From positions 81,818,397 to 81,882,396 of the forward strand of contig CM097887.1 of assembly GCA_044892525.1 (NCBI GenBank): a stretch of 64,000 nucleotides of DNA, written 5' to 3'. Shown piece by piece: positions 1 through 64,000 of the stretch. The notes beneath the pieces were generated by a model. The model searched no databases. It saw nothing but the letters and a program-made list of their open reading frames with translations, and had not been told where the DNA came from. A program made the position numbers and the translations under genes. The DNA is from Schmidtea polychroa. Taxonomy: Eukaryota. Numbering within the stretch: position 1 is the stretch's first letter; every line of letters starts with the position of its first letter.

Positions 1-66
1 GGATTTTGATTTTTTCGGTACAGAATGCCACTTTATAGATTTAAATAGAAATCTCTCAAATTGCAA

Positions 67-139
67 GCCTTCGTAGCTCAGTGGTTAGAGCACTGGTCTA
101 GTAAACCAGGGGTCGTGAGTTCAATTCTCACCGAAGGCA
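67..139 (+). tRNA. trnT: tRNA-Thr(AGT)
   Basis: Cloverleaf: GCCTTCG/CGAAGGC acceptor, GCTC/GAGC D stem, CTGGT-ctAGTaa-ACCAG anticodon arm, GTGAG-ttcaatt-CTCAC T arm, discriminator A73, no CCA. Confidence 0.97.
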
Positions 140-140
140 A

Positions 141-146
141 TTTTTT
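141..146 (+). terminator. RNA Pol III oligo-dT terminator (T6); present after every tRNA 3' end in the window
   Basis: TTTTTT starts 2 nt after the discriminator base in each unit. Confidence 0.85.
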
Positions 147-324
147 CCTAAATAAATTTTATCACATCAACATTAATCTTGTCTTGTCCGTTTTTGTTTC
201 TCGTATTAGAAAAATTCCAACAAAAAATCCTATTGATTGTCCGACTTGTGTATGGGTTGGATTTTGATTTTTTCGGTACAGAATGCCACTTTATAGATTT
301 AAATAGAAATCTCTCAAATTGCAA

Positions 325-397
325 GCCTTCGTAGCTCAGTGGTTAGAGCACTGGTCTAGTAAACCAGGGGTCGTGAGTTCAATTCTCACCGAAGGCA
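325..397 (+). tRNA. trnT: tRNA-Thr(AGT)
   Basis: Consensus copy. Confidence 0.97.
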
Positions 398-582
398 ATT
401 TTTTCCTAAATAAATTTTATCACATCAACATTAATCTTGTCTTGTCCGTTTTTGTTTCTAGTATTAGAAAAATTCCAACAAAAAATCCTATTGATTGTCC
501 GACTTGTGTATGGGTTGGATTTTGTTTTTTTCGGTACAGAATGCCACTTTAATAATTTAAATAGAAATCTCTCAAATTGCAA

Positions 583-655
583 GCCTTCGTAGCTCAGTGG
601 TTAGAGCACTGGTCTAGTAAACCAGGGGTCGTGAGTTCAATTCTCACCGAAGGCA
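583..655 (+). tRNA. trnT: tRNA-Thr(AGT)
   Basis: Consensus copy. Confidence 0.97.
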
Positions 656-840
656 ATTTTTTCCTAAATAAATTTTATCACATCAACATTAATCTTGTCT
701 TGTCCGTTTTTGTTTCTAGTATTAGAAAAATTCCAACAAAAAATCCTATTGATTGTCCGACTTGTGTATGGGTTGGATTTTGATTTTTTCGGTACAGAAT
801 GTTACTTTATAGATTTAAATAGAAATCTCTCAAATTGCAA

Positions 841-913
841 GCCTTCGTAGCTCAGTGGTTAGAGCACTGGTCTAGTAAACCAGGGGTCGTGAGTTCAATT
901 CTCACCGAAGGCA
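841..913 (+). tRNA. trnT: tRNA-Thr(AGT)
   Basis: Consensus copy. Confidence 0.97.
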
Positions 914-1098
914 ATTTTTTCCTAAATAAATTTTATCACATCAACATTAATCTTGTCTTGTCCGTTTTTGTTTCTAGTATTAGAAAAATTCCAACAAAAA
1001 ATCCTATTGATTATCCGACTTGTGTATGGGTTGGATTTTGATTTTTTCGGTACAGAATGCCACTTTATAGATTTAAATAGAAATCTCTCAAATTGCAA

Positions 1099-1171
1099 GC
1101 CTTCGTAGCTCAGTGGTTAGAGCACTGGTCTAGTAAACCAGGGGTCGTGAGTTCAATTCTCACCGAAGGCA
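1099..1171 (+). tRNA. trnT: tRNA-Thr(AGT)
   Basis: Consensus copy. Confidence 0.97.
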
Positions 1172-1356
1172 ATTTTTTCCTAAATAAATTTTATCACATC
1201 AACATTAATCTTGTCTTGTCCGTTTTTGTTTCTAGTATTAGAAAAATTCCAACAAAAAATCCTATTGATTGTCCGACTTGTGTATGGGTTGGATTTTGAT
1301 TTTTTCGGTACAGAATGTTACTTTATAGATTTAAATAGAAATCTCTCAAATTGCAA

Positions 1357-1429
1357 GCCTTCGTAGCTCAGTGGTTAGAGCACTGGTCTTGTAAACCAGG
1401 GGTCGTGAGTTCAATTCTCACCGAAGGCA
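1357..1429 (+). tRNA. trnT: tRNA-Thr variant with TGT anticodon
   Basis: Loop ctTGTaa (A34T at 1390), body otherwise consensus. Confidence 0.85.
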
Positions 1430-1614
1430 ATTTTTTCCTAAATAAATTTTATCACATCAACATTAATCTTGTCTTGTCCGTTTTTGTTTCTAGTATTAGA
1501 AAAATTCCAACAAAAAATCCTATTGATTGTCCGACTTGTGTATGGGTTGGATTTTGATTTTTTCGGTACAGAATGCCACTTTATAGATTTAAATAGAAAT
1601 CTCTCAAATTGCAA

Positions 1615-1687
1615 GCCTTCGTAGCTCAGTGGTTAGAGCACTGGTCTAGTAAACCAGGGGTCGTGAGTTCAATTCTCACCGAAGGCA
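1615..1687 (+). tRNA. trnT: tRNA-Thr(AGT)
   Basis: Consensus copy. Confidence 0.97.
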
Positions 1688-1872
1688 ATTTTTTCCTAAA
1701 TAAATTTTATCACATCAACATTAATCTTGTCTTGTCCGTTTTTGTTTCTCGTATTAGAAAAATTCCAACAAAAAATCCTATTGATTGTCCGACTTGTGTA
1801 TGGGTTGGATTTTGATTTTTTCGGTACAGAATGCCACTTTATAGATTTAAATAGAAATCTCTCAAATTGCAA

Positions 1873-1945
1873 GCCTTCGTAGCTCAGTGGTTAGAGCACT
1901 GGTCTAGTAAACCAGGGGTCGTGAGTTCAATTCTCACCGAAGGCA
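1873..1945 (+). tRNA. trnT: tRNA-Thr(AGT)
   Basis: Consensus copy. Confidence 0.97.
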
Positions 1946-2130
1946 ATTTTTTCCTAAATAAATTTTATCACATCAACATTAATCTTGTCTTGTCCGTTTT
2001 TGTTTCTAGTATTAGAAAAATTCCAACAAAAAATCCTATTGATTGTCCGACTTGTGTATGGGTTGGATTTTGTTTTTTTCGGTACAGAATGCCACTTTAA
2101 TAATTTAAATAGAAATCTCTCAAATTGCAA

Positions 2131-2203
2131 GCCTTCGTAGCTCAGTGGTTAGAGCACTGGTCTAGTAAACCAGGGGTCGTGAGTTCAATTCTCACCGAAG
2201 GAA
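2131..2203 (+). tRNA. trnT: tRNA-Thr(AGT) variant C72A (G1:A72 mismatch)
   Basis: Ends CGAAGGAA instead of CGAAGGCA. Confidence 0.75.
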
Positions 2204-2388
2204 ATTTTTTCCTAAATAAATTTTATCACATCAACATAAATCTTGTCTTGTCCGTTTTTGTTTCTAGTATTACAAAAATTCCAACAAAAAATCCTATTGA
2301 TTGTCCGACTTGTGTATGGGTTGGATTTTGATTTTTTCGGTACAGAATGCCACTTTATAGATTTACATAGAAATCTCTCAAATTGCAA

Positions 2389-2409
2389 GCCTTCGTAGCT
2401 CAGTGGTTA
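2389..2409 (+). pseudogene. 5' half (nt 1-21) of tRNA-Thr interrupted by element copy 1
   Basis: GCCTTCGTAGCTCAGTGGTTA followed directly by the element ATG. Confidence 0.95.
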
Positions 2410-4621
2410 ATGGAAAAACACACAACGATGATGCAATCGCCTACGAATGAATTACTCATCAATCTTAATCAAAAATTACCGAATTTTGGATTACTCAATT
2501 GCAAAATTGCAAAATCTTCAATCATATCTTTGTTGAAATCTCAAATTCAACAATCTCAAGCTATTTTGGATTTTATTTCAAAAGATTCGGAAGAGCCTTC
2601 AATTCTGGAACCTGTTGAATCAATTGAGGACATGCCTGAAGATTCAATGAAATTCTCTGAAGAAAAGATTCCACAACTTTCTACTATGCCTTTTTCAATT
2701 GAAGAAAGATTTCAGATTCTTGAGAAGACTATTGAATCTGTGTGTGGTAGGATTGATTTGATTTTTAATTCCGTAAATGATTATAATAAAAATATTGTTA
2801 AAGAGAATGGGAATCTAAATGAGAATACTAATACTGATTCTACTTTGGATTCTTATTCTAATAATGATGACTTTAAAATAAAAAAATTTAACAAATTATC
2901 TAAGGTTAATAATATTGTTGATTCAAAAAATACTTTAGTTTTAGGTTCAAAGTCAAATATTAAAATTAATCCTGTTAATTTGTCTAACAAATTAACTAGA
3001 TATTTATCGAAAAAAGAACGTGTGGAATTTTTGAAAAAATTTCCACGTTTTCTAAAATTAATTAAATTAAAAAATTCAAAATTTAAAGATAATTCAATTA
3101 ATTCTGAATTATCTTTAATTACTAAAAATGATTTTAACTTTATCACTGAATATGACCATTTGTATTTTCTTAATGGCCATTTTTTTGTCGTTATAAATTT
3201 AGACAAAAAATTAAAATCAAAAATTAAACCAAATAAATCTAATAATTATACTTTTATTAGTAAAATATGTAATTTAAATTTAAATACTAAAAATTTTATT
3301 TTAGTTCCAAATATAATTAAAAGGTTTTTATTTTCTCTTTCTAGCAAATTAGCTGGAACTACTTCAATTAAAAATAATAATCATAAGGGACTTATTATAA
3401 ATAAAATTCTACAAAATTTGAAAGATGAAAACCTGCTACCTGACTTTCTTCTTAGTTCAGAACTTAAGTTTGTCGACGGTGATTTTTTAATGAAAGACGT
3501 CTTTCAATCTCTAGATTGTTCTTTTACTTCTCCTAATGAAACTCGTATGGATTTGTCTAGATCACAATTAAATTTGTTATTTAAGAAATTTCCAGAGTTG
3601 AAGGAAATGTGTTTTGTCGAAAATACATCCAAAGATGCTTCCAATTTAATTAATATTAATAAATGAATTGAAATTAAATAGGAACTTCCCAAATAATATT
3701 TTTTTTGAATTTGGTAAATTTGTTAAAATTGCTAAAGATGAAAAGATTATATTTTCAACAAATGGGTCATCTGATGTACAGTTTAATCTTGGTCTATTTA
3801 ATCTTTTAGATATTATTAAAATTGACAGTGAATTGAATGATTTAGTTCTTCAACCTGAATCTTCTATGAGGCTTGTCAGTTTGGTTTTCCATTTGAATTA
3901 CTTGTTTTTAACAAAAGGTATTGAAATTTCTGGAAATATTCCTTATGATAATTATGTTATTAATTATATTCGGAATGCCTTACTTTTACATGGTGTTGTA
4001 GATCCTAAATTTTGTGAATCTCTCACACTTGACGAATTTGATAATTGGAGCGCTGACATGATAGAAAGAATTCCTTCTTCGTCATATTACTCTCAAAGTT
4101 GCAAGGAAAAGTTATTAAAATATAGGCAATGGAAACTAGAGGGGGAAGTTAATAAACTAAGAAATATTATTTCGCCTGAGACAATTAATGTTGTTAATAG
4201 ATTTTTGATTTCATTGGATGACTCTAATAAATCTATTAAGGAAGCAACTTTGAGTTTAGATGAACTAATGGATAAAATTAATACATTTAAACTAGGCGAC
4301 AATGACCCAGAAATTTTGAAATCTAAGCGGCTACTATACTTTATTTTGAGAGACAAGAAGTTGTTTCTAAGAAATAACAGTAAAATCTTCCAGTTACCTA
4401 TGACATGCAGAAAGATATGCACTCCAAAAATGTCATTATGTATTCACGAACTCTTGGACTTTCTGAAGGGGATAGAAAATCATTCATCTCCGATCTTTCC
4501 TACAATAGTTGACTCTCCATTGGTTATTGAATCACTTCCAACTGATATAGACGCTGAGACGGATACAATAAAATCTCGTACTCGAAATGGTCGAAGAAGA
4601 GCGTTATCCGATTCTAAATGA
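2410..4621 (+). pseudogene. ORF1 haplotype A (~736 aa if repaired), +1 frameshift near 3655-3667
   Basis: Track ORFs 2383-3666 and 3668-4621 align end to end with the 758-aa ORF1 of other copies; 13 nt stand where the others have 12. Confidence 0.85.
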
Positions 4622-4626
4622 AAATG

Positions 4627-4687
4627 TGTGCCTGCATCAGTGAAAATATCTGCTCCGTTCTCATATGAAACTGATGCAGAATGCACA
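4627..4687 (+). promoter_or_regulatory. Candidate stop-codon readthrough stem-loop 5 nt after the ORF1 TGA; equivalents at 15560, 23654, 31481, 39827, 48438, 57049
   Basis: TGTGC-CTGCATCAGT (4627-4641) pairs with ACTGATGCAG (4670-4679) and GCACA (4683-4687); stem invariant in all 7 copies. Confidence 0.6.
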
Positions 4688-7600
4688 AATAAACTTTCTG
4701 AAATTGACCAAACACGCTGGTTTACTGATGATGAAATTGATTATTTCCTTCTACATCATATCAATAATCCAATGTTTACCTTTATAAGATGTTTCATTGT
4801 TAGTATCTTATGTTCTGATATTGCTGAAAATGTTGTTGATCTTCCCAAAGCTATTTTTGAAGCTCAAGTAATTCTATGTCCACTCAACATTAACAACTCA
4901 CATTGGGTCTTGTTTGTTTATTGTAAATCTTCATTAACTTCTTATTTTATCGATCCGATCTTGAAGAATAGAAATAGATTAGTAAATAAGGAGAGAGCTG
5001 TTAAAATAAACAATGTATTAAACTGTACTTTCAATCTTGATTCATTAATAATTGAACACCCGTATAAAGATCTTGTTTATCAAGATAATAATTACGATTG
5101 TGGTCCTTTCATTTGCGGTTATGCGATGATTGTATCTCAAGAATGGAGCTCAATTCCTAATACGTTTGTCGAATACATTAGGAAACAATTGTTTCACTGT
5201 CAATCTATTTCTACTGTATCAGGAGGTGGCTTATCTAAAAATCATTTTCTCAATAAAATCAACTTCAAAAAGGCAATAAAACCTAAAAGCAAACCCATTA
5301 TGAATGTCAAAATTATAAACCCTAATAATGAGAAAGCTTGTGTCTCATCTCTGATAAGCAAATGGTACGAAAAATATCCAAGTATATTAGTTCTTTCTCC
5401 CGAAATAACAAATAGTTTAATCAGTCAAAATGATAATTTTATAATTGAAAATATTACATTTTTGCAATTTAGAAACGTTGATCATATAATTTGTATAATT
5501 CCTAACGATAATTGCTGGTGTCTATTGTTTTGCTCAGTCAAATATGGACATAGTTATCTTTTTGATCTTAAACCTGGTTCGATTACTGAAAGATTGATAG
5601 GAATTTGTGAAAATATTACCGATTATTTGAATAAATTTACTCTAAATAAAAAGGTTTATTTTGAAAAGAATCAAAATGCTTTTCGTTTAAAAATTTCATC
5701 TGAAGATCCGTTTGAATATGCAGTTGGGTACATTGCCTTCTTAGAAAAATATCTTTTTAATAGAATATTTGATAGAGATTATGTGATTAAAACTCTCAAA
5801 CATATGAATGTGCAGCAGGCAATTGAAATTAACAAAAATTTAAATTTAATTAATTGCAAAATTACTGATAAAATTATAACTAATTTTTTTAATAACTTGA
5901 AACATTCCTCAGATTTTATTTTACTTAATAATACAATGTGCACTGCAATTTATGAAGACTGTACTCAATATCTGAAAGATTTTTTAAATATTGAGCATTT
6001 GATAAAAGCACAGGTTATTTTTTGTATTATGGCCCCTCCTAAAGCTCAAGAAATATTGTTTGTCATTGACTATAAAACTGATGAGCATTACTTTCTCAAT
6101 CCCTCAACTTTAATTACTAATTTTAATTATTTATTTACTAGTCAAACTTTGTTGCATAAAATCAACGAAATTAGAGAATCGGCCGGTTGTTGTATAAAAT
6201 CTGGTAATATTCCGCATGATGTTCGTGGTTCTGGCCTTGTGAGTCGTGTACTCATTTGTGCTTTTATAAAAAACTATATTTCTGATTTATCTTTAGAGAA
6301 CCTCAATTTATTTGATATAGGCAGTGTAATTACTTCTTTGTTACCTCCAATAACGGAAACGATCAAGGTTTCGAAAAAAGACTTAAATGTTAAAAAAGAA
6401 ATTGGAAAACCTTCTTTGGAGCGTCGAATTGAGAAAATTAATCTCCTTTTATCAAATTTAGAAAACAGCAACGTTAATGAAATCTGTAAGATAATCATTG
6501 ACAATTCATTGCGTCAAAGATCAGATGACAAAACTATGATTCGTAGACCTTATCTGGGAAATAAACCTTCTTACGACAAACCTGACAAAAATATACTAAT
6601 ATCTGGCTTCCTATCTAATATGAAATTGACAGTGAATAAAATACTGGCTGATGAGAAAATTGATGAAAGACCTTCAATAACTGACTACATTTCTAATTTC
6701 ACTCATTCTGATCCTGTCATTAAATCTTACGATAAAGTGTTTAATTTCTGTCTGAGTTCTTTGTCAACTCTAGTTCTGAATCTAATTTCCACTGAAGATG
6801 TAAAGTTTGAAATTAAAAAAGCAGACAACACTTCTCCTGGACTTGATGATATCAAGTATAAAGATTTATCTATTTTTGATCCTGAATACAAATTATTGAC
6901 ATTTTTCTTTAACAAAATAATAGTCGATAAAAATGTTCCAGAATGTTTAAAATCTTTCAAAACAATTATGATTCCGAAGCCTGATAAAGGTGACAAGTAC
7001 ACTTTAGTTTCTTCATGGCGACCAATAGCTCTATTGTCAGTCATTTACAAAGTGTTTGCGTCAGTGTTAGCTAGTCGTTTGACTAGTTGGGTGAAGGTCA
7101 ATAATTTACTACACATTGGTCAGAAAGGAGGCTCAATCCATGACGGATGTGTTGAACATAACTCTGTTCTTTCTTCCTGCTTGGAACACTCAAAATACAG
7201 TAAAAACACTCCAATTGCTATAGCCTGGCTTGATATTAAAGACGCCTTTGGCAGTGTCCCTCATGATTACATGTGGAAAATCCTGCGTCGCGTTGGAGTC
7301 AGTGAGGAATTCACCAACATCTTGAAGCTGTTATATACCGATACAAGTTCTTTCTACACTTGTGGTCCAATTATTACACCAAACATTGCCATTAAACAGG
7401 GTGTCAAACAAGGATGCCCTATTTCAATGATTTTGTTTGCAATTGCGATAAATCCTGTTCTTGAATCTGTTAGTCAATCAAATGTGAAACCTTTCAAAAT
7501 TGCTGGATCTTCGGTTCAAGTTCTTGCATATGCTGATGACATTGCACTTGTTGCAAATAATGTTTCCGATTTACAACGCATAATTGACATTGCAGTCGAT

Positions 7601-9166
7601 ACTGCTAATGAAATAGGTTTTGAATATCGACCTGAAAAGTGTGCTTTTCTTGAACTTCCAAATATTAACTCTGAAAGTAAAATCGCAATCAATGGAATAA
7701 ATATTAAGAAACTTTTACCAAACGAATTTTACCAATATCTGGGAGTTCCAGTCGGTGAGGAAACTGACCAAAGTCCTTACGAGATTTTGAATAAAGTTAT
7801 TGTTGATGCAAATAAAATTGCAGAATCTGACTTGTTGGGATGGCAAAAATTGAAAGCCTACAAAGTCTTTCTACACTTGCGCCTAATCTTTCCATTTAGA
7901 ACGAGAGAAATAAAGATCAGTGCTCTTTCAACAACACAAGTTAATTGTACGAGTAAACTGAGAAGTATTCTAAGAAAGATCTTGAATTTGCCCAACCATT
8001 CTGAGACCAGTTATCTTTACAACTCCATTGAAAATGGAGGTGCGTCTTGTATTGATCTTCTTGATGAATATCATACACAGACGATTAGTCATTTTTTCCG
8101 ACTCTTTACCTCTAATTGCATGTTCACTCGTAATATCAATATTGACTCTTTGAAATTCGTCACTGGTCCTCGACTGGGAATCAAGGAACCATCAATGCAA
8201 GAGAGTTTCAACTGGATAAATGGAGCTGAAAATATCAAAACTCATTCTGGAAAGAAAACGAGATTCTATCGACCTCGGATAGCAATCAAGTACTTTCAAA
8301 GAACTCATGGTATTACCTTGTCTTTTGAAGTCGAGAAAAATGAGCCTGTTCTTCGATTTACAACTATCGAACGTGGTACTTGTGTGTTGACAGCTTTGAA
8401 TCGGAAAGCGATTTCTAAAATCATACATATTGCACTTTATGATGCTTATTTTTCTAAATGGAAATTAAGTAGCACGAGTGGATCTTGTGCTTATAGTTTA
8501 TCACCGAAAATCAATAAAGCGATTTACAATGGCAATCTTCGTGAAAGTCCTTGGAAATTCATACATCGTGCACGTACAAACACATTGTCTACCTTTGCTA
8601 AACCTTATCGAAAACCTGATGAAAGACTTTGTAGGCGTTGTCATATTGAAGAGGAAACACTTTGCCATGTTCTGCAAACATGCAAAATTCACCAAATCCT
8701 TGCTCTTAAAAGACATAACGAATGCTTACGACTTATTACTGAGCAACTGAAAAATCCTTTTCTTATTGTTGTTATTGACCACACTTGTTCACTTGTTGTT
8801 GACTCTAAGGAGCGAGTTGATTTAATGATAACGGATAATGATAAAAAGAAAATTTTCATGGTAGACGTCAAATGTCCTTTTGACACTCTACAGACCTTTG
8901 AAACGGTAGATAAAGGAAATTTGACAAAATACGATAATCTTCGACAGCAAATACAAGTTGCAAAGCCAAATTTTAAGGTGGAACTTTATACTTGTATCAT
9001 TGGCTCATTAGGTTCTGTTCCACCAATGACATATGATGTGCTTGAGAAGATTGGAGTACCTAATCATAAAGTTGAATCTCTTGTAAGAGAATGTGCAATG
9101 AGCAATATAATGCACTCGGCTAAATCTTGGCATTACCATGCATATGGTATCTTACCAGGCTTCTAA
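4628..9166 (+). CDS. ORF2: Ulp1/C48 protease (plus 2 degenerate repeats) - reverse transcriptase - CCHC - restriction-like endonuclease, 1512 aa from GTG; true start uncertain
   Basis: H92/D109/Q152/C158 (SHW, IDP, QDNNYDCG); RT motifs SPGLD, WRPIAL, LDIKDAF, GVKQGCP, YADD (7529), YQYLG; CRRCx8Hx4C (8630-8683); RHN, VD, DVK, KY endonuclease motifs. Confidence 0.95.
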   Translation: MPASVKISAPFSYETDAECTNKLSEIDQTRWFTDDEIDYFLLHHINNPMFTFIRCFIVSILCSDIAENVVDLPKAIFEAQVILCPLNINNSHWVLFVYCKSSLTSYFIDPILKNRNRLVNKERAVKINNVLNCTFNLDSLIIEHPYKDLVYQDNNYDCGPFICGYAMIVSQEWSSIPNTFVEYIRKQLFHCQSISTVSGGGLSKNHFLNKINFKKAIKPKSKPIMNVKIINPNNEKACVSSLISKWYEKYPSILVLSPEITNSLISQNDNFIIENITFLQFRNVDHIICIIPNDNCWCLLFCSVKYGHSYLFDLKPGSITERLIGICENITDYLNKFTLNKKVYFEKNQNAFRLKISSEDPFEYAVGYIAFLEKYLFNRIFDRDYVIKTLKHMNVQQAIEINKNLNLINCKITDKIITNFFNNLKHSSDFILLNNTMCTAIYEDCTQYLKDFLNIEHLIKAQVIFCIMAPPKAQEILFVIDYKTDEHYFLNPSTLITNFNYLFTSQTLLHKINEIRESAGCCIKSGNIPHDVRGSGLVSRVLICAFIKNYISDLSLENLNLFDIGSVITSLLPPITETIKVSKKDLNVKKEIGKPSLERRIEKINLLLSNLENSNVNEICKIIIDNSLRQRSDDKTMIRRPYLGNKPSYDKPDKNILISGFLSNMKLTVNKILADEKIDERPSITDYISNFTHSDPVIKSYDKVFNFCLSSLSTLVLNLISTEDVKFEIKKADNTSPGLDDIKYKDLSIFDPEYKLLTFFFNKIIVDKNVPECLKSFKTIMIPKPDKGDKYTLVSSWRPIALLSVIYKVFASVLASRLTSWVKVNNLLHIGQKGGSIHDGCVEHNSVLSSCLEHSKYSKNTPIAIAWLDIKDAFGSVPHDYMWKILRRVGVSEEFTNILKLLYTDTSSFYTCGPIITPNIAIKQGVKQGCPISMILFAIAINPVLESVSQSNVKPFKIAGSSVQVLAYADDIALVANNVSDLQRIIDIAVDTANEIGFEYRPEKCAFLELPNINSESKIAINGINIKKLLPNEFYQYLGVPVGEETDQSPYEILNKVIVDANKIAESDLLGWQKLKAYKVFLHLRLIFPFRTREIKISALSTTQVNCTSKLRSILRKILNLPNHSETSYLYNSIENGGASCIDLLDEYHTQTISHFFRLFTSNCMFTRNINIDSLKFVTGPRLGIKEPSMQESFNWINGAENIKTHSGKKTRFYRPRIAIKYFQRTHGITLSFEVEKNEPVLRFTTIERGTCVLTALNRKAISKIIHIALYDAYFSKWKLSSTSGSCAYSLSPKINKAIYNGNLRESPWKFIHRARTNTLSTFAKPYRKPDERLCRRCHIEEETLCHVLQTCKIHQILALKRHNECLRLITEQLKNPFLIVVIDHTCSLVVDSKERVDLMITDNDKKKIFMVDVKCPFDTLQTFETVDKGNLTKYDNLRQQIQVAKPNFKVELYTCIIGSLGSVPPMTYDVLEKIGVPNHKVESLVRECAMSNIMHSAKSWHYHAYGILPGF

Positions 9167-9675
9167 TTATTAAAATTCGATTGAAAATAATTAATTTTGT
9201 TTCTCATATTAATTAAAAAAAAAAAAAAACTGTCATCATTATTTATTTAAAGCATTATGAGGAATTGAATATCATTTTAATCTTGCCACTTATTAGTTTT
9301 GATAACCTAAACATGATAATAATCTTTTCAATTCATCATGAAGAGGTGGTCTGTTCTAATTTCAGATTCGATAATGATGAAAAAATTCAGCTGAAACAAG
9401 AAATCTTTGCAGAAACCTAGAATGGCGCTTAATTAATTTGGCTCTAAAACTTCTGCAAGTGTTATGCTAAGCCGGAAACGAATCTCCGATGAAATCCAAT
9501 ATGCCTGAGAAATTTCAAGAAACAAAGTGCTTTCGAGAAGAGTATTCTCCCAACCGATATAATTATCATAGAGATTTTGATCACCCAAGTGCCGACATTT
9601 CTTGAATGGCTGTTCCAAGTTGAACGTTCTCGACAGATAAAAATCCAAAAACTTGTTATATTAATAAAATTTTAT

Positions 9676-9717
9676 CTAGTAAACCAGGGGTCGTGAGTTC
9701 AATTCTCACCGAAGGCA
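9676..9717 (+). pseudogene. 3' half (nt 32-73) of interrupted tRNA-Thr
   Basis: CTAGTAAACCAG...GAAGGCA directly after the element 3' end. Confidence 0.95.
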
Positions 9718-9902
9718 ATTTTTTCCTAAATAAATTTTATCACATCAACATTAATCTTGTCTTGTCCGTTTTTGTTTCTAGTATTAGAAAAATTCCAACA
9801 AAAAATCCTATTGATTGTCCGACTTGTGTATGGGTTGGATTTTGTTTTTTTCGGTACAGAATGCCACTTTAATAATTTAAATAGAAATCTCTCAAATTGC
9901 AA

Positions 9903-9975
9903 GCCTTCGTAGCTCAGTGGTTAGAGCACTGGTCTAGTAAACCAGGGGTCGTGAGTTCAATTCTCACCGAAGGCA
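9903..9975 (+). tRNA. trnT: tRNA-Thr(AGT)
   Basis: Consensus copy. Confidence 0.97.
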
Positions 9976-10160
9976 ATTTTTTCCTAAATAAATTTTATCA
10001 CATCAACATTAATCTTGTCTTGTCCGTTTTTGTTTCTAGTATTAGAAAAATTCCAACAAAAAATCCTATTGATTGTCCGACTTGTGTATGGGTTGGATTT
10101 TGATTTTTTCGGTACAGAATGTTACTTTATAGATTTAAATAGAAATCTCTCAAATTGCAA

Positions 10161-10233
10161 GCCTTCGTAGCTCAGTGGTTAGAGCACTGGTCTAGTAAAC
10201 CAGGGGTCGTGATTTCAATTCTCACCGAAGGCA
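10161..10233 (+). tRNA. trnT: tRNA-Thr(AGT) variant G53T (T stem/box B damaged)
   Basis: GTGATTTCAATT instead of GTGAGTTCAATT (10213). Confidence 0.7.
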
Positions 10234-10418
10234 ATTTTTTCCTAAATAAATTTTATCACATCAACATTAATCTTGTCTTGTCCGTTTTTGTTTCTAGTAT
10301 TAGAAAAATTCCAACAAAAAATCCTATTGATTATCCGACTTGTGTATGGGTTGGATTTTGATTTTTTCGGTACAGAATGCCACTTTATAGATTTAAATAG
10401 AAATCTCTCAAATTGCAA

Positions 10419-10491
10419 GCCTTCGTAGCTCAGTGGTTAGAGCACTGGTCTAGTAAACCAGGGGTCGTGAGTTCAATTCTCACCGAAGGCA
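10419..10491 (+). tRNA. trnT: tRNA-Thr(AGT)
   Basis: Consensus copy. Confidence 0.97.
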
Positions 10492-10676
10492 ATTTTTTCC
10501 TAAATAAATTTTATCACATCAACATTAATCTTGTCTTGTCCGTTTTTGTTTCTAGTATTAGAAAAATTCCAACAAAAAATCCTATTGATTGTCCGACTTG
10601 TGTATGGGTTGGATTTTGATTTTTTCGGTACAGAATGTTACTTTATAGATTTAAATAGAAATCTCTCAAATTGCAA

Positions 10677-10749
10677 GCCTTCGTAGCTCAGTGGTTAGAG
10701 CACTGGTCTAGTAAACCAGGGGTCGTGAGTTCAATTCTCACCGAAGGCA
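10677..10749 (+). tRNA. trnT: tRNA-Thr(AGT)
   Basis: Consensus copy. Confidence 0.97.
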
Positions 10750-10934
10750 ATTTTTTCCTAAATAAATTTTATCACATCAACATTAATCTTGTCTTGTCCG
10801 TTTTTGTTTCTAGTATTAGAAAAATTCCAACAAAAAATCCTATTGATTGTCCGACTTGTGTATGGGTTGGATTTTGATTTTTTCGGTACAGAATGCCACT
10901 TTATAGATTTAAATAGAAATCTCTCAAATTGCAA

Positions 10935-11007
10935 GCCTTCGTAGCTCAGTGGTTAGAGCACTGGTCTAGTAAACCAGGGGTCGTGAGTTCAATTCTCACC
11001 GAAGGCA
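10935..11007 (+). tRNA. trnT: tRNA-Thr(AGT)
   Basis: Consensus copy. Confidence 0.97.
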
Positions 11008-11192
11008 ATTTTTTCCTAAATAAATTTTATCACATCAACATTAATCTTGTCTTGTCCGTTTTTGTTTCTCGTATTAGAAAAATTCCAACAAAAAATCCTA
11101 TTGATTGTCCGACTTGTGTATGGGTTGGATTTTGATTTTTTCGGTACAGAATGCCACTTTATAGATTTAAATAGAAATCTCTCAAATTGCAA

Positions 11193-11265
11193 GCCTTCGT
11201 AGCTCAGTGGTTAGAGCACTGGTCTAGTAAACCAGGGGTCGTGAGTTCAATTCTCACCGAAGGCA
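11193..11265 (+). tRNA. trnT: tRNA-Thr(AGT)
   Basis: Consensus copy. Confidence 0.97.
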
Positions 11266-11450
11266 ATTTTTTCCTAAATAAATTTTATCACATCAACATT
11301 AATCTTGTCTTGTCCGTTTTTGTTTCTAGTATTAGAAAAATTCCAACAAAAAATCCTATTGATTGTCCGACTTGTGTATGGGTTGGATTTTGTTTTTTTC
11401 GGTACAGAATGCCACTTTAATAATTTAAATAGAAATCTCTCAAATTGCAA

Positions 11451-11523
11451 GCCTTCGTAGCTCAGTGGTTAGAGCACTGGTCTAGTAAACCAGGGGTCGT
11501 GAGTTCAATTCTCACCGAAGGCA
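11451..11523 (+). tRNA. trnT: tRNA-Thr(AGT)
   Basis: Consensus copy. Confidence 0.97.
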
Positions 11524-11708
11524 ATTTTTTCCTAAATAAATTTTATCACATCAACATAAATCTTGTCTTGTCCGTTTTTGTTTCTAGTATTACAAAAATT
11601 CCAACAAAAAATCCTATTGATTGTCCGACTTGTGTATGGGTTGGATTTTGATTTTTTCGGTACAGAATGCCACTTTATAGATTTAAATAGAAATCTCTCA
11701 AATTGCAA

Positions 11709-11781
11709 GCCTTCGTAGCTCAGTGGTTAGAGCACTGGTCTAGTAAACCAGGGGTCGTGAGTTCAATTCTCACCGAAGGCA
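11709..11781 (+). tRNA. trnT: tRNA-Thr(AGT)
   Basis: Consensus copy. Confidence 0.97.
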
Positions 11782-11966
11782 ATTTTTTCCTAAATAAATT
11801 TTATCACATCAACATTAATCTTGTCTTGTCCGTTTTTGTTTCTAGTATTAGAAAAATTCCAACAAAAAATCCTATTGATTGTCCGACTTGTGTATGGGTT
11901 GGATTTTGTTTTTTTCGGTACAGAATGCCACTTTAATAATTTAAATAGAAATCTCTCAAATTGCAA

Positions 11967-12039
11967 GCCTTCGTAGCTCAGTGGTTAGAGCACTGGTCTA
12001 GTAAACCAGGGGTCGTGAGTTCAATTCTCACCGAAGGCA
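11967..12039 (+). tRNA. trnT: tRNA-Thr(AGT)
   Basis: Consensus copy. Confidence 0.97.
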
Positions 12040-12224
12040 ATTTTTTCCTAAATAAATTTTATCACATCAACATAAATCTTGTCTTGTCCGTTTTTGTTTC
12101 TAGTATTAGAAAAATTCCAACAAAAAATCCTATTGATTGTCCGACTTGTGTATGGGTTGGATTTTGATTTTTTCGGTACAGAATGCCACTTTATAGATTT
12201 AAATAGAAATCTCTCAAATTGCAA

Positions 12225-12297
12225 GCCTTCGTAGCTCAGTGGTTAGAGCACTGGTCTAGTAAACCAGGGGTCGTGAGTTCAATTCTCACCGAAGGCA
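12225..12297 (+). tRNA. trnT: tRNA-Thr(AGT)
   Basis: Consensus copy. Confidence 0.97.
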
Positions 12298-12482
12298 ATT
12301 TTTTCCTAAATAAATTTTATCACATCAACATTAATCTTGTCTTGTCCGTTTTTGTTTCTAGTATTAGAAAAATTCCAACAAAAAATCCTATTGATTGTCC
12401 GACTTGTGTATGGGTTGGATTTTGATTTTTTCGGTACAGAATGTTACTTTATAGATTTAAATAGAAATCTCTCAAATTGCAA

Positions 12483-12555
12483 GCCTTCGTAGCTCAGTGG
12501 TTAGAGCACTGGTCTAGTAAACCAGGGGTCGTGAGTTCAATTCTCACCGAAGGCA
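12483..12555 (+). tRNA. trnT: tRNA-Thr(AGT)
   Basis: Consensus copy. Confidence 0.97.
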
Positions 12556-12740
12556 ATTTTTTCCTAAATAAATTTTATCACATCAACATTAATCTTGTCT
12601 TGTCCGTTTTTGTTTCTCGTATTAGAAAAATTCCAACAAAAAATCCTATTGATTTTCCGACTTGTGTATGGGTTGGATTTTGATTTTTTCGGTACAGAAT
12701 GCCACTTTATAGATTTAAATAGAAATCTCTCAAATTGCAA

Positions 12741-12813
12741 GCCTTCGTAGCTCAGTGGTTAGAGCACTGGTCTAGTAAACCAGGGGTCGTGAGTTCAATT
12801 CTCACCGAAGGCA
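12741..12813 (+). tRNA. trnT: tRNA-Thr(AGT)
   Basis: Consensus copy. Confidence 0.97.
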
Positions 12814-12998
12814 ATTTTTTCCTAAATAAATTTTATCACATCAACATTAATCTTGTCTTGTCCGTTTTTGTTTCTAGTATTAGAAAAATTCCAACAAAAA
12901 ATCCTATTGATTGTCCGACTTGTGTATGGGTTGGATTTTGTTTTTTTCGGTACAGAATGCCACTTTAATAATTTAAATAGAAATCTCTCAAATTGCAA

Positions 12999-13071
12999 GC
13001 CTTCGTAGCTCAGTGGTTAGAGCACTGGTCTAGTAAACCAGGGGTCGTGAGTTCAATTCTCACCGAAGGAA
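12999..13071 (+). tRNA. trnT: tRNA-Thr(AGT) variant C72A
   Basis: CGAAGGAA end (13070). Confidence 0.75.
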
Positions 13072-13256
13072 ATTTTTTCCTAAATAAATTTTATCACATC
13101 AACATAAATCTTGTCTTGTCCGTTTTTGTTTCTAGTATTACAAAAATTCCAACAAAAAATCCTATTGATTGTCCGACTTGTGTATGGGTTGGATTTTGAT
13201 TTTTTCGGTACAGAATGCCACTTTATAGATTTACATAGAAATCTCTCAAATTGCAA

Positions 13257-13277
13257 GCCTTCGTAGCTCAGTGGTTA
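13257..13277 (+). pseudogene. 5' half of tRNA-Thr interrupted by copy 2
   Basis: nt 1-21 then ATG. Confidence 0.95.
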
Positions 13278-15554
13278 ATGGAAAAACACACAACGATGAT
13301 GCAATCGCCTACGAATGAATTACTCATCAATCTCAATCAAAAATTACCGAATTTTGGATTACTCAATTGCAAAATTGCAAAATCTTCAATCATGTCTATG
13401 TTGAAATCTCAAATTCAACAATCTCAAGCTATTTTGGACCTGATTTCAAAAGATTCTGAAGAACCTTCAATTCTGGAACCGGTTGAATCAATTAAAGAAA
13501 TGCCAGAAGATTCTTTGGAATGCTCAAAGGAAAAGATGCCACTCCTTTTAAATTTGCCTTTTCCAATTGAGGAAAGATTTCAGATACTGGAGAAGTCTAT
13601 CGAATCTATATCTGGTAGGATTGATTTGATTTCTAATTTTCTTAATGTTAATAATAATGACAATAATAAAAACTTTTTTATTAAAAATTTAAAAGTAAAT
13701 AATATTTCAAATAAGCATCTTCCTGTAATTTCTAACACTAAACCTGAAATTAATTCAAACTACTCTTCTAAATTAGTGGATAGTTCCGATAAATTGAAGG
13801 CGCCTTTTGTTGATGTTGAAATAGAGAAGTCGAAAACTCTGCATGTGGATTATAAGGGAAGTAATACTGCGTTTAAAGAGGATAATGATATAGATAGATC
13901 AACTCGTATTTTGACAAAAAAAGAACGAGCTAATTTTTTGAAGAGCTTTCCAAAGTTTATTAATTTAATCAAATTAGGTGAATCAAAATTTAAAGAGAAT
14001 TTAATTAATTATGAACTTAATTTAATAACTAAATCAAAATTAAACTTTAATATTAATAATTTTGAAAAGTTATATTTTGAAAATGGAAAGTTTTTTATTT
14101 CTATTTATAACAAAAATGGAATGAGACCTGAGGTTAGGAATATGAAAGCTTTAATAAAACCTAAAATTATCTCTAGCAGTGGCCGAATTTTAAATAAAAC
14201 TTTTATTTCAAGTTTAATTCGTACTGACAACAATTATAGTAAAATCTCTGCTTCTTTAGCAATTAAGAAATTTTTATTTGCATTTTCTGACAAATTAGCT
14301 GCAACTGTTTCCATTAAAAATATTAATCAAAAGGGCTCTGTCATTAATAAAGAATTAGATTTACTAAAAAAAGAAAATAAACTTCCACAATTTTTAATAA
14401 ATTCAGATATTAAATATCTAAATGGGGAATTTGTAATAAATGACATATTCAGTCCTTCAGAATCTCAAAATGAAGTTGTGAATCGCAGAGAGTTGTCTAG
14501 ATCACAATTAAATCAATTATTTAAAAGTCATCCAGAGCTGAAAGAGATGTGTTTTGTTGAAAACTCATCTAAATGTGCATCAAAATTGACTAATTTGTTA
14601 CATAATTTAAAATTAAATAATAACTTTCTTGAGAATATTGAGTTTGATTCAGGAAGGTTTTTCAAATCTAAAGAAACTGTAAATAATGAATCAATTGGTG
14701 CGTCTGACATCATGTTTAACTTGGGACTGCTCAACTTCATTGACATTTCTAAGAAAAATGATGATTTTAAGGAACTTCTACTTTCAACTTCTTCTCCTCA
14801 AAAGCTGGTTGATTTGATCTTTACGATAAATTATAAAATCTTGACGAAGGACATCAACTACTTGAACAATATTACCTATGGAAATTATGTCATGAATTAT
14901 TTTATAAATATTTTACTTTTACACTCTGTAGCTGATCTTGAAACTTGTGAATCTCTCACAATTGACGACTTTGATTATTGGAGCGCTGACATGATAGAAA
15001 AAATTCCTTCTTCGTCATATTACTCTCAAAGTTGCAAGGAAAAGTTACTTAAATATAGGCAGTGGAAACTAGAGGGGGAAGTTGATAAACTAAGAAATAT
15101 TATTTCGCCTGAGACAATTAATGTTGTTAATAAATTTTTGATTTCATCGGATGACTCTAATAAATCTATTAAGGAAGCAACTTTGAGTTTAGATGAACAA
15201 ATGGACAAAATTAATACATTTAAACTAGGCGACAATGACCCAGACATTTTGAAATCTAAGCGGTTACTATACTTTATTTTGAGAGACAAGAAGTTGTTTC
15301 TAAGAAATAACAGCAAAATCTTCCAATTACCTATGACATGCAAAAAAATATGCACTCCAAAAATGTCATTATGTATTCATGAACTCTTGGACTTTCTTAA
15401 GGGGATAGAAAATCATTCATCTCCGATCTTTCCTACAATAGTTGACTCTCCATTGGTTATTGAATCACTTCCAACTGATATAGACGCTGAGACGGATACA
15501 ATAAAATCTCGTACTCGAAATGGTCGAAGAAGAGCGTTATCCGATTCTAAATGA
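13278..15554 (+). CDS. ORF1 haplotype B, 758 aa, unknown function
   Basis: Long ORF from the junction ATG (MEKHTT) to TGA; coiled-coil-like N-terminal segment, basic C-terminus (KSRTRNGRRR). Confidence 0.9.
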   Translation: MEKHTTMMQSPTNELLINLNQKLPNFGLLNCKIAKSSIMSMLKSQIQQSQAILDLISKDSEEPSILEPVESIKEMPEDSLECSKEKMPLLLNLPFPIEERFQILEKSIESISGRIDLISNFLNVNNNDNNKNFFIKNLKVNNISNKHLPVISNTKPEINSNYSSKLVDSSDKLKAPFVDVEIEKSKTLHVDYKGSNTAFKEDNDIDRSTRILTKKERANFLKSFPKFINLIKLGESKFKENLINYELNLITKSKLNFNINNFEKLYFENGKFFISIYNKNGMRPEVRNMKALIKPKIISSSGRILNKTFISSLIRTDNNYSKISASLAIKKFLFAFSDKLAATVSIKNINQKGSVINKELDLLKKENKLPQFLINSDIKYLNGEFVINDIFSPSESQNEVVNRRELSRSQLNQLFKSHPELKEMCFVENSSKCASKLTNLLHNLKLNNNFLENIEFDSGRFFKSKETVNNESIGASDIMFNLGLLNFIDISKKNDDFKELLLSTSSPQKLVDLIFTINYKILTKDINYLNNITYGNYVMNYFINILLLHSVADLETCESLTIDDFDYWSADMIEKIPSSSYYSQSCKEKLLKYRQWKLEGEVDKLRNIISPETINVVNKFLISSDDSNKSIKEATLSLDEQMDKINTFKLGDNDPDILKSKRLLYFILRDKKLFLRNNSKIFQLPMTCKKICTPKMSLCIHELLDFLKGIENHSSPIFPTIVDSPLVIESLPTDIDAETDTIKSRTRNGRRRALSDSK

Positions 15555-15560
15555 AAATGT

Positions 15561-18500
15561 GTGCCTGCATCAGTGAAAATATCTGCTCCGTTCTCATATG
15601 AAACTGATGCAGAATGCACAAATAAACTTTCTGAAATTGACCGAACACGCTGGTTTACTGATGATGAAATTGATTATTTCCTTCTACATCATATCAATAA
15701 TCCAATGTTTACCTTTATAAGATGTTTCATTGTTAGTATCTTATGTTCTGATATTGCTGAAAATGTTGTTGATCTTCCCAAAGCTATTTTTGAAGCTCAA
15801 GTAATTCTATGTCCACTCAACATTAACAACTCACATTGGGTCTTGTTTGTTTATTGTAAATCTTCATTAACTTCTTATTTTATCGATCCGATCTTGAAGA
15901 ATAGAAATAGATTAGTAAATAAGGAGAGAGCTGTTAAAATAAACAATGTATTAAATTGTACTTTCAATCTTGATTCATTAATAATTGAACACCCGTATAA
16001 AGATCTTGTTTATCAAGATAATAATTACGATTGTGGTCCTTTCATTTGCGGTTATGCGATGATTGTATCGCAAGAATGGAGCTCAATTCCTAATACGTTT
16101 GTCGAATACATTAGGAAACAATTGTTTCACTGTCAATCTATTTCTACTGTATCAGGAGGTGGCTTATCTAAAAATCATTTTCTCAATAAAATCAACTTCA
16201 AAAAGGCAATAAAACCTAAAAGCAAACCCATTATGAATGTCAAAATTATAAACCCTAATAATGAGAAAGCTTGTGTCTCATCTCTGATAAGCAAATGGTA
16301 CGAAAAATATCCAAGTATATTAGTTCTTTCTCCCGAAATAACAAATAGTTTAATCAGTCAAAATGATAATTTTATAATTGAAAATATTACATTTTTGCAA
16401 TTTAGAAACGTTGATCATATAATTTGTATAATTCCTAACGATAATTGCTGGTGTCTATTGTTTTGCTCAGTCAAATATGGACATAGTTATCTTTTTGATC
16501 TTAAACCTGGTTCGATTACTGAAAGATTGATAGGAATTTGTGAAAATATTACCGATTATTTGAATAAATTTACTCTAAATAAAAAGGTTTATTTTGAAAA
16601 GAATCAAAATGCTTTTCGTTTAAAAATTTCATCTGAAGATCCGTTTGAATATGCAGTTGGGTACATTGCCTTCTTAGAAAAATATCTTTTTAATAGAATA
16701 TTTGATAGAGATTATGTGATTAAAACTCTCAAACATATGAATGTGCAGCAGGCAATTGAAATTAACAAAAATTTAAATTTAATTAATTGCAAAATTACTG
16801 ATAAAATTATAACTAATTTTTTTAATAACTTGAAACATTCCTCAGATTTTATTTTACTTAATAATACAATGTGCACTGCAATTTATGAAGACTGTACTCA
16901 ATATCTGAAAGATTTTTTAAATATTGAGCATTTGATAAAAGCACAGGTTATTTTTTGTATTATGGCCCCTCCTAAAGCTCAAGAAATATTGTTTGTCATT
17001 GACTATAAAACTGATGAGCATTACTTTCTCAATCCCTCAACTTTAATTACTAATTTTAATTATTTATTTACTAGTCAAACTTTGTTGCATAAAATCAACG
17101 AAATTAGAGAATCGGCCGGTTGTTGTATAAAATCTGGTAATATTCCGCATGATGTTCGTGGTTCTGGCCTTGTGAGTCGTGTACTCATTTGTGCTTTTAT
17201 AAAAAACTATATTTCTGATTTATCTTTAGAGAACCTCAATTTATTTGATATAGGCAGTGTAATTACTTCTTTGTTACCTCCAATAACGGAAACGATCAAG
17301 GTTTCGAAAAAAGACTTAAATGTAAAAAAAGAAATTGAAAAACCTTCTTTGGAGCGTCGAATTGAGAAAATTAATCTCCTTTTATCAAATTTAGAAAACA
17401 GCAACGTTAATGAAATCTGTAAGATAATCATTGACAATTCATTGCGTCAAAGATCAGATGACAAAACTATGATTCGTAGACCTTATCTGGGAAATAAACC
17501 TTCTTACGACAAACCTGACAAAAATATACTAATATCTGGCTTCCTATCTAATATGAAATTGACAGTGAATAAAATACTGGCTGATGAGAAAATTGATGAA
17601 AGACCTTCAATAACTGACTACATTTCTAATTTCACTCATTCTGATCCTGTCATTAAATCTTACGATAAAGTGTTTAATTTCTGTCTGAGTTCTTTGTCAA
17701 CTCTAGTTCTGAATCTAATTTCCACTGAAGATGTAAAGTTTGAAATTAAAAAAGCAGACAACACTTCTCCTGGACTTGATGATATCAAGTATAAAGATTT
17801 ATCTATTTTTGATCCTGAATACAAATTATTGACATTTTTCTTTAACAAAATAATAGTCGATAAAAATGTTCCAGAATGTTTAAAATCTTTCAAAACAATT
17901 ATGATTCCGAAGCCTGATAAAGGTGACAAGTACACTTTAGTTTCTTCATGGCGACCAATAGCTCTATTGTCAGTCATTTACAAAGTGTTTGCGTCAGTGT
18001 TAGCTAGTCGTTTGACCAGTTGGGTGAAGGTCAATAATTTACTACACATTGGTCAGAAAGGAGGCTCAATCCACGACGGATGTGTTGAACATAACTCTGT
18101 TCTTTCTTCCTGCTTGGAACACTCAAAATACAGTAAAAACACTCCAATTGCTATAGCCTGGCTTGATATTAAAGACGCCTTTGGCAGTGTCCCTCGTGAT
18201 TACATGTGGAAAATCCTGCGTCGCGTTGGAGTCAGTGAGGAATTCACCAACATCTTGAAGCTGTTATATACCGATACAAGTTCTTTCTACACTTGTGGTC
18301 CAATTATTACACCAAACATTGCCATTAAACAGGGTGTCAAACAAGGATGCCCTATTTCAATGATTTTGTTTGCAATTGCGATAAATCCTGTTCTTGAATC
18401 TGTTAGTCAATCAAATGTGAAACCTTTCAAAATTGCTGGATCTTCGGTTCAAGTTCTTGCATATGCTGATGACATTGCACTTGTTGCAAATAATGTTTCC

Positions 18501-20099
18501 GATTTACAACGCATAATTGACATTGCAGTCGATACTGCTAATGAAATAGGTTTTGAATATCGACTTGAAAAGTGTGCTTTTCTTGAACTTCCAAATATTA
18601 ACTCTGAAAGTAAAATCACAATCAATGGAATAAATATTAAGAAACTTTTACCAAACGAATTTTACCAATATCTGGGAGTTCCAGTCGGTGAGGAAACTGA
18701 CCAAAGTCCTTACGAGATTTTGAATAAAGTTATTGTTGATGCAAATAAAATTGCAGAATCTGACTTGTTGGGATGGCAAAAATTGAAAGCCTACAAAGTC
18801 TTTCTACACTCGCGCCTAATCTTTCCATTTAGAACGAGAGAAATAAAGATCAGTGCTCTTTCAACAACACAAGTTAATTGTACGAGTAAACTGAGAAGTA
18901 TTCTAAGAAAGATCTTGAATTTGCCCAACCATTCTGAGACCAGTTATCTTTACAACTCCATTGAAAATGGAGGTGCGTCTTGTATTGATCTTCTTGATGA
19001 ATATCATACACAGACGATTAGTCATTTTTTCCGACTCTTTACCTCTAATTGCATGTTCACTCGTAATATCAATATTGACTCTTTGAAATTCGTCACTGGT
19101 CCTCGACTGGGAATGAAGGAACCATCAATGCAAGAGAGTTTCAACTGGATAAATGGAGCTGAAAATATCAAAACTCATTCTGGAAAGAAAACGAGATTCT
19201 ATCGACCTCGGATAGCAATCAAGTACTTTCAAAGAACTCATGGTATTACCTTGTCTTTTGAAGTCGAGAAAAATGAGCCTGTTCTTCGATTTACAACTAT
19301 CGAACGTGGTACTTGTGTGTTGACAGCTTTGAATCGGAAAGCGATTTCTAAAATCATACATATTGCACTTTATGATGCTTATTTTTCTAAATGGAAATTA
19401 AGTAGCACGAGTGGATCTTGTGCTTATAGTTTATCACCGAAAATCAATAAAGCGATTTACAATGGCAATCTTCGTGAAAGTCCTTGGAAATTCATACATC
19501 GTGCACGTACAAACACATTGTCTACCTTTGCTAAACCTTATCGAAAACCTGATGATAGACTTTGTAGGCGTTGTCATATTGAAGAGGAAACACTTTGCCA
19601 TGTTCTGCAAACATGCAAAATTCACCAAATCCTTGCTCTTAAAAGACATAACGAATGCTTACGACTTATTACTGAGCAACTGAAAAATCCTTTTCTTATT
19701 GTTGTTATTGACCACACTTGTTCACTTGTTGTTGACTCTAAGGAGCGAGTTGATGTAATGATAACGGATAATGATAAAAAGAAAATTTTCATGGTAGACG
19801 TCAAATGTCCTTTTGACACTCTACAGACCTTTGAAACGGTAGATAAAGGAAATTTGACAAAATACGATAATCTTCGACAGCAAATACAAGTTGCAAAGCC
19901 AAATTTTAAGGTGGAACTTTATACTTGTATCATTGGGTCATTAGGTTCTGTTCCACCAATGACATATGATGTGCTTGAGAAGATTGGAGTACCTAATCAT
20001 AAAGTTGAATCTCTTGTAAGAGAATGTGCAATGAGCAATATAATGCACTCGGCTAAATCTTGGCATTACCATGCATATGGTATCTTACCAGGCTTCTAA
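15561..20099 (+). CDS. ORF2 protease-RT-RLE, 1512 aa
   Basis: Same motifs as copy 1. Confidence 0.95.
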   Translation: MPASVKISAPFSYETDAECTNKLSEIDRTRWFTDDEIDYFLLHHINNPMFTFIRCFIVSILCSDIAENVVDLPKAIFEAQVILCPLNINNSHWVLFVYCKSSLTSYFIDPILKNRNRLVNKERAVKINNVLNCTFNLDSLIIEHPYKDLVYQDNNYDCGPFICGYAMIVSQEWSSIPNTFVEYIRKQLFHCQSISTVSGGGLSKNHFLNKINFKKAIKPKSKPIMNVKIINPNNEKACVSSLISKWYEKYPSILVLSPEITNSLISQNDNFIIENITFLQFRNVDHIICIIPNDNCWCLLFCSVKYGHSYLFDLKPGSITERLIGICENITDYLNKFTLNKKVYFEKNQNAFRLKISSEDPFEYAVGYIAFLEKYLFNRIFDRDYVIKTLKHMNVQQAIEINKNLNLINCKITDKIITNFFNNLKHSSDFILLNNTMCTAIYEDCTQYLKDFLNIEHLIKAQVIFCIMAPPKAQEILFVIDYKTDEHYFLNPSTLITNFNYLFTSQTLLHKINEIRESAGCCIKSGNIPHDVRGSGLVSRVLICAFIKNYISDLSLENLNLFDIGSVITSLLPPITETIKVSKKDLNVKKEIEKPSLERRIEKINLLLSNLENSNVNEICKIIIDNSLRQRSDDKTMIRRPYLGNKPSYDKPDKNILISGFLSNMKLTVNKILADEKIDERPSITDYISNFTHSDPVIKSYDKVFNFCLSSLSTLVLNLISTEDVKFEIKKADNTSPGLDDIKYKDLSIFDPEYKLLTFFFNKIIVDKNVPECLKSFKTIMIPKPDKGDKYTLVSSWRPIALLSVIYKVFASVLASRLTSWVKVNNLLHIGQKGGSIHDGCVEHNSVLSSCLEHSKYSKNTPIAIAWLDIKDAFGSVPRDYMWKILRRVGVSEEFTNILKLLYTDTSSFYTCGPIITPNIAIKQGVKQGCPISMILFAIAINPVLESVSQSNVKPFKIAGSSVQVLAYADDIALVANNVSDLQRIIDIAVDTANEIGFEYRLEKCAFLELPNINSESKITINGINIKKLLPNEFYQYLGVPVGEETDQSPYEILNKVIVDANKIAESDLLGWQKLKAYKVFLHSRLIFPFRTREIKISALSTTQVNCTSKLRSILRKILNLPNHSETSYLYNSIENGGASCIDLLDEYHTQTISHFFRLFTSNCMFTRNINIDSLKFVTGPRLGMKEPSMQESFNWINGAENIKTHSGKKTRFYRPRIAIKYFQRTHGITLSFEVEKNEPVLRFTTIERGTCVLTALNRKAISKIIHIALYDAYFSKWKLSSTSGSCAYSLSPKINKAIYNGNLRESPWKFIHRARTNTLSTFAKPYRKPDDRLCRRCHIEEETLCHVLQTCKIHQILALKRHNECLRLITEQLKNPFLIVVIDHTCSLVVDSKERVDVMITDNDKKKIFMVDVKCPFDTLQTFETVDKGNLTKYDNLRQQIQVAKPNFKVELYTCIIGSLGSVPPMTYDVLEKIGVPNHKVESLVRECAMSNIMHSAKSWHYHAYGILPGF

Positions 20100-20834
20100 T
20101 TATTAAAATTCGATTGAAAATAATTAATTTTGTTTCTCATATTAATTAAAAAAAAAAAAAACTGTCATCATTATTTATTTAAAGCATTATGAGGAATTGA
20201 ATATCATTTTAATCTTGCCACTTATTAGTTTTGATAACCTAAACATGATAATAATCTTTTCAATTCATCATGAAGAGGTGGTCTGTTCTAATTTCAGATT
20301 CGATAATGATGAAAAAATTCAGCTGAAACAAGAAATCTTTGCAGAAACCTAGAATGGCGCTTAATTAATTTGGCTCTAAAACTTCTGCAAGTGTTAAGCT
20401 AAGCCGGAAACGAATCTCCGATGAAATCCAATATGCCTGAGAAATTTCAAGAAACAAAGTGCTTTCGAGACGAGTATTCTCCCAACCGATATAATTATCA
20501 TAGAGATTTTGATCACCCAAGTGCCGACATTTCTTGAATGGCTGTTCCAAGTTGAACGTTCTCAACAGATAAAAATCCAAAAACTTGTTATATTAATAAA
20601 ATTTTATCTAGTAAACCAGGGGTCGTGAGTTCAATTCTCACCGAAGGCAATTTTTTCCTAAATAAATTTTATCACATCAACATTAATCTTGTCTTGTCCG
20701 TTTTTGTTTCTAGTATTAGAAAAATTCCAACAAAAAATCCTATTGATTGTCCGACTTGTGTATGGGTTGGATTTTGATTTTTTCGGTACAGAATGCCACT
20801 TTATAGATTTAAATAGAAATCTCTCAAATTGCAA

Positions 20835-20907
20835 GCCTTCGTAGCTCAGTGGTTAGAGCACTGGTCTAGTAAACCAGGGGTCGTGAGTTCAATTCTCACC
20901 GAAGGCA
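20835..20907 (+). tRNA. trnT: tRNA-Thr(AGT)
   Basis: Consensus copy. Confidence 0.97.
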
Positions 20908-21092
20908 ATTTTTTCCTAAATAAATTTTATCACATCAACATTAATCTTGTCTTGTCCGTTTTTGTTTCTAGTATTAGAAAAATTCCAACAAAAAATCCTA
21001 TTGATTGTCCGACTTGTGTATGGGTTGGATTTTGCTTTTTTCGGTACAGAATGCCACTTTATAGATTTAAATAGAAATCTCTCAAATTGCAA

Positions 21093-21165
21093 GCCTTCGT
21101 AGCTCAGTGGTTAGAGCACTGGTCTAGTAAACCAGGGGTCGTGAGTTCAATTCTCACCGAAGGCA
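21093..21165 (+). tRNA. trnT: tRNA-Thr(AGT)
   Basis: Consensus copy. Confidence 0.97.
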
Positions 21166-21371
21166 ATTTTTTCCTAAATAAATTTTATCACATCAACATT
21201 AATCTTGTCTTGTCCGTTTTTGTTTCTAGTATTACAAAAATTCCAACAAAAAATCCTATTGATTGTCCGACTTGTGTATGGGTTGGATTTTGATTTTTTC
21301 GGTACAGAATGCCACTTTATAGATTTATATAGAAATCTCTCAAATTGCAAGCCTTCGTAGCTCAGTGGTTA

Positions 21372-23648
21372 ATGGAAAAACACACAACGATGATGCAATC
21401 GCCTACGAATGAATTACTCATCAATCTCAATCAAAAATTACCGAATTTTGGATTACTCAATTGCAAAATTGCAAAATCTTCAATCATGTCTATGTTGAAA
21501 TCTCAAATTCAACAATCTCAAGCTATTTTGGACCTGATTTCAAAAGATTCTGAAGAACCTTCAATTCTGGAACCGGTTGAATCAATTAAAGAAATGCCAG
21601 AAGATTCTTTGGAATGCTCAAAGGAAAAGATGCCACTCCTTTTAAATTTGCCTTTTCCAATTGAGGAAAGATTTCAGATACTGGAGAAGTCTATCGAATC
21701 TATATCTGGTAGGATTGATTTGATTTCTAATTTTCTTAATGTTAATAATGATGACAATAATAAAAACTTTTTAATTAAAAATTTAAAAGTAAATAATATT
21801 TCAAATAAGCATCTTCCTGTAATTTCTAACACTAAACCTGAAATTAATTCAAACTACTCTTCTAAATTAGTGGATAGTTCCGATAAATTGAAGGCGCCTT
21901 TTGTTGATGTTGAAATAGAGAAGTCGAAAACTCTGCATGTGGATTATAAGGGAAGTAATACTGCGTTTAAAGAGGATAATGATATAGATAGATCAACTCG
22001 TATTTTGACAAAAAAAGAACGAGCTAATTTTTTGAAGAGCTTTCCAAAGTTTATTAATTTAATCAAATTAGGTGAATCAAAATTTAAAGAGAATTTAATT
22101 AATTATGAACTTAATTTAATAACTAAATCAAAATTAAACTTTAATATTAATAATTTTGAAAAGTTATATTTTGAAAATGGAAAGTTTTTTATTTCTATTT
22201 ATAACAAAAATGGAATGAGACCTGAGGTTAGGAATATGAAAGCTTTAATAAAACCTAAAATTATCTCTAGCAGTGGCCGAATTTTAAATAAAACTTTTAT
22301 TTCAAGTTTAATTCGTACTGACAACAATTATAGTAAAATCTCTGCTTCTTTAGCAATTAAGAAATTTTTATTTGCATTTTCTGACAAATTAGCTGCAACT
22401 GTTTCCATTAAAAATATTAATCAAAAGGGCTCTGTCATTAATAAAGAATTAGATTTACTAAAAAAAGAAAATAAACTTCCACAATTTTTAATAAATTCAG
22501 ATATTAAATATCTAAATGGGGAATTTGTAATAAATGACATATTCAGTCTTTCAGAATCTCAAAATGAAGTTGTGAATCGTAGAGAGTTGTCTAGATCACA
22601 ATTAAATCAATTATTTAAAAGTCATCCAGAGCTGAAAGAGATGTGTTTTGTTGAAAACTCATCTAAATGTGCATCAAAATTGACTAATTTGTTAGATAAT
22701 TTAAAATTAAATAATAACTTTCTTGAGAATATTGAGTTTGATTCAGGAAGGTTTTTCAAATCTAAAGAAACTGTAAATAATGAATCAATTGGTGCGTCTG
22801 ACATCATGTTTAACTTGGGACTGCTCAACTTCATTGACATTTCTAAGAAAAATGATGATTTTAAGGAACTTCTACTTTCAACTTCTTCTCCTCAAAAGCT
22901 GGTTGATTTGATCTTTACGATAAATTATAAAATCTTGACGAAGGACATCAACTACTTGAACAATATTACCTATGGAAATTATGTCATGAATTATTTTATA
23001 AATATTTTACTTTTACACTCTGTAGCTGATCTTGAAACTTGTGAATCTCTCACAATTGACGACTTTGATTATTGGAGCGCTGACATGATAGAAAAAATTC
23101 CTTCTTCGTCATATTACTCTCAAAGTTGCAAGGAAAAGTTACTTAAATATAGGCAGTGGAAACTAGAGGGAGAAGTTGATAAACTAAGAAATATTATTTC
23201 GCCTGAGACAATTAATGTTGTTAATAAATTTTTGATTTCATCGGATGACTCTAATAAATCTATTAAGGAAGCAACTTTGAGTTTAGATGAACAAATGGAC
23301 AAAATTAATACATTTAAACTAGGCGACAATGACCCAGACATTTTGAAATCTAAGCGGTTACTATACTTTATTTTGAGAGACAAGAAGTTGTTTCTAAGAA
23401 ATAACAGCAAAATCTTCCAATTACCTATGACATGCAAAAAAATATGCACTCCAAAAATGTCATTATGTATTCATGAACTTTTGGACTTTCTTAAGGGGAT
23501 AGAAAATCATTCATCTCCGATCTTTCCTACAATAGTTGACTCTCCATTGGTTATTGAATCACTTCCAACTGATATAGACGCTGAGACGGATACAATAAAA
23601 TCTCGTACTCGAAATGGTCGAAGAAGAGCGTTATCCGATTCTAAATGA
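21372..23648 (+). CDS. ORF1 haplotype B, 758 aa
   Basis: Near-identical to copy 2 ORF1. Confidence 0.9.
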   Translation: MEKHTTMMQSPTNELLINLNQKLPNFGLLNCKIAKSSIMSMLKSQIQQSQAILDLISKDSEEPSILEPVESIKEMPEDSLECSKEKMPLLLNLPFPIEERFQILEKSIESISGRIDLISNFLNVNNDDNNKNFLIKNLKVNNISNKHLPVISNTKPEINSNYSSKLVDSSDKLKAPFVDVEIEKSKTLHVDYKGSNTAFKEDNDIDRSTRILTKKERANFLKSFPKFINLIKLGESKFKENLINYELNLITKSKLNFNINNFEKLYFENGKFFISIYNKNGMRPEVRNMKALIKPKIISSSGRILNKTFISSLIRTDNNYSKISASLAIKKFLFAFSDKLAATVSIKNINQKGSVINKELDLLKKENKLPQFLINSDIKYLNGEFVINDIFSLSESQNEVVNRRELSRSQLNQLFKSHPELKEMCFVENSSKCASKLTNLLDNLKLNNNFLENIEFDSGRFFKSKETVNNESIGASDIMFNLGLLNFIDISKKNDDFKELLLSTSSPQKLVDLIFTINYKILTKDINYLNNITYGNYVMNYFINILLLHSVADLETCESLTIDDFDYWSADMIEKIPSSSYYSQSCKEKLLKYRQWKLEGEVDKLRNIISPETINVVNKFLISSDDSNKSIKEATLSLDEQMDKINTFKLGDNDPDILKSKRLLYFILRDKKLFLRNNSKIFQLPMTCKKICTPKMSLCIHELLDFLKGIENHSSPIFPTIVDSPLVIESLPTDIDAETDTIKSRTRNGRRRALSDSK

Positions 23649-23654
23649 AGATGT

Positions 23655-26600
23655 GTGCCTGCATCAGTGAAAATATCTGCTCCGTTCTCATATGAAACTG
23701 ATGCAGAATGCACAAATAAACTTTCTGAAATTGACCGAACACGCTGGTTTACTGATGATGAAATTGATTATTTCCTTCTACATCATATCAATAATCCAAT
23801 GTTTACCTTTATAAGATGTTTCATTGTTAGTATCTTATGTTCTGATATTGCTGAAAATGTTGTTGATCTTCCCAAAGCTATTTTTGAAGCTCAAGTAATT
23901 CTATGTCCACTCAACATTAACAACTCACATTGGGTCTTGTTTGTTTATTGTAAATCTTCATTAACTTCTTATTTTATCGATCCGATCTTGAAGAATAGAA
24001 ATAGATTAGTAAATAAGGAGAGAGCTGTTAAAATAAACAATGTATTAAATTGTACTTTCAATCTTGATTCATTAATAATTGAACACCCGTATAAAGATCT
24101 TGTTTATCAAGATAATAATTACGATTGTGGTCCTTTCATTTGCGGTTATGCGATGATTGTATCGCAAGAATGGAGCTCAATTCCTAATACGTTTGTCGAA
24201 TACATTAGGAAACAATTGTTTCACTGTCAATCTATTTCTACTGTATCAGGAGGTGGCTTATCTAAAAATCATTTTCTCAATAAAATCAACTTCAAAAAGG
24301 CAATAAAACCTAAAAGCAAACCCATTATGAATGTCAAAATTATAAACCCTAATAATGAGAAAGCTTGTGTCTCATCTCTGATAAGCAAATGGTACGAAAA
24401 ATATCCAAGTATATTAGTTCTTTCTCCCGAAATAACAAATAGTTAATTCAGTCAAAATGATAATTTTATAATTGAAAATATTACATTTTTGCAATTTAGA
24501 AACGTTGATCATATAATTTGTATAATTCCTAACGATAATTGCTGGTGTCTATTGTTTTGCTCAGTCAAATATGGACATAGTTATCTTTTTGATCTTAAAC
24601 CTGGTTCGATTACTGAAAGATTGATAGGAATTTGTGAAAATATTACCGATTATTTGAATAAATTTACTCTAAATAAAAAGGTTTATTTTGAAAAGAATCA
24701 AAATGCTTTTCGTTTAAAAATTTCATCTGAAGATCCGTTTGAATATGCAGTTGGGTACATTGCCTTCTTAGAAAAATATCTTTTTAATAGAATATTTGAT
24801 AGAGATTATGTGATTAAAACTCTCAAACATATGAATGTGCAGCAGGCAATTGAAATTAACAAAAATTTAAATTTAATTAATTGCAAAATTACTGATAAAA
24901 TTATAACTAATTTTTTTAATAACTTGAAACATTCCTCAGATTTTATTTTACTTAATAATACAATGTGCACTGCAATTTATGAAGACTGTACTCAATATCT
25001 GAAAGATTTTTTAAATATTGAGCATTTGATAAAAGCACAGGTTATTTTTTGTATTATGGCCCCTCCTAAAGCTCAAGAAATATTGTTTGTCATTGACTAT
25101 AAAACTGATGAGCATTACTTTCTCAATCCCTCAACTTTAATTACTAATTTTAATTATTTATTTACTAGTCAAACTTTGTTGCATAAAATCAACGAAATTA
25201 GAGAATCGGCCGGTTGTTGTATAAAATCTGGTAATATTCCGCATGATGTTCGTGGTTCTGGCCTTGTGAGTCGTGTACTCATTTGTGCTTTTATAAAAAA
25301 CTATATTTCTGATTTATCTTTAGAGAACCTCAATTTATTTGATATAGGCAGTGTAATTACTTCTTTGTTACCTCCAATAACGGAAACGATCAAGGTTTCG
25401 AAAAAAGACTTAAATGTAAAAAAAGAAATTGAAAAACCTTCTTTGGAGCGTCGAATTGAGAAAATTAATCTCCTTTTATCAAATTTAGAAAACAGCAACG
25501 TTAATGAAATCTGTAAGATAATCATTGACAATTCATTGCGTCAAAGATCAGATGACAAAACTATGATTCGTAGACCTTATCTGGGAAATAAACCTTCTTA
25601 CGACAAACCTGACAAAAATATACTAATATCTGGCTTCCTATCTAATATGAAATTGACAGTGAATAAAATACTGGCTGATGAGAAAATTGATGAAAGACCT
25701 TCAATAACTGACTACATTTCTAATTTCACTCATTCTGATCCTGTCATTAAATCTTACGATAAAGTGTTTAATTTCTGTCTGAGTTCTTTGTCAACTCTAG
25801 TTCTGAATCTAATTTCCACTGAAGATGTAAAGTTTGAAATTAAAAAAGCAGACAACACTTCTCCTGGACTTGATGATATCAAGTATAAAGATTTATCTAT
25901 TTTTGATCCTGAATACAAATTATTGACATTTTTCTTTAACAAAATAATAGTCGATAAAAATGTTCCAGAATGTTTAAAATCTTTCAAAACAATTATGATT
26001 CCGAAGCCTGATAAAGGTGACAAGTACACTTTAGTTTCTTCATGGCGACCAATAGCTCTATTGTCAGTCATTTACAAAGTGTTTGCGTCAGTGTTAGCTA
26101 GTCGTTTGACCAGTTGGGTGAAGGTCAATAATTTACTACACATTGGTCAGAAAGGAGGCTCAATCCACGACGGATGTGTTGAACATAACTCTGTTCTTTC
26201 TTCCTGCTTGGAACACTCAAAATACAGTAAAAACACTCCAATTGCTATAGCCTGGCTTGATATTAAAGACGCCTTTGGCAGTGTCCCTCATGATTACATG
26301 TGGAAAATCCTGCGTCGCATTGGAGTCAGTGAGGAATTCACCAACATCTTGAAGCTGTTATATACCGATACAAGTTCTTTCTACACTTGTGGTCCAATTA
26401 TTACACCAAACATTGCCATTAAACAGGGTGTCAAACAAGGATGCCCTATTTCAATGATTTTGTTTGCAATTGCGATAAATCCTGTTCTTGAATCTGTTAG
26501 TCGATCAAATGTGAAACCTTTCAAAATTGGTAAATCTTCGGTTCAAGTTCTTTCATATGCTGATGACATTGCACTTGTTGCAAATAATGTTTCCGATTTA

Positions 26601-28193
26601 CAACGCATAATTGACATTGCAGTCGATACTGCTAATGAAATAGGTTTTGAATATCGACCTGACAAGTGTGCTTTTCTTGAACTTCCAAATGTTAACTCTG
26701 AAAGTAAAATCACAATCAATGGAATAAATATTAAGAAACTTTTACCAAACGAATTTTACCAATATCTGGGAGTTCCAGTTGGTGAGGAAACTGACCAAAG
26801 TCCTTACGAGATCTTGAATAAAGTTGTTGTTGATGCAAATAAAATTGCAGAATCTGACTTGTTGGGATGGCAAAAATTGAAAGCCTACAAAGTCTTTCTA
26901 CACTCGCGCCTAATCTTTCCATTTAGAACGAGAGAAATTAAGATCAGTGCTCTTTCAACAACACAAGTTAATTGTACGAGTAAACTGAGAAATATTCTAA
27001 GAAAGATCTTGAATTTGCCCAACCATTCTGAGACCAGTTACCTTTACAACTCCATCGAAAATGGAGGTGCGTCTTGTATTGATCTTCTTGATGAATATCA
27101 TACACAGACGATAAGTCATTTTTTCCGACTCTTTACTTCTAATTGCATGTTCACTCGTAATATCAATATTGACTCTTTGAAATTCGTCACTGGTCCTCGA
27201 CTGGGAATGAAGGAACCATCAATGCAAGAGAGTTTTAACTGGATAAATGGAGCTGAAAATATCAAAACTCATTCTGGAAAGAAAACGAGATTCTATCGAC
27301 CTCGGATAGCAATAAAGTACTTTCAAAGAACTCATGGTATTACCTTGTCTTTTGAAGTCGAGAAAAATGAGCCTGTTCTTCGATTTACAACTATCGAACG
27401 TGGTACTTGTGTGTTGACAGCTTTGAATCGGAAAGCGATTTCTAAAATCATACATATTGCACTTTATGATGCTTATTTTTCTAAATGGAAATTAAGTAGC
27501 ACGAGTGGATCTTGTGCTTATAGTTTATCACCGAAAATCAATAAAGCGATTTACAATGGCAATCTTCGTGAAAGTCCTTGGAAATTCATACATCGTGCAC
27601 GTACAAACACATTGTCTACCTTCGCTAAACCTTATCGGAAACCTGATGATAGACTTTGTAGACGTTGTCATATTGAAGAGGAAACACTTTGCCATGTTCT
27701 GCAAACATGCAAAATTCACCAAATCCTTGCTCTTAAAAGACATAATGAATGCTTACGACTTATTACTGAGCAACTGAAAAATCCTTTTCTTATTGTTGTT
27801 ATTGATCACACTTGTTCACTTGTTGTTGACTCTAAGGAGCGAGTTGATCTAATGATAACGGATAATGATAAAAAGAAAATTTTCATGGTAGACATCAAAT
27901 GTCCTTTTGACACTCTACAGACTTTTGAAACGGTAGATAAAGGAAATTTGACAAAATACGAAAATCTTCGAAAGCAAATACAAGTTGCGAAGCCAAATTT
28001 TATGGTGGAACTTTATACTTGCATCATTGGCTCATTAGGTTCTGTTCCACCAATGACATATGATGTGCTTGAGAAGATTGGAGTACCGAATAATAAAATT
28101 GAATCTCTTGTAAGAGAATGTGCAATGAGCAATATAACGCACTCGGCTAAATCTTGGCATTACCATGCATATGTTATCTTACCAGGATTCTAA
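23655..28193 (+). pseudogene. ORF2 with in-frame TAA at codon 264 (24444-24446)
   Basis: AGT TTA ATC became AGT TAA TTC; frame and total length (4539 nt) unchanged. Confidence 0.85.
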
Positions 28194-28692
28194 TTATTAA
28201 AGTTCGATTAAAAATAATTAATTTTGTTTCTCATATTAATTAAAAACTGTCATCATTATTTATTTAAAGCATTATGAGGAATCGAATATCATTTTGATCT
28301 TGCCACTTATTAGTTTTGATAGTCTAAACATGATAATAATCTTTTCAATTCATCATGGAGAGGTGGTCCATTCTAATTTCAGATTCAACAATGATGAACA
28401 AATTCAGCTGAAACGAGAAAAGTTTGCAGAAACCTAGAATAGAGCTTAATTAATTTGGCTCTAAAATTTCTGCAAGTGTTAAGCTAAGCCGGAAACGAAT
28501 CTCCGATGAAATCCAATATGCCTGAGAAATTTCAAGAAACAAAGTGCTTTCGAGATGAGTATTCTCCCAACCGATATATTTATCACAGAGATTTTGATCA
28601 CCCAAGTGCCGACATTTCCTGAATGGCTGTTCCAAGTTGAACGTTCTCGACAGATAAAAATCCAAAAACTTGTTATATTAATAAAATTTTAT

Positions 28693-29198
28693 CTAGTAAA
28701 CCAGGGGTCGTGAGTTCAATTCTCACCGAAGGCAATTTTTTCCTAAATAAATTTTATCACATCAACATTAATCTTGTCTTGTCCGTTTTTGTTTCTAGTA
28801 TTAGAAAAATTCCAACAAAAAATCCTATTGATTGTCCGACTTGTGTATGGGTTGGATTTTGATTTTTTCGGTACAGAATGCCACTTTATAGATTTAAATA
28901 GAAATCTCTCAAATTGCAAGCCTTCGTAGCTCAGTGGTTAGAGCACTGGTCTAGTAAACCAGGGGTCGTGAGTTCAATTCTCACCGAAGGCAATTTTTTC
29001 CTAAATAAATTTTATCACATCAACATTAATCTTGTCTTGTCCGTTTTTGTTTCTAGTATTAGAAAAATTCCAACAAAAAATCCTATTGATTGTCCGACTT
29101 GTGTATGGGTTGGATTTTGATTTTTTCGGTACAGAATGCCACTTTATAGATTTAAATAGAAATCTCTCAAATTGCAAGCCTTCGTAGCTCAGAGGTTA
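28693..29198 (+). repeat. tRNA-Thr array block 4 (3' half 28693-28734, 1 full gene, 5' half 29178-29198 carrying T16A)
   Basis: 258-bp periodicity. Confidence 0.97.
28920..28992 (+). tRNA. trnT: tRNA-Thr(AGT)
   Basis: Consensus copy. Confidence 0.97.
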
Positions 29199-31475
29199 AT
29201 GGAAAAACACACAACGATGATGCAATCGCCTACGAATGAATTACTCATCAATCTCAATCAAAAATTACCGAATTTTGGATTACTCAATTGCAAAATTGCA
29301 AAATCTTCAATCATGTCTATGTTGAAATCTCAAATTCAACAATCTCAAGCTATTTTGGACCTGATTTCAAAAGATTCTGAAGAACCTTCAATTCTGGAAC
29401 CGGTTGAATCAATTAAAGAAATGCCAGAAGATTCTTTGGAATGCTCAAAGGAAAAGATGCCACTCCTTTTAAATTTGCCTTTTCCAATTGAGGAAAGATT
29501 TCAGATACTGGAGAAGTCTATCGAATCTATATCTGGTAGGATTGATTTGATTTCTAATTTTCTTAATGTTAATAATGATGACAATAATAAAAACTTTTTT
29601 ATTAAAAATTTAAAAGTAAATAATATTTCAAATAAGCATCTTCCTGTAATTTCTAACACTAAACCTGAAATTAATTCAAACTACTCTTCTAAATTAGTGG
29701 ATAGTTCCGATGAATTGAAGGCGCCTTTTGTTGATGTTGAAATAGAGAAGTCGAAAACTCTGCATGTGGATTATAAGGGAAGTAATACTGCGTTTAAAGA
29801 GGATAATGATATAGATAGATCAACTCGTATTTTGACAAAAAAAGAACGAGCTAATTTTTTGAAGAGCTTTCCAAAGTTTATTAATTTAATCAAATTAGGT
29901 GAATCAAAATTTAAAGAGAATTTAATTAATTATGAACTTAATTTAATAACTAAATCAAAATTAAACTTTAATATTAATAATTTTGAAAAGTTATATTTTG
30001 AAAATGGAAAGTTTTTTATTTCTATTTATAACAAAAATGGAATGAGACCTGAGGTTAGGAATATGAAAGCTTTAATAAAACCTAAAATTATCTCTAGCAG
30101 TGGCCGAATTTTAAATAAAACTTTTATTTCAAGTTTAATTCGTACTGACAACAATTATAGTAAAATCTCTGCTTCTTTAGCAATTAAGAAATTTTTATTT
30201 GCATTTTCTGACAAATTAGCTGCAACTGTTTCCATTAAAAATATTAATCAAAAGGGCTCTGTCATTAATAAAGAATTAGATTTACTAAAAAAAGAAAATA
30301 AACTTCCACAATTTTTAATAAATTCAGATATTAAATATCTAAATGGGGAATTTGTAATAAATGACATATTCAGTCCTTCAGAATCTCAAAATGAAGTTGT
30401 GAATCGCAGAGAGTTGTCTAGATCACAATTAAATCAATTATTTAAAAGTCATCCAGAGCTGAAAGAGATGTGTTTTGTTGAAAACTCATCTAAATGTGCA
30501 TCAAAATTGACTAATTTGTTACATAATTTAAAATTAAATAATAACTTTCTTGAGAATATTGAGTTTGATTCAGGAAGGTTTTTCAAATCTAAAGAAACTG
30601 TAAATAATGAATCAATTGGTGCGTCTGACATCATGTTTAACTTGGGACTGCTCAACTTCATTGACATTTCTAAGAAAAATGATGATTTTAAGGAACTTCT
30701 ACTTTCAACTTCTTCTCCTCAAAAGCTGGTTGATTTGATCTTTACGATAAATTATAAAATCTTGACGAAGGACATCAACTACTTGAACAATATTACCTAT
30801 GGAAATTATGTCATGAATTATTTTATAAATATTTTACTTTTACACTGTGTAGCTGATCTTGAAACTTGTGAATCTCTCACAATTGACGACTTTGATTATT
30901 GGAGCGCTGACATGATAGAAAAAATTCCTTCTTCGTCATATTACTCTCAAAGTTGCAAGGAAAAGTTACTTAAATATAGGCAGTGGAAACTAGAGGGGGA
31001 AGTTGATAAACTAAGAAATATTATTTCGCCTGAGACAATTAATGTTGTTAATAAATTTTTGATTTCATCGGATGACTCTAATAAATCTATTAAGGAAGCA
31101 ACTTTGAGTTTAGATGAACAAATGGACAAAATTAATACATTTAAACTAGGCGACAATGACCCAGACATTTTGAAATCTAAGCGGTTACTATACTTTATTT
31201 TGAGAGACAAGAAGTTGTTTCTAAGAAATAACAGCAAAATCTTCCAATTACCTATGACATGCAAAAAAATATGCACTCCAAAAATGTCATTATGTATTCA
31301 TGAACTCTTGGACTTTCTTAAGGGGATAGAAAATCATTCATCTCCGATCTTTCCTACAATAGTTGACTCTCCATTGGTTATTGAATCACTTCCAACTGAT
31401 ATAGACGCTGAGACGGATACAATAAAATCTCGTACTCGAAATGGTCGAAGAAGAGTGTTATCCGATTCTAAATGA
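29199..31475 (+). CDS. ORF1 haplotype B, 758 aa
   Basis: Near-identical to copy 2 ORF1. Confidence 0.9.
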   Translation: MEKHTTMMQSPTNELLINLNQKLPNFGLLNCKIAKSSIMSMLKSQIQQSQAILDLISKDSEEPSILEPVESIKEMPEDSLECSKEKMPLLLNLPFPIEERFQILEKSIESISGRIDLISNFLNVNNDDNNKNFFIKNLKVNNISNKHLPVISNTKPEINSNYSSKLVDSSDELKAPFVDVEIEKSKTLHVDYKGSNTAFKEDNDIDRSTRILTKKERANFLKSFPKFINLIKLGESKFKENLINYELNLITKSKLNFNINNFEKLYFENGKFFISIYNKNGMRPEVRNMKALIKPKIISSSGRILNKTFISSLIRTDNNYSKISASLAIKKFLFAFSDKLAATVSIKNINQKGSVINKELDLLKKENKLPQFLINSDIKYLNGEFVINDIFSPSESQNEVVNRRELSRSQLNQLFKSHPELKEMCFVENSSKCASKLTNLLHNLKLNNNFLENIEFDSGRFFKSKETVNNESIGASDIMFNLGLLNFIDISKKNDDFKELLLSTSSPQKLVDLIFTINYKILTKDINYLNNITYGNYVMNYFINILLLHCVADLETCESLTIDDFDYWSADMIEKIPSSSYYSQSCKEKLLKYRQWKLEGEVDKLRNIISPETINVVNKFLISSDDSNKSIKEATLSLDEQMDKINTFKLGDNDPDILKSKRLLYFILRDKKLFLRNNSKIFQLPMTCKKICTPKMSLCIHELLDFLKGIENHSSPIFPTIVDSPLVIESLPTDIDAETDTIKSRTRNGRRRVLSDSK

Positions 31476-31481
31476 AGATGT

Positions 31482-34400
31482 GTGCCTGCATCAGTGAAAA
31501 TATCTGCTCCGTTCTCATATGAAACTGATGCAGAATGCACAAATAAACTTTCTGAAATTGACCGAACACGCTGGTTTACTGATGATGAAATTGATTATTT
31601 CCTTCTACATCATATCAATAATCCAATGTTTACCTTTATAAGATGTTTCATTGTTAGTATCTTATGTTCTGATATTGCTGAAAATGTTGTTGATCTTCCC
31701 AAAGCTATTTTTGAAGCTCAAGTAATTCTATGTCCACTCAACATTAACAACTCACATTGGGTCTTGTTTGTTTATTGTAAATCTTCATTAACTTCTTATT
31801 TTATCGATCCGATCTTGAAGAATAGAAATAGATTAGTAAATAAGGAGAGAGCTGTTAAAATAAACAATGTATTAAATTGTACTTTCAATCTTGATTCATT
31901 AATAATTGAACACCCGTATAAAGATCTTGTTTATCAAGATAATAATTACGATTGTGGTCCTTTCATTTGCGGTTATGCGATGATTGTATCGCAAGAATGG
32001 AGCTCAATTCCTAATACGTTTGTCGAATACATTAGGAAACAATTGTTTCACTGTCAATCTATTTCTACTGTATCAGGAGGTGGCTTATCTAAAAATCATT
32101 TTCTCAATAAAATCAACTTCAAAAAGGCAATAAAACCTAAAAGCAAACCCATTATGAATGTCAAAATTATAAACCCTAATAATGAGAAAGCTTGTGTCTC
32201 ATCTCTGATAAGCAAATGGTACGAAAAATATCCAAGTATATTAGTTCTTTCTCCCGAAATAACAAATAGTTTAATCAGTCAAAATGATAATTTTATAATT
32301 GAAAATATTACATTTTTGCAATTTAGAAACGTTGATCATATAATTTGTATAATTCCTAACGATAATTGCTGGTGTCTATTGTTTTGCTCAGTCAAATATG
32401 GACATAGTTATCTTTTTGATCTTAAACCTGGTTCGATTACTGAAAGATTGATAGGAATTTGTGAAAATATTACCGATTATTTGAATAAATTTACTCTAAA
32501 TAAAAAGGTTTATTTTGAAAAGAATCAAAATGCTTTTCGTTTAAAAATTTCATCTGAAGATCCGTTTGAATATGCAGTTGGGTACATTGCCTTCTTAGAA
32601 AAATATCTTTTTAATAGAATATTTGATAGAGATTATGTGATTAAAACTCTCAAACATATGAATGTGCAGCAGGCAATTGAAATTAACAAAAATTTAAATT
32701 TAATTAATTGCAAAATTACTGATAAAATTATAACTAATTTTTTTAATAACTTGAAACATTCCTCAGATTTTATTTTACTTAATAATACAATGTGCACTGC
32801 AATTTATGAAGACTGTACTCAATATCTGAAAGATTTTTTAAATATTGAGCATTTGATAAAAGCACAGGTTATTTTTTGTATTATGGCCCCTCCTAAAGCT
32901 CAAGAAATATTGTTTGTCATTGACTATAAAACTGATGAGCATTACTTTCTCAATCCCTCAACTTTAATTACTAATTTTAATTATTTATTTACTAGTCAAA
33001 CTTTGTTGCATAAAATCAACGAAATTAGAGAATCGGCCGGTTGTTGTATAAAATCTGGTAATATTCCGCATGATGTTCGTGGTTCTGGCCTTGTGAGTCG
33101 TGTACTCATTTGTGCTTTTATAAAAAACTATATTTCTGATTTATCTTTAGAGAACCTCAATTTATTTGATATAGGCAGTGTAATTACTTCTTTGTTACCT
33201 CCAATAACGGAAACGATCAAGGTTTCGAAAAAAGACTTAAATGTAAAAAAAGAAATTGAAAAACCTTCTTTGGAGCGTCGAATTGAGAAAATTAATCTCC
33301 TTTTATCAAATTTAGAAAACAGCAACGTTAATGAAATCTGTAAGATAATCATTGACAATTCATTGCGTCAAAGATCAGATGACAAAACTATGATTCGTAG
33401 ACCTTATCTGGGAAATAAACCTTCTTACGACAAACCTGACAAAAATATACTAATATCTGGCTTCCTATCTAATATGAAATTGACAGTGAATAAAATACTG
33501 GCTGATGAGAAAATTGATGAAAGACCTTCAATAACTGACTACATTTCTAATTTCACTCATTCTGATCCTGTCATTAAATCTTACGATAAAGTGTTTAATT
33601 TCTGTCTGAGTTCTTTGTCAACTCTAGTTCTGAATCTAATTTCCACTGAAGATGTAAAGTTTGAAATTAAAAAAGCAGACAACACTTCTCCTGGACTTGA
33701 TGATATCAAGTATAAAGATTTATCTATTTTTGATCCTGAATACAAATTATTGACATTTTTCTTTAACAAAATAATAGTCGATAAAAATGTTCCAGAATGT
33801 TTAAAATCTTTCAAAACAATTATGATTCCGAAGCCTGATAAAGGTGACAAGTACACTTTAGTTTCTTCATGGCGACCAATAGCTCTATTGTCAGTCATTT
33901 ACAAAGTGTTTGCGTCAGTGTTAGCTAGTCGTTTGACCAGTTGGGTGAAGGTCAATAATTTACTACACATTGGTCAGAAAGGAGGCTCAATCCACGACGG
34001 ATGTGTTGAACATAACTCTGTTCTTTCTTCCTGCTTGGAACACTCAAAATACAGTAAAAACACTCCAATTGCTATAGCCTGGCTTGATATTAAAGACGCC
34101 TTTGGCAGTGTCCCTCGTGATTACATGTGGAAAATCCTGCGTCGCGTTGGAGTCAGTGAGGAATTCACCAACATCTTGAAGCTGTTATATACCGATACAA
34201 GTTCTTTCTACACTTGTGGTCCAATTATTACACCAAACATTGCCATTAAACAGGGTGTCAAACAAGGATGCCCTATTTCAATGATTTTGTTTGCAATTGC
34301 GATAAATCCTGTTCTTGAATCTGTTAGTCAATCAAATGTGAAACCTTTCAAAATTGCTGGATCTTCGGTTCAAGTTCTTGCATATGCTGATGACATTGCA

Positions 34401-36019
34401 CTTGTTGCAAATAATGTTTCCGATTTACAACGCATAATTGACATTGCAGTCGATACTGCTAATGAAATAGGTTTTGAATATCGACCTGAAAAGTGTGCTT
34501 TTCTTGAACTTCCAAATATTAACTCTGAAAGTAAAATCACAATCAATGGAATAAATATTAAGAAACTTTTACCAAACGAATTTTACCAATATCTGGGAGT
34601 TCCAGTCGGTGAGGAAACTGACCAAAGTCCTTACGAGATTTTGAATAAAGTTATTGTTGATGCAAATAAAATTGCAGAATATGACTTGTTGGGATGGCAA
34701 AAATTGAAAGCCTACAAAGTCTTTCTACACTCGCGCCTAATCTTTCCATTTAGAACGAGAGAAATAAAGATCAGTGCTCTTTCAACAACACAAGTTAATT
34801 GTACGAGTAAACTGAGAAGTATTCTAAGAAAGATCTTGAATTTGCCCAACCATTCTGAGACCAGTTATCTTTACAACTCCATTGAAAATGGAGGTGCGTC
34901 TTGTATTGATCTTCTTGATGAATATCATACACAGACGATTAGTCATTTTTCCGACTCTTTACCTCTAATTGCATGTTCACTCGTAATATCAATATTGACT
35001 CTTTGAAATTCGTCACTGGTCCTCGACTGGGAATCAAGGAACCATCAATGCAAGAGAGTTTCAACTGGATAAATGGAGCTGAAAATATCAAAACTCATTC
35101 TGGAAAGAAAACGAGATTCTATCGACCTCGGATAGCAATCAAGTACTTTCAAAGAACTCATGGTATTACCTTGTCTTTTGAAGTCGAGAAAAATGAGCCT
35201 GTTCTTCGATTTACAACTATCGAACGTGGTACTTGTGTGTTGACAGCTTTGAATCGGAAAGCGATTTCTAAAATCATACATATTGCACTTTATGATGCTT
35301 ATTTTTCTAAATGGAAATTAAGTAGCACGAGTGGATCTTGTGCTTATAGTTTATCACCGAAAATCAATAAAGCGATTTACAATGGCAATCTTCGTGAAAG
35401 TCCTTGGAAATTCATACATCGTGCACGTACAAACACATTGTCTACCTTTGCTAAACCTTATCGAAAACCTGATGATAGACTTTGTAGGCGTTGTCATATT
35501 GAAGAGGAAACACTTTGCCATGTTCTGCAAACATGCAAAATTCACCAAATCCTTGCTCTTAAAAGACATAACGAATGCTTACGACTTATTACTGAGCAAC
35601 TGAAAAATCCTTTTCTTATTGTTGTTATTGACCACACTTGTTCACTTGTTGTTGACTCTAAGGAGCGAGTTGATTTAATGATAACGGATAATGATAAAAA
35701 GAAAATTTTCATGGTAGACGTCAAATGTCCTTTTGACACTCTACAGACTTTTGAAACGGTAGATAAAGGAAATTTGACAAAATACGATAATCTTCGACAG
35801 CAAATACAAGTTGCAAAGCCAAATTTTAAGGTGGAACTTTATACTTGTATCATTGGGTCATTAGGTTCTGTTCCACCAATGACATATGATGTGCTTGAGA
35901 AGATTGGAGTACCTAATCATAAAGTTGAATCTCTTGTAAGAGAATGTGCAATGAGCAATATAATGTACTCGGCTAAATCTTGGCATTACCATGCATATGG
36001 TATCTTACCAGGCTTCTAA
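31482..36019 (+). pseudogene. ORF2 with -1 frameshift in a T homopolymer (34946-34950)
   Basis: T5 instead of T6; track ORFs 31482-35006 and 34973-36019; may be a sequencing error. Confidence 0.75.
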
Positions 36020-36749
36020 TTATTAAAATTCGATTGAAAATAATTAATTTTGTTTCTCATATTAATTAAAAAAAAACTGTCATCATTATTTATTTAAAGA
36101 ATTATGAGGAATTCAATATCATTTTAATCTTGCCACTTATTAGTTTTGATAATCTAAACATGATAATAATCTTTTAAATTCATCATGAAGAGGTGGTCTG
36201 TTCTAATTTCAGATTCGATAACGATGAAAAAATTCAGCTGAAACAAGAAATCTTTGCAGAAACCTAGAATGGCGCTTAATTAATTTGGCTCTAAAACTTC
36301 AGCAAGTGTTAAGCTAAGCCGGAAACGAATCTCCGATGAAATCCAATATGCCTGAGAAATTTCAAGAAACAAAGTGCTTTCGAGACGAATATTCTCCCAA
36401 CCGATATAATTATCATAGAGATTTTGATCACCCAAGTGCCGACATTTCTTGAATGGCTGTTCCAAGTTGAACGTTCTCAACAGATAAAAATCCAAAAACT
36501 TGTTATATTAATAAAATTTTATCTAGTAAACCAGGGGTCGTGAGTTCAATTCTCACCGAAGGCAATTTTTTCCTAAATAAATTTTATCACATCAACATTA
36601 ATCTTGTCTTGTCCGTTTTTGTTTCTCGTATTAGAAAAATTCCAACAAAAAATCCTATTGATTGTCCGACTTGTGTATGGGTTGGATTTTGATTTTTTCG
36701 GTACAGAATGCCACTTTATAGATTTAAATAGAAATCTCTCAAATTGCAA

Positions 36750-36822
36750 GCCTTCGTAGCTCAGTGGTTAGAGCACTGGTCTAGTAAACCAGGGGTCGTG
36801 AGTTCAATTCTCACCGAAGGCA
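36750..36822 (+). tRNA. trnT: tRNA-Thr(AGT)
   Basis: Consensus copy. Confidence 0.97.
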
Positions 36823-37007
36823 ATTTTTTCCTAAATAAATTTTATCACATCAACATTAATCTTGTCTTGTCCGTTTTTGTTTCTCGTATTAGAAAAATTC
36901 CAACAAAAAATCCTATTGATTGTCCGACTTGTGTATGGGTTGGATTTTGATTTTTTCGGTACAGAATGCCACTTTATAGATTTAAATAGAAATCTCTCAA
37001 ATTGCAA

Positions 37008-37080
37008 GCCTTCGTAGCTCAGTGGTTAGAGCACTGGTCTAGTAAACCAGGGGTCGTGAGTTCAATTCTCACCGAAGGCA
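37008..37080 (+). tRNA. trnT: tRNA-Thr(AGT)
   Basis: Consensus copy. Confidence 0.97.
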
Positions 37081-37265
37081 ATTTTTTCCTAAATAAATTT
37101 TATCACATCAACATTAATCTTGTCTTGTCCGTTTTTGTTTCTAGTATTAGAAAAATTCCAACAAAAAATCCTATTGATTGTCCGACTTGTGTATGGGTTG
37201 GATTTTGTTTTTTTCGGTACAGAATGCCACTTTAATAATTTAAATAGAAATCTCTCAAATTGCAA

Positions 37266-37338
37266 GCCTTCGTAGCTCAGTGGTTAGAGCACTGGTCTAG
37301 TAAACCAGGGGTCGTGAGTTCAATTCTCACCGAAGGAA
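37266..37338 (+). tRNA. trnT: tRNA-Thr(AGT) variant C72A
   Basis: CGAAGGAA end. Confidence 0.75.
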
Positions 37339-37544
37339 ATTTTTTCCTAAATAAATTTTATCACATCAACATAAATCTTGTCTTGTCCGTTTTTGTTTCT
37401 AGTATTACAAAAATTCCAACAAAAAATCCTATTGATTGTCCGACTTGTGTATGGGTTGGATTTTGATTTTTTCGGTACAGAATGCCACTTTATAGATTTA
37501 AATAGAAATCTCTCAAATTGCAAGCCTTCGTAGCTCAGTGGTTA

Positions 37545-39821
37545 ATGGAAAAACACACAACGATGATGCAATCGCCTACGAATGAATTACTCATCAATCT
37601 CAATCAAAAATTACCGAATTTTGGATTACTCAATTGCAAAATTGCAAAATCTTCAATCATGTCTATGTTGAAATCTCAAATTCAACAATCTCAAGCTATT
37701 TTGGACCTGATTTCAAAAGATTCTGAAGAACCTTCAATTCTGGAACCGGTTGAATCAATTAAAGAAATGCCAGAAGATTCTTTGGAATGCTCAAAGGAAA
37801 AGATGCCACTCCTTTTAAATTTGCCTTTTCCAATTGAGGAAAGATTTCAGATACTGGAGAAGTCTATCGAATCTATATCTGGTAGGATTGATTTGATTTC
37901 TAATTTTCTTAATGTTAATAATAATGACAATAATAAAAACTTTTTTATTAAAAATTTAAAAGTAAATAATATTTCAAATAAGCATCTTCCTGTAATTTCT
38001 AACACTAAACCTGAAATTAATTCAAACTACTCTTCTAAATTAGTGGATAGTTCCGATAAATTGAAGGCGCCTTTTGTTGATGTTGAAATAGAGAAGTCGA
38101 AAACTCTGCATGTGGATTATAAGGGAAGTAATACTGCGTTTAAAGAGGATAATGATATAGATAGATCAACTCGTATTTTGACAAAAAAAGAACGAGCTAA
38201 TTTTTTGAAGAGCTTTCCAAAGTTTATTAATTTAATCAAATTAGGTGAATCAAAATTTAAAGAGAATTTAATTAATTATGAACTTAATTTAATAACTAAA
38301 TCAAAATTAAACTTTAATATTAATAATTTTGAAAAGTTATATTTTGAAAATGGAAAGTTTTTTATTTCTATTTATAACAAAAATGGAATGAGACCTGAGG
38401 TTAGGAATATGAAAGCTTTAATAAAACCTAAAATTATCTCTAGCAGTGGCCGAATTTTAAATAAAACTTTTATTTCAAGTTTAATTCGTATTGACAACAA
38501 TTATAGTAAAATCTCTGCTTCTTTAGCAATTAAGAAATTTTTATTTGCATTTTCTGACAAATTAGCTGCAACTGTTTCCATTAAAAATATTAATCAAAAG
38601 GGCTCTGTCATTAATAAAGAATTAGATTTACTAAAAAAAGAAAATAAACTTCCACAATTTTTAATAAATTCAGATATTAAATATCTAAATGGGGAATTTG
38701 TAATAAATGACATATTCAGTCCTTCAGAATCTCAAAATGAAGTTGTGAATCGCAGAGAGTTGTCTAGATCACAATTAAATCAATTATTTAAAAGTCATCC
38801 AGAGCTGAAAGAGATGTGTTTTGTTGAAAACTCATCTAAATGTGCATCAAAATTGACTAATTTGTTACATAATTTAAAATTAAATAATAACTTTCTTGAG
38901 AATATTGAGTTTGATTCAGGAAGGTTTTTCAAATCTAAAGAAACTGTAAATAATGAATCAATTGGTGCGTCTGACATCATGTTTAACTTGGGACTGCTCA
39001 ACTTCATTGACATTTCTAAGAAAAATGATGATTTTAAGGAACTTCTACTTTCAACTTCTTCTCCTCAAAAGCTGGTTGATTTGATCTTTACGATAAATTA
39101 TAAAATCTTGACGAAGGACATCAACTACTTGAACAATATTACCTATGGAAATTATGTCATGAATTATTTTATAAATATTTTACTTTTACACTGTGTAGCT
39201 GATCTTGAAACTTGTGAATCTCTCACAATTGACGACTTTGATTATTGGAGCGCTGACATGATAGAAAAAATTCCTTCTTCGTCATATTACTCTCAAAGTT
39301 GCAAGGAAAAGTTACTTAAATATAGGCAGTGGAAACTAGAGGGGGAAGTTGATAAACTAAGAAATATTATTTCGCCTGAGACAATTAATGTTGTTAATAG
39401 ATTTTTGATTTCATTGGATGACTCTAATAAATCTATTAAGGAAGCAACTTTGAGTTTAGATGAACTAATGGATAAAATTAATACATTTAAACTAGGCGAC
39501 AATGACCCAGAAATTTTGAAATCTAAGCGGCTACTATACTTTATTTTGAGAGACAAGAAGTTGTTTCTAAGAAATAACAGTAAAATCTTCCAGTTACCTA
39601 TGACATGCAGAAAGATATGCACTCCAAAAATGTCATTATGTATTCACGAACTCTTGGACTTTCTGAAGGGGATAGAAAATCATTCATCTCCGATCTTTCC
39701 TACAATAGTTGACTCTCCATTGGTTATTGAATCACTTCCAACTGATATAGACGCTGAGACGGATACAATAAAATCTCGTACTCGAAATGGTCGAAGAAGA
39801 GCGTTATCCGATTCTAAATGA
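37545..39821 (+). CDS. ORF1, 758 aa (haplotype B with haplotype-A C-terminus)
   Basis: NRFLISLD, DELM, DPEI and CRK match copy 1. Confidence 0.9.
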   Translation: MEKHTTMMQSPTNELLINLNQKLPNFGLLNCKIAKSSIMSMLKSQIQQSQAILDLISKDSEEPSILEPVESIKEMPEDSLECSKEKMPLLLNLPFPIEERFQILEKSIESISGRIDLISNFLNVNNNDNNKNFFIKNLKVNNISNKHLPVISNTKPEINSNYSSKLVDSSDKLKAPFVDVEIEKSKTLHVDYKGSNTAFKEDNDIDRSTRILTKKERANFLKSFPKFINLIKLGESKFKENLINYELNLITKSKLNFNINNFEKLYFENGKFFISIYNKNGMRPEVRNMKALIKPKIISSSGRILNKTFISSLIRIDNNYSKISASLAIKKFLFAFSDKLAATVSIKNINQKGSVINKELDLLKKENKLPQFLINSDIKYLNGEFVINDIFSPSESQNEVVNRRELSRSQLNQLFKSHPELKEMCFVENSSKCASKLTNLLHNLKLNNNFLENIEFDSGRFFKSKETVNNESIGASDIMFNLGLLNFIDISKKNDDFKELLLSTSSPQKLVDLIFTINYKILTKDINYLNNITYGNYVMNYFINILLLHCVADLETCESLTIDDFDYWSADMIEKIPSSSYYSQSCKEKLLKYRQWKLEGEVDKLRNIISPETINVVNRFLISLDDSNKSIKEATLSLDELMDKINTFKLGDNDPEILKSKRLLYFILRDKKLFLRNNSKIFQLPMTCRKICTPKMSLCIHELLDFLKGIENHSSPIFPTIVDSPLVIESLPTDIDAETDTIKSRTRNGRRRALSDSK

Positions 39822-39827
39822 AAATGT

Positions 39828-42800
39828 GTGCCTGCATCAGTGAAAATATCTGCGCCGTTCTCATATGAAACTGATGCAGAATGCACAAATAAACTTTCTG
39901 AAATTGACCAAACACGCTGGTTTACTGATGATGAAATTGATTATTTCCTTCTACATCATATCAATAATCCAATGTTTACCTTTATAAGATGTTTCATTGT
40001 TAGTATCTTATGTTCTGATATTGCTGAAAATGTTGTTGATCTTCCCAAAGCTATTTTTGAAGCTCAAGTAATTCTATGTCCACTCAACATTAACAACTCA
40101 CATTGGGTCTTGTTTGTTTATTGTAAATCTTCATTAACTTCTTATTTTATCGATCCGATCTTGAAGAATAGAAATAGATTAGTAAATAAGGAGAGAGCTG
40201 TTAAAATAAACAATGTATTAAACTGTACTTTCAATCTTGATTCATTAATAATTGAACACCCGTATAAAGATCTTGTTTATCAAGATAATAATTACGATTG
40301 TGGTCCTTTCATTTGCGGTTATGCGATGATTGTATCTCAAGAATGGAGCTCAATTCCTAATACGTTTGTCGAATACATTAGGAAACAATTGTTTCACTGT
40401 CAATCTATTTCTACTGTATCAGGAGGTGGCTTATCTAAAAATCATTTTCTCAATAAAATCAACTTCAAAAAGGCAATAAAACCTAAAAGCAAACCCATTA
40501 TGAATGTCAAAATTATAAACCCTAATAATGAGAAAGCTTGTGTCTCATCTCTGATAAGCAAATGGTACGAAAAATATCCAAGTATATTAGTTCTTTCTCC
40601 CGAAATAACAAATAGTTTAATCAGTCAAAATGATAATTTTATAATTGAAAATATTACATTTTTGCAATTTAGAAACGTTGATCATATAATTTGTATAATT
40701 CCTAACGATAATTGCTGGTGTCTATTGTTTTGCTCAGTCAAATATGGACATAGTTATCTTTTTGATCTTAAACCTGGTTCGATTACTGAAAGATTGATAG
40801 GAATTTGTGAAAATATTACCGATTATTTGAATAAATTTACTCTAAATAAAAAGGTTTATTTTGAAAAGAATCAAAATGCTTTTCGTTTAAAAATTTCATC
40901 TGAAGATCCGTTTGAATATGCAGTTGGGTACATTGCCTTCTTAGAAAAATATCTTTTTAATAGAATATTTGATAGAGATTATGTGATTAAAACTCTCAAA
41001 CATATGAATGTGCAGCAGGCAATTGAAATTAACAAAAATTTAAATTTAATTAATTGCAAAATTACTGATAAAATTATAACTAATTTTTTTAATAACTTGA
41101 AACATTCCTCAGATTTTATTTTACTTAATAATACAATGTGCACTGCAATTTATGAAGACTGTACTCAATATCTGAAAGATTTTTTAAATATTGAGCATTT
41201 GATAAAAGCACAGGTTATTTTTTGTATTATGGCCCCTCCTAAAGCTCAAGAAATATTGTTTGTCATTGACTATAAAACTGATGAGCATTACTTTCTCAAT
41301 CCCTCAACTTTAATTACTAATTTTAATTATTTATTTACTAGTCAAACTTTGTTGCATAAAATCAACGAAATTAGAGAATCGGCCGGTTGTTGTATAAAAT
41401 CTGGTAATATTCCGCATGATGTTCGTGGTTCTGGCCTTGTGAGTCGTGTACTCATTTGTGCTTTTATAAAAAACTATATTTCTGATTTATCTTTAGAGAA
41501 CCTCAATTTATTTGATATAGGCAGTGTAATTACTTCTTTGTTACCTCCAATAACGGAAACGATCAAGGTTTCGAAAAAAGACTTAAATGTAAAAAAAGAA
41601 ATTGAAAAACCTTCTTTGGAGCGTCGAATTGAGAAAATTAATCTCCTTTTATCAAATTTAGAAAACAGCAACGTTAATGAAATCTGTAAGATAATCATTG
41701 ACAATTCATTGCGTCAAAGATCAGATGACAAAACTATGATTCGTAGACCTTATCTGGGAAATAAACCTTCTTACGACAAACCTGACAAAAATATACTAAT
41801 ATCTGGCTTCCTATCTAATATGAAATTGACAGTGAATAAAATACTGGCTGATGAGAAAATTGATGAAAGACCTTCAATAACTGACTACATTTCTAATTTC
41901 ACTCATTCTGATCCTGTCATTAAATCTTACGATAAAGTGTTTAATTTCTGTCTGAGTTCTTTGTCAACTCTAGTTCTGAATCTAATTTCCACTGAAGATG
42001 TAAAGTTTGAAATTAAAAAAGCAGACAACACTTCTCCTGGACTTGATGATATCAAGTATAAAGATTTATCTATTTTTGATCCTGAATACAAATTATTGAC
42101 ATTTTTCTTTAACAAAATAATAGTCGATAAAAATGTTCCAGAATGTTTAAAATCTTTCAAAACAATTATGATTCCGAAGCCTGATAAAGGTGACAAGTAC
42201 ACTTTAGTTTCTTCATGGCGACCAATAGCTCTATTGTCAGTCATTTACAAAGTGTTTGCGTCAGTGTTAGCTAGTCGTTTGACCAGTTGGGTGAAGGTCA
42301 ATAATTTACTACACATTGGTCAGAAAGGAGGCTCAATCCACGACGGATGTGTTGAACATAACTCTGTTCTTTCTTCCTGCTTGGAACACTCAAAATACAG
42401 TAAAAACACTCCAATTGCTATAGCCTGGCTTGATATTAAAGACGCCTTTGGCAGTGTCCCTCATGATTACATGTGGAAAATCCTGCGTCGCGTTGGAGTC
42501 AGTGAGGAATTCACCAACATCTTGAAGCTGTTATATACCGATACAAGTTCTTTCTACACTTGTGGTCCAATTATTACACCAAACATTGCCATTAAACAGG
42601 GTGTCAAACAAGGATGCCCTATTTCAATGATTTTGTTTGCAATTGCGATAAATCCTGTTCTTGAATCTGTTAGTCAATCAAATGTGAAACCTTTCAAAAT
42701 TGCTGGATCTTCGGTTCAAGTTCTTGCATATGCTGATGACATTGCACTTGTTGCAAATAATGTTTCCGATTTACAACGCATAATTGACATTGCAGTCGAT

Positions 42801-44366
42801 ACTGCTAATGAAATAGGTTTTGAATATCGACCTGAAAAGTGTGCTTTTCTTGAACTTCCAAATATTAACTCTGAAAGTAAAATCACAATCAATGGAATAA
42901 ATATTAAGAAACTTTTACCAAACGAATTTTACCAATATCTGGGAGTTCCAGTCGGTGAGGAAACTGACCAAAGTCCTTACGAGATTTTGAATAAAGTTAT
43001 TGTTGATGCAAATAAAATTGCAGAATCTGACTTGTTGGGATGGCAAAAATTGAAAGCCTACAAAGTCTTTCTACACTCGCGCCTAATCTTTCCATTTAGA
43101 ACGAGAGAAATAAAGATCAGTGCTCTTTCAACAACACAAGTTAATTGTACGAGTAAACTGAGAAGTATTCTAAGAAAGATCTTGAATTTGCCCAACCATT
43201 CTGAGACCAGTTATCTTTACAACTCCATTGAAAATGGAGGTGCGTCTTGTATTGATCTTCTTGATGAATATCATACACAGACGATTAGTCATTTTTTCCG
43301 ACTCTTTACCTCTAATTGCATGTTCACTCGTAATATCAATATTGACTCTTTGAAATTCGTCACTGGTCCTCGACTGGGAATCAAGGAACCATCAATGCAA
43401 GAGAGTTTCAACTGGATAAATGGAGCTGAAAATATCAAAACTCATTCTGGAAAGAAAACGAGATTCTATCGACCTCGGATAGCAATCAAGTACTTTCAAA
43501 GAACTCATGGTATTACCTTGTCTTTTGAAGTCGAGAAAAATGAGCCTGTTCTTCGATTTACAACTATCGAACGTGGTACTTGTGTGTTGACAGCTTTGAA
43601 TCGGAAAGCGATTTCTAAAATCATACATATTGCACTTTATGATGCTTATTTTTCTAAATGGAAATTAAGTAGCACGAGTGGATCTTGTGCTTATAGTTTA
43701 TCACCGAAAATCAATAAAGCGATTTACAATGGCAATCTTCGTGAAAGTCCTTGGAAATTCATACATCGTGCACGTACAAACACATTGTCTACCTTTGCTA
43801 AACCTTATCGAAAACCTGATGATAGACTTTGTAGGCGTTGTCATATTGAAGAGGAAACACTTTGCCATGTTCTGCAAACATGCAAAATTCACCAAATCCT
43901 TGCTCTTAAAAGACATAACGAATGCTTACGACTTATTACTGAGCAACTGAAAAATCCTTTTCTTATTGTTGTTATTGACCACACTTGTTCACTTGTTGTT
44001 GACTCTGAGGAGCGAGTTGATTTAATGATAACGGATAATGATAAAAAGAAAATTTTCATGGTAGACGTCAAATGTCCTTTTGACACTCTACAGACCTTTG
44101 AAACGGTAGATAAAGGAAATTTGACAAAATACGATAATCTTCGACAGCAAATACAAGTTGCAAAGCCAAATTTTAAGGTGGAACTTTATACTTGTATCAT
44201 TGGCTCATTAGGTTCTGTTCCACCAATGACATATGATGTGCTTGAGAAGATTGGAGTACCTAATCATAAAGTTGAATCTCTTGTAAGAGAATGTGCAATG
44301 AGCAATATAATGCACTCGGCTAAATCTTGGCATTACCATGCATATGGTATCTTACCAGGCTTCTAA
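39828..44366 (+). CDS. ORF2 protease-RT-RLE, 1512 aa
   Basis: All catalytic motifs present. Confidence 0.95.
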   Translation: MPASVKISAPFSYETDAECTNKLSEIDQTRWFTDDEIDYFLLHHINNPMFTFIRCFIVSILCSDIAENVVDLPKAIFEAQVILCPLNINNSHWVLFVYCKSSLTSYFIDPILKNRNRLVNKERAVKINNVLNCTFNLDSLIIEHPYKDLVYQDNNYDCGPFICGYAMIVSQEWSSIPNTFVEYIRKQLFHCQSISTVSGGGLSKNHFLNKINFKKAIKPKSKPIMNVKIINPNNEKACVSSLISKWYEKYPSILVLSPEITNSLISQNDNFIIENITFLQFRNVDHIICIIPNDNCWCLLFCSVKYGHSYLFDLKPGSITERLIGICENITDYLNKFTLNKKVYFEKNQNAFRLKISSEDPFEYAVGYIAFLEKYLFNRIFDRDYVIKTLKHMNVQQAIEINKNLNLINCKITDKIITNFFNNLKHSSDFILLNNTMCTAIYEDCTQYLKDFLNIEHLIKAQVIFCIMAPPKAQEILFVIDYKTDEHYFLNPSTLITNFNYLFTSQTLLHKINEIRESAGCCIKSGNIPHDVRGSGLVSRVLICAFIKNYISDLSLENLNLFDIGSVITSLLPPITETIKVSKKDLNVKKEIEKPSLERRIEKINLLLSNLENSNVNEICKIIIDNSLRQRSDDKTMIRRPYLGNKPSYDKPDKNILISGFLSNMKLTVNKILADEKIDERPSITDYISNFTHSDPVIKSYDKVFNFCLSSLSTLVLNLISTEDVKFEIKKADNTSPGLDDIKYKDLSIFDPEYKLLTFFFNKIIVDKNVPECLKSFKTIMIPKPDKGDKYTLVSSWRPIALLSVIYKVFASVLASRLTSWVKVNNLLHIGQKGGSIHDGCVEHNSVLSSCLEHSKYSKNTPIAIAWLDIKDAFGSVPHDYMWKILRRVGVSEEFTNILKLLYTDTSSFYTCGPIITPNIAIKQGVKQGCPISMILFAIAINPVLESVSQSNVKPFKIAGSSVQVLAYADDIALVANNVSDLQRIIDIAVDTANEIGFEYRPEKCAFLELPNINSESKITINGINIKKLLPNEFYQYLGVPVGEETDQSPYEILNKVIVDANKIAESDLLGWQKLKAYKVFLHSRLIFPFRTREIKISALSTTQVNCTSKLRSILRKILNLPNHSETSYLYNSIENGGASCIDLLDEYHTQTISHFFRLFTSNCMFTRNINIDSLKFVTGPRLGIKEPSMQESFNWINGAENIKTHSGKKTRFYRPRIAIKYFQRTHGITLSFEVEKNEPVLRFTTIERGTCVLTALNRKAISKIIHIALYDAYFSKWKLSSTSGSCAYSLSPKINKAIYNGNLRESPWKFIHRARTNTLSTFAKPYRKPDDRLCRRCHIEEETLCHVLQTCKIHQILALKRHNECLRLITEQLKNPFLIVVIDHTCSLVVDSEERVDLMITDNDKKKIFMVDVKCPFDTLQTFETVDKGNLTKYDNLRQQIQVAKPNFKVELYTCIIGSLGSVPPMTYDVLEKIGVPNHKVESLVRECAMSNIMHSAKSWHYHAYGILPGF

Positions 44367-45102
44367 TTATTAAAATTCGATTGAAAATAATTAATTTTGT
44401 TTCTCATATTAATTAAAAAAAAAAAAAAACTGTCATCATTATTTATTTAAAGCATTATGAGGAATTGAATATCATTTTAATCTTGCCACTTATTAGTTTT
44501 GATAACCTAAACATGATAATAATCTTTTGAATTCATCATGAAGAGGTGGTCTGTTCTAATTTCAGATTCGATAATGATGAAAAAATTCAGCTGAAACAAG
44601 AAATCTTTGCAGAAACCTAGAATGGCGCTTAATTAATTTGGCTCTAAAACTTCTGCAAGTGTTAAGCTAAGCCGGAAACGAATCTCCGATGAAATCCAAT
44701 ATGCCTGAGAAATTTCAAGAAACAAAGTGCTTTCGAGACGAGTATTCTCCCAACCGATATAATTATCATAGAGATTTTGATCACCCAAGTGCCGACATTT
44801 CTTGAATGGCTGTTCCAAGTTGAACGTTCTCAACAGATAAAAATCCAAAAACTTGTTATATTAATAAAATTTTATCTAGTAAACCAGGGGTCGTGAGTTC
44901 AATTCTCACCGAAGGCAATTTTTTCCTAAATAAATTTTATCACATCAACATTAATCTTGTCTTGTCCGTTTTTGTTTCTAGTATTAGAAAAATTCCAACA
45001 AAAAATCCTATTGATTGTCCGACTTGTGTATGGGTTGGATTTTGATTTTTTCGGTACAGAATGCCACTTTATAGATTTAAATAGAAATCTCTCAAATTGC
45101 AA

Positions 45103-45175
45103 GCCTTAGTAGCTCAGTGGTTAGAGCACTGGTCTAGTAAACCAGGGGTCGTGAGTTCAATTCTCACCGAAGGCA
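45103..45175 (+). tRNA. trnT: tRNA-Thr(AGT) variant C6A (A6:G67 mismatch)
   Basis: Starts GCCTTAG. Confidence 0.8.
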
Positions 45176-45360
45176 ATTTTTTCCTAAATAAATTTTATCA
45201 CATCAACATTAATCTTGTCTTGTCCGTTTTTGTTTCTAGTATTAGAAAAATTCCAACAAAAAATCCTATTGATTGTCCGACTTGTGTATGGGTTGGATTT
45301 TGATTTTTTCGGTACAGAATGCCACTTTATAGATTTAAATAGAAATCTCTCAAATTGCAA

Positions 45361-45433
45361 GCCTTCGTAGCTCAGTGGTTAGAGCACTGGTCTAGTAAAC
45401 CAGGGGTCGTGAGTTCAATTCTCACCGAAGGCA
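45361..45433 (+). tRNA. trnT: tRNA-Thr(AGT)
   Basis: Consensus copy. Confidence 0.97.
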
Positions 45434-45618
45434 ATTTTTTCCTAAATAAATTTTATCACATCAACATAAATCTTGTCTTGTCCGTTTTTGTTTCTAGTAT
45501 TACAAAAATTCCAACAAAAAATCCTATTGATTGTCCGACTTGTGTATGGGTTGGATTTTGATTTTTTCGGTACAGAATGCCACTTTATAGATTTAAATAG
45601 AAATCTCTCAAATTGCAA

Positions 45619-45691
45619 GCCTTCGTAGCTCAGTGGTTAGAGCACTGGTCTAGTAAACCAGGGGTCGTGAGTTCAATTCTCACCGAAGGCA
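45619..45691 (+). tRNA. trnT: tRNA-Thr(AGT)
   Basis: Consensus copy. Confidence 0.97.
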
Positions 45692-45876
45692 ATTTTTTCC
45701 TAAATAAATTTTATCACATCAACATTAATCTTGTCTTGTCCGTTTTTGTTTCTAGTATTAGAAAAATTCCAACAAAAAATCCTATTGATTGTCCGACTTG
45801 TGTATGGGTTGGATTTTGATTTTTTCGGTACAGAATGCCACTTTATAGATTTAAATAGAAATCTCTCAAATTGCAA

Positions 45877-45949
45877 GCCTTAGTAGCTCAGTGGTTAGAG
45901 CACTGGTCTAGTAAACCAGGGGTCGTGAGTTCAATTCTCACTGAAGGCA
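45877..45949 (+). tRNA. trnT: tRNA-Thr(AGT) variant C6A plus C66T
   Basis: GCCTTAG ... TGAAGGC; weakened acceptor stem. Confidence 0.7.
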
Positions 45950-46155
45950 ATTTTTTCCTAAATAAATTTTATCACATCAACATTAATCTTGTCTTGTCCG
46001 TTTTTGTTTCTAGTATTAGAAAAATTCCAACAAAAAATCCTATTGATTGTCCGACTTGTGTATGGGTTGGATTTTGATTTTTTCGGTACAGAATGCCACT
46101 TTATAGATTTAAATAGAAATCTCTCAAATTGCAAGCCTTCGTAGCTCAGTGGTTA

Positions 46156-48432
46156 ATGGAAAAACACACAACGATGATGCAATCGCCTACGAATGAATTA
46201 CTCATCAATCTCAATCAAAAATTACCGAATTTTGGATTACTCAATTGCAAAATTGCAAAATCTTCAATCATGTCTATGTTGAAATCTCAAATTCAACAAT
46301 CTCAAGCTATTTTGGACCTGATTTCAAAAGATTCTGAAGAACCTTCAATTCTGGAACCGGTTGAATCAATTAAAGAAATGCCAGAAGATTCTTTGGAATG
46401 CTCAAAGGAAAAGATGCCACTCCTTTTAAATTTGCCTTTTCCAATTGAGGAAAGATTTCAGATACTGGAGAAGTCTATCGAATCTATATCTGGTAGGATT
46501 GATTTGATTTCTAATTTTCTTAATGTTAATAATGATGACAATAATAAAAACTTTTTTATTAAAAATTTAAAAGTAAATAATATTTCAAATAAGCATCTTC
46601 CTGTAATTTCTAACACTAAACCTGAAATTAATTCAAACTACTCTTCTAAATTAGTGGATAGTTCCGATAAATTGAAGGCGCCTTTTGTTGATGTTGAAAT
46701 AGAGAAGTCGAAAACTCTGCATGTGGATTATAAGGGAAGTAATACTGCGTTTAAAGAGGATAATGATATAGATAGATCAACTCGTATTTTGACAAAAAAA
46801 GAACGAGCTAATTTTTTGAAGAGCTTTCCAAAGTTTATTAATTTAATCAAATTAGGTGAATCAAAATTTAAAGAGAATTTAATTAATTATGAACTTAATT
46901 TAATAACTAAATCAAAATTAAACTTTAATATTAATAATTTTGAAAAGTTATATTTTGAAAATGGAAAGTTTTTCATTTCTATTTATAACAAAAATGGAAT
47001 GAGACCTGAGGTTAGGAATATGAAAGCTTTAATAAAACCTAAAATTATCTCTAGCAGTGGCCGAATTTTAAATAAAACTTTTATTTCAAGTTTAATTCGT
47101 ACTGACAACAATTATAGTAAAATCTCTGCTTCTTTAGCAATTAAGAAATTTTTATTTGCATTTTCTGACAAATTAGCTGCAACTGTTTCCATTAAAAATA
47201 TTAATCAAAAGGGCTCTGTCATTAATAAAGAATTAGATTTACTAAAAAAAGAAAATAAACTTCCACAATTTTTAATAAATTCAGATATTAAATATCTAAA
47301 TGGGGAATTTGTAATAAATGACATATTCAGTCCTTCAGAATCTCAAAATGAAGTTGTGAATCGCAGAGAGTTGTCTAGATCACAATTAAATCAATTATTT
47401 AAAAGTCATCCAGAGCTGAAAGAGATGTGTTTTGTTGAAAACTCATCTAAATGTGCATCAAAATTGACTAATTTGTTACATAATTTAAAATTAAATAATA
47501 ACTTTCTTGAGAATATTGAGTTTGATTCAGGAAGGTTTTTCAAATCTAAAGAAACTGTAAATAATGAATCAATTGGTGCGTCTGACATCATGTTTAACTT
47601 GGGACTGCTCAACTTCATTGACATTTCTAAGAAAAATGATGATTTTAAGGAACTTCTACTTTCAACTTCTTCTCCTCAAAAGCTGGTTGATTTGATCTTT
47701 ACGATAAATTATAAAATCTTGACGAAGGACATCAACTACTTGAACAACATTACCTATGGAAATTATGTCATGAATTATTTTATAAATATTTTACTTTTAC
47801 ACTCTGTAGCTGATCTTGAAACTTGTGAATCTCTCACAATTGACGACTTTGATTATTGGAGCGCTGACATGATAGAAAAAATTCCTTCTTCGTCATATTA
47901 CTCTCAAAGTTGCAAGGAAAAGTTACTTAAATATAGGCAGTGGAAACTAGAGGGGGAAGTTGATAAACTAAGAAATATTATTTCGCCTGAGACAATTAAT
48001 GTTGTTAATAAATTTTTGATTTCATCGGATGACTCTAATAAATCTATTAAGGAAGCAACTTTGAGTTTAGATGAACAAATGGACAAAATTAATACATTTA
48101 AACTAGGCGACAATGACCCAGACATTTTGAAATCTAAGCGGTTACTATACTTTATTTTGAGAGACAAGAAGTTGTTTCTAAGAAATAACAGCAAAATCTT
48201 CCAATTACCTATGACATGCAAAAAAATATGCACTCCAAAAATGTCATTATGTATTCATGAACTCTTGGACTTTCTTAAGGGGATAGAAAATCATTCATCT
48301 CCGATCTTTCCTACAATAGTTGACTCTCCATTGGTTATTGAATCACTTCCAACTGATATAGACGCTGAGACGGATACAATAAAATCTCGTACTCGAAATG
48401 GTCGAAGAAGAGCGTTATCCGATTCTAAATGA
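46156..48432 (+). CDS. ORF1 haplotype B, 758 aa
   Basis: Near-identical to copy 2 ORF1. Confidence 0.9.
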   Translation: MEKHTTMMQSPTNELLINLNQKLPNFGLLNCKIAKSSIMSMLKSQIQQSQAILDLISKDSEEPSILEPVESIKEMPEDSLECSKEKMPLLLNLPFPIEERFQILEKSIESISGRIDLISNFLNVNNDDNNKNFFIKNLKVNNISNKHLPVISNTKPEINSNYSSKLVDSSDKLKAPFVDVEIEKSKTLHVDYKGSNTAFKEDNDIDRSTRILTKKERANFLKSFPKFINLIKLGESKFKENLINYELNLITKSKLNFNINNFEKLYFENGKFFISIYNKNGMRPEVRNMKALIKPKIISSSGRILNKTFISSLIRTDNNYSKISASLAIKKFLFAFSDKLAATVSIKNINQKGSVINKELDLLKKENKLPQFLINSDIKYLNGEFVINDIFSPSESQNEVVNRRELSRSQLNQLFKSHPELKEMCFVENSSKCASKLTNLLHNLKLNNNFLENIEFDSGRFFKSKETVNNESIGASDIMFNLGLLNFIDISKKNDDFKELLLSTSSPQKLVDLIFTINYKILTKDINYLNNITYGNYVMNYFINILLLHSVADLETCESLTIDDFDYWSADMIEKIPSSSYYSQSCKEKLLKYRQWKLEGEVDKLRNIISPETINVVNKFLISSDDSNKSIKEATLSLDEQMDKINTFKLGDNDPDILKSKRLLYFILRDKKLFLRNNSKIFQLPMTCKKICTPKMSLCIHELLDFLKGIENHSSPIFPTIVDSPLVIESLPTDIDAETDTIKSRTRNGRRRALSDSK

Positions 48433-48438
48433 AGATGT

Positions 48439-51400
48439 GTGCCTGCATCAGTGAAAATATCTGCTCCGTTCTCATATGAAACTGATGCAGAATGCACAAA
48501 TAAACTTTCTGAAATTGACCGAACACGCTGGTTTACTGATGATGAAATTGATTATTTCCTTCTACATCATATCAATAATCCAATGTTTACCTTTATAAGA
48601 TGTTTCATTGTTAGTATCTTATGTTCTGATATTGCTGAAAATGTTGTTGATCTTCCCAAAGCTATTTTTGAAGCTCAAGTAATTCTATGTCCACTCAACA
48701 TTAACAACTCACATTGGGTCTTGTTTGTTTATTGTAAATCTTCATTAACTTCTTATTTTATCGATCCGATCTTGAAGAATAGAAATAGATTAGTAAATAA
48801 GGAGAGAGCTGTTAAAATAAACAATGTATTAAATTGTACTTTCAATCTTGATTCATTAATAATTGAACACCCGTATAAAGATCTTGTTTATCAAGATAAT
48901 AATTACGATTGTGGTCCTTTCATTTGCGGTTATGCGATGATTGTATCGCAAGAATGGAGCTCAATTCCTAATACGTTTGTCGAATACATTAGGAAACAAT
49001 TGTTTCACTGTCAATCTATTTCTACTGTATCAGGAGGTGGCTTATCTAAAAATCATTTTCTCAATAAAATCAACTTCAAAAAGGCAATAAAACCTAAAAG
49101 CAAACCCATTATGAATGTCAAAATTATAAACCCTAATAATGAGAAAGCTTGTGTCTCATCTCTGATAAGCAAATGGTACGAAAAATATCCAAGTATATTA
49201 GTTCTTTCTCCCGAAATAACAAATAGTTTAATCAGTCAAAATGATAATTTTATAATTGAAAATATTACATTTTTGCAATTTAGAAACGTTGATCATATAA
49301 TTTGTATAATTCCTAACGATAATTGCTGGTGTCTATTGTTTTGCTCAGTCAAATATGGACATAGTTATCTTTTTGATCTTAAACCTGGTTCGATTACTGA
49401 AAGATTGATAGGAATTTGTGAAAATATTACCGATTATTTGAATAAATTTACTCTAAATAAAAAGGTTTATTTTGAAAAGAATCAAAATGCTTTTCGTTTA
49501 AAAATTTCATCTGAAGATCCGTTTGAATATGCAGTTGGGTACATTGCCTTCTTAGAAAAATATCTTTTTAATAGAATATTTGATAGAGATTATGTGATTA
49601 AAACTCTCAAACATATGAATGTGCAGCAGGCAATTGAAATTAACAAAAATTTAAATTTAATTAATTGCAAAATTACTGATAAAATTATAACTAATTTTTT
49701 TAATAACTTGAAACATTCCTCAGATTTTATTTTACTTAATAATACAATGTGCACTGCAATTTATGAAGACTGTACTCAATATCTGAAAGATTTTTTAAAT
49801 ATTGAGCATTTGATAAAAGCACAGGTTATTTTTTGTATTATGGCCCCTCCTAAAGCTCAAGAAATATTGTTTGTCATTGACTATAAAACTGATGAGCATT
49901 ACTTTCTCAATCCCTCAACTTTAATTACTAATTTTAATTATTTATTTACTAGTCAAACTTTGTTGCATAAAATCAACGAAATTAGAGAATCGGCCGGTTG
50001 TTGTATAAAATCTGGTAATATTCCGCATGATGTTCGTGGTTCTGGCCTTGTGAGTCGTGTACTCATTTGTGCTTTTATAAAAAACTATATTTCTGATTTA
50101 TCTTTAGAGAACCTCAATTTATTTGATATAGGCAGTGTAATTACTTCTTTGTTACCTCCAATAACGGAAACGATCAAGGTTTCGAAAAAAGACTTAAATG
50201 TAAAAAAAGAAATTGAAAAACCTTCTTTGGAGCGTCGAATTGAGAAAATTAATCTCCTTTTATCAAATTTAGAAAACAGCAACGTTAATGAAATCTGTAA
50301 GATAATCATTGACAATTCATTGCGTCAAAGATCAGATGACAAAACTATGATTCGTAGACCTTATCTGGGAAATAAACCTTCTTACGACAAACCTGACAAA
50401 AATATACTAATATCTGGCTTCCTATCTAATATGAAATTGACAGTGAATAAAATACTGGCTGATGAGAAAATTGATGAAAGACCTTCAATAACTGACTACA
50501 TTTCTAATTTCACTCATTCTGATCCTGTCATTAAATCTTACGATAAAGTGTTTAATTTCTGTCTGAGTTCTTTGTCAACTCTAGTTCTGAATCTAATTTC
50601 CACTGAAGATGTAAAGTTTGAAATTAAAAAAGCAGACAACACTTCTCCTGGACTTGATGATATCAAGTATAAAGATTTATCTATTTTTGATCCTGAATAC
50701 AAATTATTGACATTTTTCTTTAACAAAATAATAGTCGATAAAAATGTTCCAGAATGTTTAAAATCTTTCAAAACAATTATGATTCCGAAGCCTGATAAAG
50801 GTGACAAGTACACTTTAGTTTCTTCATGGCGACCAATAGCTCTATTGTCAGTCATTTACAAAGTGTTTGCGTCAGTGTTAGCTAGTCGTTTGACCAGTTG
50901 GGTGAAGGTCAATAATTTACTACACATTGGTCAGAAAGGAGGCTCAATCCACGACGGATGTGTTGAACATAACTCTGTTCTTTCTTCCTGCTTGGAACAC
51001 TCAAAATACAGTAAAAACACTCCAATTGCTATAGCCTGGCTTGATATTAAAGACGCCTTTGGCAGTGTCCCTCATGATTACATGTGGAAAATCCTGCGTC
51101 GCGTTGGAGTCAGTGAGGAATTCACCAACATCTTGAAGCTGTTATATACCGATACAAGTTCTTTCTACACTTGTGGTCCAATTATTACACCAAACATTGC
51201 CATTAAACAGGGTGTCAAACAAGGATGCCCTATTTCAATGATTTTGTTTGCAATTGCGATAAATCCTGTTCTTGAATCTGTTAGTCAATCAAATGTGAAA
51301 CCTTTCAAAATTGCTGGATCTTCGGTTCAAGTTCTTGCATATGCTGATGACATTGCACTTGTTGCAAATAATGTTTCCGATTTACAACGCATAATTGACA

Positions 51401-52977
51401 TTGCAGTCGATACTGCTAATGAAATAGGTTTTGAATATCGACCTGAAAAGTGTGCTTTTCTTGAACTTCCAAATATTAACTCTGAAAGTAAAATCACAAT
51501 CAATGGAATAAATATTAAGAAACTTTTACCAAACGAATTTTACCAATATCTGGGAGTTCCAGTCGGTGAGGAAACTGACCAAAGTCCTTACGAGATTTTG
51601 AATAAAGTTATTGTTGATGCAAATAAAATTGCAGAATCTGACTTGTTGGGATGGCAAAAATTGAAAGCCTACAAAGTCTTTCTACACTCGCGCCTAATCT
51701 TTCCATTTAGAACGAGAGAAATAAAGATCAGTGCTCTTTCAACAACACAAGTTAATTGTACGAGTAAACTGAGAAGTATTCTAAGAAAGATCTTGAATTT
51801 GCCCAACCATTCTGAGACCAGTTATCTTTACAACTCCATTGAAAATGGAGGTGCGTCTTGTATTGATCTTCTTGATGAATATCATACACAGACGATTAGT
51901 CATTTTTTCCGACTCTTTACCTCTAATTGCATGTTCACTCGTAATATCAATATTGACTCTTTGAAATTCGTCACTGGTCCTCGACTGGGAATCAAGGAAC
52001 CATCAATGCAAGAGAGTTTCAACTGGATAAATGGAGCTGAAAATATCAAAACTCATTCTGGAAAGAAAACGAGATTCTATCGACCTCGGATAGCAATCAA
52101 GTACTTTCAAAGAACTCATGGTATTACCTTGTCTTTTGAAGTCGAGAAAAATGAGCCTGTTCTTCGATTTACAACTATCGAACGTGGTACTTGTGTGTTG
52201 ACAGCTTTGAATCGGAAAGCGATTTCTAAAATCATACATATTGCACTTTATGATGCTTATTTTTCTAAATGGAAATTAAGTAGCACGAGTGGATCTTGTG
52301 CTTATAGTTTATCACCGAAAATCAATAAAGCGATTTACAATGGCAATCTTCGTGAAAGTCCTTGGAAATTCATACATCGTGCACGTACAAACACATTGTC
52401 TACCTTTGCTAAACCTTATCGAAAACCTGATGATAGACTTTGTAGGCGTTGTCATATTGAAGAGGAAACACTTTGCCATGTTCTGCAAACATGCAAAATT
52501 CACCAAATCCTTGCTCTTAAAAGACATAACGAATGCTTACGACTTATTACTGAGCAACTGAAAAATCCTTTTCTTATTGTTGTTATTGACCACACTTGTT
52601 CACTTGTTGTTGACTCTAAGGAGCGAGTTGATTTAATGATAACGGATAATGATAAAAAGAAAATTTTCATGGTAGACGTCAAATGTCCTTTTGACACTCT
52701 ACAAACCTTTGAAACGGTAGATAAAGGAAATTTGACAAAATACGATAATCTTCGACAGCAAATACAAGTTGCAAAGCCAAATTTTAAGGTGGAACTTTAT
52801 ACTTGTATCATTGGCTCATTAGGTTCTGTTCCACCAATGACATATGATGTGCTTGAGAAGATTGGAGTACCTAATCATAAAGTTGAATCTCTTGTAAGAG
52901 AATGTGCAATGAGCAATATAATGCACTCGGCTAAATCTTGGCATTACCATGCATATGGTATCTTACCAGGCTTCTAA
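48439..52977 (+). CDS. ORF2 protease-RT-RLE, 1512 aa
   Basis: All catalytic motifs present. Confidence 0.95.
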   Translation: MPASVKISAPFSYETDAECTNKLSEIDRTRWFTDDEIDYFLLHHINNPMFTFIRCFIVSILCSDIAENVVDLPKAIFEAQVILCPLNINNSHWVLFVYCKSSLTSYFIDPILKNRNRLVNKERAVKINNVLNCTFNLDSLIIEHPYKDLVYQDNNYDCGPFICGYAMIVSQEWSSIPNTFVEYIRKQLFHCQSISTVSGGGLSKNHFLNKINFKKAIKPKSKPIMNVKIINPNNEKACVSSLISKWYEKYPSILVLSPEITNSLISQNDNFIIENITFLQFRNVDHIICIIPNDNCWCLLFCSVKYGHSYLFDLKPGSITERLIGICENITDYLNKFTLNKKVYFEKNQNAFRLKISSEDPFEYAVGYIAFLEKYLFNRIFDRDYVIKTLKHMNVQQAIEINKNLNLINCKITDKIITNFFNNLKHSSDFILLNNTMCTAIYEDCTQYLKDFLNIEHLIKAQVIFCIMAPPKAQEILFVIDYKTDEHYFLNPSTLITNFNYLFTSQTLLHKINEIRESAGCCIKSGNIPHDVRGSGLVSRVLICAFIKNYISDLSLENLNLFDIGSVITSLLPPITETIKVSKKDLNVKKEIEKPSLERRIEKINLLLSNLENSNVNEICKIIIDNSLRQRSDDKTMIRRPYLGNKPSYDKPDKNILISGFLSNMKLTVNKILADEKIDERPSITDYISNFTHSDPVIKSYDKVFNFCLSSLSTLVLNLISTEDVKFEIKKADNTSPGLDDIKYKDLSIFDPEYKLLTFFFNKIIVDKNVPECLKSFKTIMIPKPDKGDKYTLVSSWRPIALLSVIYKVFASVLASRLTSWVKVNNLLHIGQKGGSIHDGCVEHNSVLSSCLEHSKYSKNTPIAIAWLDIKDAFGSVPHDYMWKILRRVGVSEEFTNILKLLYTDTSSFYTCGPIITPNIAIKQGVKQGCPISMILFAIAINPVLESVSQSNVKPFKIAGSSVQVLAYADDIALVANNVSDLQRIIDIAVDTANEIGFEYRPEKCAFLELPNINSESKITINGINIKKLLPNEFYQYLGVPVGEETDQSPYEILNKVIVDANKIAESDLLGWQKLKAYKVFLHSRLIFPFRTREIKISALSTTQVNCTSKLRSILRKILNLPNHSETSYLYNSIENGGASCIDLLDEYHTQTISHFFRLFTSNCMFTRNINIDSLKFVTGPRLGIKEPSMQESFNWINGAENIKTHSGKKTRFYRPRIAIKYFQRTHGITLSFEVEKNEPVLRFTTIERGTCVLTALNRKAISKIIHIALYDAYFSKWKLSSTSGSCAYSLSPKINKAIYNGNLRESPWKFIHRARTNTLSTFAKPYRKPDDRLCRRCHIEEETLCHVLQTCKIHQILALKRHNECLRLITEQLKNPFLIVVIDHTCSLVVDSKERVDLMITDNDKKKIFMVDVKCPFDTLQTFETVDKGNLTKYDNLRQQIQVAKPNFKVELYTCIIGSLGSVPPMTYDVLEKIGVPNHKVESLVRECAMSNIMHSAKSWHYHAYGILPGF

Positions 52978-53713
52978 TTATTAAAAATCGATTGAAAATA
53001 ATTAATTTTGTTTCTCATATTAATTAAAAAAAAAAAAAAACTGTCATCATTATTTATTTAAAGCATTATGAGGAATTGAATATCATTTTAATCTTGCCAC
53101 TTATTAGTTTTGATAACCTAAACATAATAATAATCTTTTCAATTCATCATGAAGAGGTGGTCTGTTCTAATTTCAGATTCGATAATGATGAAAAAATTCA
53201 GCTGAAACAAGAAATCTTTGCAGAAACCTAGAATGGCGCTTAATTAATTTGGCTCTAAAACTTCTGCAAGTGTTAAGCTAAGCCGGAAACGAATCTCCGA
53301 TGAAATCCAATATGCCTGAGAAATTTCAAGAAACAAAGTGCTTTCGAGACGAGTATTCTCCCAACCGATATAATTATCATAGAGATTTTGATCACCCAAG
53401 TGCCGACATTTCTTGAATGGCTGTTCCAAGTTGAACGTTCTCAACAGATAAAAATCCAAAAACTTGTTATATTAATAAAATTTTATCTAGTAAACCAGGG
53501 GTCGTGAGTTCAATTCTCACCGAAGGCAATTTTTTCCTAAATAAATTTTATCACATCAACATTAATCTTGTCTTGTCCGTTTTTGTTTCTAGTATTAGAA
53601 AAATTCCAACTAAAAATCCAATTGATTGTCCGACTTGTGTATGGGTTGGATTTTGATTTTTTCGGTACAGAATGCCACTTTATAGATTTAAATAGAAATC
53701 TCTCAAATTGCAA

Positions 53714-53786
53714 GCCTTCGTAGCTCAGTGGTTAGAGCACTGGTCTAGAAAACCAGGGGTCGTGAGTTCAATTCTCACCGAAGGCA
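53714..53786 (+). tRNA. tRNA-Thr body with AGA (Ser) anticodon
   Basis: Loop ctAGAaa (T36A at 53749), short variable loop of the Thr body. Confidence 0.7.
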
Positions 53787-53971
53787 ATTTTTTCCTAAAT
53801 AAATTTTATCACATCAACATTAATCTTGTCTTGTCCGTTTTTGTTTCTCGTATTAGAAAAATTCCAACAAAAAATCCTATTGTTTGTCCGACTTGTGTAT
53901 GGGTTGGATTTTGATTTTTTCGGTACAGAATGCCACTTTATAGATTTAAATAGAAATCTCTCAAATTGCAA

Positions 53972-54044
53972 GCCTTCGTAGCTCAGTGGTTAGAGCACTG
54001 GTCTAGTAAACCAGGGGTCGTGAGTTCAATTCTCACCGAAGGCA
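53972..54044 (+). tRNA. trnT: tRNA-Thr(AGT)
   Basis: Consensus copy. Confidence 0.97.
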
Positions 54045-54229
54045 ATTTTTTCCTAAATAAATTTTATCACATCAACATTAATCTTGTCTTGTCCGTTTTT
54101 GTTTCTAGTATTAGAAAAATTCCAACAAAAAATCCTATTGATTGTCCGACTTGTGTATGGGTTGGATTTTGATTTTTTCGGTACAGAATGCCACTTTATA
54201 GATTTAAATAGAAATCTCTCAAATTGCAA

Positions 54230-54302
54230 GCCTTAGTAGCTCAGTGGTTAGAGCACTGGTCTAGTAAACCAGGGGTCGTGAGTTCAATTCTCACCGAAGG
54301 CA
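54230..54302 (+). tRNA. trnT: tRNA-Thr(AGT) variant C6A
   Basis: Starts GCCTTAG. Confidence 0.8.
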
Positions 54303-54487
54303 ATTTTTTCCTAAATAAATTTTATCACATCAACATTAATCTTGTCTTGTCCGTTTTTGTTTCTAGTATTAGAAAAATTCCAACAAAAAATCCTATTGAT
54401 TGTCCGACTTGTGTATGGGTTGGATTTTGATTTTTTCGGTACAGAATGCCACTTTATAGATTTAAATAGAAATCTCTCAAATTGCAA

Positions 54488-54560
54488 GCCTTCGTAGCTC
54501 AGTGGTTAGAGCACTGGTCTAGTAAACCAGGGGTCGTGAGTTCAATTCTCACCGAAGGCA
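54488..54560 (+). tRNA. trnT: tRNA-Thr(AGT)
   Basis: Consensus copy. Confidence 0.97.
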
Positions 54561-54766
54561 ATTTTTTCCTAAATAAATTTTATCACATCAACATAAATCT
54601 TGTCTTGTCCGTTTTTGTTTCTAGTATTACAAAAATTCCAACAAAAAATCCTATTGATTGTCCGACTTGTGTATGGGTTGGATTTTGATTTTTTCGGTAC
54701 AGAATGCCACTTTATAGATTTAAATAGAAATCTCTCAAATTGCAAGCCTTCGTAGCTCAGTGGTTA

Positions 54767-57043
54767 ATGGAAAAACACACAACGATGATGCAATCGCCTA
54801 CGAATGAATTACTCATCAATCTCAATCAAAAATTACCGAATTTTGGATTACTCAATTGCAAAATTGCAAAATCTTCAATCATGTCTATGTTGAAATCTCA
54901 AATTCAACAATCTCAAGCTATTTTGGACCTGATTTCAAAAGATTCTGAAGAACCTTCAATTCTGGAACCGGTTGAATCAATTAAAGAAATGCCAGAAGAT
55001 TCTTTGGAATGCTCAAAGGAAAAGATGCCACTCCTTTTAAATTTGCCTTTTCCAATTGAGGAAAGATTTCAGATACTGGAGAAGTCTATCGAATCTATAT
55101 CTGGTAGGATTGATTTGATTTCTAATTTTCTTAATGTTAATAATGATGACAATAATAAAAACTTTTTTATTAAAAATTTAAAAGTAAATAATATTTCAAA
55201 TAAGCATCTTCCTGTAATTTCTAACACTAAACCTGAAATTAATTCAAACTACTCTTCTAAATTAGTGGATAGTTCCGATAAATTGAAGGCGCCTTTTGTT
55301 GATGTTGAAATAGAGAAGTCGAAAACTCTGCATGTGGATTATAAGGGAAGTAATACTGCGTTTAAAGAGGATAATGATATAGATAGATCAACTCGTATTT
55401 TGACAAAAAAAGAACGAGCTAATTTTTTGAAGAGCTTTCCAAAGTTTATTAATTTAATCAAATTAGGTGAATCAAAATTTAAAGAGAATTTAATTAATTA
55501 TGAACTTAATTTAATAACTAAATCAAAATTAAACTTTAATATTAATAATTTTGAAAAGTTATATTTTGAAAATGGAAAGTTTTTTATTTCTATTTATAAC
55601 AAAAATGTAATGAGACCTGAGGTTAGGAATATGAAAGCTTTAATAAAACCTAAAATTATCTCTAGCAGTGGCCGAATTTTAAATAAAACTTTTATTTCAA
55701 GTTTAATTCGTACTGACAACAATTATAGTAAAATCTCTGCTTCTTTAGCAATTAAGAAATTTTTTTTTGCATTTTCTGACAAATTAGCTGCAACTGTTTC
55801 CATTAAAAATATTAATCAAAAGGGCTCTGTCATTAATAAAGAATTAGATTTACTAAAAAAAGAAAATAAACTTCCACAATTTTTAATAAATTCAGATATT
55901 AAATATCTAAATGGGGAATTTGTAATAAATGACATATTCAGTCCTTCAGAATCTCAAAATGAAGTTGTGAATCGCAGAGAGTTGTCTAGATCACAATTAA
56001 ATCAATTATTTAAAAGTCATCCAGAGCTGAAAGAGATGTGTTTTGTTGAAAACTCATCTAAATGTGCATCAAAATTGACTAATTTGTTACATAATTTAAA
56101 ATTAAATAATAACTTTCTTGAGAATATTGAGTTTGATTCAGGAAGGTTTTTCAAATCTAAAGAAACTGTAAATAATGAATCAATTGGTGCGTCTGACATC
56201 ATGTTTAACTTGGGACTGCTCAACTTCATTGACATTTCTAAGAAAAATGATGATTTTAAGGAACTTCTACTTTCAACTTCTTCTCCTCAAAAGCTGGTTG
56301 ATTTGATCTTTACGATAAATTATAAAATCTTGACGAAGGACATCAACTACTTGAACAATATTACCTATGGAAATTATGTCATGAATTATTTTATAAATAT
56401 TTTACTTTTACACTCTGTAGCTGATCTTGAAACTTGTGAATCTCTCACAATTGACGACTTTGATTATTGGAGCGCTGACATGATAGAAAAAATTCCTTCT
56501 TCGTCATATTACTCTCAAAGTTGCAAGGAAAAGTTACTTAAATATAGGCAGTGGAAACTAGAGGGGGAAGTTGATAAACTAAGAAATATTATTTCGCCTG
56601 AGACAATTAATGTTGTTAATAAATTTTTGATTTCATCGGATGACTCTAATAAATCTATTAAGGAAGCAACTTTGAGTTTAGATGAACAAATGGACAAAAT
56701 TAATACATTTAAACTAGGCGACAATGACCCAGACATTTTGAAATCTAAGCGGTTACTATACTTTATTTTGAGAGACAAGAAGTTGTTTCTAAGAAATAAC
56801 AGCAAAATCTTCCAATTACCTATGACATGCAAAAAAATATGCACTCCAAAAATGTCATTATGTATTCATGAACTCTTGGACTTTCTTAAGGGGATAGAAA
56901 ATCATTCATCTCCGATCTTTCCTACAATAGTTGACTCTCCATTGGTTATTGAATCACTTCCAACTGATATAGACGCTGAGACGGATACAATAAAATCTCG
57001 TACTCGAAATGGTCGAAGAAGAGCGTTATCCGATTCTAAATGA
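54767..57043 (+). CDS. ORF1 haplotype B, 758 aa
   Basis: Near-identical to copy 2 ORF1. Confidence 0.9.
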   Translation: MEKHTTMMQSPTNELLINLNQKLPNFGLLNCKIAKSSIMSMLKSQIQQSQAILDLISKDSEEPSILEPVESIKEMPEDSLECSKEKMPLLLNLPFPIEERFQILEKSIESISGRIDLISNFLNVNNDDNNKNFFIKNLKVNNISNKHLPVISNTKPEINSNYSSKLVDSSDKLKAPFVDVEIEKSKTLHVDYKGSNTAFKEDNDIDRSTRILTKKERANFLKSFPKFINLIKLGESKFKENLINYELNLITKSKLNFNINNFEKLYFENGKFFISIYNKNVMRPEVRNMKALIKPKIISSSGRILNKTFISSLIRTDNNYSKISASLAIKKFFFAFSDKLAATVSIKNINQKGSVINKELDLLKKENKLPQFLINSDIKYLNGEFVINDIFSPSESQNEVVNRRELSRSQLNQLFKSHPELKEMCFVENSSKCASKLTNLLHNLKLNNNFLENIEFDSGRFFKSKETVNNESIGASDIMFNLGLLNFIDISKKNDDFKELLLSTSSPQKLVDLIFTINYKILTKDINYLNNITYGNYVMNYFINILLLHSVADLETCESLTIDDFDYWSADMIEKIPSSSYYSQSCKEKLLKYRQWKLEGEVDKLRNIISPETINVVNKFLISSDDSNKSIKEATLSLDEQMDKINTFKLGDNDPDILKSKRLLYFILRDKKLFLRNNSKIFQLPMTCKKICTPKMSLCIHELLDFLKGIENHSSPIFPTIVDSPLVIESLPTDIDAETDTIKSRTRNGRRRALSDSK

Positions 57044-57049
57044 AGATGT

Positions 57050-60000
57050 GTGCCTGCATCAGTGAAAATATCTGCTCCGTTCTCATATGAAACTGATGCA
57101 GAATGCACAAATAAACTTTCTGAAATTGACCGAACACGCTGGTTTACTGATGATGAAATTGATTATTTCCTTCTACATCATATCAATAATCCAATGTTTA
57201 CCTTTATAAGATGTTTCATTGTTAGTATCTTATGTTCTGATATTGCTGAAAATGTTGTTGATCTTCCCAAAGCTATTTTTGAAGCTCAAGTAATTCTATG
57301 TCCACTCAACATTAACAACTCACATTGGGTCTTGTTTGTTTATTGTAAATCTTCATTAACTTCTTATTTTATCGATCCGATCTTGAAGAATAGAAATAGA
57401 TTAGTAAATAAGGAGAGAGCTGTTAAAATAAACAATGTATTAAATTGTACTTTCAATCTTGATTCATTAATAATTGAACACCCGTATAAAGATCTTGTTT
57501 ATCAAGATAATAATTACGATTGTGGTCCTTTCATTTGCGGTTATGCGATGATTGTATCGCAAGAATGGAGCTCAATTCCTAATACGTTTGTCGAATACAT
57601 TAGGAAACAATTGTTTCACTGTCAATCTATTTCTACTGTATCAGGAGGTGGCTTATCTAAAAATCATTTTCTCAATAAAATCAACTTCAAAAAGGCAATA
57701 AAACCTAAAAGCAAACCCATTATGAATGTCAAAATTATAAACCCTAATAATGAGAAAGCTTGTGTCTCATCTCTGATAAGCAAATGGTACGAAAAATATC
57801 CAAGTATATTAGTTCTTTCTCCCGAAATAACAAATAGTTTAATCAGTCAAAATGATAATTTTATAATTGAAAATATTACATTTTTGCAATTTAGAAACGT
57901 TGATCATATAATTTGTATAATTCCTAACGATAATTGCTGGTGTCTATTGTTTTGCTCAGTCAAATATGGACATAGTTATCTTTTTGATCTTAAACCTGGT
58001 TCGATTACTGAAAGATTGATAGGAATTTGTGAAAATATTACCGATTATTTGAATAAATTTACTCTAAATAAAAAGGTTTATTTTGAAAAGAATCAAAATG
58101 CTTTTCGTTTAAAAATTTCATCTGAAGATCCGTTTGAATATGCAGTTGGGTACATTGCCTTCTTAGAAAAATATCTTTTTAATAGAATATTTGATAGAGA
58201 TTATGTGATTAAAACTCTCAAACATATGAATGTGCAGCAGGCAATTGAAATTAACAAAAATTTAAATTTAATTAATTGCAAAATTACTGATAAAATTATA
58301 ACTAATTTTTTTAATAACTTGAAACATTCCTCAGATTTTATTTTACTTAATAATACAATGTGCACTGCAATTTATGAAGACTGTACTCAATATCTGAAAG
58401 ATTTTTTAAATATTGAGTATTTGATAAAAGCACAGGTTATTTTTTGTATTATGGCCCCTCCTAAAGCTCAAGAAATATTGTTTGTCATTGACTATAAAAC
58501 TGATGAGCATTACTTTCTCAATCCCTCAACTTTAATTACTAATTTTAATTATTTATTTACTAGTCAAACTTTGTTGCATAAAATCAACGAAATTAGAGAA
58601 TCGGCCGGTTGTTGTATAAAATCTGGTAATATTCCGCATGATGTTCGTGGTTCTGGCCTTGTGAGTCGTGTACTCATTTGTGCTTTTATAAAAAACTATA
58701 TTTCTGATTTATCTTTAGAGAACCTCAATTTATTTGATATAGGCAGTGTAATTACTTCTTTGTTACCTCCAATAACGGAAACGATCAAGGTTTCGAAAAA
58801 AGACTTAAATGTAAAAAAAGAAATTGAAAAACCTTCTTTGGAGCGTCGAATTGAGAAAATTAATCTCCTTTTATCAAATTTAGAAAACAGCAACGTTAAT
58901 GAAATCTGTAAGATAATCATTGACAATTCATTGCGTCAAAGATCAGATGACAAAACTATGATTCGTAGACCTTATCTGGGAAATAAACCTTCTTACGACA
59001 AACCTGACAAAAATATACTAATATCTGGCTTCCTATCTAATATGAAATTGACAGTGAATAAAATACTGGCTGATGAGAAAATTGATGAAAGACCTTCAAT
59101 AACTGACTACATTTCTAATTTCACTCATTCTGATCCTGTCATTAAATCTTACGATAAAGTGTTTAATTTCTGTCTGAGTTCTTTGTCAACTCTAGTTCTG
59201 AATCTAATTTCCACTGAAGATGTAAAGTTTGAAATTAAAAAAGCAGACAACACTTCTCCTGGACTTGATGATATCAAGTATAAAGATTTATCTATTTTTG
59301 ATCCTGAATACAAATTATTGACATTTTTCTTTAACAAAATAATAGTCGATAAAAATGTTCCAGAATGTTTAAAATCTTTCAAAACAATTATGATTCCGAA
59401 GCCTGATAAAGGTGACAAGTACACTTTAGTTTCTTCATGGCGACCAATAGCTCTATTGTCAGTCATTTACAAAGTGTTTGCGTCAGTGTTAGCTAGTCGT
59501 TTGACCAGTTGGGTGAAGGTCAATAATTTACTACACATTGGTCAGAAAGGAGGCTCAATCCACGACGGATGTGTTGAACATAACTCTGTTCTTTCTTCCT
59601 GCTTGGAACACTCAAAATACAGTAAAAACACTCCAATTGCTATAGCCTGGCTTGATATTAAAGACGCCTTTGGCAGTGTCCCTCATGATTACATGTGGAA
59701 AATCCTGCGTCGCGTTGGAGTCAGTGAGGAATTCACCAACATCTTGAAGCTGTTATATACCGATACAAGTTCTTTCTACACTTGTGGTCCAATTATTACA
59801 CCAAACATTGCCATTAAACAGGGTGTCAAACAAGGATGCCCTATTTCAATGATTTTGTTTGCAATTGCGATAAATCCTGTTCTTGAATCTGTTAGTCAAT
59901 CAAATGTGAAACCTTTCAAAATTGCTGGATCTTCGGTTCAAGTTCTTGCATATGCTGATGACATTGCACTTGTTGCAAATAATGTTTCCGATTTACAACG

Positions 60001-61588
60001 CATAATTGACATTGCAGTCGATACTGCTAATGAAATAGGTTTTGAATATCGACCTGAAAAGTGTGCTTTTCTTGAACTTCCAAATATTAACTCTGAAAGT
60101 AAAATCACAATCAATGGAATAAATATTAAGAAACTTTTACCAAACGAATTTTACCAATATCTGGGAGTTCCAGTCGGTGAGGAAACTGACCAAAGTCCTT
60201 ACGAGATTTTGAATAAAGTTATTGTTGATGCAAATAAAATTGCAGAATCTGACTTGTTGGGATGGCAAAAATTGAAAGCCTACAAAGTCTTTCTACACTC
60301 GCGCCTAATCTTTCCATTTAGAACGAGAGAAATAAAGATCAGTGCTCTTTCAACAACACAAGTTAATTGTACGAGTAAACTGAGAAGTATTCTAAGAAAG
60401 ATCTTGAATTTGCCCAACCATTCTGAGACCAGTTATCTTTACAACTCCATTGAAAATGGAGGTGCGTCTTGTATTGATCTTCTTGATGAATATCATACAC
60501 AGACGATTAGTCATTTTTTCCGACTCTTTACCTCTAATTGCATGTTCACTCGTAATATCAATATTGACTCTTTGAAATTCGTCACTGGTCCTCGACTGGG
60601 AATCAAGGAACCATCAATGCAAGAGAGTTTCAACTGGATAAATGGAGCTGAAAATATCAAAACTCATTCTGGAAAGAAAACGAGATTCTATCGACCTCGG
60701 ATAGCAATCAAGTACTTTCAAAGAACTCATGGTATTACCTTGTCTTTTGAAGTCGAGAAAAATGAGCCTGTTCTTCGATTTACAACTATCGAACGTGGTA
60801 CTTGTGTGTTGACAGCTTTGAATCGGAAAGCGATTTCTAAAATCATACATATTGCACTTTATGATGCTTATTTTTCTAAATGGAAATTAAGTAGCACGAG
60901 TGGATCTTGTGCTTATAGTTTATCACCGAAAATCAATAAAGCGATTTACAATGGCAATCTTCGTGAAAGTCCTTGGAAATTCATACATCGTGCACGTACA
61001 AACACATTGTCTACCTTTGCTAAACCTTATCGAAAACCTGATGATAGACTTTGTAGGCGTTGTCATATTGAAGAGGAAACACTTTGCCATGTTCTGCAAA
61101 CATGCAAAATTCACCAAATCCTTGCTCTTAAAAGACATAACGAATGCTTACGACTTATTACTGAGCAACTGAAAAATCCTTTTCTTATTGTTGTTATTGA
61201 CCACACTTGTTCACTTGTTGTTGACTCTAAGGAGCGAGTTGATTTAATGATAACGGATAATGATAAAAAGAAAATTTTCATGGTAGACGTCAAATGTCCT
61301 TTTGACACTCTACAGACCTTTGAAACGGTAGATAAAGGAAATTTGACAAAATACGATAATCTTCGACAGCAAATACAAGTTGCAAAGCCAAATTTTAAGG
61401 TGGAACTTTATACTTGTATCATTGGCTCATTAGGTTCTGTTCCACCAATGACATATGATGTGCTTGAGAAGATTGGAGTACCTAATCATAAAGTTGAATC
61501 TCTTGTAAGAGAATGTGCAATGAGCAATATAATGCACTCGGCTAAATCTTGGCATTACCATGCATATGGTATCTTACCAGGCTTCTAA
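57050..61588 (+). CDS. ORF2 protease-RT-RLE, 1512 aa
   Basis: All catalytic motifs present. Confidence 0.95.
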   Translation: MPASVKISAPFSYETDAECTNKLSEIDRTRWFTDDEIDYFLLHHINNPMFTFIRCFIVSILCSDIAENVVDLPKAIFEAQVILCPLNINNSHWVLFVYCKSSLTSYFIDPILKNRNRLVNKERAVKINNVLNCTFNLDSLIIEHPYKDLVYQDNNYDCGPFICGYAMIVSQEWSSIPNTFVEYIRKQLFHCQSISTVSGGGLSKNHFLNKINFKKAIKPKSKPIMNVKIINPNNEKACVSSLISKWYEKYPSILVLSPEITNSLISQNDNFIIENITFLQFRNVDHIICIIPNDNCWCLLFCSVKYGHSYLFDLKPGSITERLIGICENITDYLNKFTLNKKVYFEKNQNAFRLKISSEDPFEYAVGYIAFLEKYLFNRIFDRDYVIKTLKHMNVQQAIEINKNLNLINCKITDKIITNFFNNLKHSSDFILLNNTMCTAIYEDCTQYLKDFLNIEYLIKAQVIFCIMAPPKAQEILFVIDYKTDEHYFLNPSTLITNFNYLFTSQTLLHKINEIRESAGCCIKSGNIPHDVRGSGLVSRVLICAFIKNYISDLSLENLNLFDIGSVITSLLPPITETIKVSKKDLNVKKEIEKPSLERRIEKINLLLSNLENSNVNEICKIIIDNSLRQRSDDKTMIRRPYLGNKPSYDKPDKNILISGFLSNMKLTVNKILADEKIDERPSITDYISNFTHSDPVIKSYDKVFNFCLSSLSTLVLNLISTEDVKFEIKKADNTSPGLDDIKYKDLSIFDPEYKLLTFFFNKIIVDKNVPECLKSFKTIMIPKPDKGDKYTLVSSWRPIALLSVIYKVFASVLASRLTSWVKVNNLLHIGQKGGSIHDGCVEHNSVLSSCLEHSKYSKNTPIAIAWLDIKDAFGSVPHDYMWKILRRVGVSEEFTNILKLLYTDTSSFYTCGPIITPNIAIKQGVKQGCPISMILFAIAINPVLESVSQSNVKPFKIAGSSVQVLAYADDIALVANNVSDLQRIIDIAVDTANEIGFEYRPEKCAFLELPNINSESKITINGINIKKLLPNEFYQYLGVPVGEETDQSPYEILNKVIVDANKIAESDLLGWQKLKAYKVFLHSRLIFPFRTREIKISALSTTQVNCTSKLRSILRKILNLPNHSETSYLYNSIENGGASCIDLLDEYHTQTISHFFRLFTSNCMFTRNINIDSLKFVTGPRLGIKEPSMQESFNWINGAENIKTHSGKKTRFYRPRIAIKYFQRTHGITLSFEVEKNEPVLRFTTIERGTCVLTALNRKAISKIIHIALYDAYFSKWKLSSTSGSCAYSLSPKINKAIYNGNLRESPWKFIHRARTNTLSTFAKPYRKPDDRLCRRCHIEEETLCHVLQTCKIHQILALKRHNECLRLITEQLKNPFLIVVIDHTCSLVVDSKERVDLMITDNDKKKIFMVDVKCPFDTLQTFETVDKGNLTKYDNLRQQIQVAKPNFKVELYTCIIGSLGSVPPMTYDVLEKIGVPNHKVESLVRECAMSNIMHSAKSWHYHAYGILPGF

Positions 61589-62056
61589 TTATTAAAATTC
61601 GATTGAAAATAATTAATTTTGTTTCTCATATTAATTAAAAAAAAAAAAAAAAAAACTGTCATCATTATTTATTTAAAGCATTATGAGGAATTGAATATCA
61701 TTTTAATCTTGCCACTTATTAGTTTTGATAACCTAAACATGATAATAATCTTTTCAATTCATCATGAAGAGCTGAAACAAGAAATCTTTGCAGAAACCTA
61801 GAATGGCGCTTAATTAATTTGGCTCTAAAACTTCTGCAAGTGTTAAGCTAAGCCGGAAACGAATCTCCGATGAAATCCAATATGCCTGAGAAATTTCAAG
61901 AAACAAAGTGCTTTCGAGACGAGTATTCTCCCAACCGATATAATTATCATAGAGATTTTGATCACCCAAGTGCCGACATTTCTTGAATGGCTGTTCCAAG
62001 TTGAACGTTCTCAACAGATAAAAATCCAAAAACTTGTTATATTAATAAAATTTTAT

Positions 62057-62098
62057 CTAGTAAACCAGGGGTCGTGAGTTCAATTCTCACCGAAGGCA
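62057..62098 (+). pseudogene. 3' half of tRNA-Thr after copy 7; no full gene lies between copies 7 and 8
   Basis: nt 32-73, then one spacer, then the next junction. Confidence 0.95.
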
Positions 62099-62283
62099 AT
62101 TTTTTCCTAAATAAATTTTATCACATCAACATAAATCTTGTCTTGTCCGTTTTTGTTTCTAGTATTACAAAAATTCCAACAAAAAATCCTATTGATTGTC
62201 CGACTTGTGTATGGGTTGGATTTTGATTTTTTCGGTACAGAATGCCACTTTATAGATTTAAATAGAAACCTCTCAAATACTAA

Positions 62284-62304
62284 GCCCCTATAGCTCAGAG
62301 GTTA
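62284..62304 (+). pseudogene. 5' half of a different tRNA-like sequence (GCCCCTATAGCTCAGAGGTTA) at the copy 8 junction
   Basis: In 258-bp register but with 5 differences from the array tRNA in 21 nt and 4 more in the leader. Confidence 0.8.
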
Positions 62305-64000
62305 ATGGAAAAACACACAACGATGACGCAATCGCCTACGAATGAATTACTCATCAATCTCAATCAAAAATTACCGAATTTTGGATTACTCAATTGCAAA
62401 ATTGCAAAATCTTCAATCATGTCTATGTTGAAATCTCAAATTCAACAATCTCAAGCTATTTTGGACCTGATTTCAAAAGATTCTGAAGAACCTTCAATTC
62501 TGGAACCGGTTGAATCAATTAAAGAAATGCCAGAAGATTCTTTGGAATGCTCAAAGGAAAAGATGCCACTCCTTTTAAATTTGCCTTTTCCAATTGAGGA
62601 AAGATTTCAGATACTGGAGAAGTCTATCGAATCTATATCTGGTAGGATTGATTTGATTTCTAATTTTCTTAATGTTAATAATGATGACAATAATAAAAAC
62701 TTTTTTATTAAAAATTTAAAAGTAAATAATATTTCAAATAAGCATCTTCCTGTAATTTCTAACACTAAACCTGAAATTAATTCAAACTACTCTTCTAAAT
62801 TAGTGGATAGTTCCGATAAATTGAAGGCGCCTTTTGTTGATGTTGAAATAGAGAAGTCGAAAACTCTGCATGTGGATTATAAGGGAAGTAATACTGCGTT
62901 TAAAGAGGATAATGATATAGATAGATCAACTCGTATTTTGACAAAAAAAGAACGAGCTAATTTTTTGAAGAGCTTTCCAAAGTTTATTAATTTAATCAAA
63001 TTAGGTGAATCAAAATTTAAAGAGAATTTAATTAATTATGAACTTAATTTAATAACTAAATCAAAATTAAACTTTAATATTAATAATTTTGAAAAGTTAT
63101 ATTTTGAAAATGGAAAGTTTTTTATTTCTATTTATAACAAAAATGGAATGAGACCTGAGGTTAGGAATATGAAAGCTTTAATAAAACCTAAAATTATCTC
63201 TAGCAGTGGCCGAATTTTAAATAAAACTTTTATTTCAAGTTTAATTCGTACTGACAACAATTATAGTAAAATCTCTGCTTCTTTAGCAATTATGAAATTT
63301 TTATTTGCATTTTCTGACAAATTAGCTGCAACTGTTTCCATTAAAAATATTAATCAAAAGGGCTCTGTCATTAATAAAGAATTAGATTTACTAAAAAAAG
63401 AAAATAAACTTCCACAATTTTTAATAAATTCAGATATTAAATATCTAAATGGGGAATTTGTAATAAATGACATATTCAGTCCTTCAGAATCTCAAAATGA
63501 AGTTGTGAATCGCAGAGAGTTGTCTAGATCACAATTAAATCAATTATTTAAAAGTCATCCAGAGCTGAAAGAGATGTGTTTTGTTGAAAACTCATCTAAA
63601 TGTGCATCAAAATTGACTAATTTGTTACATAATTTAAAATTAAATAATAACTTTCTTGAGAATATTGAGTTTGATTCAGGAAGGTTTTTCAAATCTAAAG
63701 AAACTGTAAATAATGAATCAATTGGTGCGTCTGACATCATGTTTAACTTGGGACTGCTCAACTTCATTGACATTTCTAAGAAAAATGATGATTTTAAGGA
63801 ACTTCTACTTTCAACTTCTTCTCCTCAAAAGCTGGTTGATTTGATCTTTACGATAAATTATAAAATCTTGACGAAGGACATCAACTACTTGAACAACATT
63901 ACCTATGGAAATTATGTCATGAATTATTTTATAAATATTTTACTTTTACACTCTGTAGCTGATCTTGAAACTTGTGAATCTCTCACAATTGACGACTTTG
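62305..64000 (+). mobile_element. tRNA-Thr-specific RLE retrotransposon, copy 8 (5' part, cut by window end)
   Basis: ATGGAAAAACACACA start, haplotype B ORF1 sequence. Confidence 0.95.
62305..64000 (+). CDS. ORF1 haplotype B, partial (MEKHTTMTQ...)
   Basis: Matches the other haplotype B ORF1 copies to the window end; absent from the ORF track because no stop is reached. Confidence 0.85.
   Translation, partial: MEKHTTMTQSPTNELLINLNQKLPNFGLLNCKIAKSSIMSMLKSQIQQSQAILDLISKDSEEPSILEPVESIKEMPEDSLECSKEKMPLLLNLPFPIEERFQILEKSIESISGRIDLISNFLNVNNDDNNKNFFIKNLKVNNISNKHLPVISNTKPEINSNYSSKLVDSSDKLKAPFVDVEIEKSKTLHVDYKGSNTAFKEDNDIDRSTRILTKKERANFLKSFPKFINLIKLGESKFKENLINYELNLITKSKLNFNINNFEKLYFENGKFFISIYNKNGMRPEVRNMKALIKPKIISSSGRILNKTFISSLIRTDNNYSKISASLAIMKFLFAFSDKLAATVSIKNINQKGSVINKELDLLKKENKLPQFLINSDIKYLNGEFVINDIFSPSESQNEVVNRRELSRSQLNQLFKSHPELKEMCFVENSSKCASKLTNLLHNLKLNNNFLENIEFDSGRFFKSKETVNNESIGASDIMFNLGLLNFIDISKKNDDFKELLLSTSSPQKLVDLIFTINYKILTKDINYLNNITYGNYVMNYFINILLLHSVADLETCESLTIDDF

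Follow-up and report, generated by a model that had tools for sequence, protein, structure and literature searches.

Among the steps of non-LTR retrotransposition, the formation of the 5′ junction and of the second strand is the least settled. R1 elements – APE-endonuclease elements of 28S rDNA – offer one described route. For melanogaster-type R1A, an invariant, precise 9-bp target deletion has been documented (Stage and Eickbush 2009, PMC2718515), and the same report describes how 7–28 bp of upstream target are taken to off-target sites, alongside rearrangements at the insertion site – a pattern attributed to RNA-borne upstream target sequence that anneals to the target. R2, an element with an RLE that inserts by TPRT, makes its precise 5′ junctions by annealing of upstream target sequence on the RNA, which may span as much as 36 nt although 11 bp are enough; its RNA comes from Pol I co-transcription, is cut back by an HDV-like ribozyme and holds a single ORF (PMC11331408).

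Elements that target tRNA genes are covered by PMC4640811. A single position in a number of tRNA-Arg and tRNA-Glu genes is the target of LIN15_SM and LIN25_SM, and in LIN9_SM a divergent version of the upstream target stands at the 5′ boundaries. NeSL-1_TV resembles the element described below in its tRNA target, fixed 5′ boundary and lack of TSD, with a small target deletion (4 nt by our own reading of S6 Fig of that report), but it is a Trichomonas element, specific for tRNA-Pro and inserted at another site.

The locus analysed here is a 64,000-nt stretch of Schmidtea polychroa DNA (‘the window’), in which a tandem array of 258-bp tRNA-Thr(AGT) units (1..62304; all features lie on the + strand) is broken up by eight element copies, E1 to E8, with 36 intact tRNA genes called. 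The copies represent a site-specific RLE non-LTR retrotransposon that ends at nt 30/31 of tRNA-Thr. We consider it probable that each new copy takes over the 5′ junction of its donor, since the element RNA likely starts in the host array, tens of nucleotides upstream. Arrays of near-identical isoacceptor genes act as natural tags for donor and recipient, and from them the part played by an RNA head of host origin can be read in the genome.

Copy E2 (13257..20649), of B-type, is intact and has both an AGT head and an AGT tail. ORF1 is intact in the B-type copies E2–E7 (758 aa) and broken in frame in the A-type copy E1 (2410..4621; 418 aa + 251 aa), and it matched no Pfam family. A lone in-frame TGA separates it from ORF2 and is followed by a conserved hairpin (4619..4687; fold z −2.5 to −4.6 in 10 sequences), a predicted readthrough signal. 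The ORF2 frame (4622..9166, 1514 aa; domains read on E2) encodes an N-terminal Ulp1-like protease (Peptidase_C48, E 1.9e-9), a reverse transcriptase (RVT_1, E 3.6e-28) and, recognised by pattern in E2, a CCHC knuckle at aa 1337 followed by a restriction-like endonuclease (R-D...D-K at aa 1398); the Pfam scan returned no APE family.

This order of reverse transcriptase, knuckle and endonuclease is that of R5/LIN and NeSL elements, and the protease is that of the protease-bearing NeSL members. The element is probably a member of R5/LIN (NeSL clade) near R5-2_SM: by hand count, 55 of the first 78 aligned RT residues are identical to R5-2_SM (RT sequence in the supplement of PMC7650587), which by eye is a better match than R5 or R5-1_SM. 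LIN15/24/25_SM likewise have an AT-rich 3′ end without poly(A); the target here, nt 30/31 of tRNA-Thr (AGT, TGT, CGT), is unlike that of LIN15_SM and LIN25_SM, and LIN15_SM carries a duplication at its one displayed 5′ boundary where the present element has a deletion (PMC4640811). R2 differs in its 28S rDNA target and in its single ORF with N-terminal zinc fingers/Myb; the present element sits in tRNA-Thr arrays, in a Pol III gene, and has two in-frame ORFs, a protease and no Rfam match. A literature search that covered few subscription papers or Repbase reports turned up nothing on an element specific for tRNA-Thr, nothing on the 5′ junction or promoter of such an element, and nothing on readthrough among its relatives. 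A family of RLE enzymes that moves from one tRNA or 5S gene target to another while keeping to fixed positions also offers useful comparisons for R2-type genome-writing tools.

The 3′ side is uniform. All seven 3′ junctions in the window read ...AATAAAATTTTA directly against TCTAGT, and neither a poly(A) tail nor a TSD was found at the window junctions, as an earlier reading of the sequence alone (the sequence-only reading) had stated. In E1, the 3′ UTR (9167..9674) ends ...CTTGTTATATTAATAAAATTTTA and is followed by tRNA-Thr(AGT) nt 31–73, including box B (9675..9717). Genome-wide, 23 of 24 copies have their 3′ end at tRNA-Thr nt 30/31, a sequence-specific insertion into a multicopy RNA gene, as in R5/LIN and NeSL elements. 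This agrees with the proposal of a bottom-strand nick at about nt 30/31, where the endonuclease would cut. The T at the junction is best assigned to the tRNA rather than to the element, because the off-target copy ends TTTTA, then ACC, and one copy in the C2 array – a tRNA-Thr array on another contig – ends TTTTA, A, TCT.

At the 5′ side, the tRNA stretch GAGCACTGG is missing at all eight window junctions and ATG comes directly next, as previously reported, with box A (nt 8–18) kept. The further statement that all eight read tRNA nt 1–21 is true of six, which have the tRNA-Thr(AGT) host head (in E1, 2389..2409), and fails for E4 and E8. The head of E4 (29178..29198; element from 29199) comes from an AGT gene but has, at nt 16 (29193), the A of the CGT gene – a short conversion tract; A16 occurs in 4/14 element heads and in 0/140 other units. 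E8 (element from 62305) is headed by a leader plus nt 1–19 of tRNA-Thr(CGT) from the C2 array (62273..62304), with the switch to AGT spacer at TCAAAT (−11 to −6), common to both; the CGT gene is 72 nt long, and its junction holds one extra T relative to the gene.

Sixteen nt at the junction of E1 (2407..2422) are identical to C2-array spacer 168 nt 5′ of a TGT gene, against a maximum match of 13 in 2000 shuffles, and include the first ATG. The junction letters (G)TTA therefore fit both sources – in E1, tRNA nt 18–21 (GTTA) are common to the captured spacer fragment – and the target loss is ambiguous, at 9–13 nt rather than a precise 9. Nor is the 5′ UTR of zero length, as had been claimed; the first ATG belongs to captured array spacer, and the ATG conserved in sister families lies at element nt 19 (2428..2437), overlapping TGATGCAAT (TGACGCAAT in other copies), a candidate CEBP/ATF-type cis-element.

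What produced this join is best read from heads that do not match their surroundings. All 20 genome junctions of this type were inspected, 14 in AGT arrays and 6 in the C2 array. In the AGT arrays, 10/14 have the AGT head, 1/14 has A16 and 3/14 have a full CGT head, each of the three switching over at the shared TCAAAT; these three may stem from just one or two events. In the C2 array all six copies have CGT heads, five of them ending in TGT genes, and neither a TGT head nor any reciprocal product occurs among the 20. The foreign CGT heads and the mismatch between CGT head and TGT tail indicate that the element takes its head along, likely on its RNA, and so favour the second of the two earlier suggestions, in which tRNA sequence travelling with the element makes the 5′ join. 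The sole off-target copy has the AGT leader from −18 to +2 sitting in non-tRNA DNA, where no TSD above 8 nt was found within 400 nt and the longest repeat (8 nt) lies far from the ends. Sister families, too, take donor-array spacer into other arrays: five pairs share 37, 68, 69, 37 and 24 nt upstream of the candidate motif, a sixth scored 9 only due to substitutions beside the motif (by eye, about 36 nt of Met-array spacer), and in a held-out Arg-array copy some 50 nt of spacer are duplicated at the junction. Both 5′-truncated, head-less copies seen have imprecise joins, one of tRNA nt 5 plus 4 unassigned nt, the other at T-run microhomology 3′ of the previous tRNA. The carried flank extends to −18 and probably to −63, since −63A is common to two related C2 copies and found in 0/35 other spacers. 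A long shared 5′ transduction in the C2 array was considered and rejected past about −100, as −107 in the C2 copies matches the local array.

A second nick 9–10 nt upstream had been offered as one of two alternatives; we reject reading it straight from the junction, as deletion size differs among junction types, others losing 25, 28 or hundreds of nt. The broader version, in which a fixed top-strand nick at that distance deletes target each time and resident copies acquired the foreign heads afterwards by gene conversion among themselves, we regard as improbable. It would account for the ten identical junctions among the 14 in AGT arrays; a sister family, F2, has its 3′ junction at nt 20/21, 10 nt upstream, so that a related enzyme can cleave there; R1A has been modelled with a nick at −9; and mosaics exist among the copies (at element nt 24 and nt 57, on different bodies), which also means that gene conversion at the DNA level can swap heads, a counterpoint to a donor-copied join. 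Against it, copies truncated to the loss of their head, and the 5′ end of beta type, show deletions of 25 and 28 nt instead of 9, the CGT-head/TGT-tail combination in 5/6 C2 copies has no reciprocal counterpart, and the array leader of the off-target copy could come from no nick. The ‘9-nt deletion’ is thus likely an inherited join of 9–13 nt rather than a mapped second nick, because the head travels with the element, with cDNA annealing upstream of the nick.

The eight window 5′ junctions are not eight independent events, because the copies are near-identical (differing by only 0.1–1.3% among the window copies compared) and mosaic, with rare upstream-spacer variants in common; E1 departs from the others only over its 5′ 1.7 kb. 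Variants such as those 5′ of E1 (t72A, −151A, −116C and −23C; 2202..2366) are linked to element-bearing units: −151A is found in 10/14 units preceding an element against 3/140 others, and −116C in 11/14 against 2/140. The linkage is much stronger upstream than downstream of elements, though −123C is somewhat enriched downstream as well (4/16), and it extends to −151 and t72, exceeding the 20–70 nt heads, which may reflect block duplication. Such observations – low divergence and upstream haplotype blocks that recur among element-bearing units – could also mean that unequal crossing-over amplified just one or two old insertions, their precision saying nothing on mechanism. Array turnover probably contributes to copy number, but as the whole explanation it is very unlikely: insertions occupy four different tRNA-Thr genes on two chromosomes and one off-target site, the linkage is lopsided, and turnover is unable to put 20–70 nt CGT or Asn/Leu-array pieces into unrelated arrays.

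As had been proposed, the element RNA appears to start in host array sequence. One source could be a Pol III transcript that begins where the broken tRNA gene itself would (about −9) and relies on box A together with a box B that is looped in or lies downstream. Pre-tRNA starts usually fall at about −11 to −6. All three CGT heads cross over there, in TCAAAT, and box A is intact; TCAAAT is equally just the last shared homology, and the sense strand of E2 has 65 runs of T≥4 and 18 of T≥5, the earliest at element nt 75, in line with the earlier argument against Pol III. Sister 5′ ends lie wholly without box A (F2 at about −8, beta at +2, Leu/Asn families about 60 nt upstream), and the carried flank reaches beyond such a start. 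We give a Pol III origin very little credence.

Pol II is the most likely polymerase, recruited by a candidate cis-element (TGAT/CGCAAT) in the first 50 nt or else arriving by read-through from the array. The earlier statement that no room is left for an element promoter goes too far: internal promoters can overlap the first bases of an element, and seven families have this CEBP/ATF4-type motif, defined post hoc, no more than 50 nt from the 5′ boundary. It failed in held-out material. Among 16 held-out loci (4 full-length, from three new families; 1 of a known family; 11 dropped as truncated, decayed or unrelated), the motif was present in the known-family locus, and the strict motif was near the 5′ end in 0/3 new families (4 full-length loci), so that its universality is rejected. 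No 5′ ribozyme matched Rfam at E≤1, the MFE structure showed no HDV-like fold (MFE folding cannot show pseudoknots), and no conserved 5′ fold was found. A bolder, doubtful idea is that the CEBP/ATF4-type element stands in for ribozyme and 5′ UTR, firing Pol II from upstream host DNA, so that each transcript would gain a host head as a self-renewing homology arm, layered at the 5′ end, and mobilisation would be tied to the amino-acid/tRNA stress response that tRNA loss would trigger.

Under donor-copied joining, a bottom-strand nick at nt 30/31 would prime reverse transcription, and the cDNA would terminate in the host-derived head: tRNA nt 1–19, leader and sometimes at least 60 nt of spacer. 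The head would then pair with the best upstream homology – the same gene, another isoacceptor gene or the 5′ end of a resident element – with loss of the intervening target DNA and exact reproduction of the donor’s join. Where homology is lacking, microhomology would join the head, adding a new permanent layer to the 5′ end; the ‘ATG at nt 1’ and the ‘9-nt gap’ may have arisen once, as such a layer.

This mechanism has precedent in R1A and R2, which limits the surprise, and a donor-copied join with a piece of host DNA is likely the trick already described in the fruit-fly elements (R1A). Both R1A and the present element carry upstream target sequence to off-target or foreign sites; having no APE family, the latter would work like R1A without belonging to it, and here isoacceptor genes supply natural sequence markers. 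Truncated R1A copies have TSDs (PMC2718515), whereas the two truncated copies here have upstream deletions. The R1A authors account for the same pattern by a real top-strand nick at −9, which is compatible with the present data.

The window is filled by an array of 258-bp tRNA-Thr(AGT) units, within which eight copies of a 7.3-kb element (E1 to E8) present eight 5' and seven 3' junctions. All seven 3' junctions share the same sequence, with neither a poly(A) tail nor a target site duplication, and genome-wide – among 24 3' ends matching at 96% or better – tRNA-Thr nt 31 adjoins the element in 23 (one of these with an extra A), the remaining copy being off-target. Because this off-target copy ends in TTTTA directly followed by ACC, the T shared at the junction is best read as a letter of the tRNA rather than of the element. 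A 15-kb insertion whose inverted ends are GC-rich interrupts this copy (C2:119388789-119411175, on a contig with a second tRNA-Thr array). Anticodon point variants occur inside the AGT array (TGT at window position 1357 and twice in locus L035; AGA at window position 53714), and CGT genes with a 14-nt deletion in the anticodon arm occur on C2. At the array edge, a 1.9-kb satellite (C3:81905600-81929000; L033, L034) combines a decayed 5' end of an alternative, beta-type element with element 3' ends and tRNA-Thr tails.

The sequence-only reading had all eight 5' junctions running from tRNA nt 1-21 into ATG, which holds, with AGT sequence, for six; E4 carries A16, and E8 a different leader and head. 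A pattern search of the genome returned exactly 20 junctions of this type, all of which were inspected. Of 14 in AGT arrays, ten are pure AGT, one has only the CGT letter A16 (found in 0/140 other AGT-array units) and three have an entire CGT head; that of E8 consists of the CGT-gene leader plus nt 1-19, fused to AGT spacer at a common TCAAAT (-11 to -6, counted upstream of tRNA nt 1). The C2 array contains three tRNA-Thr genes, two TGT and one CGT, and the element copies there have a CGT head in 6/6 cases and a TGT-gene tail in 5/6; no TGT head occurs among the 20 junctions. Insertions with a CGT head and a TGT tail imply that 430-670 nt were lost or 230-470 nt duplicated, not 9 nt. In the off-target copy, AGT leader from -18 to +2 sits in non-tRNA DNA. 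We infer from these junction sequences that the element head comes from the donor copy.

Sister families (targets Leu/Trp, Asn/Met/Cys/Arg, Asp, 5S and Ala) likewise carry donor-array spacer into foreign arrays, with 24-69 nt common upstream of a candidate promoter motif in five pairs. As to the extent of the carried flank in C2, positions -11 and -63 look donor-derived and -107 local. In AGT arrays, -151A precedes 10/14 elements versus 3/140 other units, and -116C 11/14 versus 2/140, a linkage that may have arisen by co-transfer of a long tract, by copying of an element already resident, or by duplication of a block. Element nt 24 and nt 57 are mosaic across element bodies, which complicates the donor reading: conversion at the DNA level thus takes place as well, and one or two events may account for all three CGT heads in AGT arrays. 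Orphan 5' fragments with a doubled piece of captured spacer lie in non-array DNA at C1:256713352 and C1:256687977 (L021, L022).

A 16-nt stretch that begins at tRNA nt 19 and ends at element nt 13 is an exact match to C2 array spacer lying 168 nt upstream of a TGT gene (2000 shuffles gave at most 13), and the G just before it matches as well. The first ATG therefore lies within captured host spacer, with GTTA at the join as microhomology; the ATG common to sister families is at element nt 19, and the proposed zero-length 5' UTR is not supported. Given this microhomology, the target loss would be 9-13 nt, so that the supposedly precise 9-nt deletion survives as the lower end of a range, and other junction types differ: the beta 5' type joins at tRNA nt 2 with 28 nt lost, the join of a truncated copy lies at nt 5, and the sister family F2 has its 5' join at about -8 and its 3' end at tRNA nt 20/21. 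With these differing joins and the captured spacer, the gap looks like a single historical join, apparently passed on by inheritance ever since, though a real top-strand nick near nt 20 may be its source.

F2 sits in the same C2 array (about C2:175388560-175396010; L039, L040) at 57% amino-acid identity, its 3' junction 10 nt upstream of that of the tRNA-Thr element family; F2 and the A-type copies have in common part of ORF1 and the protease region, where their DNA is 88-93% identical (a domain swap). Arrays of tRNA-Leu, Trp, Asp, Gly, Met, Asn, Cys, Arg, Ala, Ser and Phe genes, as well as 5S rDNA (with two families), harbour related families (L096-L115, L116, L117, L128, L130), and the 3' end of each family lies at a fixed position particular to it.

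The mechanism has precedent in published accounts. Melanogaster-type R1A makes a precise 9-bp deletion and carries upstream target (7-28 bp) to off-target sites, for which the same annealing model, with upstream target carried on the RNA pairing with the target site, is proposed (PMC2718515); R2 forms precise joins where up to 36 nt of rRNA stay on the RNA (PMC11331408); the deletion that NeSL-1_TV makes in tRNA-Pro is small and fixed, and the head of LIN9_SM is a diverged form of its target (PMC4640811). The reverse transcriptase of the tRNA-Thr element is near that of planarian R5-2_SM (55/78 residues identical by hand count; sequence from the supplement of PMC7650587), and within the NeSL clade the R5/LIN lineage includes LIN families targeting tRNA-Arg and tRNA-Glu (PMC4640811). 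Given such relatives, the host too is probably a planarian. The feature is real but represents a further case of a mechanism already known, in an element that is new within an established lineage; it adds natural donor markers, layered host-spacer capture and a testable promoter candidate. Our literature search found no published description of this family's junctions, and Repbase reports and subscription papers, outside its scope, may bear on novelty.

With 65 runs of at least four T and 18 of at least five in the element, and box A absent from sister 5' ends, Pol III transcription is unlikely; and neither an Rfam search nor MFE folding of the element 5' region found a ribozyme. Eight 5' ends from seven families hold, within their first 150 nt, 19 instances of the motif T(G/T)A(C/T)G(C/T)AA, which vary in orientation and frame (expectation from element bodies 0.42, shuffle maximum 5), counted in the same related sequences on which it was defined. 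The two variants in this tRNA-Thr family, TGATGCAA and TGACGCAA, are sites preferred by CEBPB/ATF4 (PMC3668366). The motif occurs in 0/3 held-out full-length families, two of which share the short motif ATCAGTAGC. This leaves an internal Pol II cis-element as a candidate driver, to which we give somewhat less than an even chance, the alternative being read-through from the array.

After ORF1 (758 aa; no Pfam family matched in a Pfam scan) come a single in-frame TGA and then a frame of 1514 aa that contains Peptidase_C48 (E 1.9e-9), RVT_1 (E 3.6e-28), a CCHC knuckle and a motif of RLE type. In E1 (2389..9717) ORF1 is broken, and the A-type 5' region matches a C2 copy at 99.35% identity along its whole length. 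The single TGA between ORF1 and ORF2 recurs in every copy (window 15552-15620 in one of them), the protease region beginning upstream of the first ORF2 ATG. A hairpin 6-9 nt 3' of the TGA is kept in 10/10 folded sequences (z -2.5 to -4.6), and a 16-nt pattern for the TGA context has 608 genome matches, some of them unrelated, versus 0 for the control; UGA readthrough between the two frames is probable. At five places within window 14871-18652, contigs of one sequencing run (X1, whose RNA nature is a guess) leave out pieces of 41-69 nt that have CT..AC ends, with one contig each; these are likely GT-AG introns on the minus strand, spliced out of antisense transcripts that come from the element or from a near relative.

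Follow-up and report, generated by a model that had tools for sequence, protein, structure and literature searches.

An in-frame UGA and a downstream RNA stem at the ORF1/ORF2 boundary of a tRNA-targeting non-LTR retrotransposon family, a candidate readthrough signal

A retrotransposon inserted in a tRNA-Thr gene array

The 64,000-nucleotide (nt) stretch of Schmidtea polychroa DNA analyzed here (contig CM097887.1, positions 81,818,397 to 81,882,396 of the forward strand; the window) consists of tRNA-Thr(AGT) genes arrayed in tandem, the repeat unit being 258 bp; 36 tRNA genes were called. The array, a part of which lies at 9903 to 13071 (forward strand), is the target of a 7.3-kb non-LTR retrotransposon, which breaks it seven times as a full copy and once as a partial one. 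The insertion point within the tRNA-Thr gene is identical at 8/8 5' junctions and 7/7 3' junctions, with about 10 bp of the tRNA gene absent at the element junction. The element has no 5' untranslated region (UTR) of its own.

All copies lie on the forward strand, and four of the seven full ones retain both open reading frames (ORFs) intact: copy 2 (13278 to 20607), copy 5 (37545 to 44875), copy 6 (46156 to 53486), and copy 7 (54767 to 62056). Copy 3 (21372 to 28692) has an additional TAA at 24444 within ORF2, copy 4 (29199 to 36522) has a 1-nt deletion in ORF2, and copy 8 (62305 to 64000) is truncated within ORF1 by the window end. Copy 1 (2410 to 9675), whose coordinates were used in a first-pass annotation of this DNA, carries an ORF1 (2410 to 4618) that is frameshifted near 3650 to 3666; its ORF2 (4622 to 9166) encodes 1,514 amino acids (aa).

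ORF2 encodes, in order, a Ulp1 protease, two more protease-like repeats, a reverse transcriptase (RT), a CCHC knuckle, and a restriction-like endonuclease. The protease domain (4718 to 5191; Pfam Peptidase_C48, E value of 1.9e-9) has a SENP/Ulp1 fold with the His-Asp-Gln-Cys residues intact, and it begins, ahead of the first Met, at a WFTDD motif. The RT domain (6971 to 7747, aa 784 to 1042) matches Pfam RVT_1 with an E value of 3.6e-28, and the best solved relatives of ORF2 are R2 proteins (E value of 6e-88). At the C terminus, the patterns CRRC-x8-H-x4-C and R-x-D...D-x-K-C-P are conserved (alignment A3) with no profile hit; we take these to be the CCHC knuckle and the PD-(D/E)xK endonuclease. 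Behind the protease, a Gly-Gly-Gly in a disordered linker (5222 to 5230) is a candidate self-cleavage site, with Gly-Gly present at this place in 15 of the 18 sequences listed. Because Ulp1-family enzymes cleave after Gly-Gly, an ORF1-ORF2 polyprotein may be able to free its RT-endonuclease part.

ORF1 has a divergent middle and belongs to no Pfam family; it likewise gave no Atlas hit and no Foldseek match at an E value of 0.001. Its structure matches are generic helical hairpins with Z scores under 8, a result that does not by itself amount to a new fold. The last approximately 45 aa are predicted to be disordered in the model of copy 2 ORF1, and a search for gag similarity in ORF1 found none.

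The element is an RLE-type (R2 group) non-LTR retrotransposon that resembles the NeSL group. It combines a non-LTR RT, a C-terminal knuckle and endonuclease, and site-specific insertion in a multicopy gene. NeSL and Utopia proper are defined by one long ORF, N-terminal zinc fingers, and a spliced-leader or U2 target; we do not file the element with them, because it has two ORFs, its ORF2 has no zinc finger ahead of the RT, and its target is tRNA-Thr. In a quick RT tree of 31 rows, built without named reference elements, the clade containing the window element stands apart from the named animal hits, and even the closest named hits in the databases share only about 30% identity with it. In the databases searched, no named element matched the combination of two ORFs, an ORF1 of no known family, protease repeats, and precise tRNA insertion; Repbase may hold an entry for the family. 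The RLE elements R5, SLACS, and CZAR have two ORFs, so we do not claim the two-ORF layout alone as new.

The ORF1/ORF2 junction and its hairpin

The first-pass annotation had described ORF1 and ORF2 as sharing one frame split only by a TGA, and this description holds. The junction TCT AAA TGA A(A/G)A TGT GTG CCT is present in 7/7 full copies; the stops lie at 4619, 15552, 23646, 31473, 39819, 48430, and 57041. In copy 2, ORF1 (13278 to 15551; 758 aa from the ATG at 13278), the UGA (15552 to 15554), and ORF2 (15555 to 20099; 1,514 aa) form a joined frame of 2,273 aa, in which there is 1 UGA among 2,274 codons. The UGA closing ORF1 in copy 1 (4619 to 4621) lies in the context AAA-UGA-A, with A at -1 and -2 and A, not C, at +4.

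An unpaired 5-nt spacer, AAATG or AGATG (4622 to 4626), separates this UGA from a stem-loop. The 5' arm (4627 to 4641) comprises a lower 5 bp (4627 to 4631), inside which lies a GTG (4628 to 4630), and an upper perfect 10 bp (4632 to 4641), and encodes V-P-A-S-V. A 28-nt loop follows (4642 to 4669), with nine codons between the arm peptides. The 3' arm (4670 to 4687) encodes T-D-A-E-C-T and consists of the upper pairs (4670 to 4679), a 3-nt bulge (4680 to 4682), and the lower pairs (4683 to 4687). The upper stem thus begins 10 nt after the stop and the lower stem 5 nt after it. In copy 2, the stem spans 15560 to 15620.

This hairpin, a 10-bp stem with a 5-bp extension as first noted, folds at -21.2 kcal/mol. 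Comparison with shuffled sequences, which had been suggested as a check, gave a z score of -3.82, and 0/200 shuffles were as stable. When copy 2 was folded in a 350-nt context, the pair probabilities were 0.79 to 0.88 for the lower 5 bp and 0.98 to 1.0 for the upper 10 bp. Within the 7,330-nt element, this stem is the sole perfect inverted repeat of at least 10 bp whose loop is no longer than about 60 nt. Among 209 folding windows ranked by z score it came second, and one hairpin inside ORF2 is equally stable. The first-pass annotation had also stressed that the stem is invariant among the seven copies. The sole variant is indeed a T>G in the loop of copy 5, but invariance carries no weight as evidence here, because only 14 of 2,601 neighboring columns vary and the probability of finding no variant in 30 nt is 0.85.

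The first in-frame AUG of ORF2 is at +151. It had been given as Met49, which is correct counting from the GTG; counting from the stop, it is residue 51. The GUG itself is base-paired in the stem and has U at -3 and C at +4. It is preceded by an out-of-frame ATG (4624 to 4626) that has A at -3 and opens a 14-codon ORF ending at 4666 to 4668. A search for a frameshifting signal, covering the sequence from 120 nt before the stop to about 20 nt beyond it, turned up no slippery heptamer, and the other two frames at the junction close within 15 codons. No pseudoknot was found, the loop's best complement being only 6 nt long and A/U-rich. Both sides of the junction are predicted to be disordered, and the segment with the arm peptides has a pLDDT of about 33.

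Conservation of the split and of the stem

To look for relatives, we searched 1.84 billion representatives with a joined query, in which ORF1 was followed by the N-terminal 440 aa of ORF2. Each of the 63 hits matched either ORF1 or ORF2, and none (0/63) matched both; among all 180 fetched proteins, 12 match ORF1, 166 match ORF2, and none match both. The ORF1 relatives are 630 to 960 aa long and mostly end, as the window's ORF1 does, in charged tails, and full-length ORF2 relatives are about 1,500 to 1,540 aa. Several relatives lie on contigs of 7 to 8.3 kb, roomy enough for an ORF1, and here too gene finders left ORF2 unextended upstream. As judged from these sequences, the ORF1/ORF2 break is family-wide. 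A recent nonsense mutation in a single lineage was rejected as its origin because no relative joins ORF1 and ORF2. As a weak, post hoc hint, 6/6 near-complete ORF1 relatives have A at position 2 of the last codon, against a background of 0.30 to 0.43.

Two scans of bacterial and archaeal genomes yielded 0/43 and 3/17 matching candidates and no member of the RT-defined clade. The three matches are RTs of 26 to 27% identity that fall outside the clade, and one locus (L001) has the L1-type layout ORF1-endonuclease-RT. A search for shorter homologs returned one irrelevant hit among 4,745 candidates.

The clade was delimited in the quick RT tree (12 rows, SH-aLRT support of 99), and its members are 33 to 50% identical to the window ORF2. 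In 11/12 members, the exception being P0013, ORF2 starts at the position of the window GTG with both arm peptides. The first two relatives found open with M-P-A-S exactly at this position and carry the second peptide nine residues later. The joined-query search gave five further relatives in register, and six new full-length ORF2s, found afterwards via the RT region alone, have the same start pattern in 6/6 cases. Loop length in relatives ranges from four to nine codons. For relatives with a nine-codon loop, 50/80 arm residues but only 11/72 loop residues are identical to those of the window. Since the segment has a pLDDT of about 33, protein folding does not explain the conserved arm peptides. 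Met49 is not conserved, and 6/12 clade members have their first internal Met only after the catalytic His, so ORF2 cannot generally start at an internal Met.

Pairing can be read from amino acids because bases 1 and 2 of each codon pair with bases 1 and 2 of the partner codon, and all base pairs given here for relatives were deduced in this way. Covariation in related elements, another of the checks proposed at the outset, bears the stem out: 14 sequences provide 11 distinct arm pairs, in which 61/66 positions are pairable, 54 of them Watson-Crick. Shuffling 3' arms among sequences gave means of 54.5 pairable and 43.5 Watson-Crick positions, and the observed values were reached 1 and 0 times, respectively, in 20,000 permutations. 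With shuffling confined to two subclades, 14/20,000 permutations reached the observed count. Sliding the register by one or two codons left 30 to 51 of 84 positions pairing, versus 77/84 in the true register. The six RT-found sequences alone, at 31/36 against a permutation mean of 29.0, do not differ significantly from shuffled arms (853/10,000).

Each of the three codon pairs shows deduced changes that are two-sided: V-T to D-S (P0001 and P0008), V-T to T-V (P0071), S-D to P-G (P0016 and P0068 to P0070), and A-A to T-V (P0021). The exchanges of E for D and of C for S touch bulge bases only. P0068, P0069, and P0070 have lost the top codon pair in part or entirely, and P0012, P0040, and P0067 would have an A.G mismatch. 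Thr ends the 3' arm in 13/14 sequences. Because the pairing of a Thr codon is complete with GT but only half complete with AT, the Met called at the start of ORF2 in relatives is probably GTG, as in the window.

The motif for the 3' arm was picked after the first homologs had been seen, and some rows, 11 of them among 19 screened candidates, were left out of the covariation count. P0004 was omitted as stem-compatible (9/10) but shifted by one codon. P0013, P0014, P0017, P0028, and P0030 have no stem in register; the predicted N termini of P0013, P0017, and P0028 contain no such stem, and P0030 has a 10/10 pair of unrelated sequence, a score that 12/1,500 null scans reach. In P0024, P0025, P0027, P0036, and P0058 the leader was too short or the motif was not found. 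P0072 and P0073 begin past the protease. The fragments P0012, P0021, and P0040 were placed in a subclade by resemblance rather than by the tree.

Distant relatives thus keep the arm peptides while the loop diverges, and the changes imply compensatory pairs, from which we conclude that the stem is old and selected. In our estimate, there is very probably a selected RNA stem at the start of ORF2. That stop and stem together constitute, at the boundary between ORF1 and ORF2, a signal selected across the family is well supported by the comparison, the stop itself being read in the window copies.

Routes to ORF2 expression and known systems

We consider UGA readthrough the best mechanism for ORF2 expression, and probably the right one. 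The element would make a single bicistronic RNA. Most ribosomes would terminate at the UGA and release the ORF1 protein. A minority would pause when the UGA is in the A site and the stem of 10 bp, which begins 10 nt after the stop, has reached the entry channel for the mRNA. These ribosomes would then incorporate a near-cognate residue (most likely Trp, Cys, or Arg), whose identity need not matter since the junction lies in a disordered linker. The product would be a 2,273-aa ORF1-protease-RT-endonuclease polyprotein, made at a high ORF1:ORF2 ratio like that of gag to gag-pol, and the Ulp1 domain may cut at the Gly-Gly just behind itself to free the RT-endonuclease.

The element shows one in-frame stop between two long ORFs, a stable 3' structure within the range of about 7 to 12 nt after the stop, with the upper stem at 10 nt, and, as judged from amino acids in relatives, conservation of this structure with compensatory changes. 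It lacks the alphavirus-type UGA-C (CUA/CGG) and has UGA-AAA or UGA-AGA instead. Of the stop codons, UGA is described as the leakiest, and an AA before the stop is described as stimulating readthrough (PMC10085805; PMC3159437). Readthrough to a polyprotein of about 2,273 aa had been proposed in the first-pass annotation. The length of the joined frame stands and readthrough is the most likely route to it, but that route is deduced, and SART1 provides a precedent for reinitiation.

Termination-reinitiation in the manner of SART1 and L1, in which the stem would hold ribosomes for a restart at GUG 4628 or independent of a start codon to give an ORF2 protein of about 1,512 aa, strikes us as unlikely, though it has real points in its favor. 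The start-like codon, called as M by gene finders, lies exactly at the GTG position in 11/12 clade members, an observation that is also expected under reinitiation and so speaks against readthrough. Reinitiation is documented for non-LTR elements, with a structure past the stop-restart site in SART1 and unconventional reinitiation in L1 (PMC5972666), and an RNA structure lies downstream of the stop here as well. However, the element has no stop-start overlap and no in-frame AUG at the junction; the AUG at +3 is out of frame. The GUG is in a poor context, is paired, and lies directly before the 10-bp stem, with the out-of-frame AUG 4 nt upstream of it. The conservation of this codon is explained by its pairing with the Thr codon (13/14 sequences), the called start of P0004 falls one codon later, and reinitiation needs no in-frame arrangement, which would arise by chance in one case in three. 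A separate ORF2 RNA, made from an internal promoter or by processing or splicing, or else internal initiation, with the stem as a start or processing signal, is in our view very unlikely. The gag-UGA-pol junction of Tca2 is reported to have a minor promoter and no readthrough in yeast (PMC2194720). The transcription of an element without its own 5' UTR is also unexplained, which would fit a separate RNA. Such an RNA would nevertheless still require a non-AUG start, and starting at an internal Met would truncate the protease in 6/12 clade members. Moreover, an intron on the sense strand is lost during retrotransposition.

It is more improbable still that the stem has another role, such as RNP packaging, ORF2 binding, or RNA stability, or that the peptides are a protein motif, with the UGA bypassed at the basal leak. 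Covariation reveals structure and not function, and ORF2 contains the second, equally stable hairpin. Against this, the stem is fixed at the start of ORF2 across sequences that are 33 to 50% identical, and the changes of S to P with D to G and of A to T with A to V track base pairing rather than side-chain chemistry. Least probable of all is that the UGA is a sense codon, through selenocysteine, host reassignment of UGA, or A-to-I editing to UGG. Some selenocysteine codons also consist of a UGA followed by a stem-loop. However, no SECIS family is among the 35 Rfam matches with E values up to 5 over 4300 to 13500, and the lone SECIS-like pattern, located in the 3' UTR, has a folding energy of just -3.9 kcal/mol. 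The site lies in a disordered linker and not in an active site, and there is 1 UGA versus 54 Cys and 16 Trp codons. As for editing, the UGA lies outside the stem, and no copy or relative has the two ORFs fused, as would be expected had an edited RNA served as template.

Taken together, the stop and stem of this two-ORF RLE family, which targets tRNA genes, are a real and old signal under selection that most likely acts like gag-pol readthrough. It is possible, though we put it forward tentatively, that an old RLE lineage targeting tRNA genes independently evolved a gag-pro-pol logic, in which stem-stimulated UGA readthrough links a novel ORF1 to the protease-RT-endonuclease and the captured Ulp1 protease makes a self-cut at its Gly-Gly linker. 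In the literature that we searched, there was no report of stop-codon readthrough in a non-LTR retrotransposon, nor of this family. As the reviews consulted present it, expression of ORF2 from bicistronic non-LTR RNAs is known in a few cases, by reinitiation (SART1 and L1), 2A skipping, or frameshifting. If readthrough is true, the recoding used by viruses and LTR elements would extend to LINE-type elements, and a UGA-A context without the usual C would be added. Should the gag-pro-pol reading hold, LINE-type elements would gain a first example of readthrough programmed by RNA structure, and a function could be suggested for the Ulp1 domain that NeSL-like elements carry. The alternative outcome would also be informative, as GUG reinitiation after a 758-codon ORF would be unusual. 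The question is directly testable with a compact 70-nt cassette that is conserved among sequences of 33 to 50% identity and has natural compensatory variants, and the family is relevant to work on site-specific retrotransposons.

Among known systems, the alphavirus nsP3-nsP4 junction is described as having a UGA with a 10- to 12-bp stem at a spacer of 8 to 12 nt, and MuLV gag-pol as having a UAG with an 8-nt spacer and a pseudoknot (PMC3159437). The element shares with them a single in-frame stop upstream of the polymerase, a variable loop, and, as far as amino acids tell, compensatory changes, and it has a 10-bp stem at a 10-nt spacer. It differs in being a non-LTR retrotransposon with UGA-A rather than UGA-C, a short loop, and no pseudoknot found, and in having a 5-bp lower stem only 5 nt from the stop. 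LTR retrotransposons reported to have an in-frame gag-pol stop include Tca2, Tj1, Tosmo1-3, and Tcry1 (PMC10085805; PMC2194720). Like these, the element has an in-frame UGA between the first ORF and a protease-RT, with AA upstream, whereas the fission yeast elements have GAA-TGA-CT and the ORF1 described here has no gag similarity. In Tca2, the UGA and its 3' structure are reported not to have directed readthrough in a reporter (PMC2194720).

Closer in class is the NeSL clade, for which a Ulp1 domain is described in NeSL-1 and Utopia-1_TSP, and tRNA targets in NeSL-1_TV, LIN15_SM, and LIN25_SM (PMC4640811). The likeness lies in a Ulp1-like protease before the RT and RLE and in strict insertion in a multicopy RNA gene. 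Unlike the NeSL clade, the element has an ORF1 (760 to 960 aa) of no known family split off by a stop, protease-like repeats, and a tRNA-Thr target. SART1, in which stop and start overlap, is reported to need a structure beyond its ORF1 stop for ORF2, and L1 is reported to have a 63-nt spacer before the AUG (PMC5972666). The element resembles both in its bicistronic non-LTR RNA, and SART1 in having a structure past the ORF1 stop. It differs from both in that the ORF2 frame has no AUG at the junction and continues from ORF1 through a single stop.

Insertion site and ends of the element

At every insertion in the window, ORF1 begins with its ATG exactly where the 5' half of the target tRNA gene ends (positions 2410, 13278, 21372, 29199, 37545, 46156, 54767, and 62305). 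Because the start codon directly abuts the tRNA sequence in this way, the element lacks its own 5' untranslated region. The tRNA gene has lost about 10 bp at the point of insertion, and there is no target duplication. Within the host array itself, 2 of the 36 tRNA genes carry changed anticodons, namely TGT and AGA (the latter called as Ser), at positions 1357 to 1429 and 53714 to 53786.

At the other end of the element, no poly(A) tail is present at the true 3' terminus. A poly(A) run whose length varies lies inside the element, approximately 50 nt past the ORF2 stop codon and 450 nt short of the 3' end (positions 9215 to 9229, with equivalents in the other copies).

Variation among copies

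Copy 1 carries a near-identical ORF2 joined to a divergent middle portion of ORF1 (about 2780 to 4110), which shares ~63% nucleotide identity with copies 2 to 7, and its ORF1 also contains a frameshift near 3650 to 3666. Copy 1 appears to have arisen by recombination between two subfamilies. The 3' end of its ORF1 is shared with copy 5. Copy 3 differs in its 3' untranslated region and the 3' portion of its ORF2. In copy 2, a second hairpin lies within ORF2 past the reverse transcriptase domain (18948 to 19020); at -21.8 kcal/mol and a z score of -4.0 in 70 nt, it equals the junction stem in stability.

Domains of ORF1 and ORF2

The structure model predicts an ORF1 core well (about amino acids 206 to 710), interrupted by disordered gaps; this core matched no known family or fold. 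Zinc-ribbon-like CxxC...CxxC motifs occur close to the C terminus in four of six near-complete ORF1 relatives recovered by homology searches (P0006, P0007, P0015, and P0035) and are absent from the ORF1 in the window.

In ORF2, amino acids 240 to 570 (about 5330 to 6330) comprise two extra domains that have the secondary-structure pattern and motif spacing of the protease without its catalytic His and Cys motifs, and that are conserved across the reverse transcriptase-defined clade. These domains are probably degenerate Ulp1 repeats. Immediately behind the Ulp1 domain is a Gly-Gly linker (5222 to 5230), found in 15 of the 18 sequences listed, which is a candidate self-cleavage site.

What the first reader, a model, noticed from the sequence alone, without database searches (positions are those of the whole stretch)
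4700..6343. Three tandem Ulp1/C48-like domains: one active, two pseudo-proteases
Seen: domain 1 (aa ~25-190) has a full catalytic set (H92-W93, D109, Q152, C158). Two downstream segments align by eye. RWFTDDEIDYF matches CKITDKIITNF (aa 410). EAQVILCPLNINNSHWVLFVY..SYFIDP matches DHIICIIPNDNCWCLLFC..SYLFDL (aa 285-314) and KAQVIFCIMAPPKAQEILFVI..HYFLNP (aa 460-492). CGPFICGY matches SRVLICAF (aa 539). Repeats 2 and 3 lack the catalytic His and Cys. Inference: a triplicated protease fold whose dead copies may act as SUMO/ubiquitin-like binding modules or scaffolds, possibly countering SUMO-dependent silencing at Pol III loci.
Basis: partly seen in the sequence, partly recalled or inferred. Interest (0 to 1): 0.7.

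Follow-up and report, generated by a model that had tools for sequence, protein, structure and literature searches.

The report
Retrotransposon protease domain triplicated, two copies dead
A jumping gene that inserts into threonine tRNA genes starts its main protein with three copies of a SUMO-protease-like fold, only the first of which keeps its catalytic residues, an arrangement I could not find described for this kind of element.

Summary
Window 4700-6343 encodes aa 25-572 of a 1512-aa ORF2 (4628-9166).

- **D1 (aa 27-195)** is a Pfam Peptidase_C48 domain. It has H92, D109, Q152 and C158, plus both Trp of the Gly-Gly clamp.
- **D2 (aa 229-396) and D3 (aa 397-570)** have no Pfam hit and only weak pairwise similarity to D1. 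They are still C48 homologues:
  - Profile-profile probability against D1 is 97.6-97.7%.
  - Bridging relatives link them to C48, and one bridging domain passes Pfam's C48 cut-off on its own.
  - AlphaFold2 models (pLDDT 88 and 94) match only Ulp1, SENP and NEDP1 structures (TM 0.59-0.69).
- **Catalytic residues:** in this element both domains lack the His and Cys. Family-wide, D3 usually keeps His, has Asn for Asp, and has Ser for Cys.

**Context:** the host is an R2/NeSL-like retrotransposon with a restriction-like endonuclease. Seven full copies sit at one position inside tandem tRNA-Thr genes. ORF2 follows ORF1 in frame after a UGA and a conserved hairpin, so it is probably made as a readthrough fusion.

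**Best reading (inferred, not shown):** D1 is the element's processing protease and cuts at a conserved (L/V/I)xGG motif just after itself. D2 and D3 stay on the reverse transcriptase as non-catalytic binding modules.

This is a new variant of a known kind.

The parts
2410..9674 (+). Copy 1 of a ~7.3-kb non-LTR retrotransposon inserted inside a tRNA-Thr(AGT) gene. Six more full copies lie at 13278-20606, 21372-28691, 29199-36521, 37545-44874, 46156-53485 and 54767-62055. An eighth, divergent copy starts at 62305.
   Evidence: Junction motifs are identical in all seven full copies. The tRNA array is shown. The copy comparison is.
2389..2409 (+). 5' part of the interrupted tRNA-Thr (nt 1-21), directly followed by the ORF1 ATG.
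   Evidence: Sequence read at the equivalent junction of copy 2; motif positions.
9675..9717 (+). 3' part of the interrupted tRNA-Thr (from nt 31). Nine bases of the tRNA (nt 22-30) are deleted at the insertion.
2410..4621 (+). ORF1. It is frameshifted in this copy (2383-3666 and 3668-4621). It is intact (758 aa from the ATG) in copies 2, 5, 6 and 7, for example 13278-15554. It ends in a TGA that is in frame with ORF2.
   Evidence: No Pfam family matched.
4627..4687 (+). Conserved RNA hairpin 5 nt downstream of the ORF1 UGA; a candidate readthrough stimulator. Equivalent to 15560-15620 in copy 2.
   Evidence: MFE -21.2 kcal/mol, z -4.28. In 7 family members 96.9% of cells pair, against 16-44% when the partner is slid, and 4 pairs carry compensatory changes.
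4628..9166 (+). ORF2, 1512 aa: D1, D2, D3, a basic region, reverse transcriptase, a CCHC motif and a restriction-like endonuclease. There is no ATG upstream of D1.
4706..5212 (+). D1 (aa 27-195): catalytically complete Ulp1/C48 domain with W31, H92, W93, D109, Q152 and C158.
   Evidence: Pfam C48 E 7.5e-9. PDB profile hits to Ulp1, SENP1, SENP2 and SENP8. Invariant residues.
5216..5230 (+). V-S-G-G-G (aa 197-201) in the poorly conserved D1-D2 linker; a candidate (L/V/I)xGG cleavage site.
   Evidence: It is the only GG in ORF2 outside two GG motifs at aa 834 and 1137, in and after the reverse-transcriptase domain. It is conserved in 7 of 8 full-length relatives and in most multi-domain relatives. 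ORF1 has no GG.
5312..5815 (+). D2 (aa 229-396): C48-fold pseudo-protease. C296 is at the His position, W297 is kept, D313 is at the Asp position, and there is no nucleophile (region around Y364).
   Evidence: AF2 pLDDT 87.8, pTM 0.83. Foldseek top hits are NEDP1, SENP and Ulp1, E 8.5e-6, TM 0.59-0.66. hhalign to D1 97.7%.
5816..6337 (+). D3 (aa 397-570): C48-fold pseudo-protease. Q474 is at the His position, N491 at Asp, R533 at the oxyanion Gln and S539 at Cys. The G-S-G-L-x-S-x-x-L-I-C motif is highly conserved.
   Evidence: AF2 pLDDT 94, pTM 0.89. Foldseek top hit is Ulp1 1euv_A, E 3.5e-6, TM 0.69, rmsd 3.2. hhalign to D1 97.6%.
6971..7747 (+). Reverse transcriptase domain (aa 782-1040).
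   Evidence: Pfam RVT_1 E 1.3e-29. The best solved relatives are R2 retrotransposon proteins, E 7.9e-54.
8630..8980 (+). C-terminal CCHC motif (aa 1335-1355) followed by a restriction-like endonuclease motif (...VDLMI...VDVK...). The end coordinate is approximate.
   Evidence: CCHC pattern found. The D...DxK motif was read directly from the translation. It was not tested by a profile.

Best explanation
ORF2 of a tRNA-Thr-specific, R2/NeSL-like retrotransposon begins with three tandem C48 (Ulp1-like) domains that arose by two successive duplications.

D1 is a working cysteine protease. Because ORF2 has no start codon of its own, it is most likely made as an ORF1-ORF2 fusion. The fusion would arise by readthrough of a UGA, helped by a hairpin just downstream.

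D1 then cuts the fusion at the conserved (L/V/I)xGG motif about 10 residues after its own end. This would separate ORF1p-D1 from D2-D3-RT-endonuclease, much as viral CE-clan proteases cut polyproteins at GG-X.

D2 and D3 are non-catalytic descendants of the protease. They stay attached to the reverse transcriptase as protein-binding or scaffold modules, using the remodelled former active-site region. They are not enzymes and not nucleic-acid binders.

Shown: the three C48 folds, their catalytic status, the duplication history, the in-frame UGA plus hairpin, and the conserved GG motif. Inferred: the readthrough, the cleavage at GG, and any binding role of D2 and D3.
For: Fold and homology:
- D1 is Pfam C48 and aligns to Ulp1 and SENP with the catalytic residues in place.
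- D2 and D3 align to D1 by hhalign at 97.7% and 97.6% over about 158 columns.
- The D1 profile hits the second domains of P0026 and P0023 at 48 and 30 bits. The D3 profile hits the same domains at 44 and 48 bits. The D2 profile hits the second domains of P0027 and P0025 at 45 and 44 bits.
- The second domain of P0023 passes Pfam's C48 cut-off by itself (27.6 bits).
- The AF2 models are confident and match only CE-clan proteases.

History:
- D2, D3 and the second domains of two-domain relatives form one clade (SH-aLRT 95). D2 (98) and D3 (100) are each monophyletic.
- Domain number rises from 1 to 2 to 3 as relatives get closer to this element by reverse-transcriptase identity.

Processing model:
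- ORF1 and ORF2 are in frame across one TGA in the window and in 6 of 6 relatives' loci examined.
- The hairpin shows compensatory changes.
- The GG(G) motif in the least conserved stretch of ORF2 is kept in most multi-domain relatives, often with Leu, Ile or Val three residues before the cut.
- D1 keeps both Trp of the Gly-Gly clamp.

Non-catalytic role of D2 and D3:
- The catalytic positions are substituted.
- D2 and D3 are neutral to acidic (pI 4.7-8.8, D3 always below 6.6), while aa 571-781 is basic.
- They are as conserved across the family as D1.
Against: - No cleavage has been observed, and the GG motif could be just a flexible hinge.
- The motif is missing in two multi-domain relatives (P0014, P0031) and in all single-domain relatives. 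D1 must therefore have some function that does not need it.
- Ulp1 domains also occur in DNA transposons that make no polyprotein (PMC2836005). That argues for a host-directed role.
- D3 keeps His in 16 of 22 relatives and Ser at the nucleophile position, so residual hydrolase activity in relatives is not excluded.
- The AF2 alignments are shallow (18-20 sequences).
- The domain tree is a quick search on 168 columns.
Confidence: 0.45

Rival explanations
1. D1 is a host-directed deSUMOylase, deNEDDylase or deubiquitinase acting on chromatin or Pol III factors at tRNA genes. D2 and D3 are ubiquitin-like-protein binding modules that recruit or hold the substrate. D3 would be a natural Cys-to-Ser 'substrate trap'.
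For: - D1 is closest to Ulp1, SENP1 and SENP8 and keeps the Gly-Gly Trp clamp.
- Ulp1 domains recur in DNA transposons that need no polyprotein processing (PMC2836005).
- Single-domain relatives lack the GG motif.
- D3 conserves Ser at the Cys position and mostly His, and its former active-site loop is its most conserved motif.
- The family lives in tRNA genes.
Against: - D3 has lost both clamp Trp and D2 has lost one.
- This element's D3 also lacks the His (Q474).
- Insertion is at an exact nucleotide and differs between tRNA species among relatives. That needs sequence recognition, not a generic modifier.
- No binding or cleavage data exist.
Confidence: 0.25
2. D2 and D3 replace the zinc-finger/Myb N-terminal domain of R2-type elements. 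They provide target-site recognition, either by binding tRNA-gene DNA or by binding a protein bound there.
For: - ORF2 has no zinc finger or Myb domain N-terminal to the reverse transcriptase. NeSL and Utopia elements have N-terminal zinc fingers (PMC4640811).
- D2 and D3 occupy that position in the protein.
- The multi-domain relatives whose flanks could be read target tRNA genes.
Against: - D2 and D3 are neutral to acidic, which is poor for DNA binding.
- ORF1p (pI 8.8) or the basic region aa 571-781 could do the recognition instead.
- I did not test whether D2/D3 sequence correlates with target tRNA.
Confidence: 0.15
3. D2 and D3 are functionless relics of duplication that are simply tolerated.
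For: There is no Pfam signal, and D2 has lost every catalytic residue.
Against: - Both are kept full-length in relatives down to about 25% identity, with conservation equal to D1.
- They give confident folded models.
- D3 has many invariant residues.
- D3 is retained even where D2 was lost (P0014).
Confidence: 0.05

Closest known systems
Ulp1-like protease domain of NeSL-1 and Utopia-1_TSP (nematode RLE-type non-LTR retrotransposons; PMC4640811)
   Same: A C48 protease domain sits N-terminal to the reverse transcriptase in an element with a C-terminal CCHC motif and restriction-like endonuclease, and the element targets a multicopy small-RNA gene. The nearest named reverse-transcriptase relatives here are nematode proteins, some with C48.
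   Different: Those elements are described with one protease domain plus N-terminal zinc fingers. This family has three C48-fold domains (two non-catalytic) and no N-terminal zinc finger. It also has a separate ORF1 joined by an in-frame UGA with a hairpin, and it targets tRNA genes.
Ulp1, SENP and NEDP1 (Peptidase C48, CE clan)
   Same: All three domains share the fold. D1 has the His-Asp-Cys triad, the oxyanion Gln and both Trp of the Gly-Gly tunnel.
   Different: D2 and D3 lack the triad. In D3 the family consensus is His, Asn and Ser, and in this element it is Gln, Asn and Ser. Neither reaches Pfam's threshold. All three are embedded in a retroelement polyprotein.
Viral CE-clan processing proteases: adenain, ASFV pS273R, poxvirus I7L (established knowledge, recalled from memory)
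   Same: They are CE-clan Cys proteases that cut their own polyproteins at Gly-Gly-X or (M/L/I)xGG-X. The conserved (L/V/I)xGG after D1 has that form. ASFV S273R appears among the structural matches of D3 (rank 20).
   Different: Cleavage here is only inferred. Tandem pseudo-protease copies are not a feature of those viral enzymes.
Retroviral Gag-Pro-Pol made by stop-codon readthrough (MuLV type; established knowledge, recalled from memory)
   Same: There is an in-frame stop, a structured RNA a few nucleotides downstream, and a protease as the first domain after the stop.
   Different: The protease class is different (C48 Cys rather than aspartic). This is a non-LTR element, and readthrough has not been demonstrated.
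tRNA-gene-specific NeSL-related elements: NeSL-1_TV (tRNA-Pro), LIN15_SM (tRNA-Arg), LIN25_SM (tRNA-Glu) (PMC4640811)
   Same: They are RLE-type elements inserted at a fixed position inside tRNA genes, with an A/T-rich 3' end and no poly(A) tail (compared).
   Different: The target here is tRNA-Thr, with Val and Phe in relatives. That paper mentions a protease domain only for Utopia-1_TSP and the nematode NeSL families. I could not compare sequences because Repbase is not available here.
R2 retrotransposon proteins (solved structures 9nl2, 9nl3, 9dou, 8gh6)
   Same: They are the best solved relatives of the reverse-transcriptase part (E 7.9e-54). They share site-specific insertion into a tandem RNA gene, uniform 5' and 3' junctions and a small target deletion.
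   Different: R2 has N-terminal zinc-finger and Myb domains, a single ORF and no protease.

Membership tests
Peptidase C48 (Ulp1/SENP), D1 | Sequence match above Pfam's curated threshold | tested here: met
   36-38 bits against a cut-off of 20.7.
Peptidase C48 (Ulp1/SENP), D1 | His-Asp-Cys triad with the oxyanion Gln | tested here: met
   H92, D109, Q152 and C158 align to the Ulp1 and SENP1 motifs. They are invariant in close relatives and present in 22-24 of the 25 domains the D1 profile collected.
Peptidase C48 (Ulp1/SENP), D1 | Isopeptidase or endopeptidase activity after Gly-Gly | not testable with these tools
   This needs an enzyme assay.
Peptidase C48, D2 and D3 | CE-clan / C48 fold | tested here: met
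   AF2 pLDDT 87.8 and 94.0. Foldseek hits at E<=0.001 are all CE-clan proteases (Ulp1, SENP, NEDP1 and bacterial relatives); TM 0.59-0.69 for the leading hits.
Peptidase C48, D2 and D3 | Sequence match above Pfam's threshold | tested here: not met
   There is no Pfam hit even at E<=10. Homology shows only through profiles and bridging sequences.
Peptidase C48, D2 and D3 | Catalytic His and Cys | tested here: not met
   D2 has C296 and roughly Y364. D3 has Q474 and S539. They are C48-derived pseudo-proteases, not C48 peptidases.
RLE-type non-LTR retrotransposon (R2/NeSL group) | Reverse transcriptase most similar to R2/NeSL-type elements | tested here: met
   The best PDB hits are R2 proteins. 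Named database relatives are nematode C48-bearing reverse transcriptases and arthropod R2.
RLE-type non-LTR retrotransposon (R2/NeSL group) | C-terminal CCHC plus PD-(D/E)xK restriction-like endonuclease, and no APE domain | tested here: inconclusive
   The CCHC is found at aa 1335. A D...DVK motif can be read in the translation. There is no Pfam APE hit. The endonuclease fold was not tested by profile or structure.
RLE-type non-LTR retrotransposon (R2/NeSL group) | Site-specific insertion in one orientation into a repeated gene | tested here: met
   Seven copies lie at the identical position and orientation in tRNA-Thr, each with the same 9-bp deletion.
NeSL clade in the strict sense | Reverse-transcriptase phylogeny with Repbase NeSL, Utopia, R5 and LIN references | not tested

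The most novel reading that the evidence does not exclude
D3, and perhaps D2, is a naturally evolved Cys-to-Ser 'substrate-trap' version of a SUMO or ubiquitin-like protease. It would tether the reverse transcriptase-endonuclease to a modified host protein at tRNA genes, for example SUMOylated Pol III machinery. Alternatively it would hold the GG-ended product of D1 cleavage, keeping ORF1p-D1 bound to D2-D3-RT without a covalent link. Either way, a protease fold would have been turned into a targeting or assembly device of a retrotransposon.
Probability: 0.12. Interest if true: 0.85.

Novelty: new variant of a known kind. Interest (0 to 1): 0.6.

Why it matters
A single Ulp1-like protease domain in NeSL and Utopia elements has been known since 2000, but its role has never been settled. 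This family offers a sharper handle, because four features occur together in one conserved unit:
- an active protease;
- a conserved GG motif next to it;
- an upstream readthrough signal;
- two conserved pseudo-protease descendants that stay on the reverse transcriptase.

That makes two questions directly testable. One is whether the domain processes a polyprotein or acts on host ubiquitin-like modifiers. The other is what pseudo-enzymes do in a mobile element. It also adds tRNA-Thr, tRNA-Val and tRNA-Phe to the list of targets of site-specific elements. Such elements are of interest as programmable gene-insertion tools, as R2 is.

Tried and rejected
- **Pairwise BLASTP** between the three segments was too weak to decide.
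- **Pfam** on D2, D3, the aa 601-781 region and ORF1 gave nothing.
- **PDB sequence-profile searches** with D2 and D3 gave nothing.
- **First hhalign with 5-sequence profiles** gave only 49%, 18% and 1.6% probability. It became decisive only after relatives from the full-library search were added.
- **dN/dS among the window's copies** was not feasible. The D1-D3 region has 7 variable sites in 1.7 kb across seven copies, and relatives are too diverged.
- **Host organism** could not be named. Close relatives occur only in unlabelled Logan, ENA and JGI assemblies.
- **Rfam** gave no family for the tandem repeat that flanks relative L003.
- **The R5 planarian paper** (PubMed 12777502) is not held.
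- **'D2 and D3 bind DNA'** was considered and downgraded because of their charge.
- **'GGG is only a duplication hinge'** was considered. It is less likely because no such motif lies between D2 and D3, but it is not excluded.
Full report
**1. What is at the coordinates**

Window 4700-6343 lies in a 1512-aa ORF at 4628-9166 on the + strand, covering aa 25-572. Pfam finds Peptidase_C48 at aa 72-187 and RVT_1 at aa 782-1040. The C-terminus carries a CCHC motif at aa 1335, followed by a D...DVK motif that I read directly from the translation. The best solved relatives of the C-terminal two thirds are R2 retrotransposon proteins, with E 7.9e-54. The ORF is therefore ORF2 of a non-LTR retrotransposon with a restriction-like endonuclease.

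**2. Genomic context**

- The window is a tandem array of 258-bp units, each holding a tRNA-Thr(AGT) gene. There are 36 tRNAs.
- The array is interrupted by seven full element copies of about 7.3 kb in the tRNA's orientation. An eighth, divergent copy is cut off by the window end.
- In all seven full copies the element starts after tRNA nt 21 and the tRNA resumes at nt 31, so 9 bp are deleted.
- The element begins directly with the ORF1 ATG.
- Copies 2-7 differ from one another at fewer than 100 sites. ORF2 is about 99.8% identical across all seven.
- Relatives recovered from public assemblies are joined to a tRNA-Val gene (L002) and to the 3' part of a tRNA-Phe gene (L005). L006 ends in a sequence that looks like a tRNA D-arm.

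**3. D1**

The segment alone scores 36 bits against Pfam C48, where the cut-off is 20.7. A profile of D1 from five family members hits Ulp1 (1euv, E 1.2e-7), SENP1, SENP2 and SENP8. The alignment places H92-W93, D109, Q152 and C158 on the catalytic motifs. These residues, and W31 (the second Trp of the Gly-Gly clamp), are invariant in the close relatives. H92, D109, Q152 and C158 are present in 22-24 of the 25 domains the D1 profile collected, W93 in all 25 and W31 in 17. The exceptions include two second domains of two-domain relatives. D1 is predicted to be active.

**4. D2 and D3, sequence evidence**

Taken alone the evidence is weak:
- BLASTP gives E 0.002 over 35 residues for D1-D3 and E 20 for D1-D2.
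- Pfam finds nothing in D2 or D3.
- PDB profile searches find nothing.

Four relatives at 25-43% identity cover the whole N-terminal 620 aa. D2 and D3 are as conserved as D1.

A D2+D3 profile searched against 1.84 billion representative proteins found only 26 proteins. The ten I scanned against Pfam were all elements of this family or fragments of them, with one exception that gave no hit. Among the 26 are relatives with D1 plus a single second domain (P0023, P0025, P0026, P0027) and one with D1 plus D3 only (P0014). These bridge the gap:

| Profile | Target (second domain) | Score |
|---|---|---|
| D1 | P0026 | 48 bits |
| D1 | P0023 | 30 bits |
| D3 | P0026 | 44 bits |
| D3 | P0023 | 48 bits |
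| D2 | P0027 | 45 bits |
| D2 | P0025 | 44 bits |

All six scores are, whose E-values refer to a 29-sequence set. The second domain of P0023 on its own passes Pfam's C48 threshold at 27.6 bits, E 3e-6. With the enlarged alignments, hhalign gives 97.7% for D1-D2 and 97.6% for D1-D3 over about 158 collinear columns.

**5. D2 and D3, structure evidence**

| Domain | Alignment | pLDDT | pTM | Best Foldseek PDB hits |
|---|---|---|---|---|
| D2 | 18 sequences | 87.8 | 0.83 | NEDP1/SENP8, then SENP3, SENP5, SENP2, Ulp1; E 8.5e-6; TM 0.59-0.66 |
| D3 | 20 sequences | 94.0 | 0.89 | Ulp1 1euv_A; E 3.5e-6; TM 0.69; rmsd 3.2 Å |

The models are and were made without templates. Every hit at E<=0.001 is a CE-clan protease. 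Against viral models, D3 hits ubiquitin-like proteases of giant viruses and, further down the list, ASFV S273R.

**6. Catalytic status**

From the hhalign register:

| D1 residue | D2 equivalent | D3 equivalent |
|---|---|---|
| H92 | C296 | Q474 |
| W93 | W297 | E475 |
| D109 | D313 | N491 |
| Q152 | not determined | R533 |
| C158 | roughly Y364 (poorly aligned, mostly gapped) | S539 |
| C163 | I369 | C544 |

Across the family, D2 never has His at the His position. D3 has His in 16 of 22, Asn in 18 and Asp in 4, and Ser in 15, Thr in 1 and Asn in 4 at the Cys position. Its G-S-G-L-x-S-x-x-L-I-C stretch is its most conserved motif. D3 is therefore a conserved Cys-to-Ser derivative, and this particular element has additionally lost the His. 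D2 is fully degenerate at the active site.

**7. History**

In a tree of 59 domains, D2, D3 and the second domains of two-domain relatives form one clade apart from D1 and the single-domain outgroups (SH-aLRT 95). D2 (98) and D3 (100) are each monophyletic. The second domain of P0014 nests inside D3, so P0014 lost D2.

Relatives fall into three groups by reverse-transcriptase identity:
- All but one relative at 40% or more have three domains; the exception is P0014 (48%), which has D1 and D3 only.
- The only full-length relative with D1 plus an undivided second domain, P0037, is at about 33%. P0023 and P0026 are N-terminal fragments.
- Those at about 30%, including nematode NeSL-like proteins, have one.

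The simplest history is two steps. The protease was duplicated and the copy lost its catalytic residues, and then the dead copy was duplicated again. The tree is a quick search on 168 columns, so it is indicative only.

**8. How it probably works**

*Readthrough.* ORF2 has no ATG before D1. ORF1 and ORF2 are in frame across a single TGA in the window and in all six relatives' loci. Five nucleotides after the UGA a 14-bp hairpin begins. Its MFE is -21.2 kcal/mol and its z-score is -4.28. In seven family members 96.9% of cells pair, against 16-44% when the partner is slid, and four pairs carry compensatory changes. This is the layout of a programmed readthrough signal. It also explains why the first residues of ORF2 (V-P-A ... 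D-A-x-x-T) are conserved.

*Cleavage site.* ORF2 contains only three GG sites. Two are conserved motifs in and after the reverse-transcriptase domain, at aa 834 and 1137. The third, V-S-G-G-G at aa 197-201, lies in the least conserved stretch of the protein. It is kept in most multi-domain relatives, often as L-x-G-G. ORF1 has no GG. CE-clan proteases cut after Gly-Gly, which is established knowledge.

*Model.* I infer that D1 cuts the readthrough fusion after G200. That would leave D2-D3 on the reverse transcriptase-endonuclease.

*Role of D2 and D3.* They are neutral to acidic, while aa 571-781 is basic. This favours a protein-binding or scaffold role over nucleic-acid binding.

*Counter-evidence.* Two multi-domain relatives and all single-domain relatives lack the GG motif. 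Ulp1 domains also occur in DNA transposons that make no polyprotein (PMC2836005). A host-directed role for D1 remains a serious rival.

**9. Comparison with what is known**

Kojima and Jurka (PMC4640811) describe a single N-terminal Ulp1-like domain in nematode NeSL elements and in Utopia-1_TSP. They also describe tRNA-specific NeSL relatives: NeSL-1_TV, LIN15_SM and LIN25_SM. My full-text searches found no description of tandem or pseudo-protease C48 domains in retrotransposons. The library is incomplete, so this is absence in what I could search.

I rate the finding a new variant of a known kind.

**10. Limits**

- The host organism is unknown. It is a eukaryote with about 31% G+C, and the ORFs read open in the standard code.
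- No enzymology, no complex models and no whole-N-terminus model were possible.

Noticed in passing
window 15552-15625 (copy 2); 4619-4687 in copy 1; also L001-L006: There is an in-frame UGA between ORF1 and ORF2, followed after 5 nt by a conserved 14-bp hairpin with compensatory changes. This is probably a programmed readthrough signal.
   Followed up: yes
window 1-2409, 9675-13277 and the shorter arrays between element copies: The 258-bp tandem tRNA-Thr(AGT) array is the target of the element. Insertion lies inside the gene (after nt 21, resuming at nt 31) and deletes 9 bp. The element has no 5' UTR, because the ORF1 ATG is its first base.
   Followed up: partly
window 2410-4200 compared with 13278-15100: In copy 1, the first ~1.8 kb of ORF1 is about 30% diverged from copies 2-7, with several indels and a frameshift. 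ORF2 is about 99.8% identical. This is a mosaic or recombinant element.
   Followed up: partly
window 62284-64000: An eighth element copy starts at 62305 after a different tRNA 5' half (GCCCCTATAGCTCAGAGGTTA, Thr-TGT/CGT-like). It carries a third ORF1 variant and is cut off by the window end.
   Followed up: no
window 1357-1429 and 53714-53786: Two array members have changed anticodons: TGT (Thr) and AGA (read as Ser by ARAGORN). These are point variants within the otherwise uniform array.
   Followed up: no
window 21372-28691 and 29199-36521: Copies 3 and 4 have broken ORF2s (263+1234 aa and 1174+348 aa). Copy 7 has a 45-bp deletion in the 3' UTR. An A-run in the 3' UTR varies in length between copies.
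   Followed up: no
L003 1-140 and 7520-8223: A three-domain relative (P0031) is flanked on both sides by a ~200-bp tandem repeat with no Rfam match and no tRNA. This may be a different multicopy target.
   Followed up: partly
L002 7040-8323; L005 7473-7531: Relatives are inserted in a tRNA-Val gene within a Val-AAC/CAC/TAC cluster and in a tRNA-Phe(GAA) gene. Target tRNA differs between subfamilies.
   Followed up: partly
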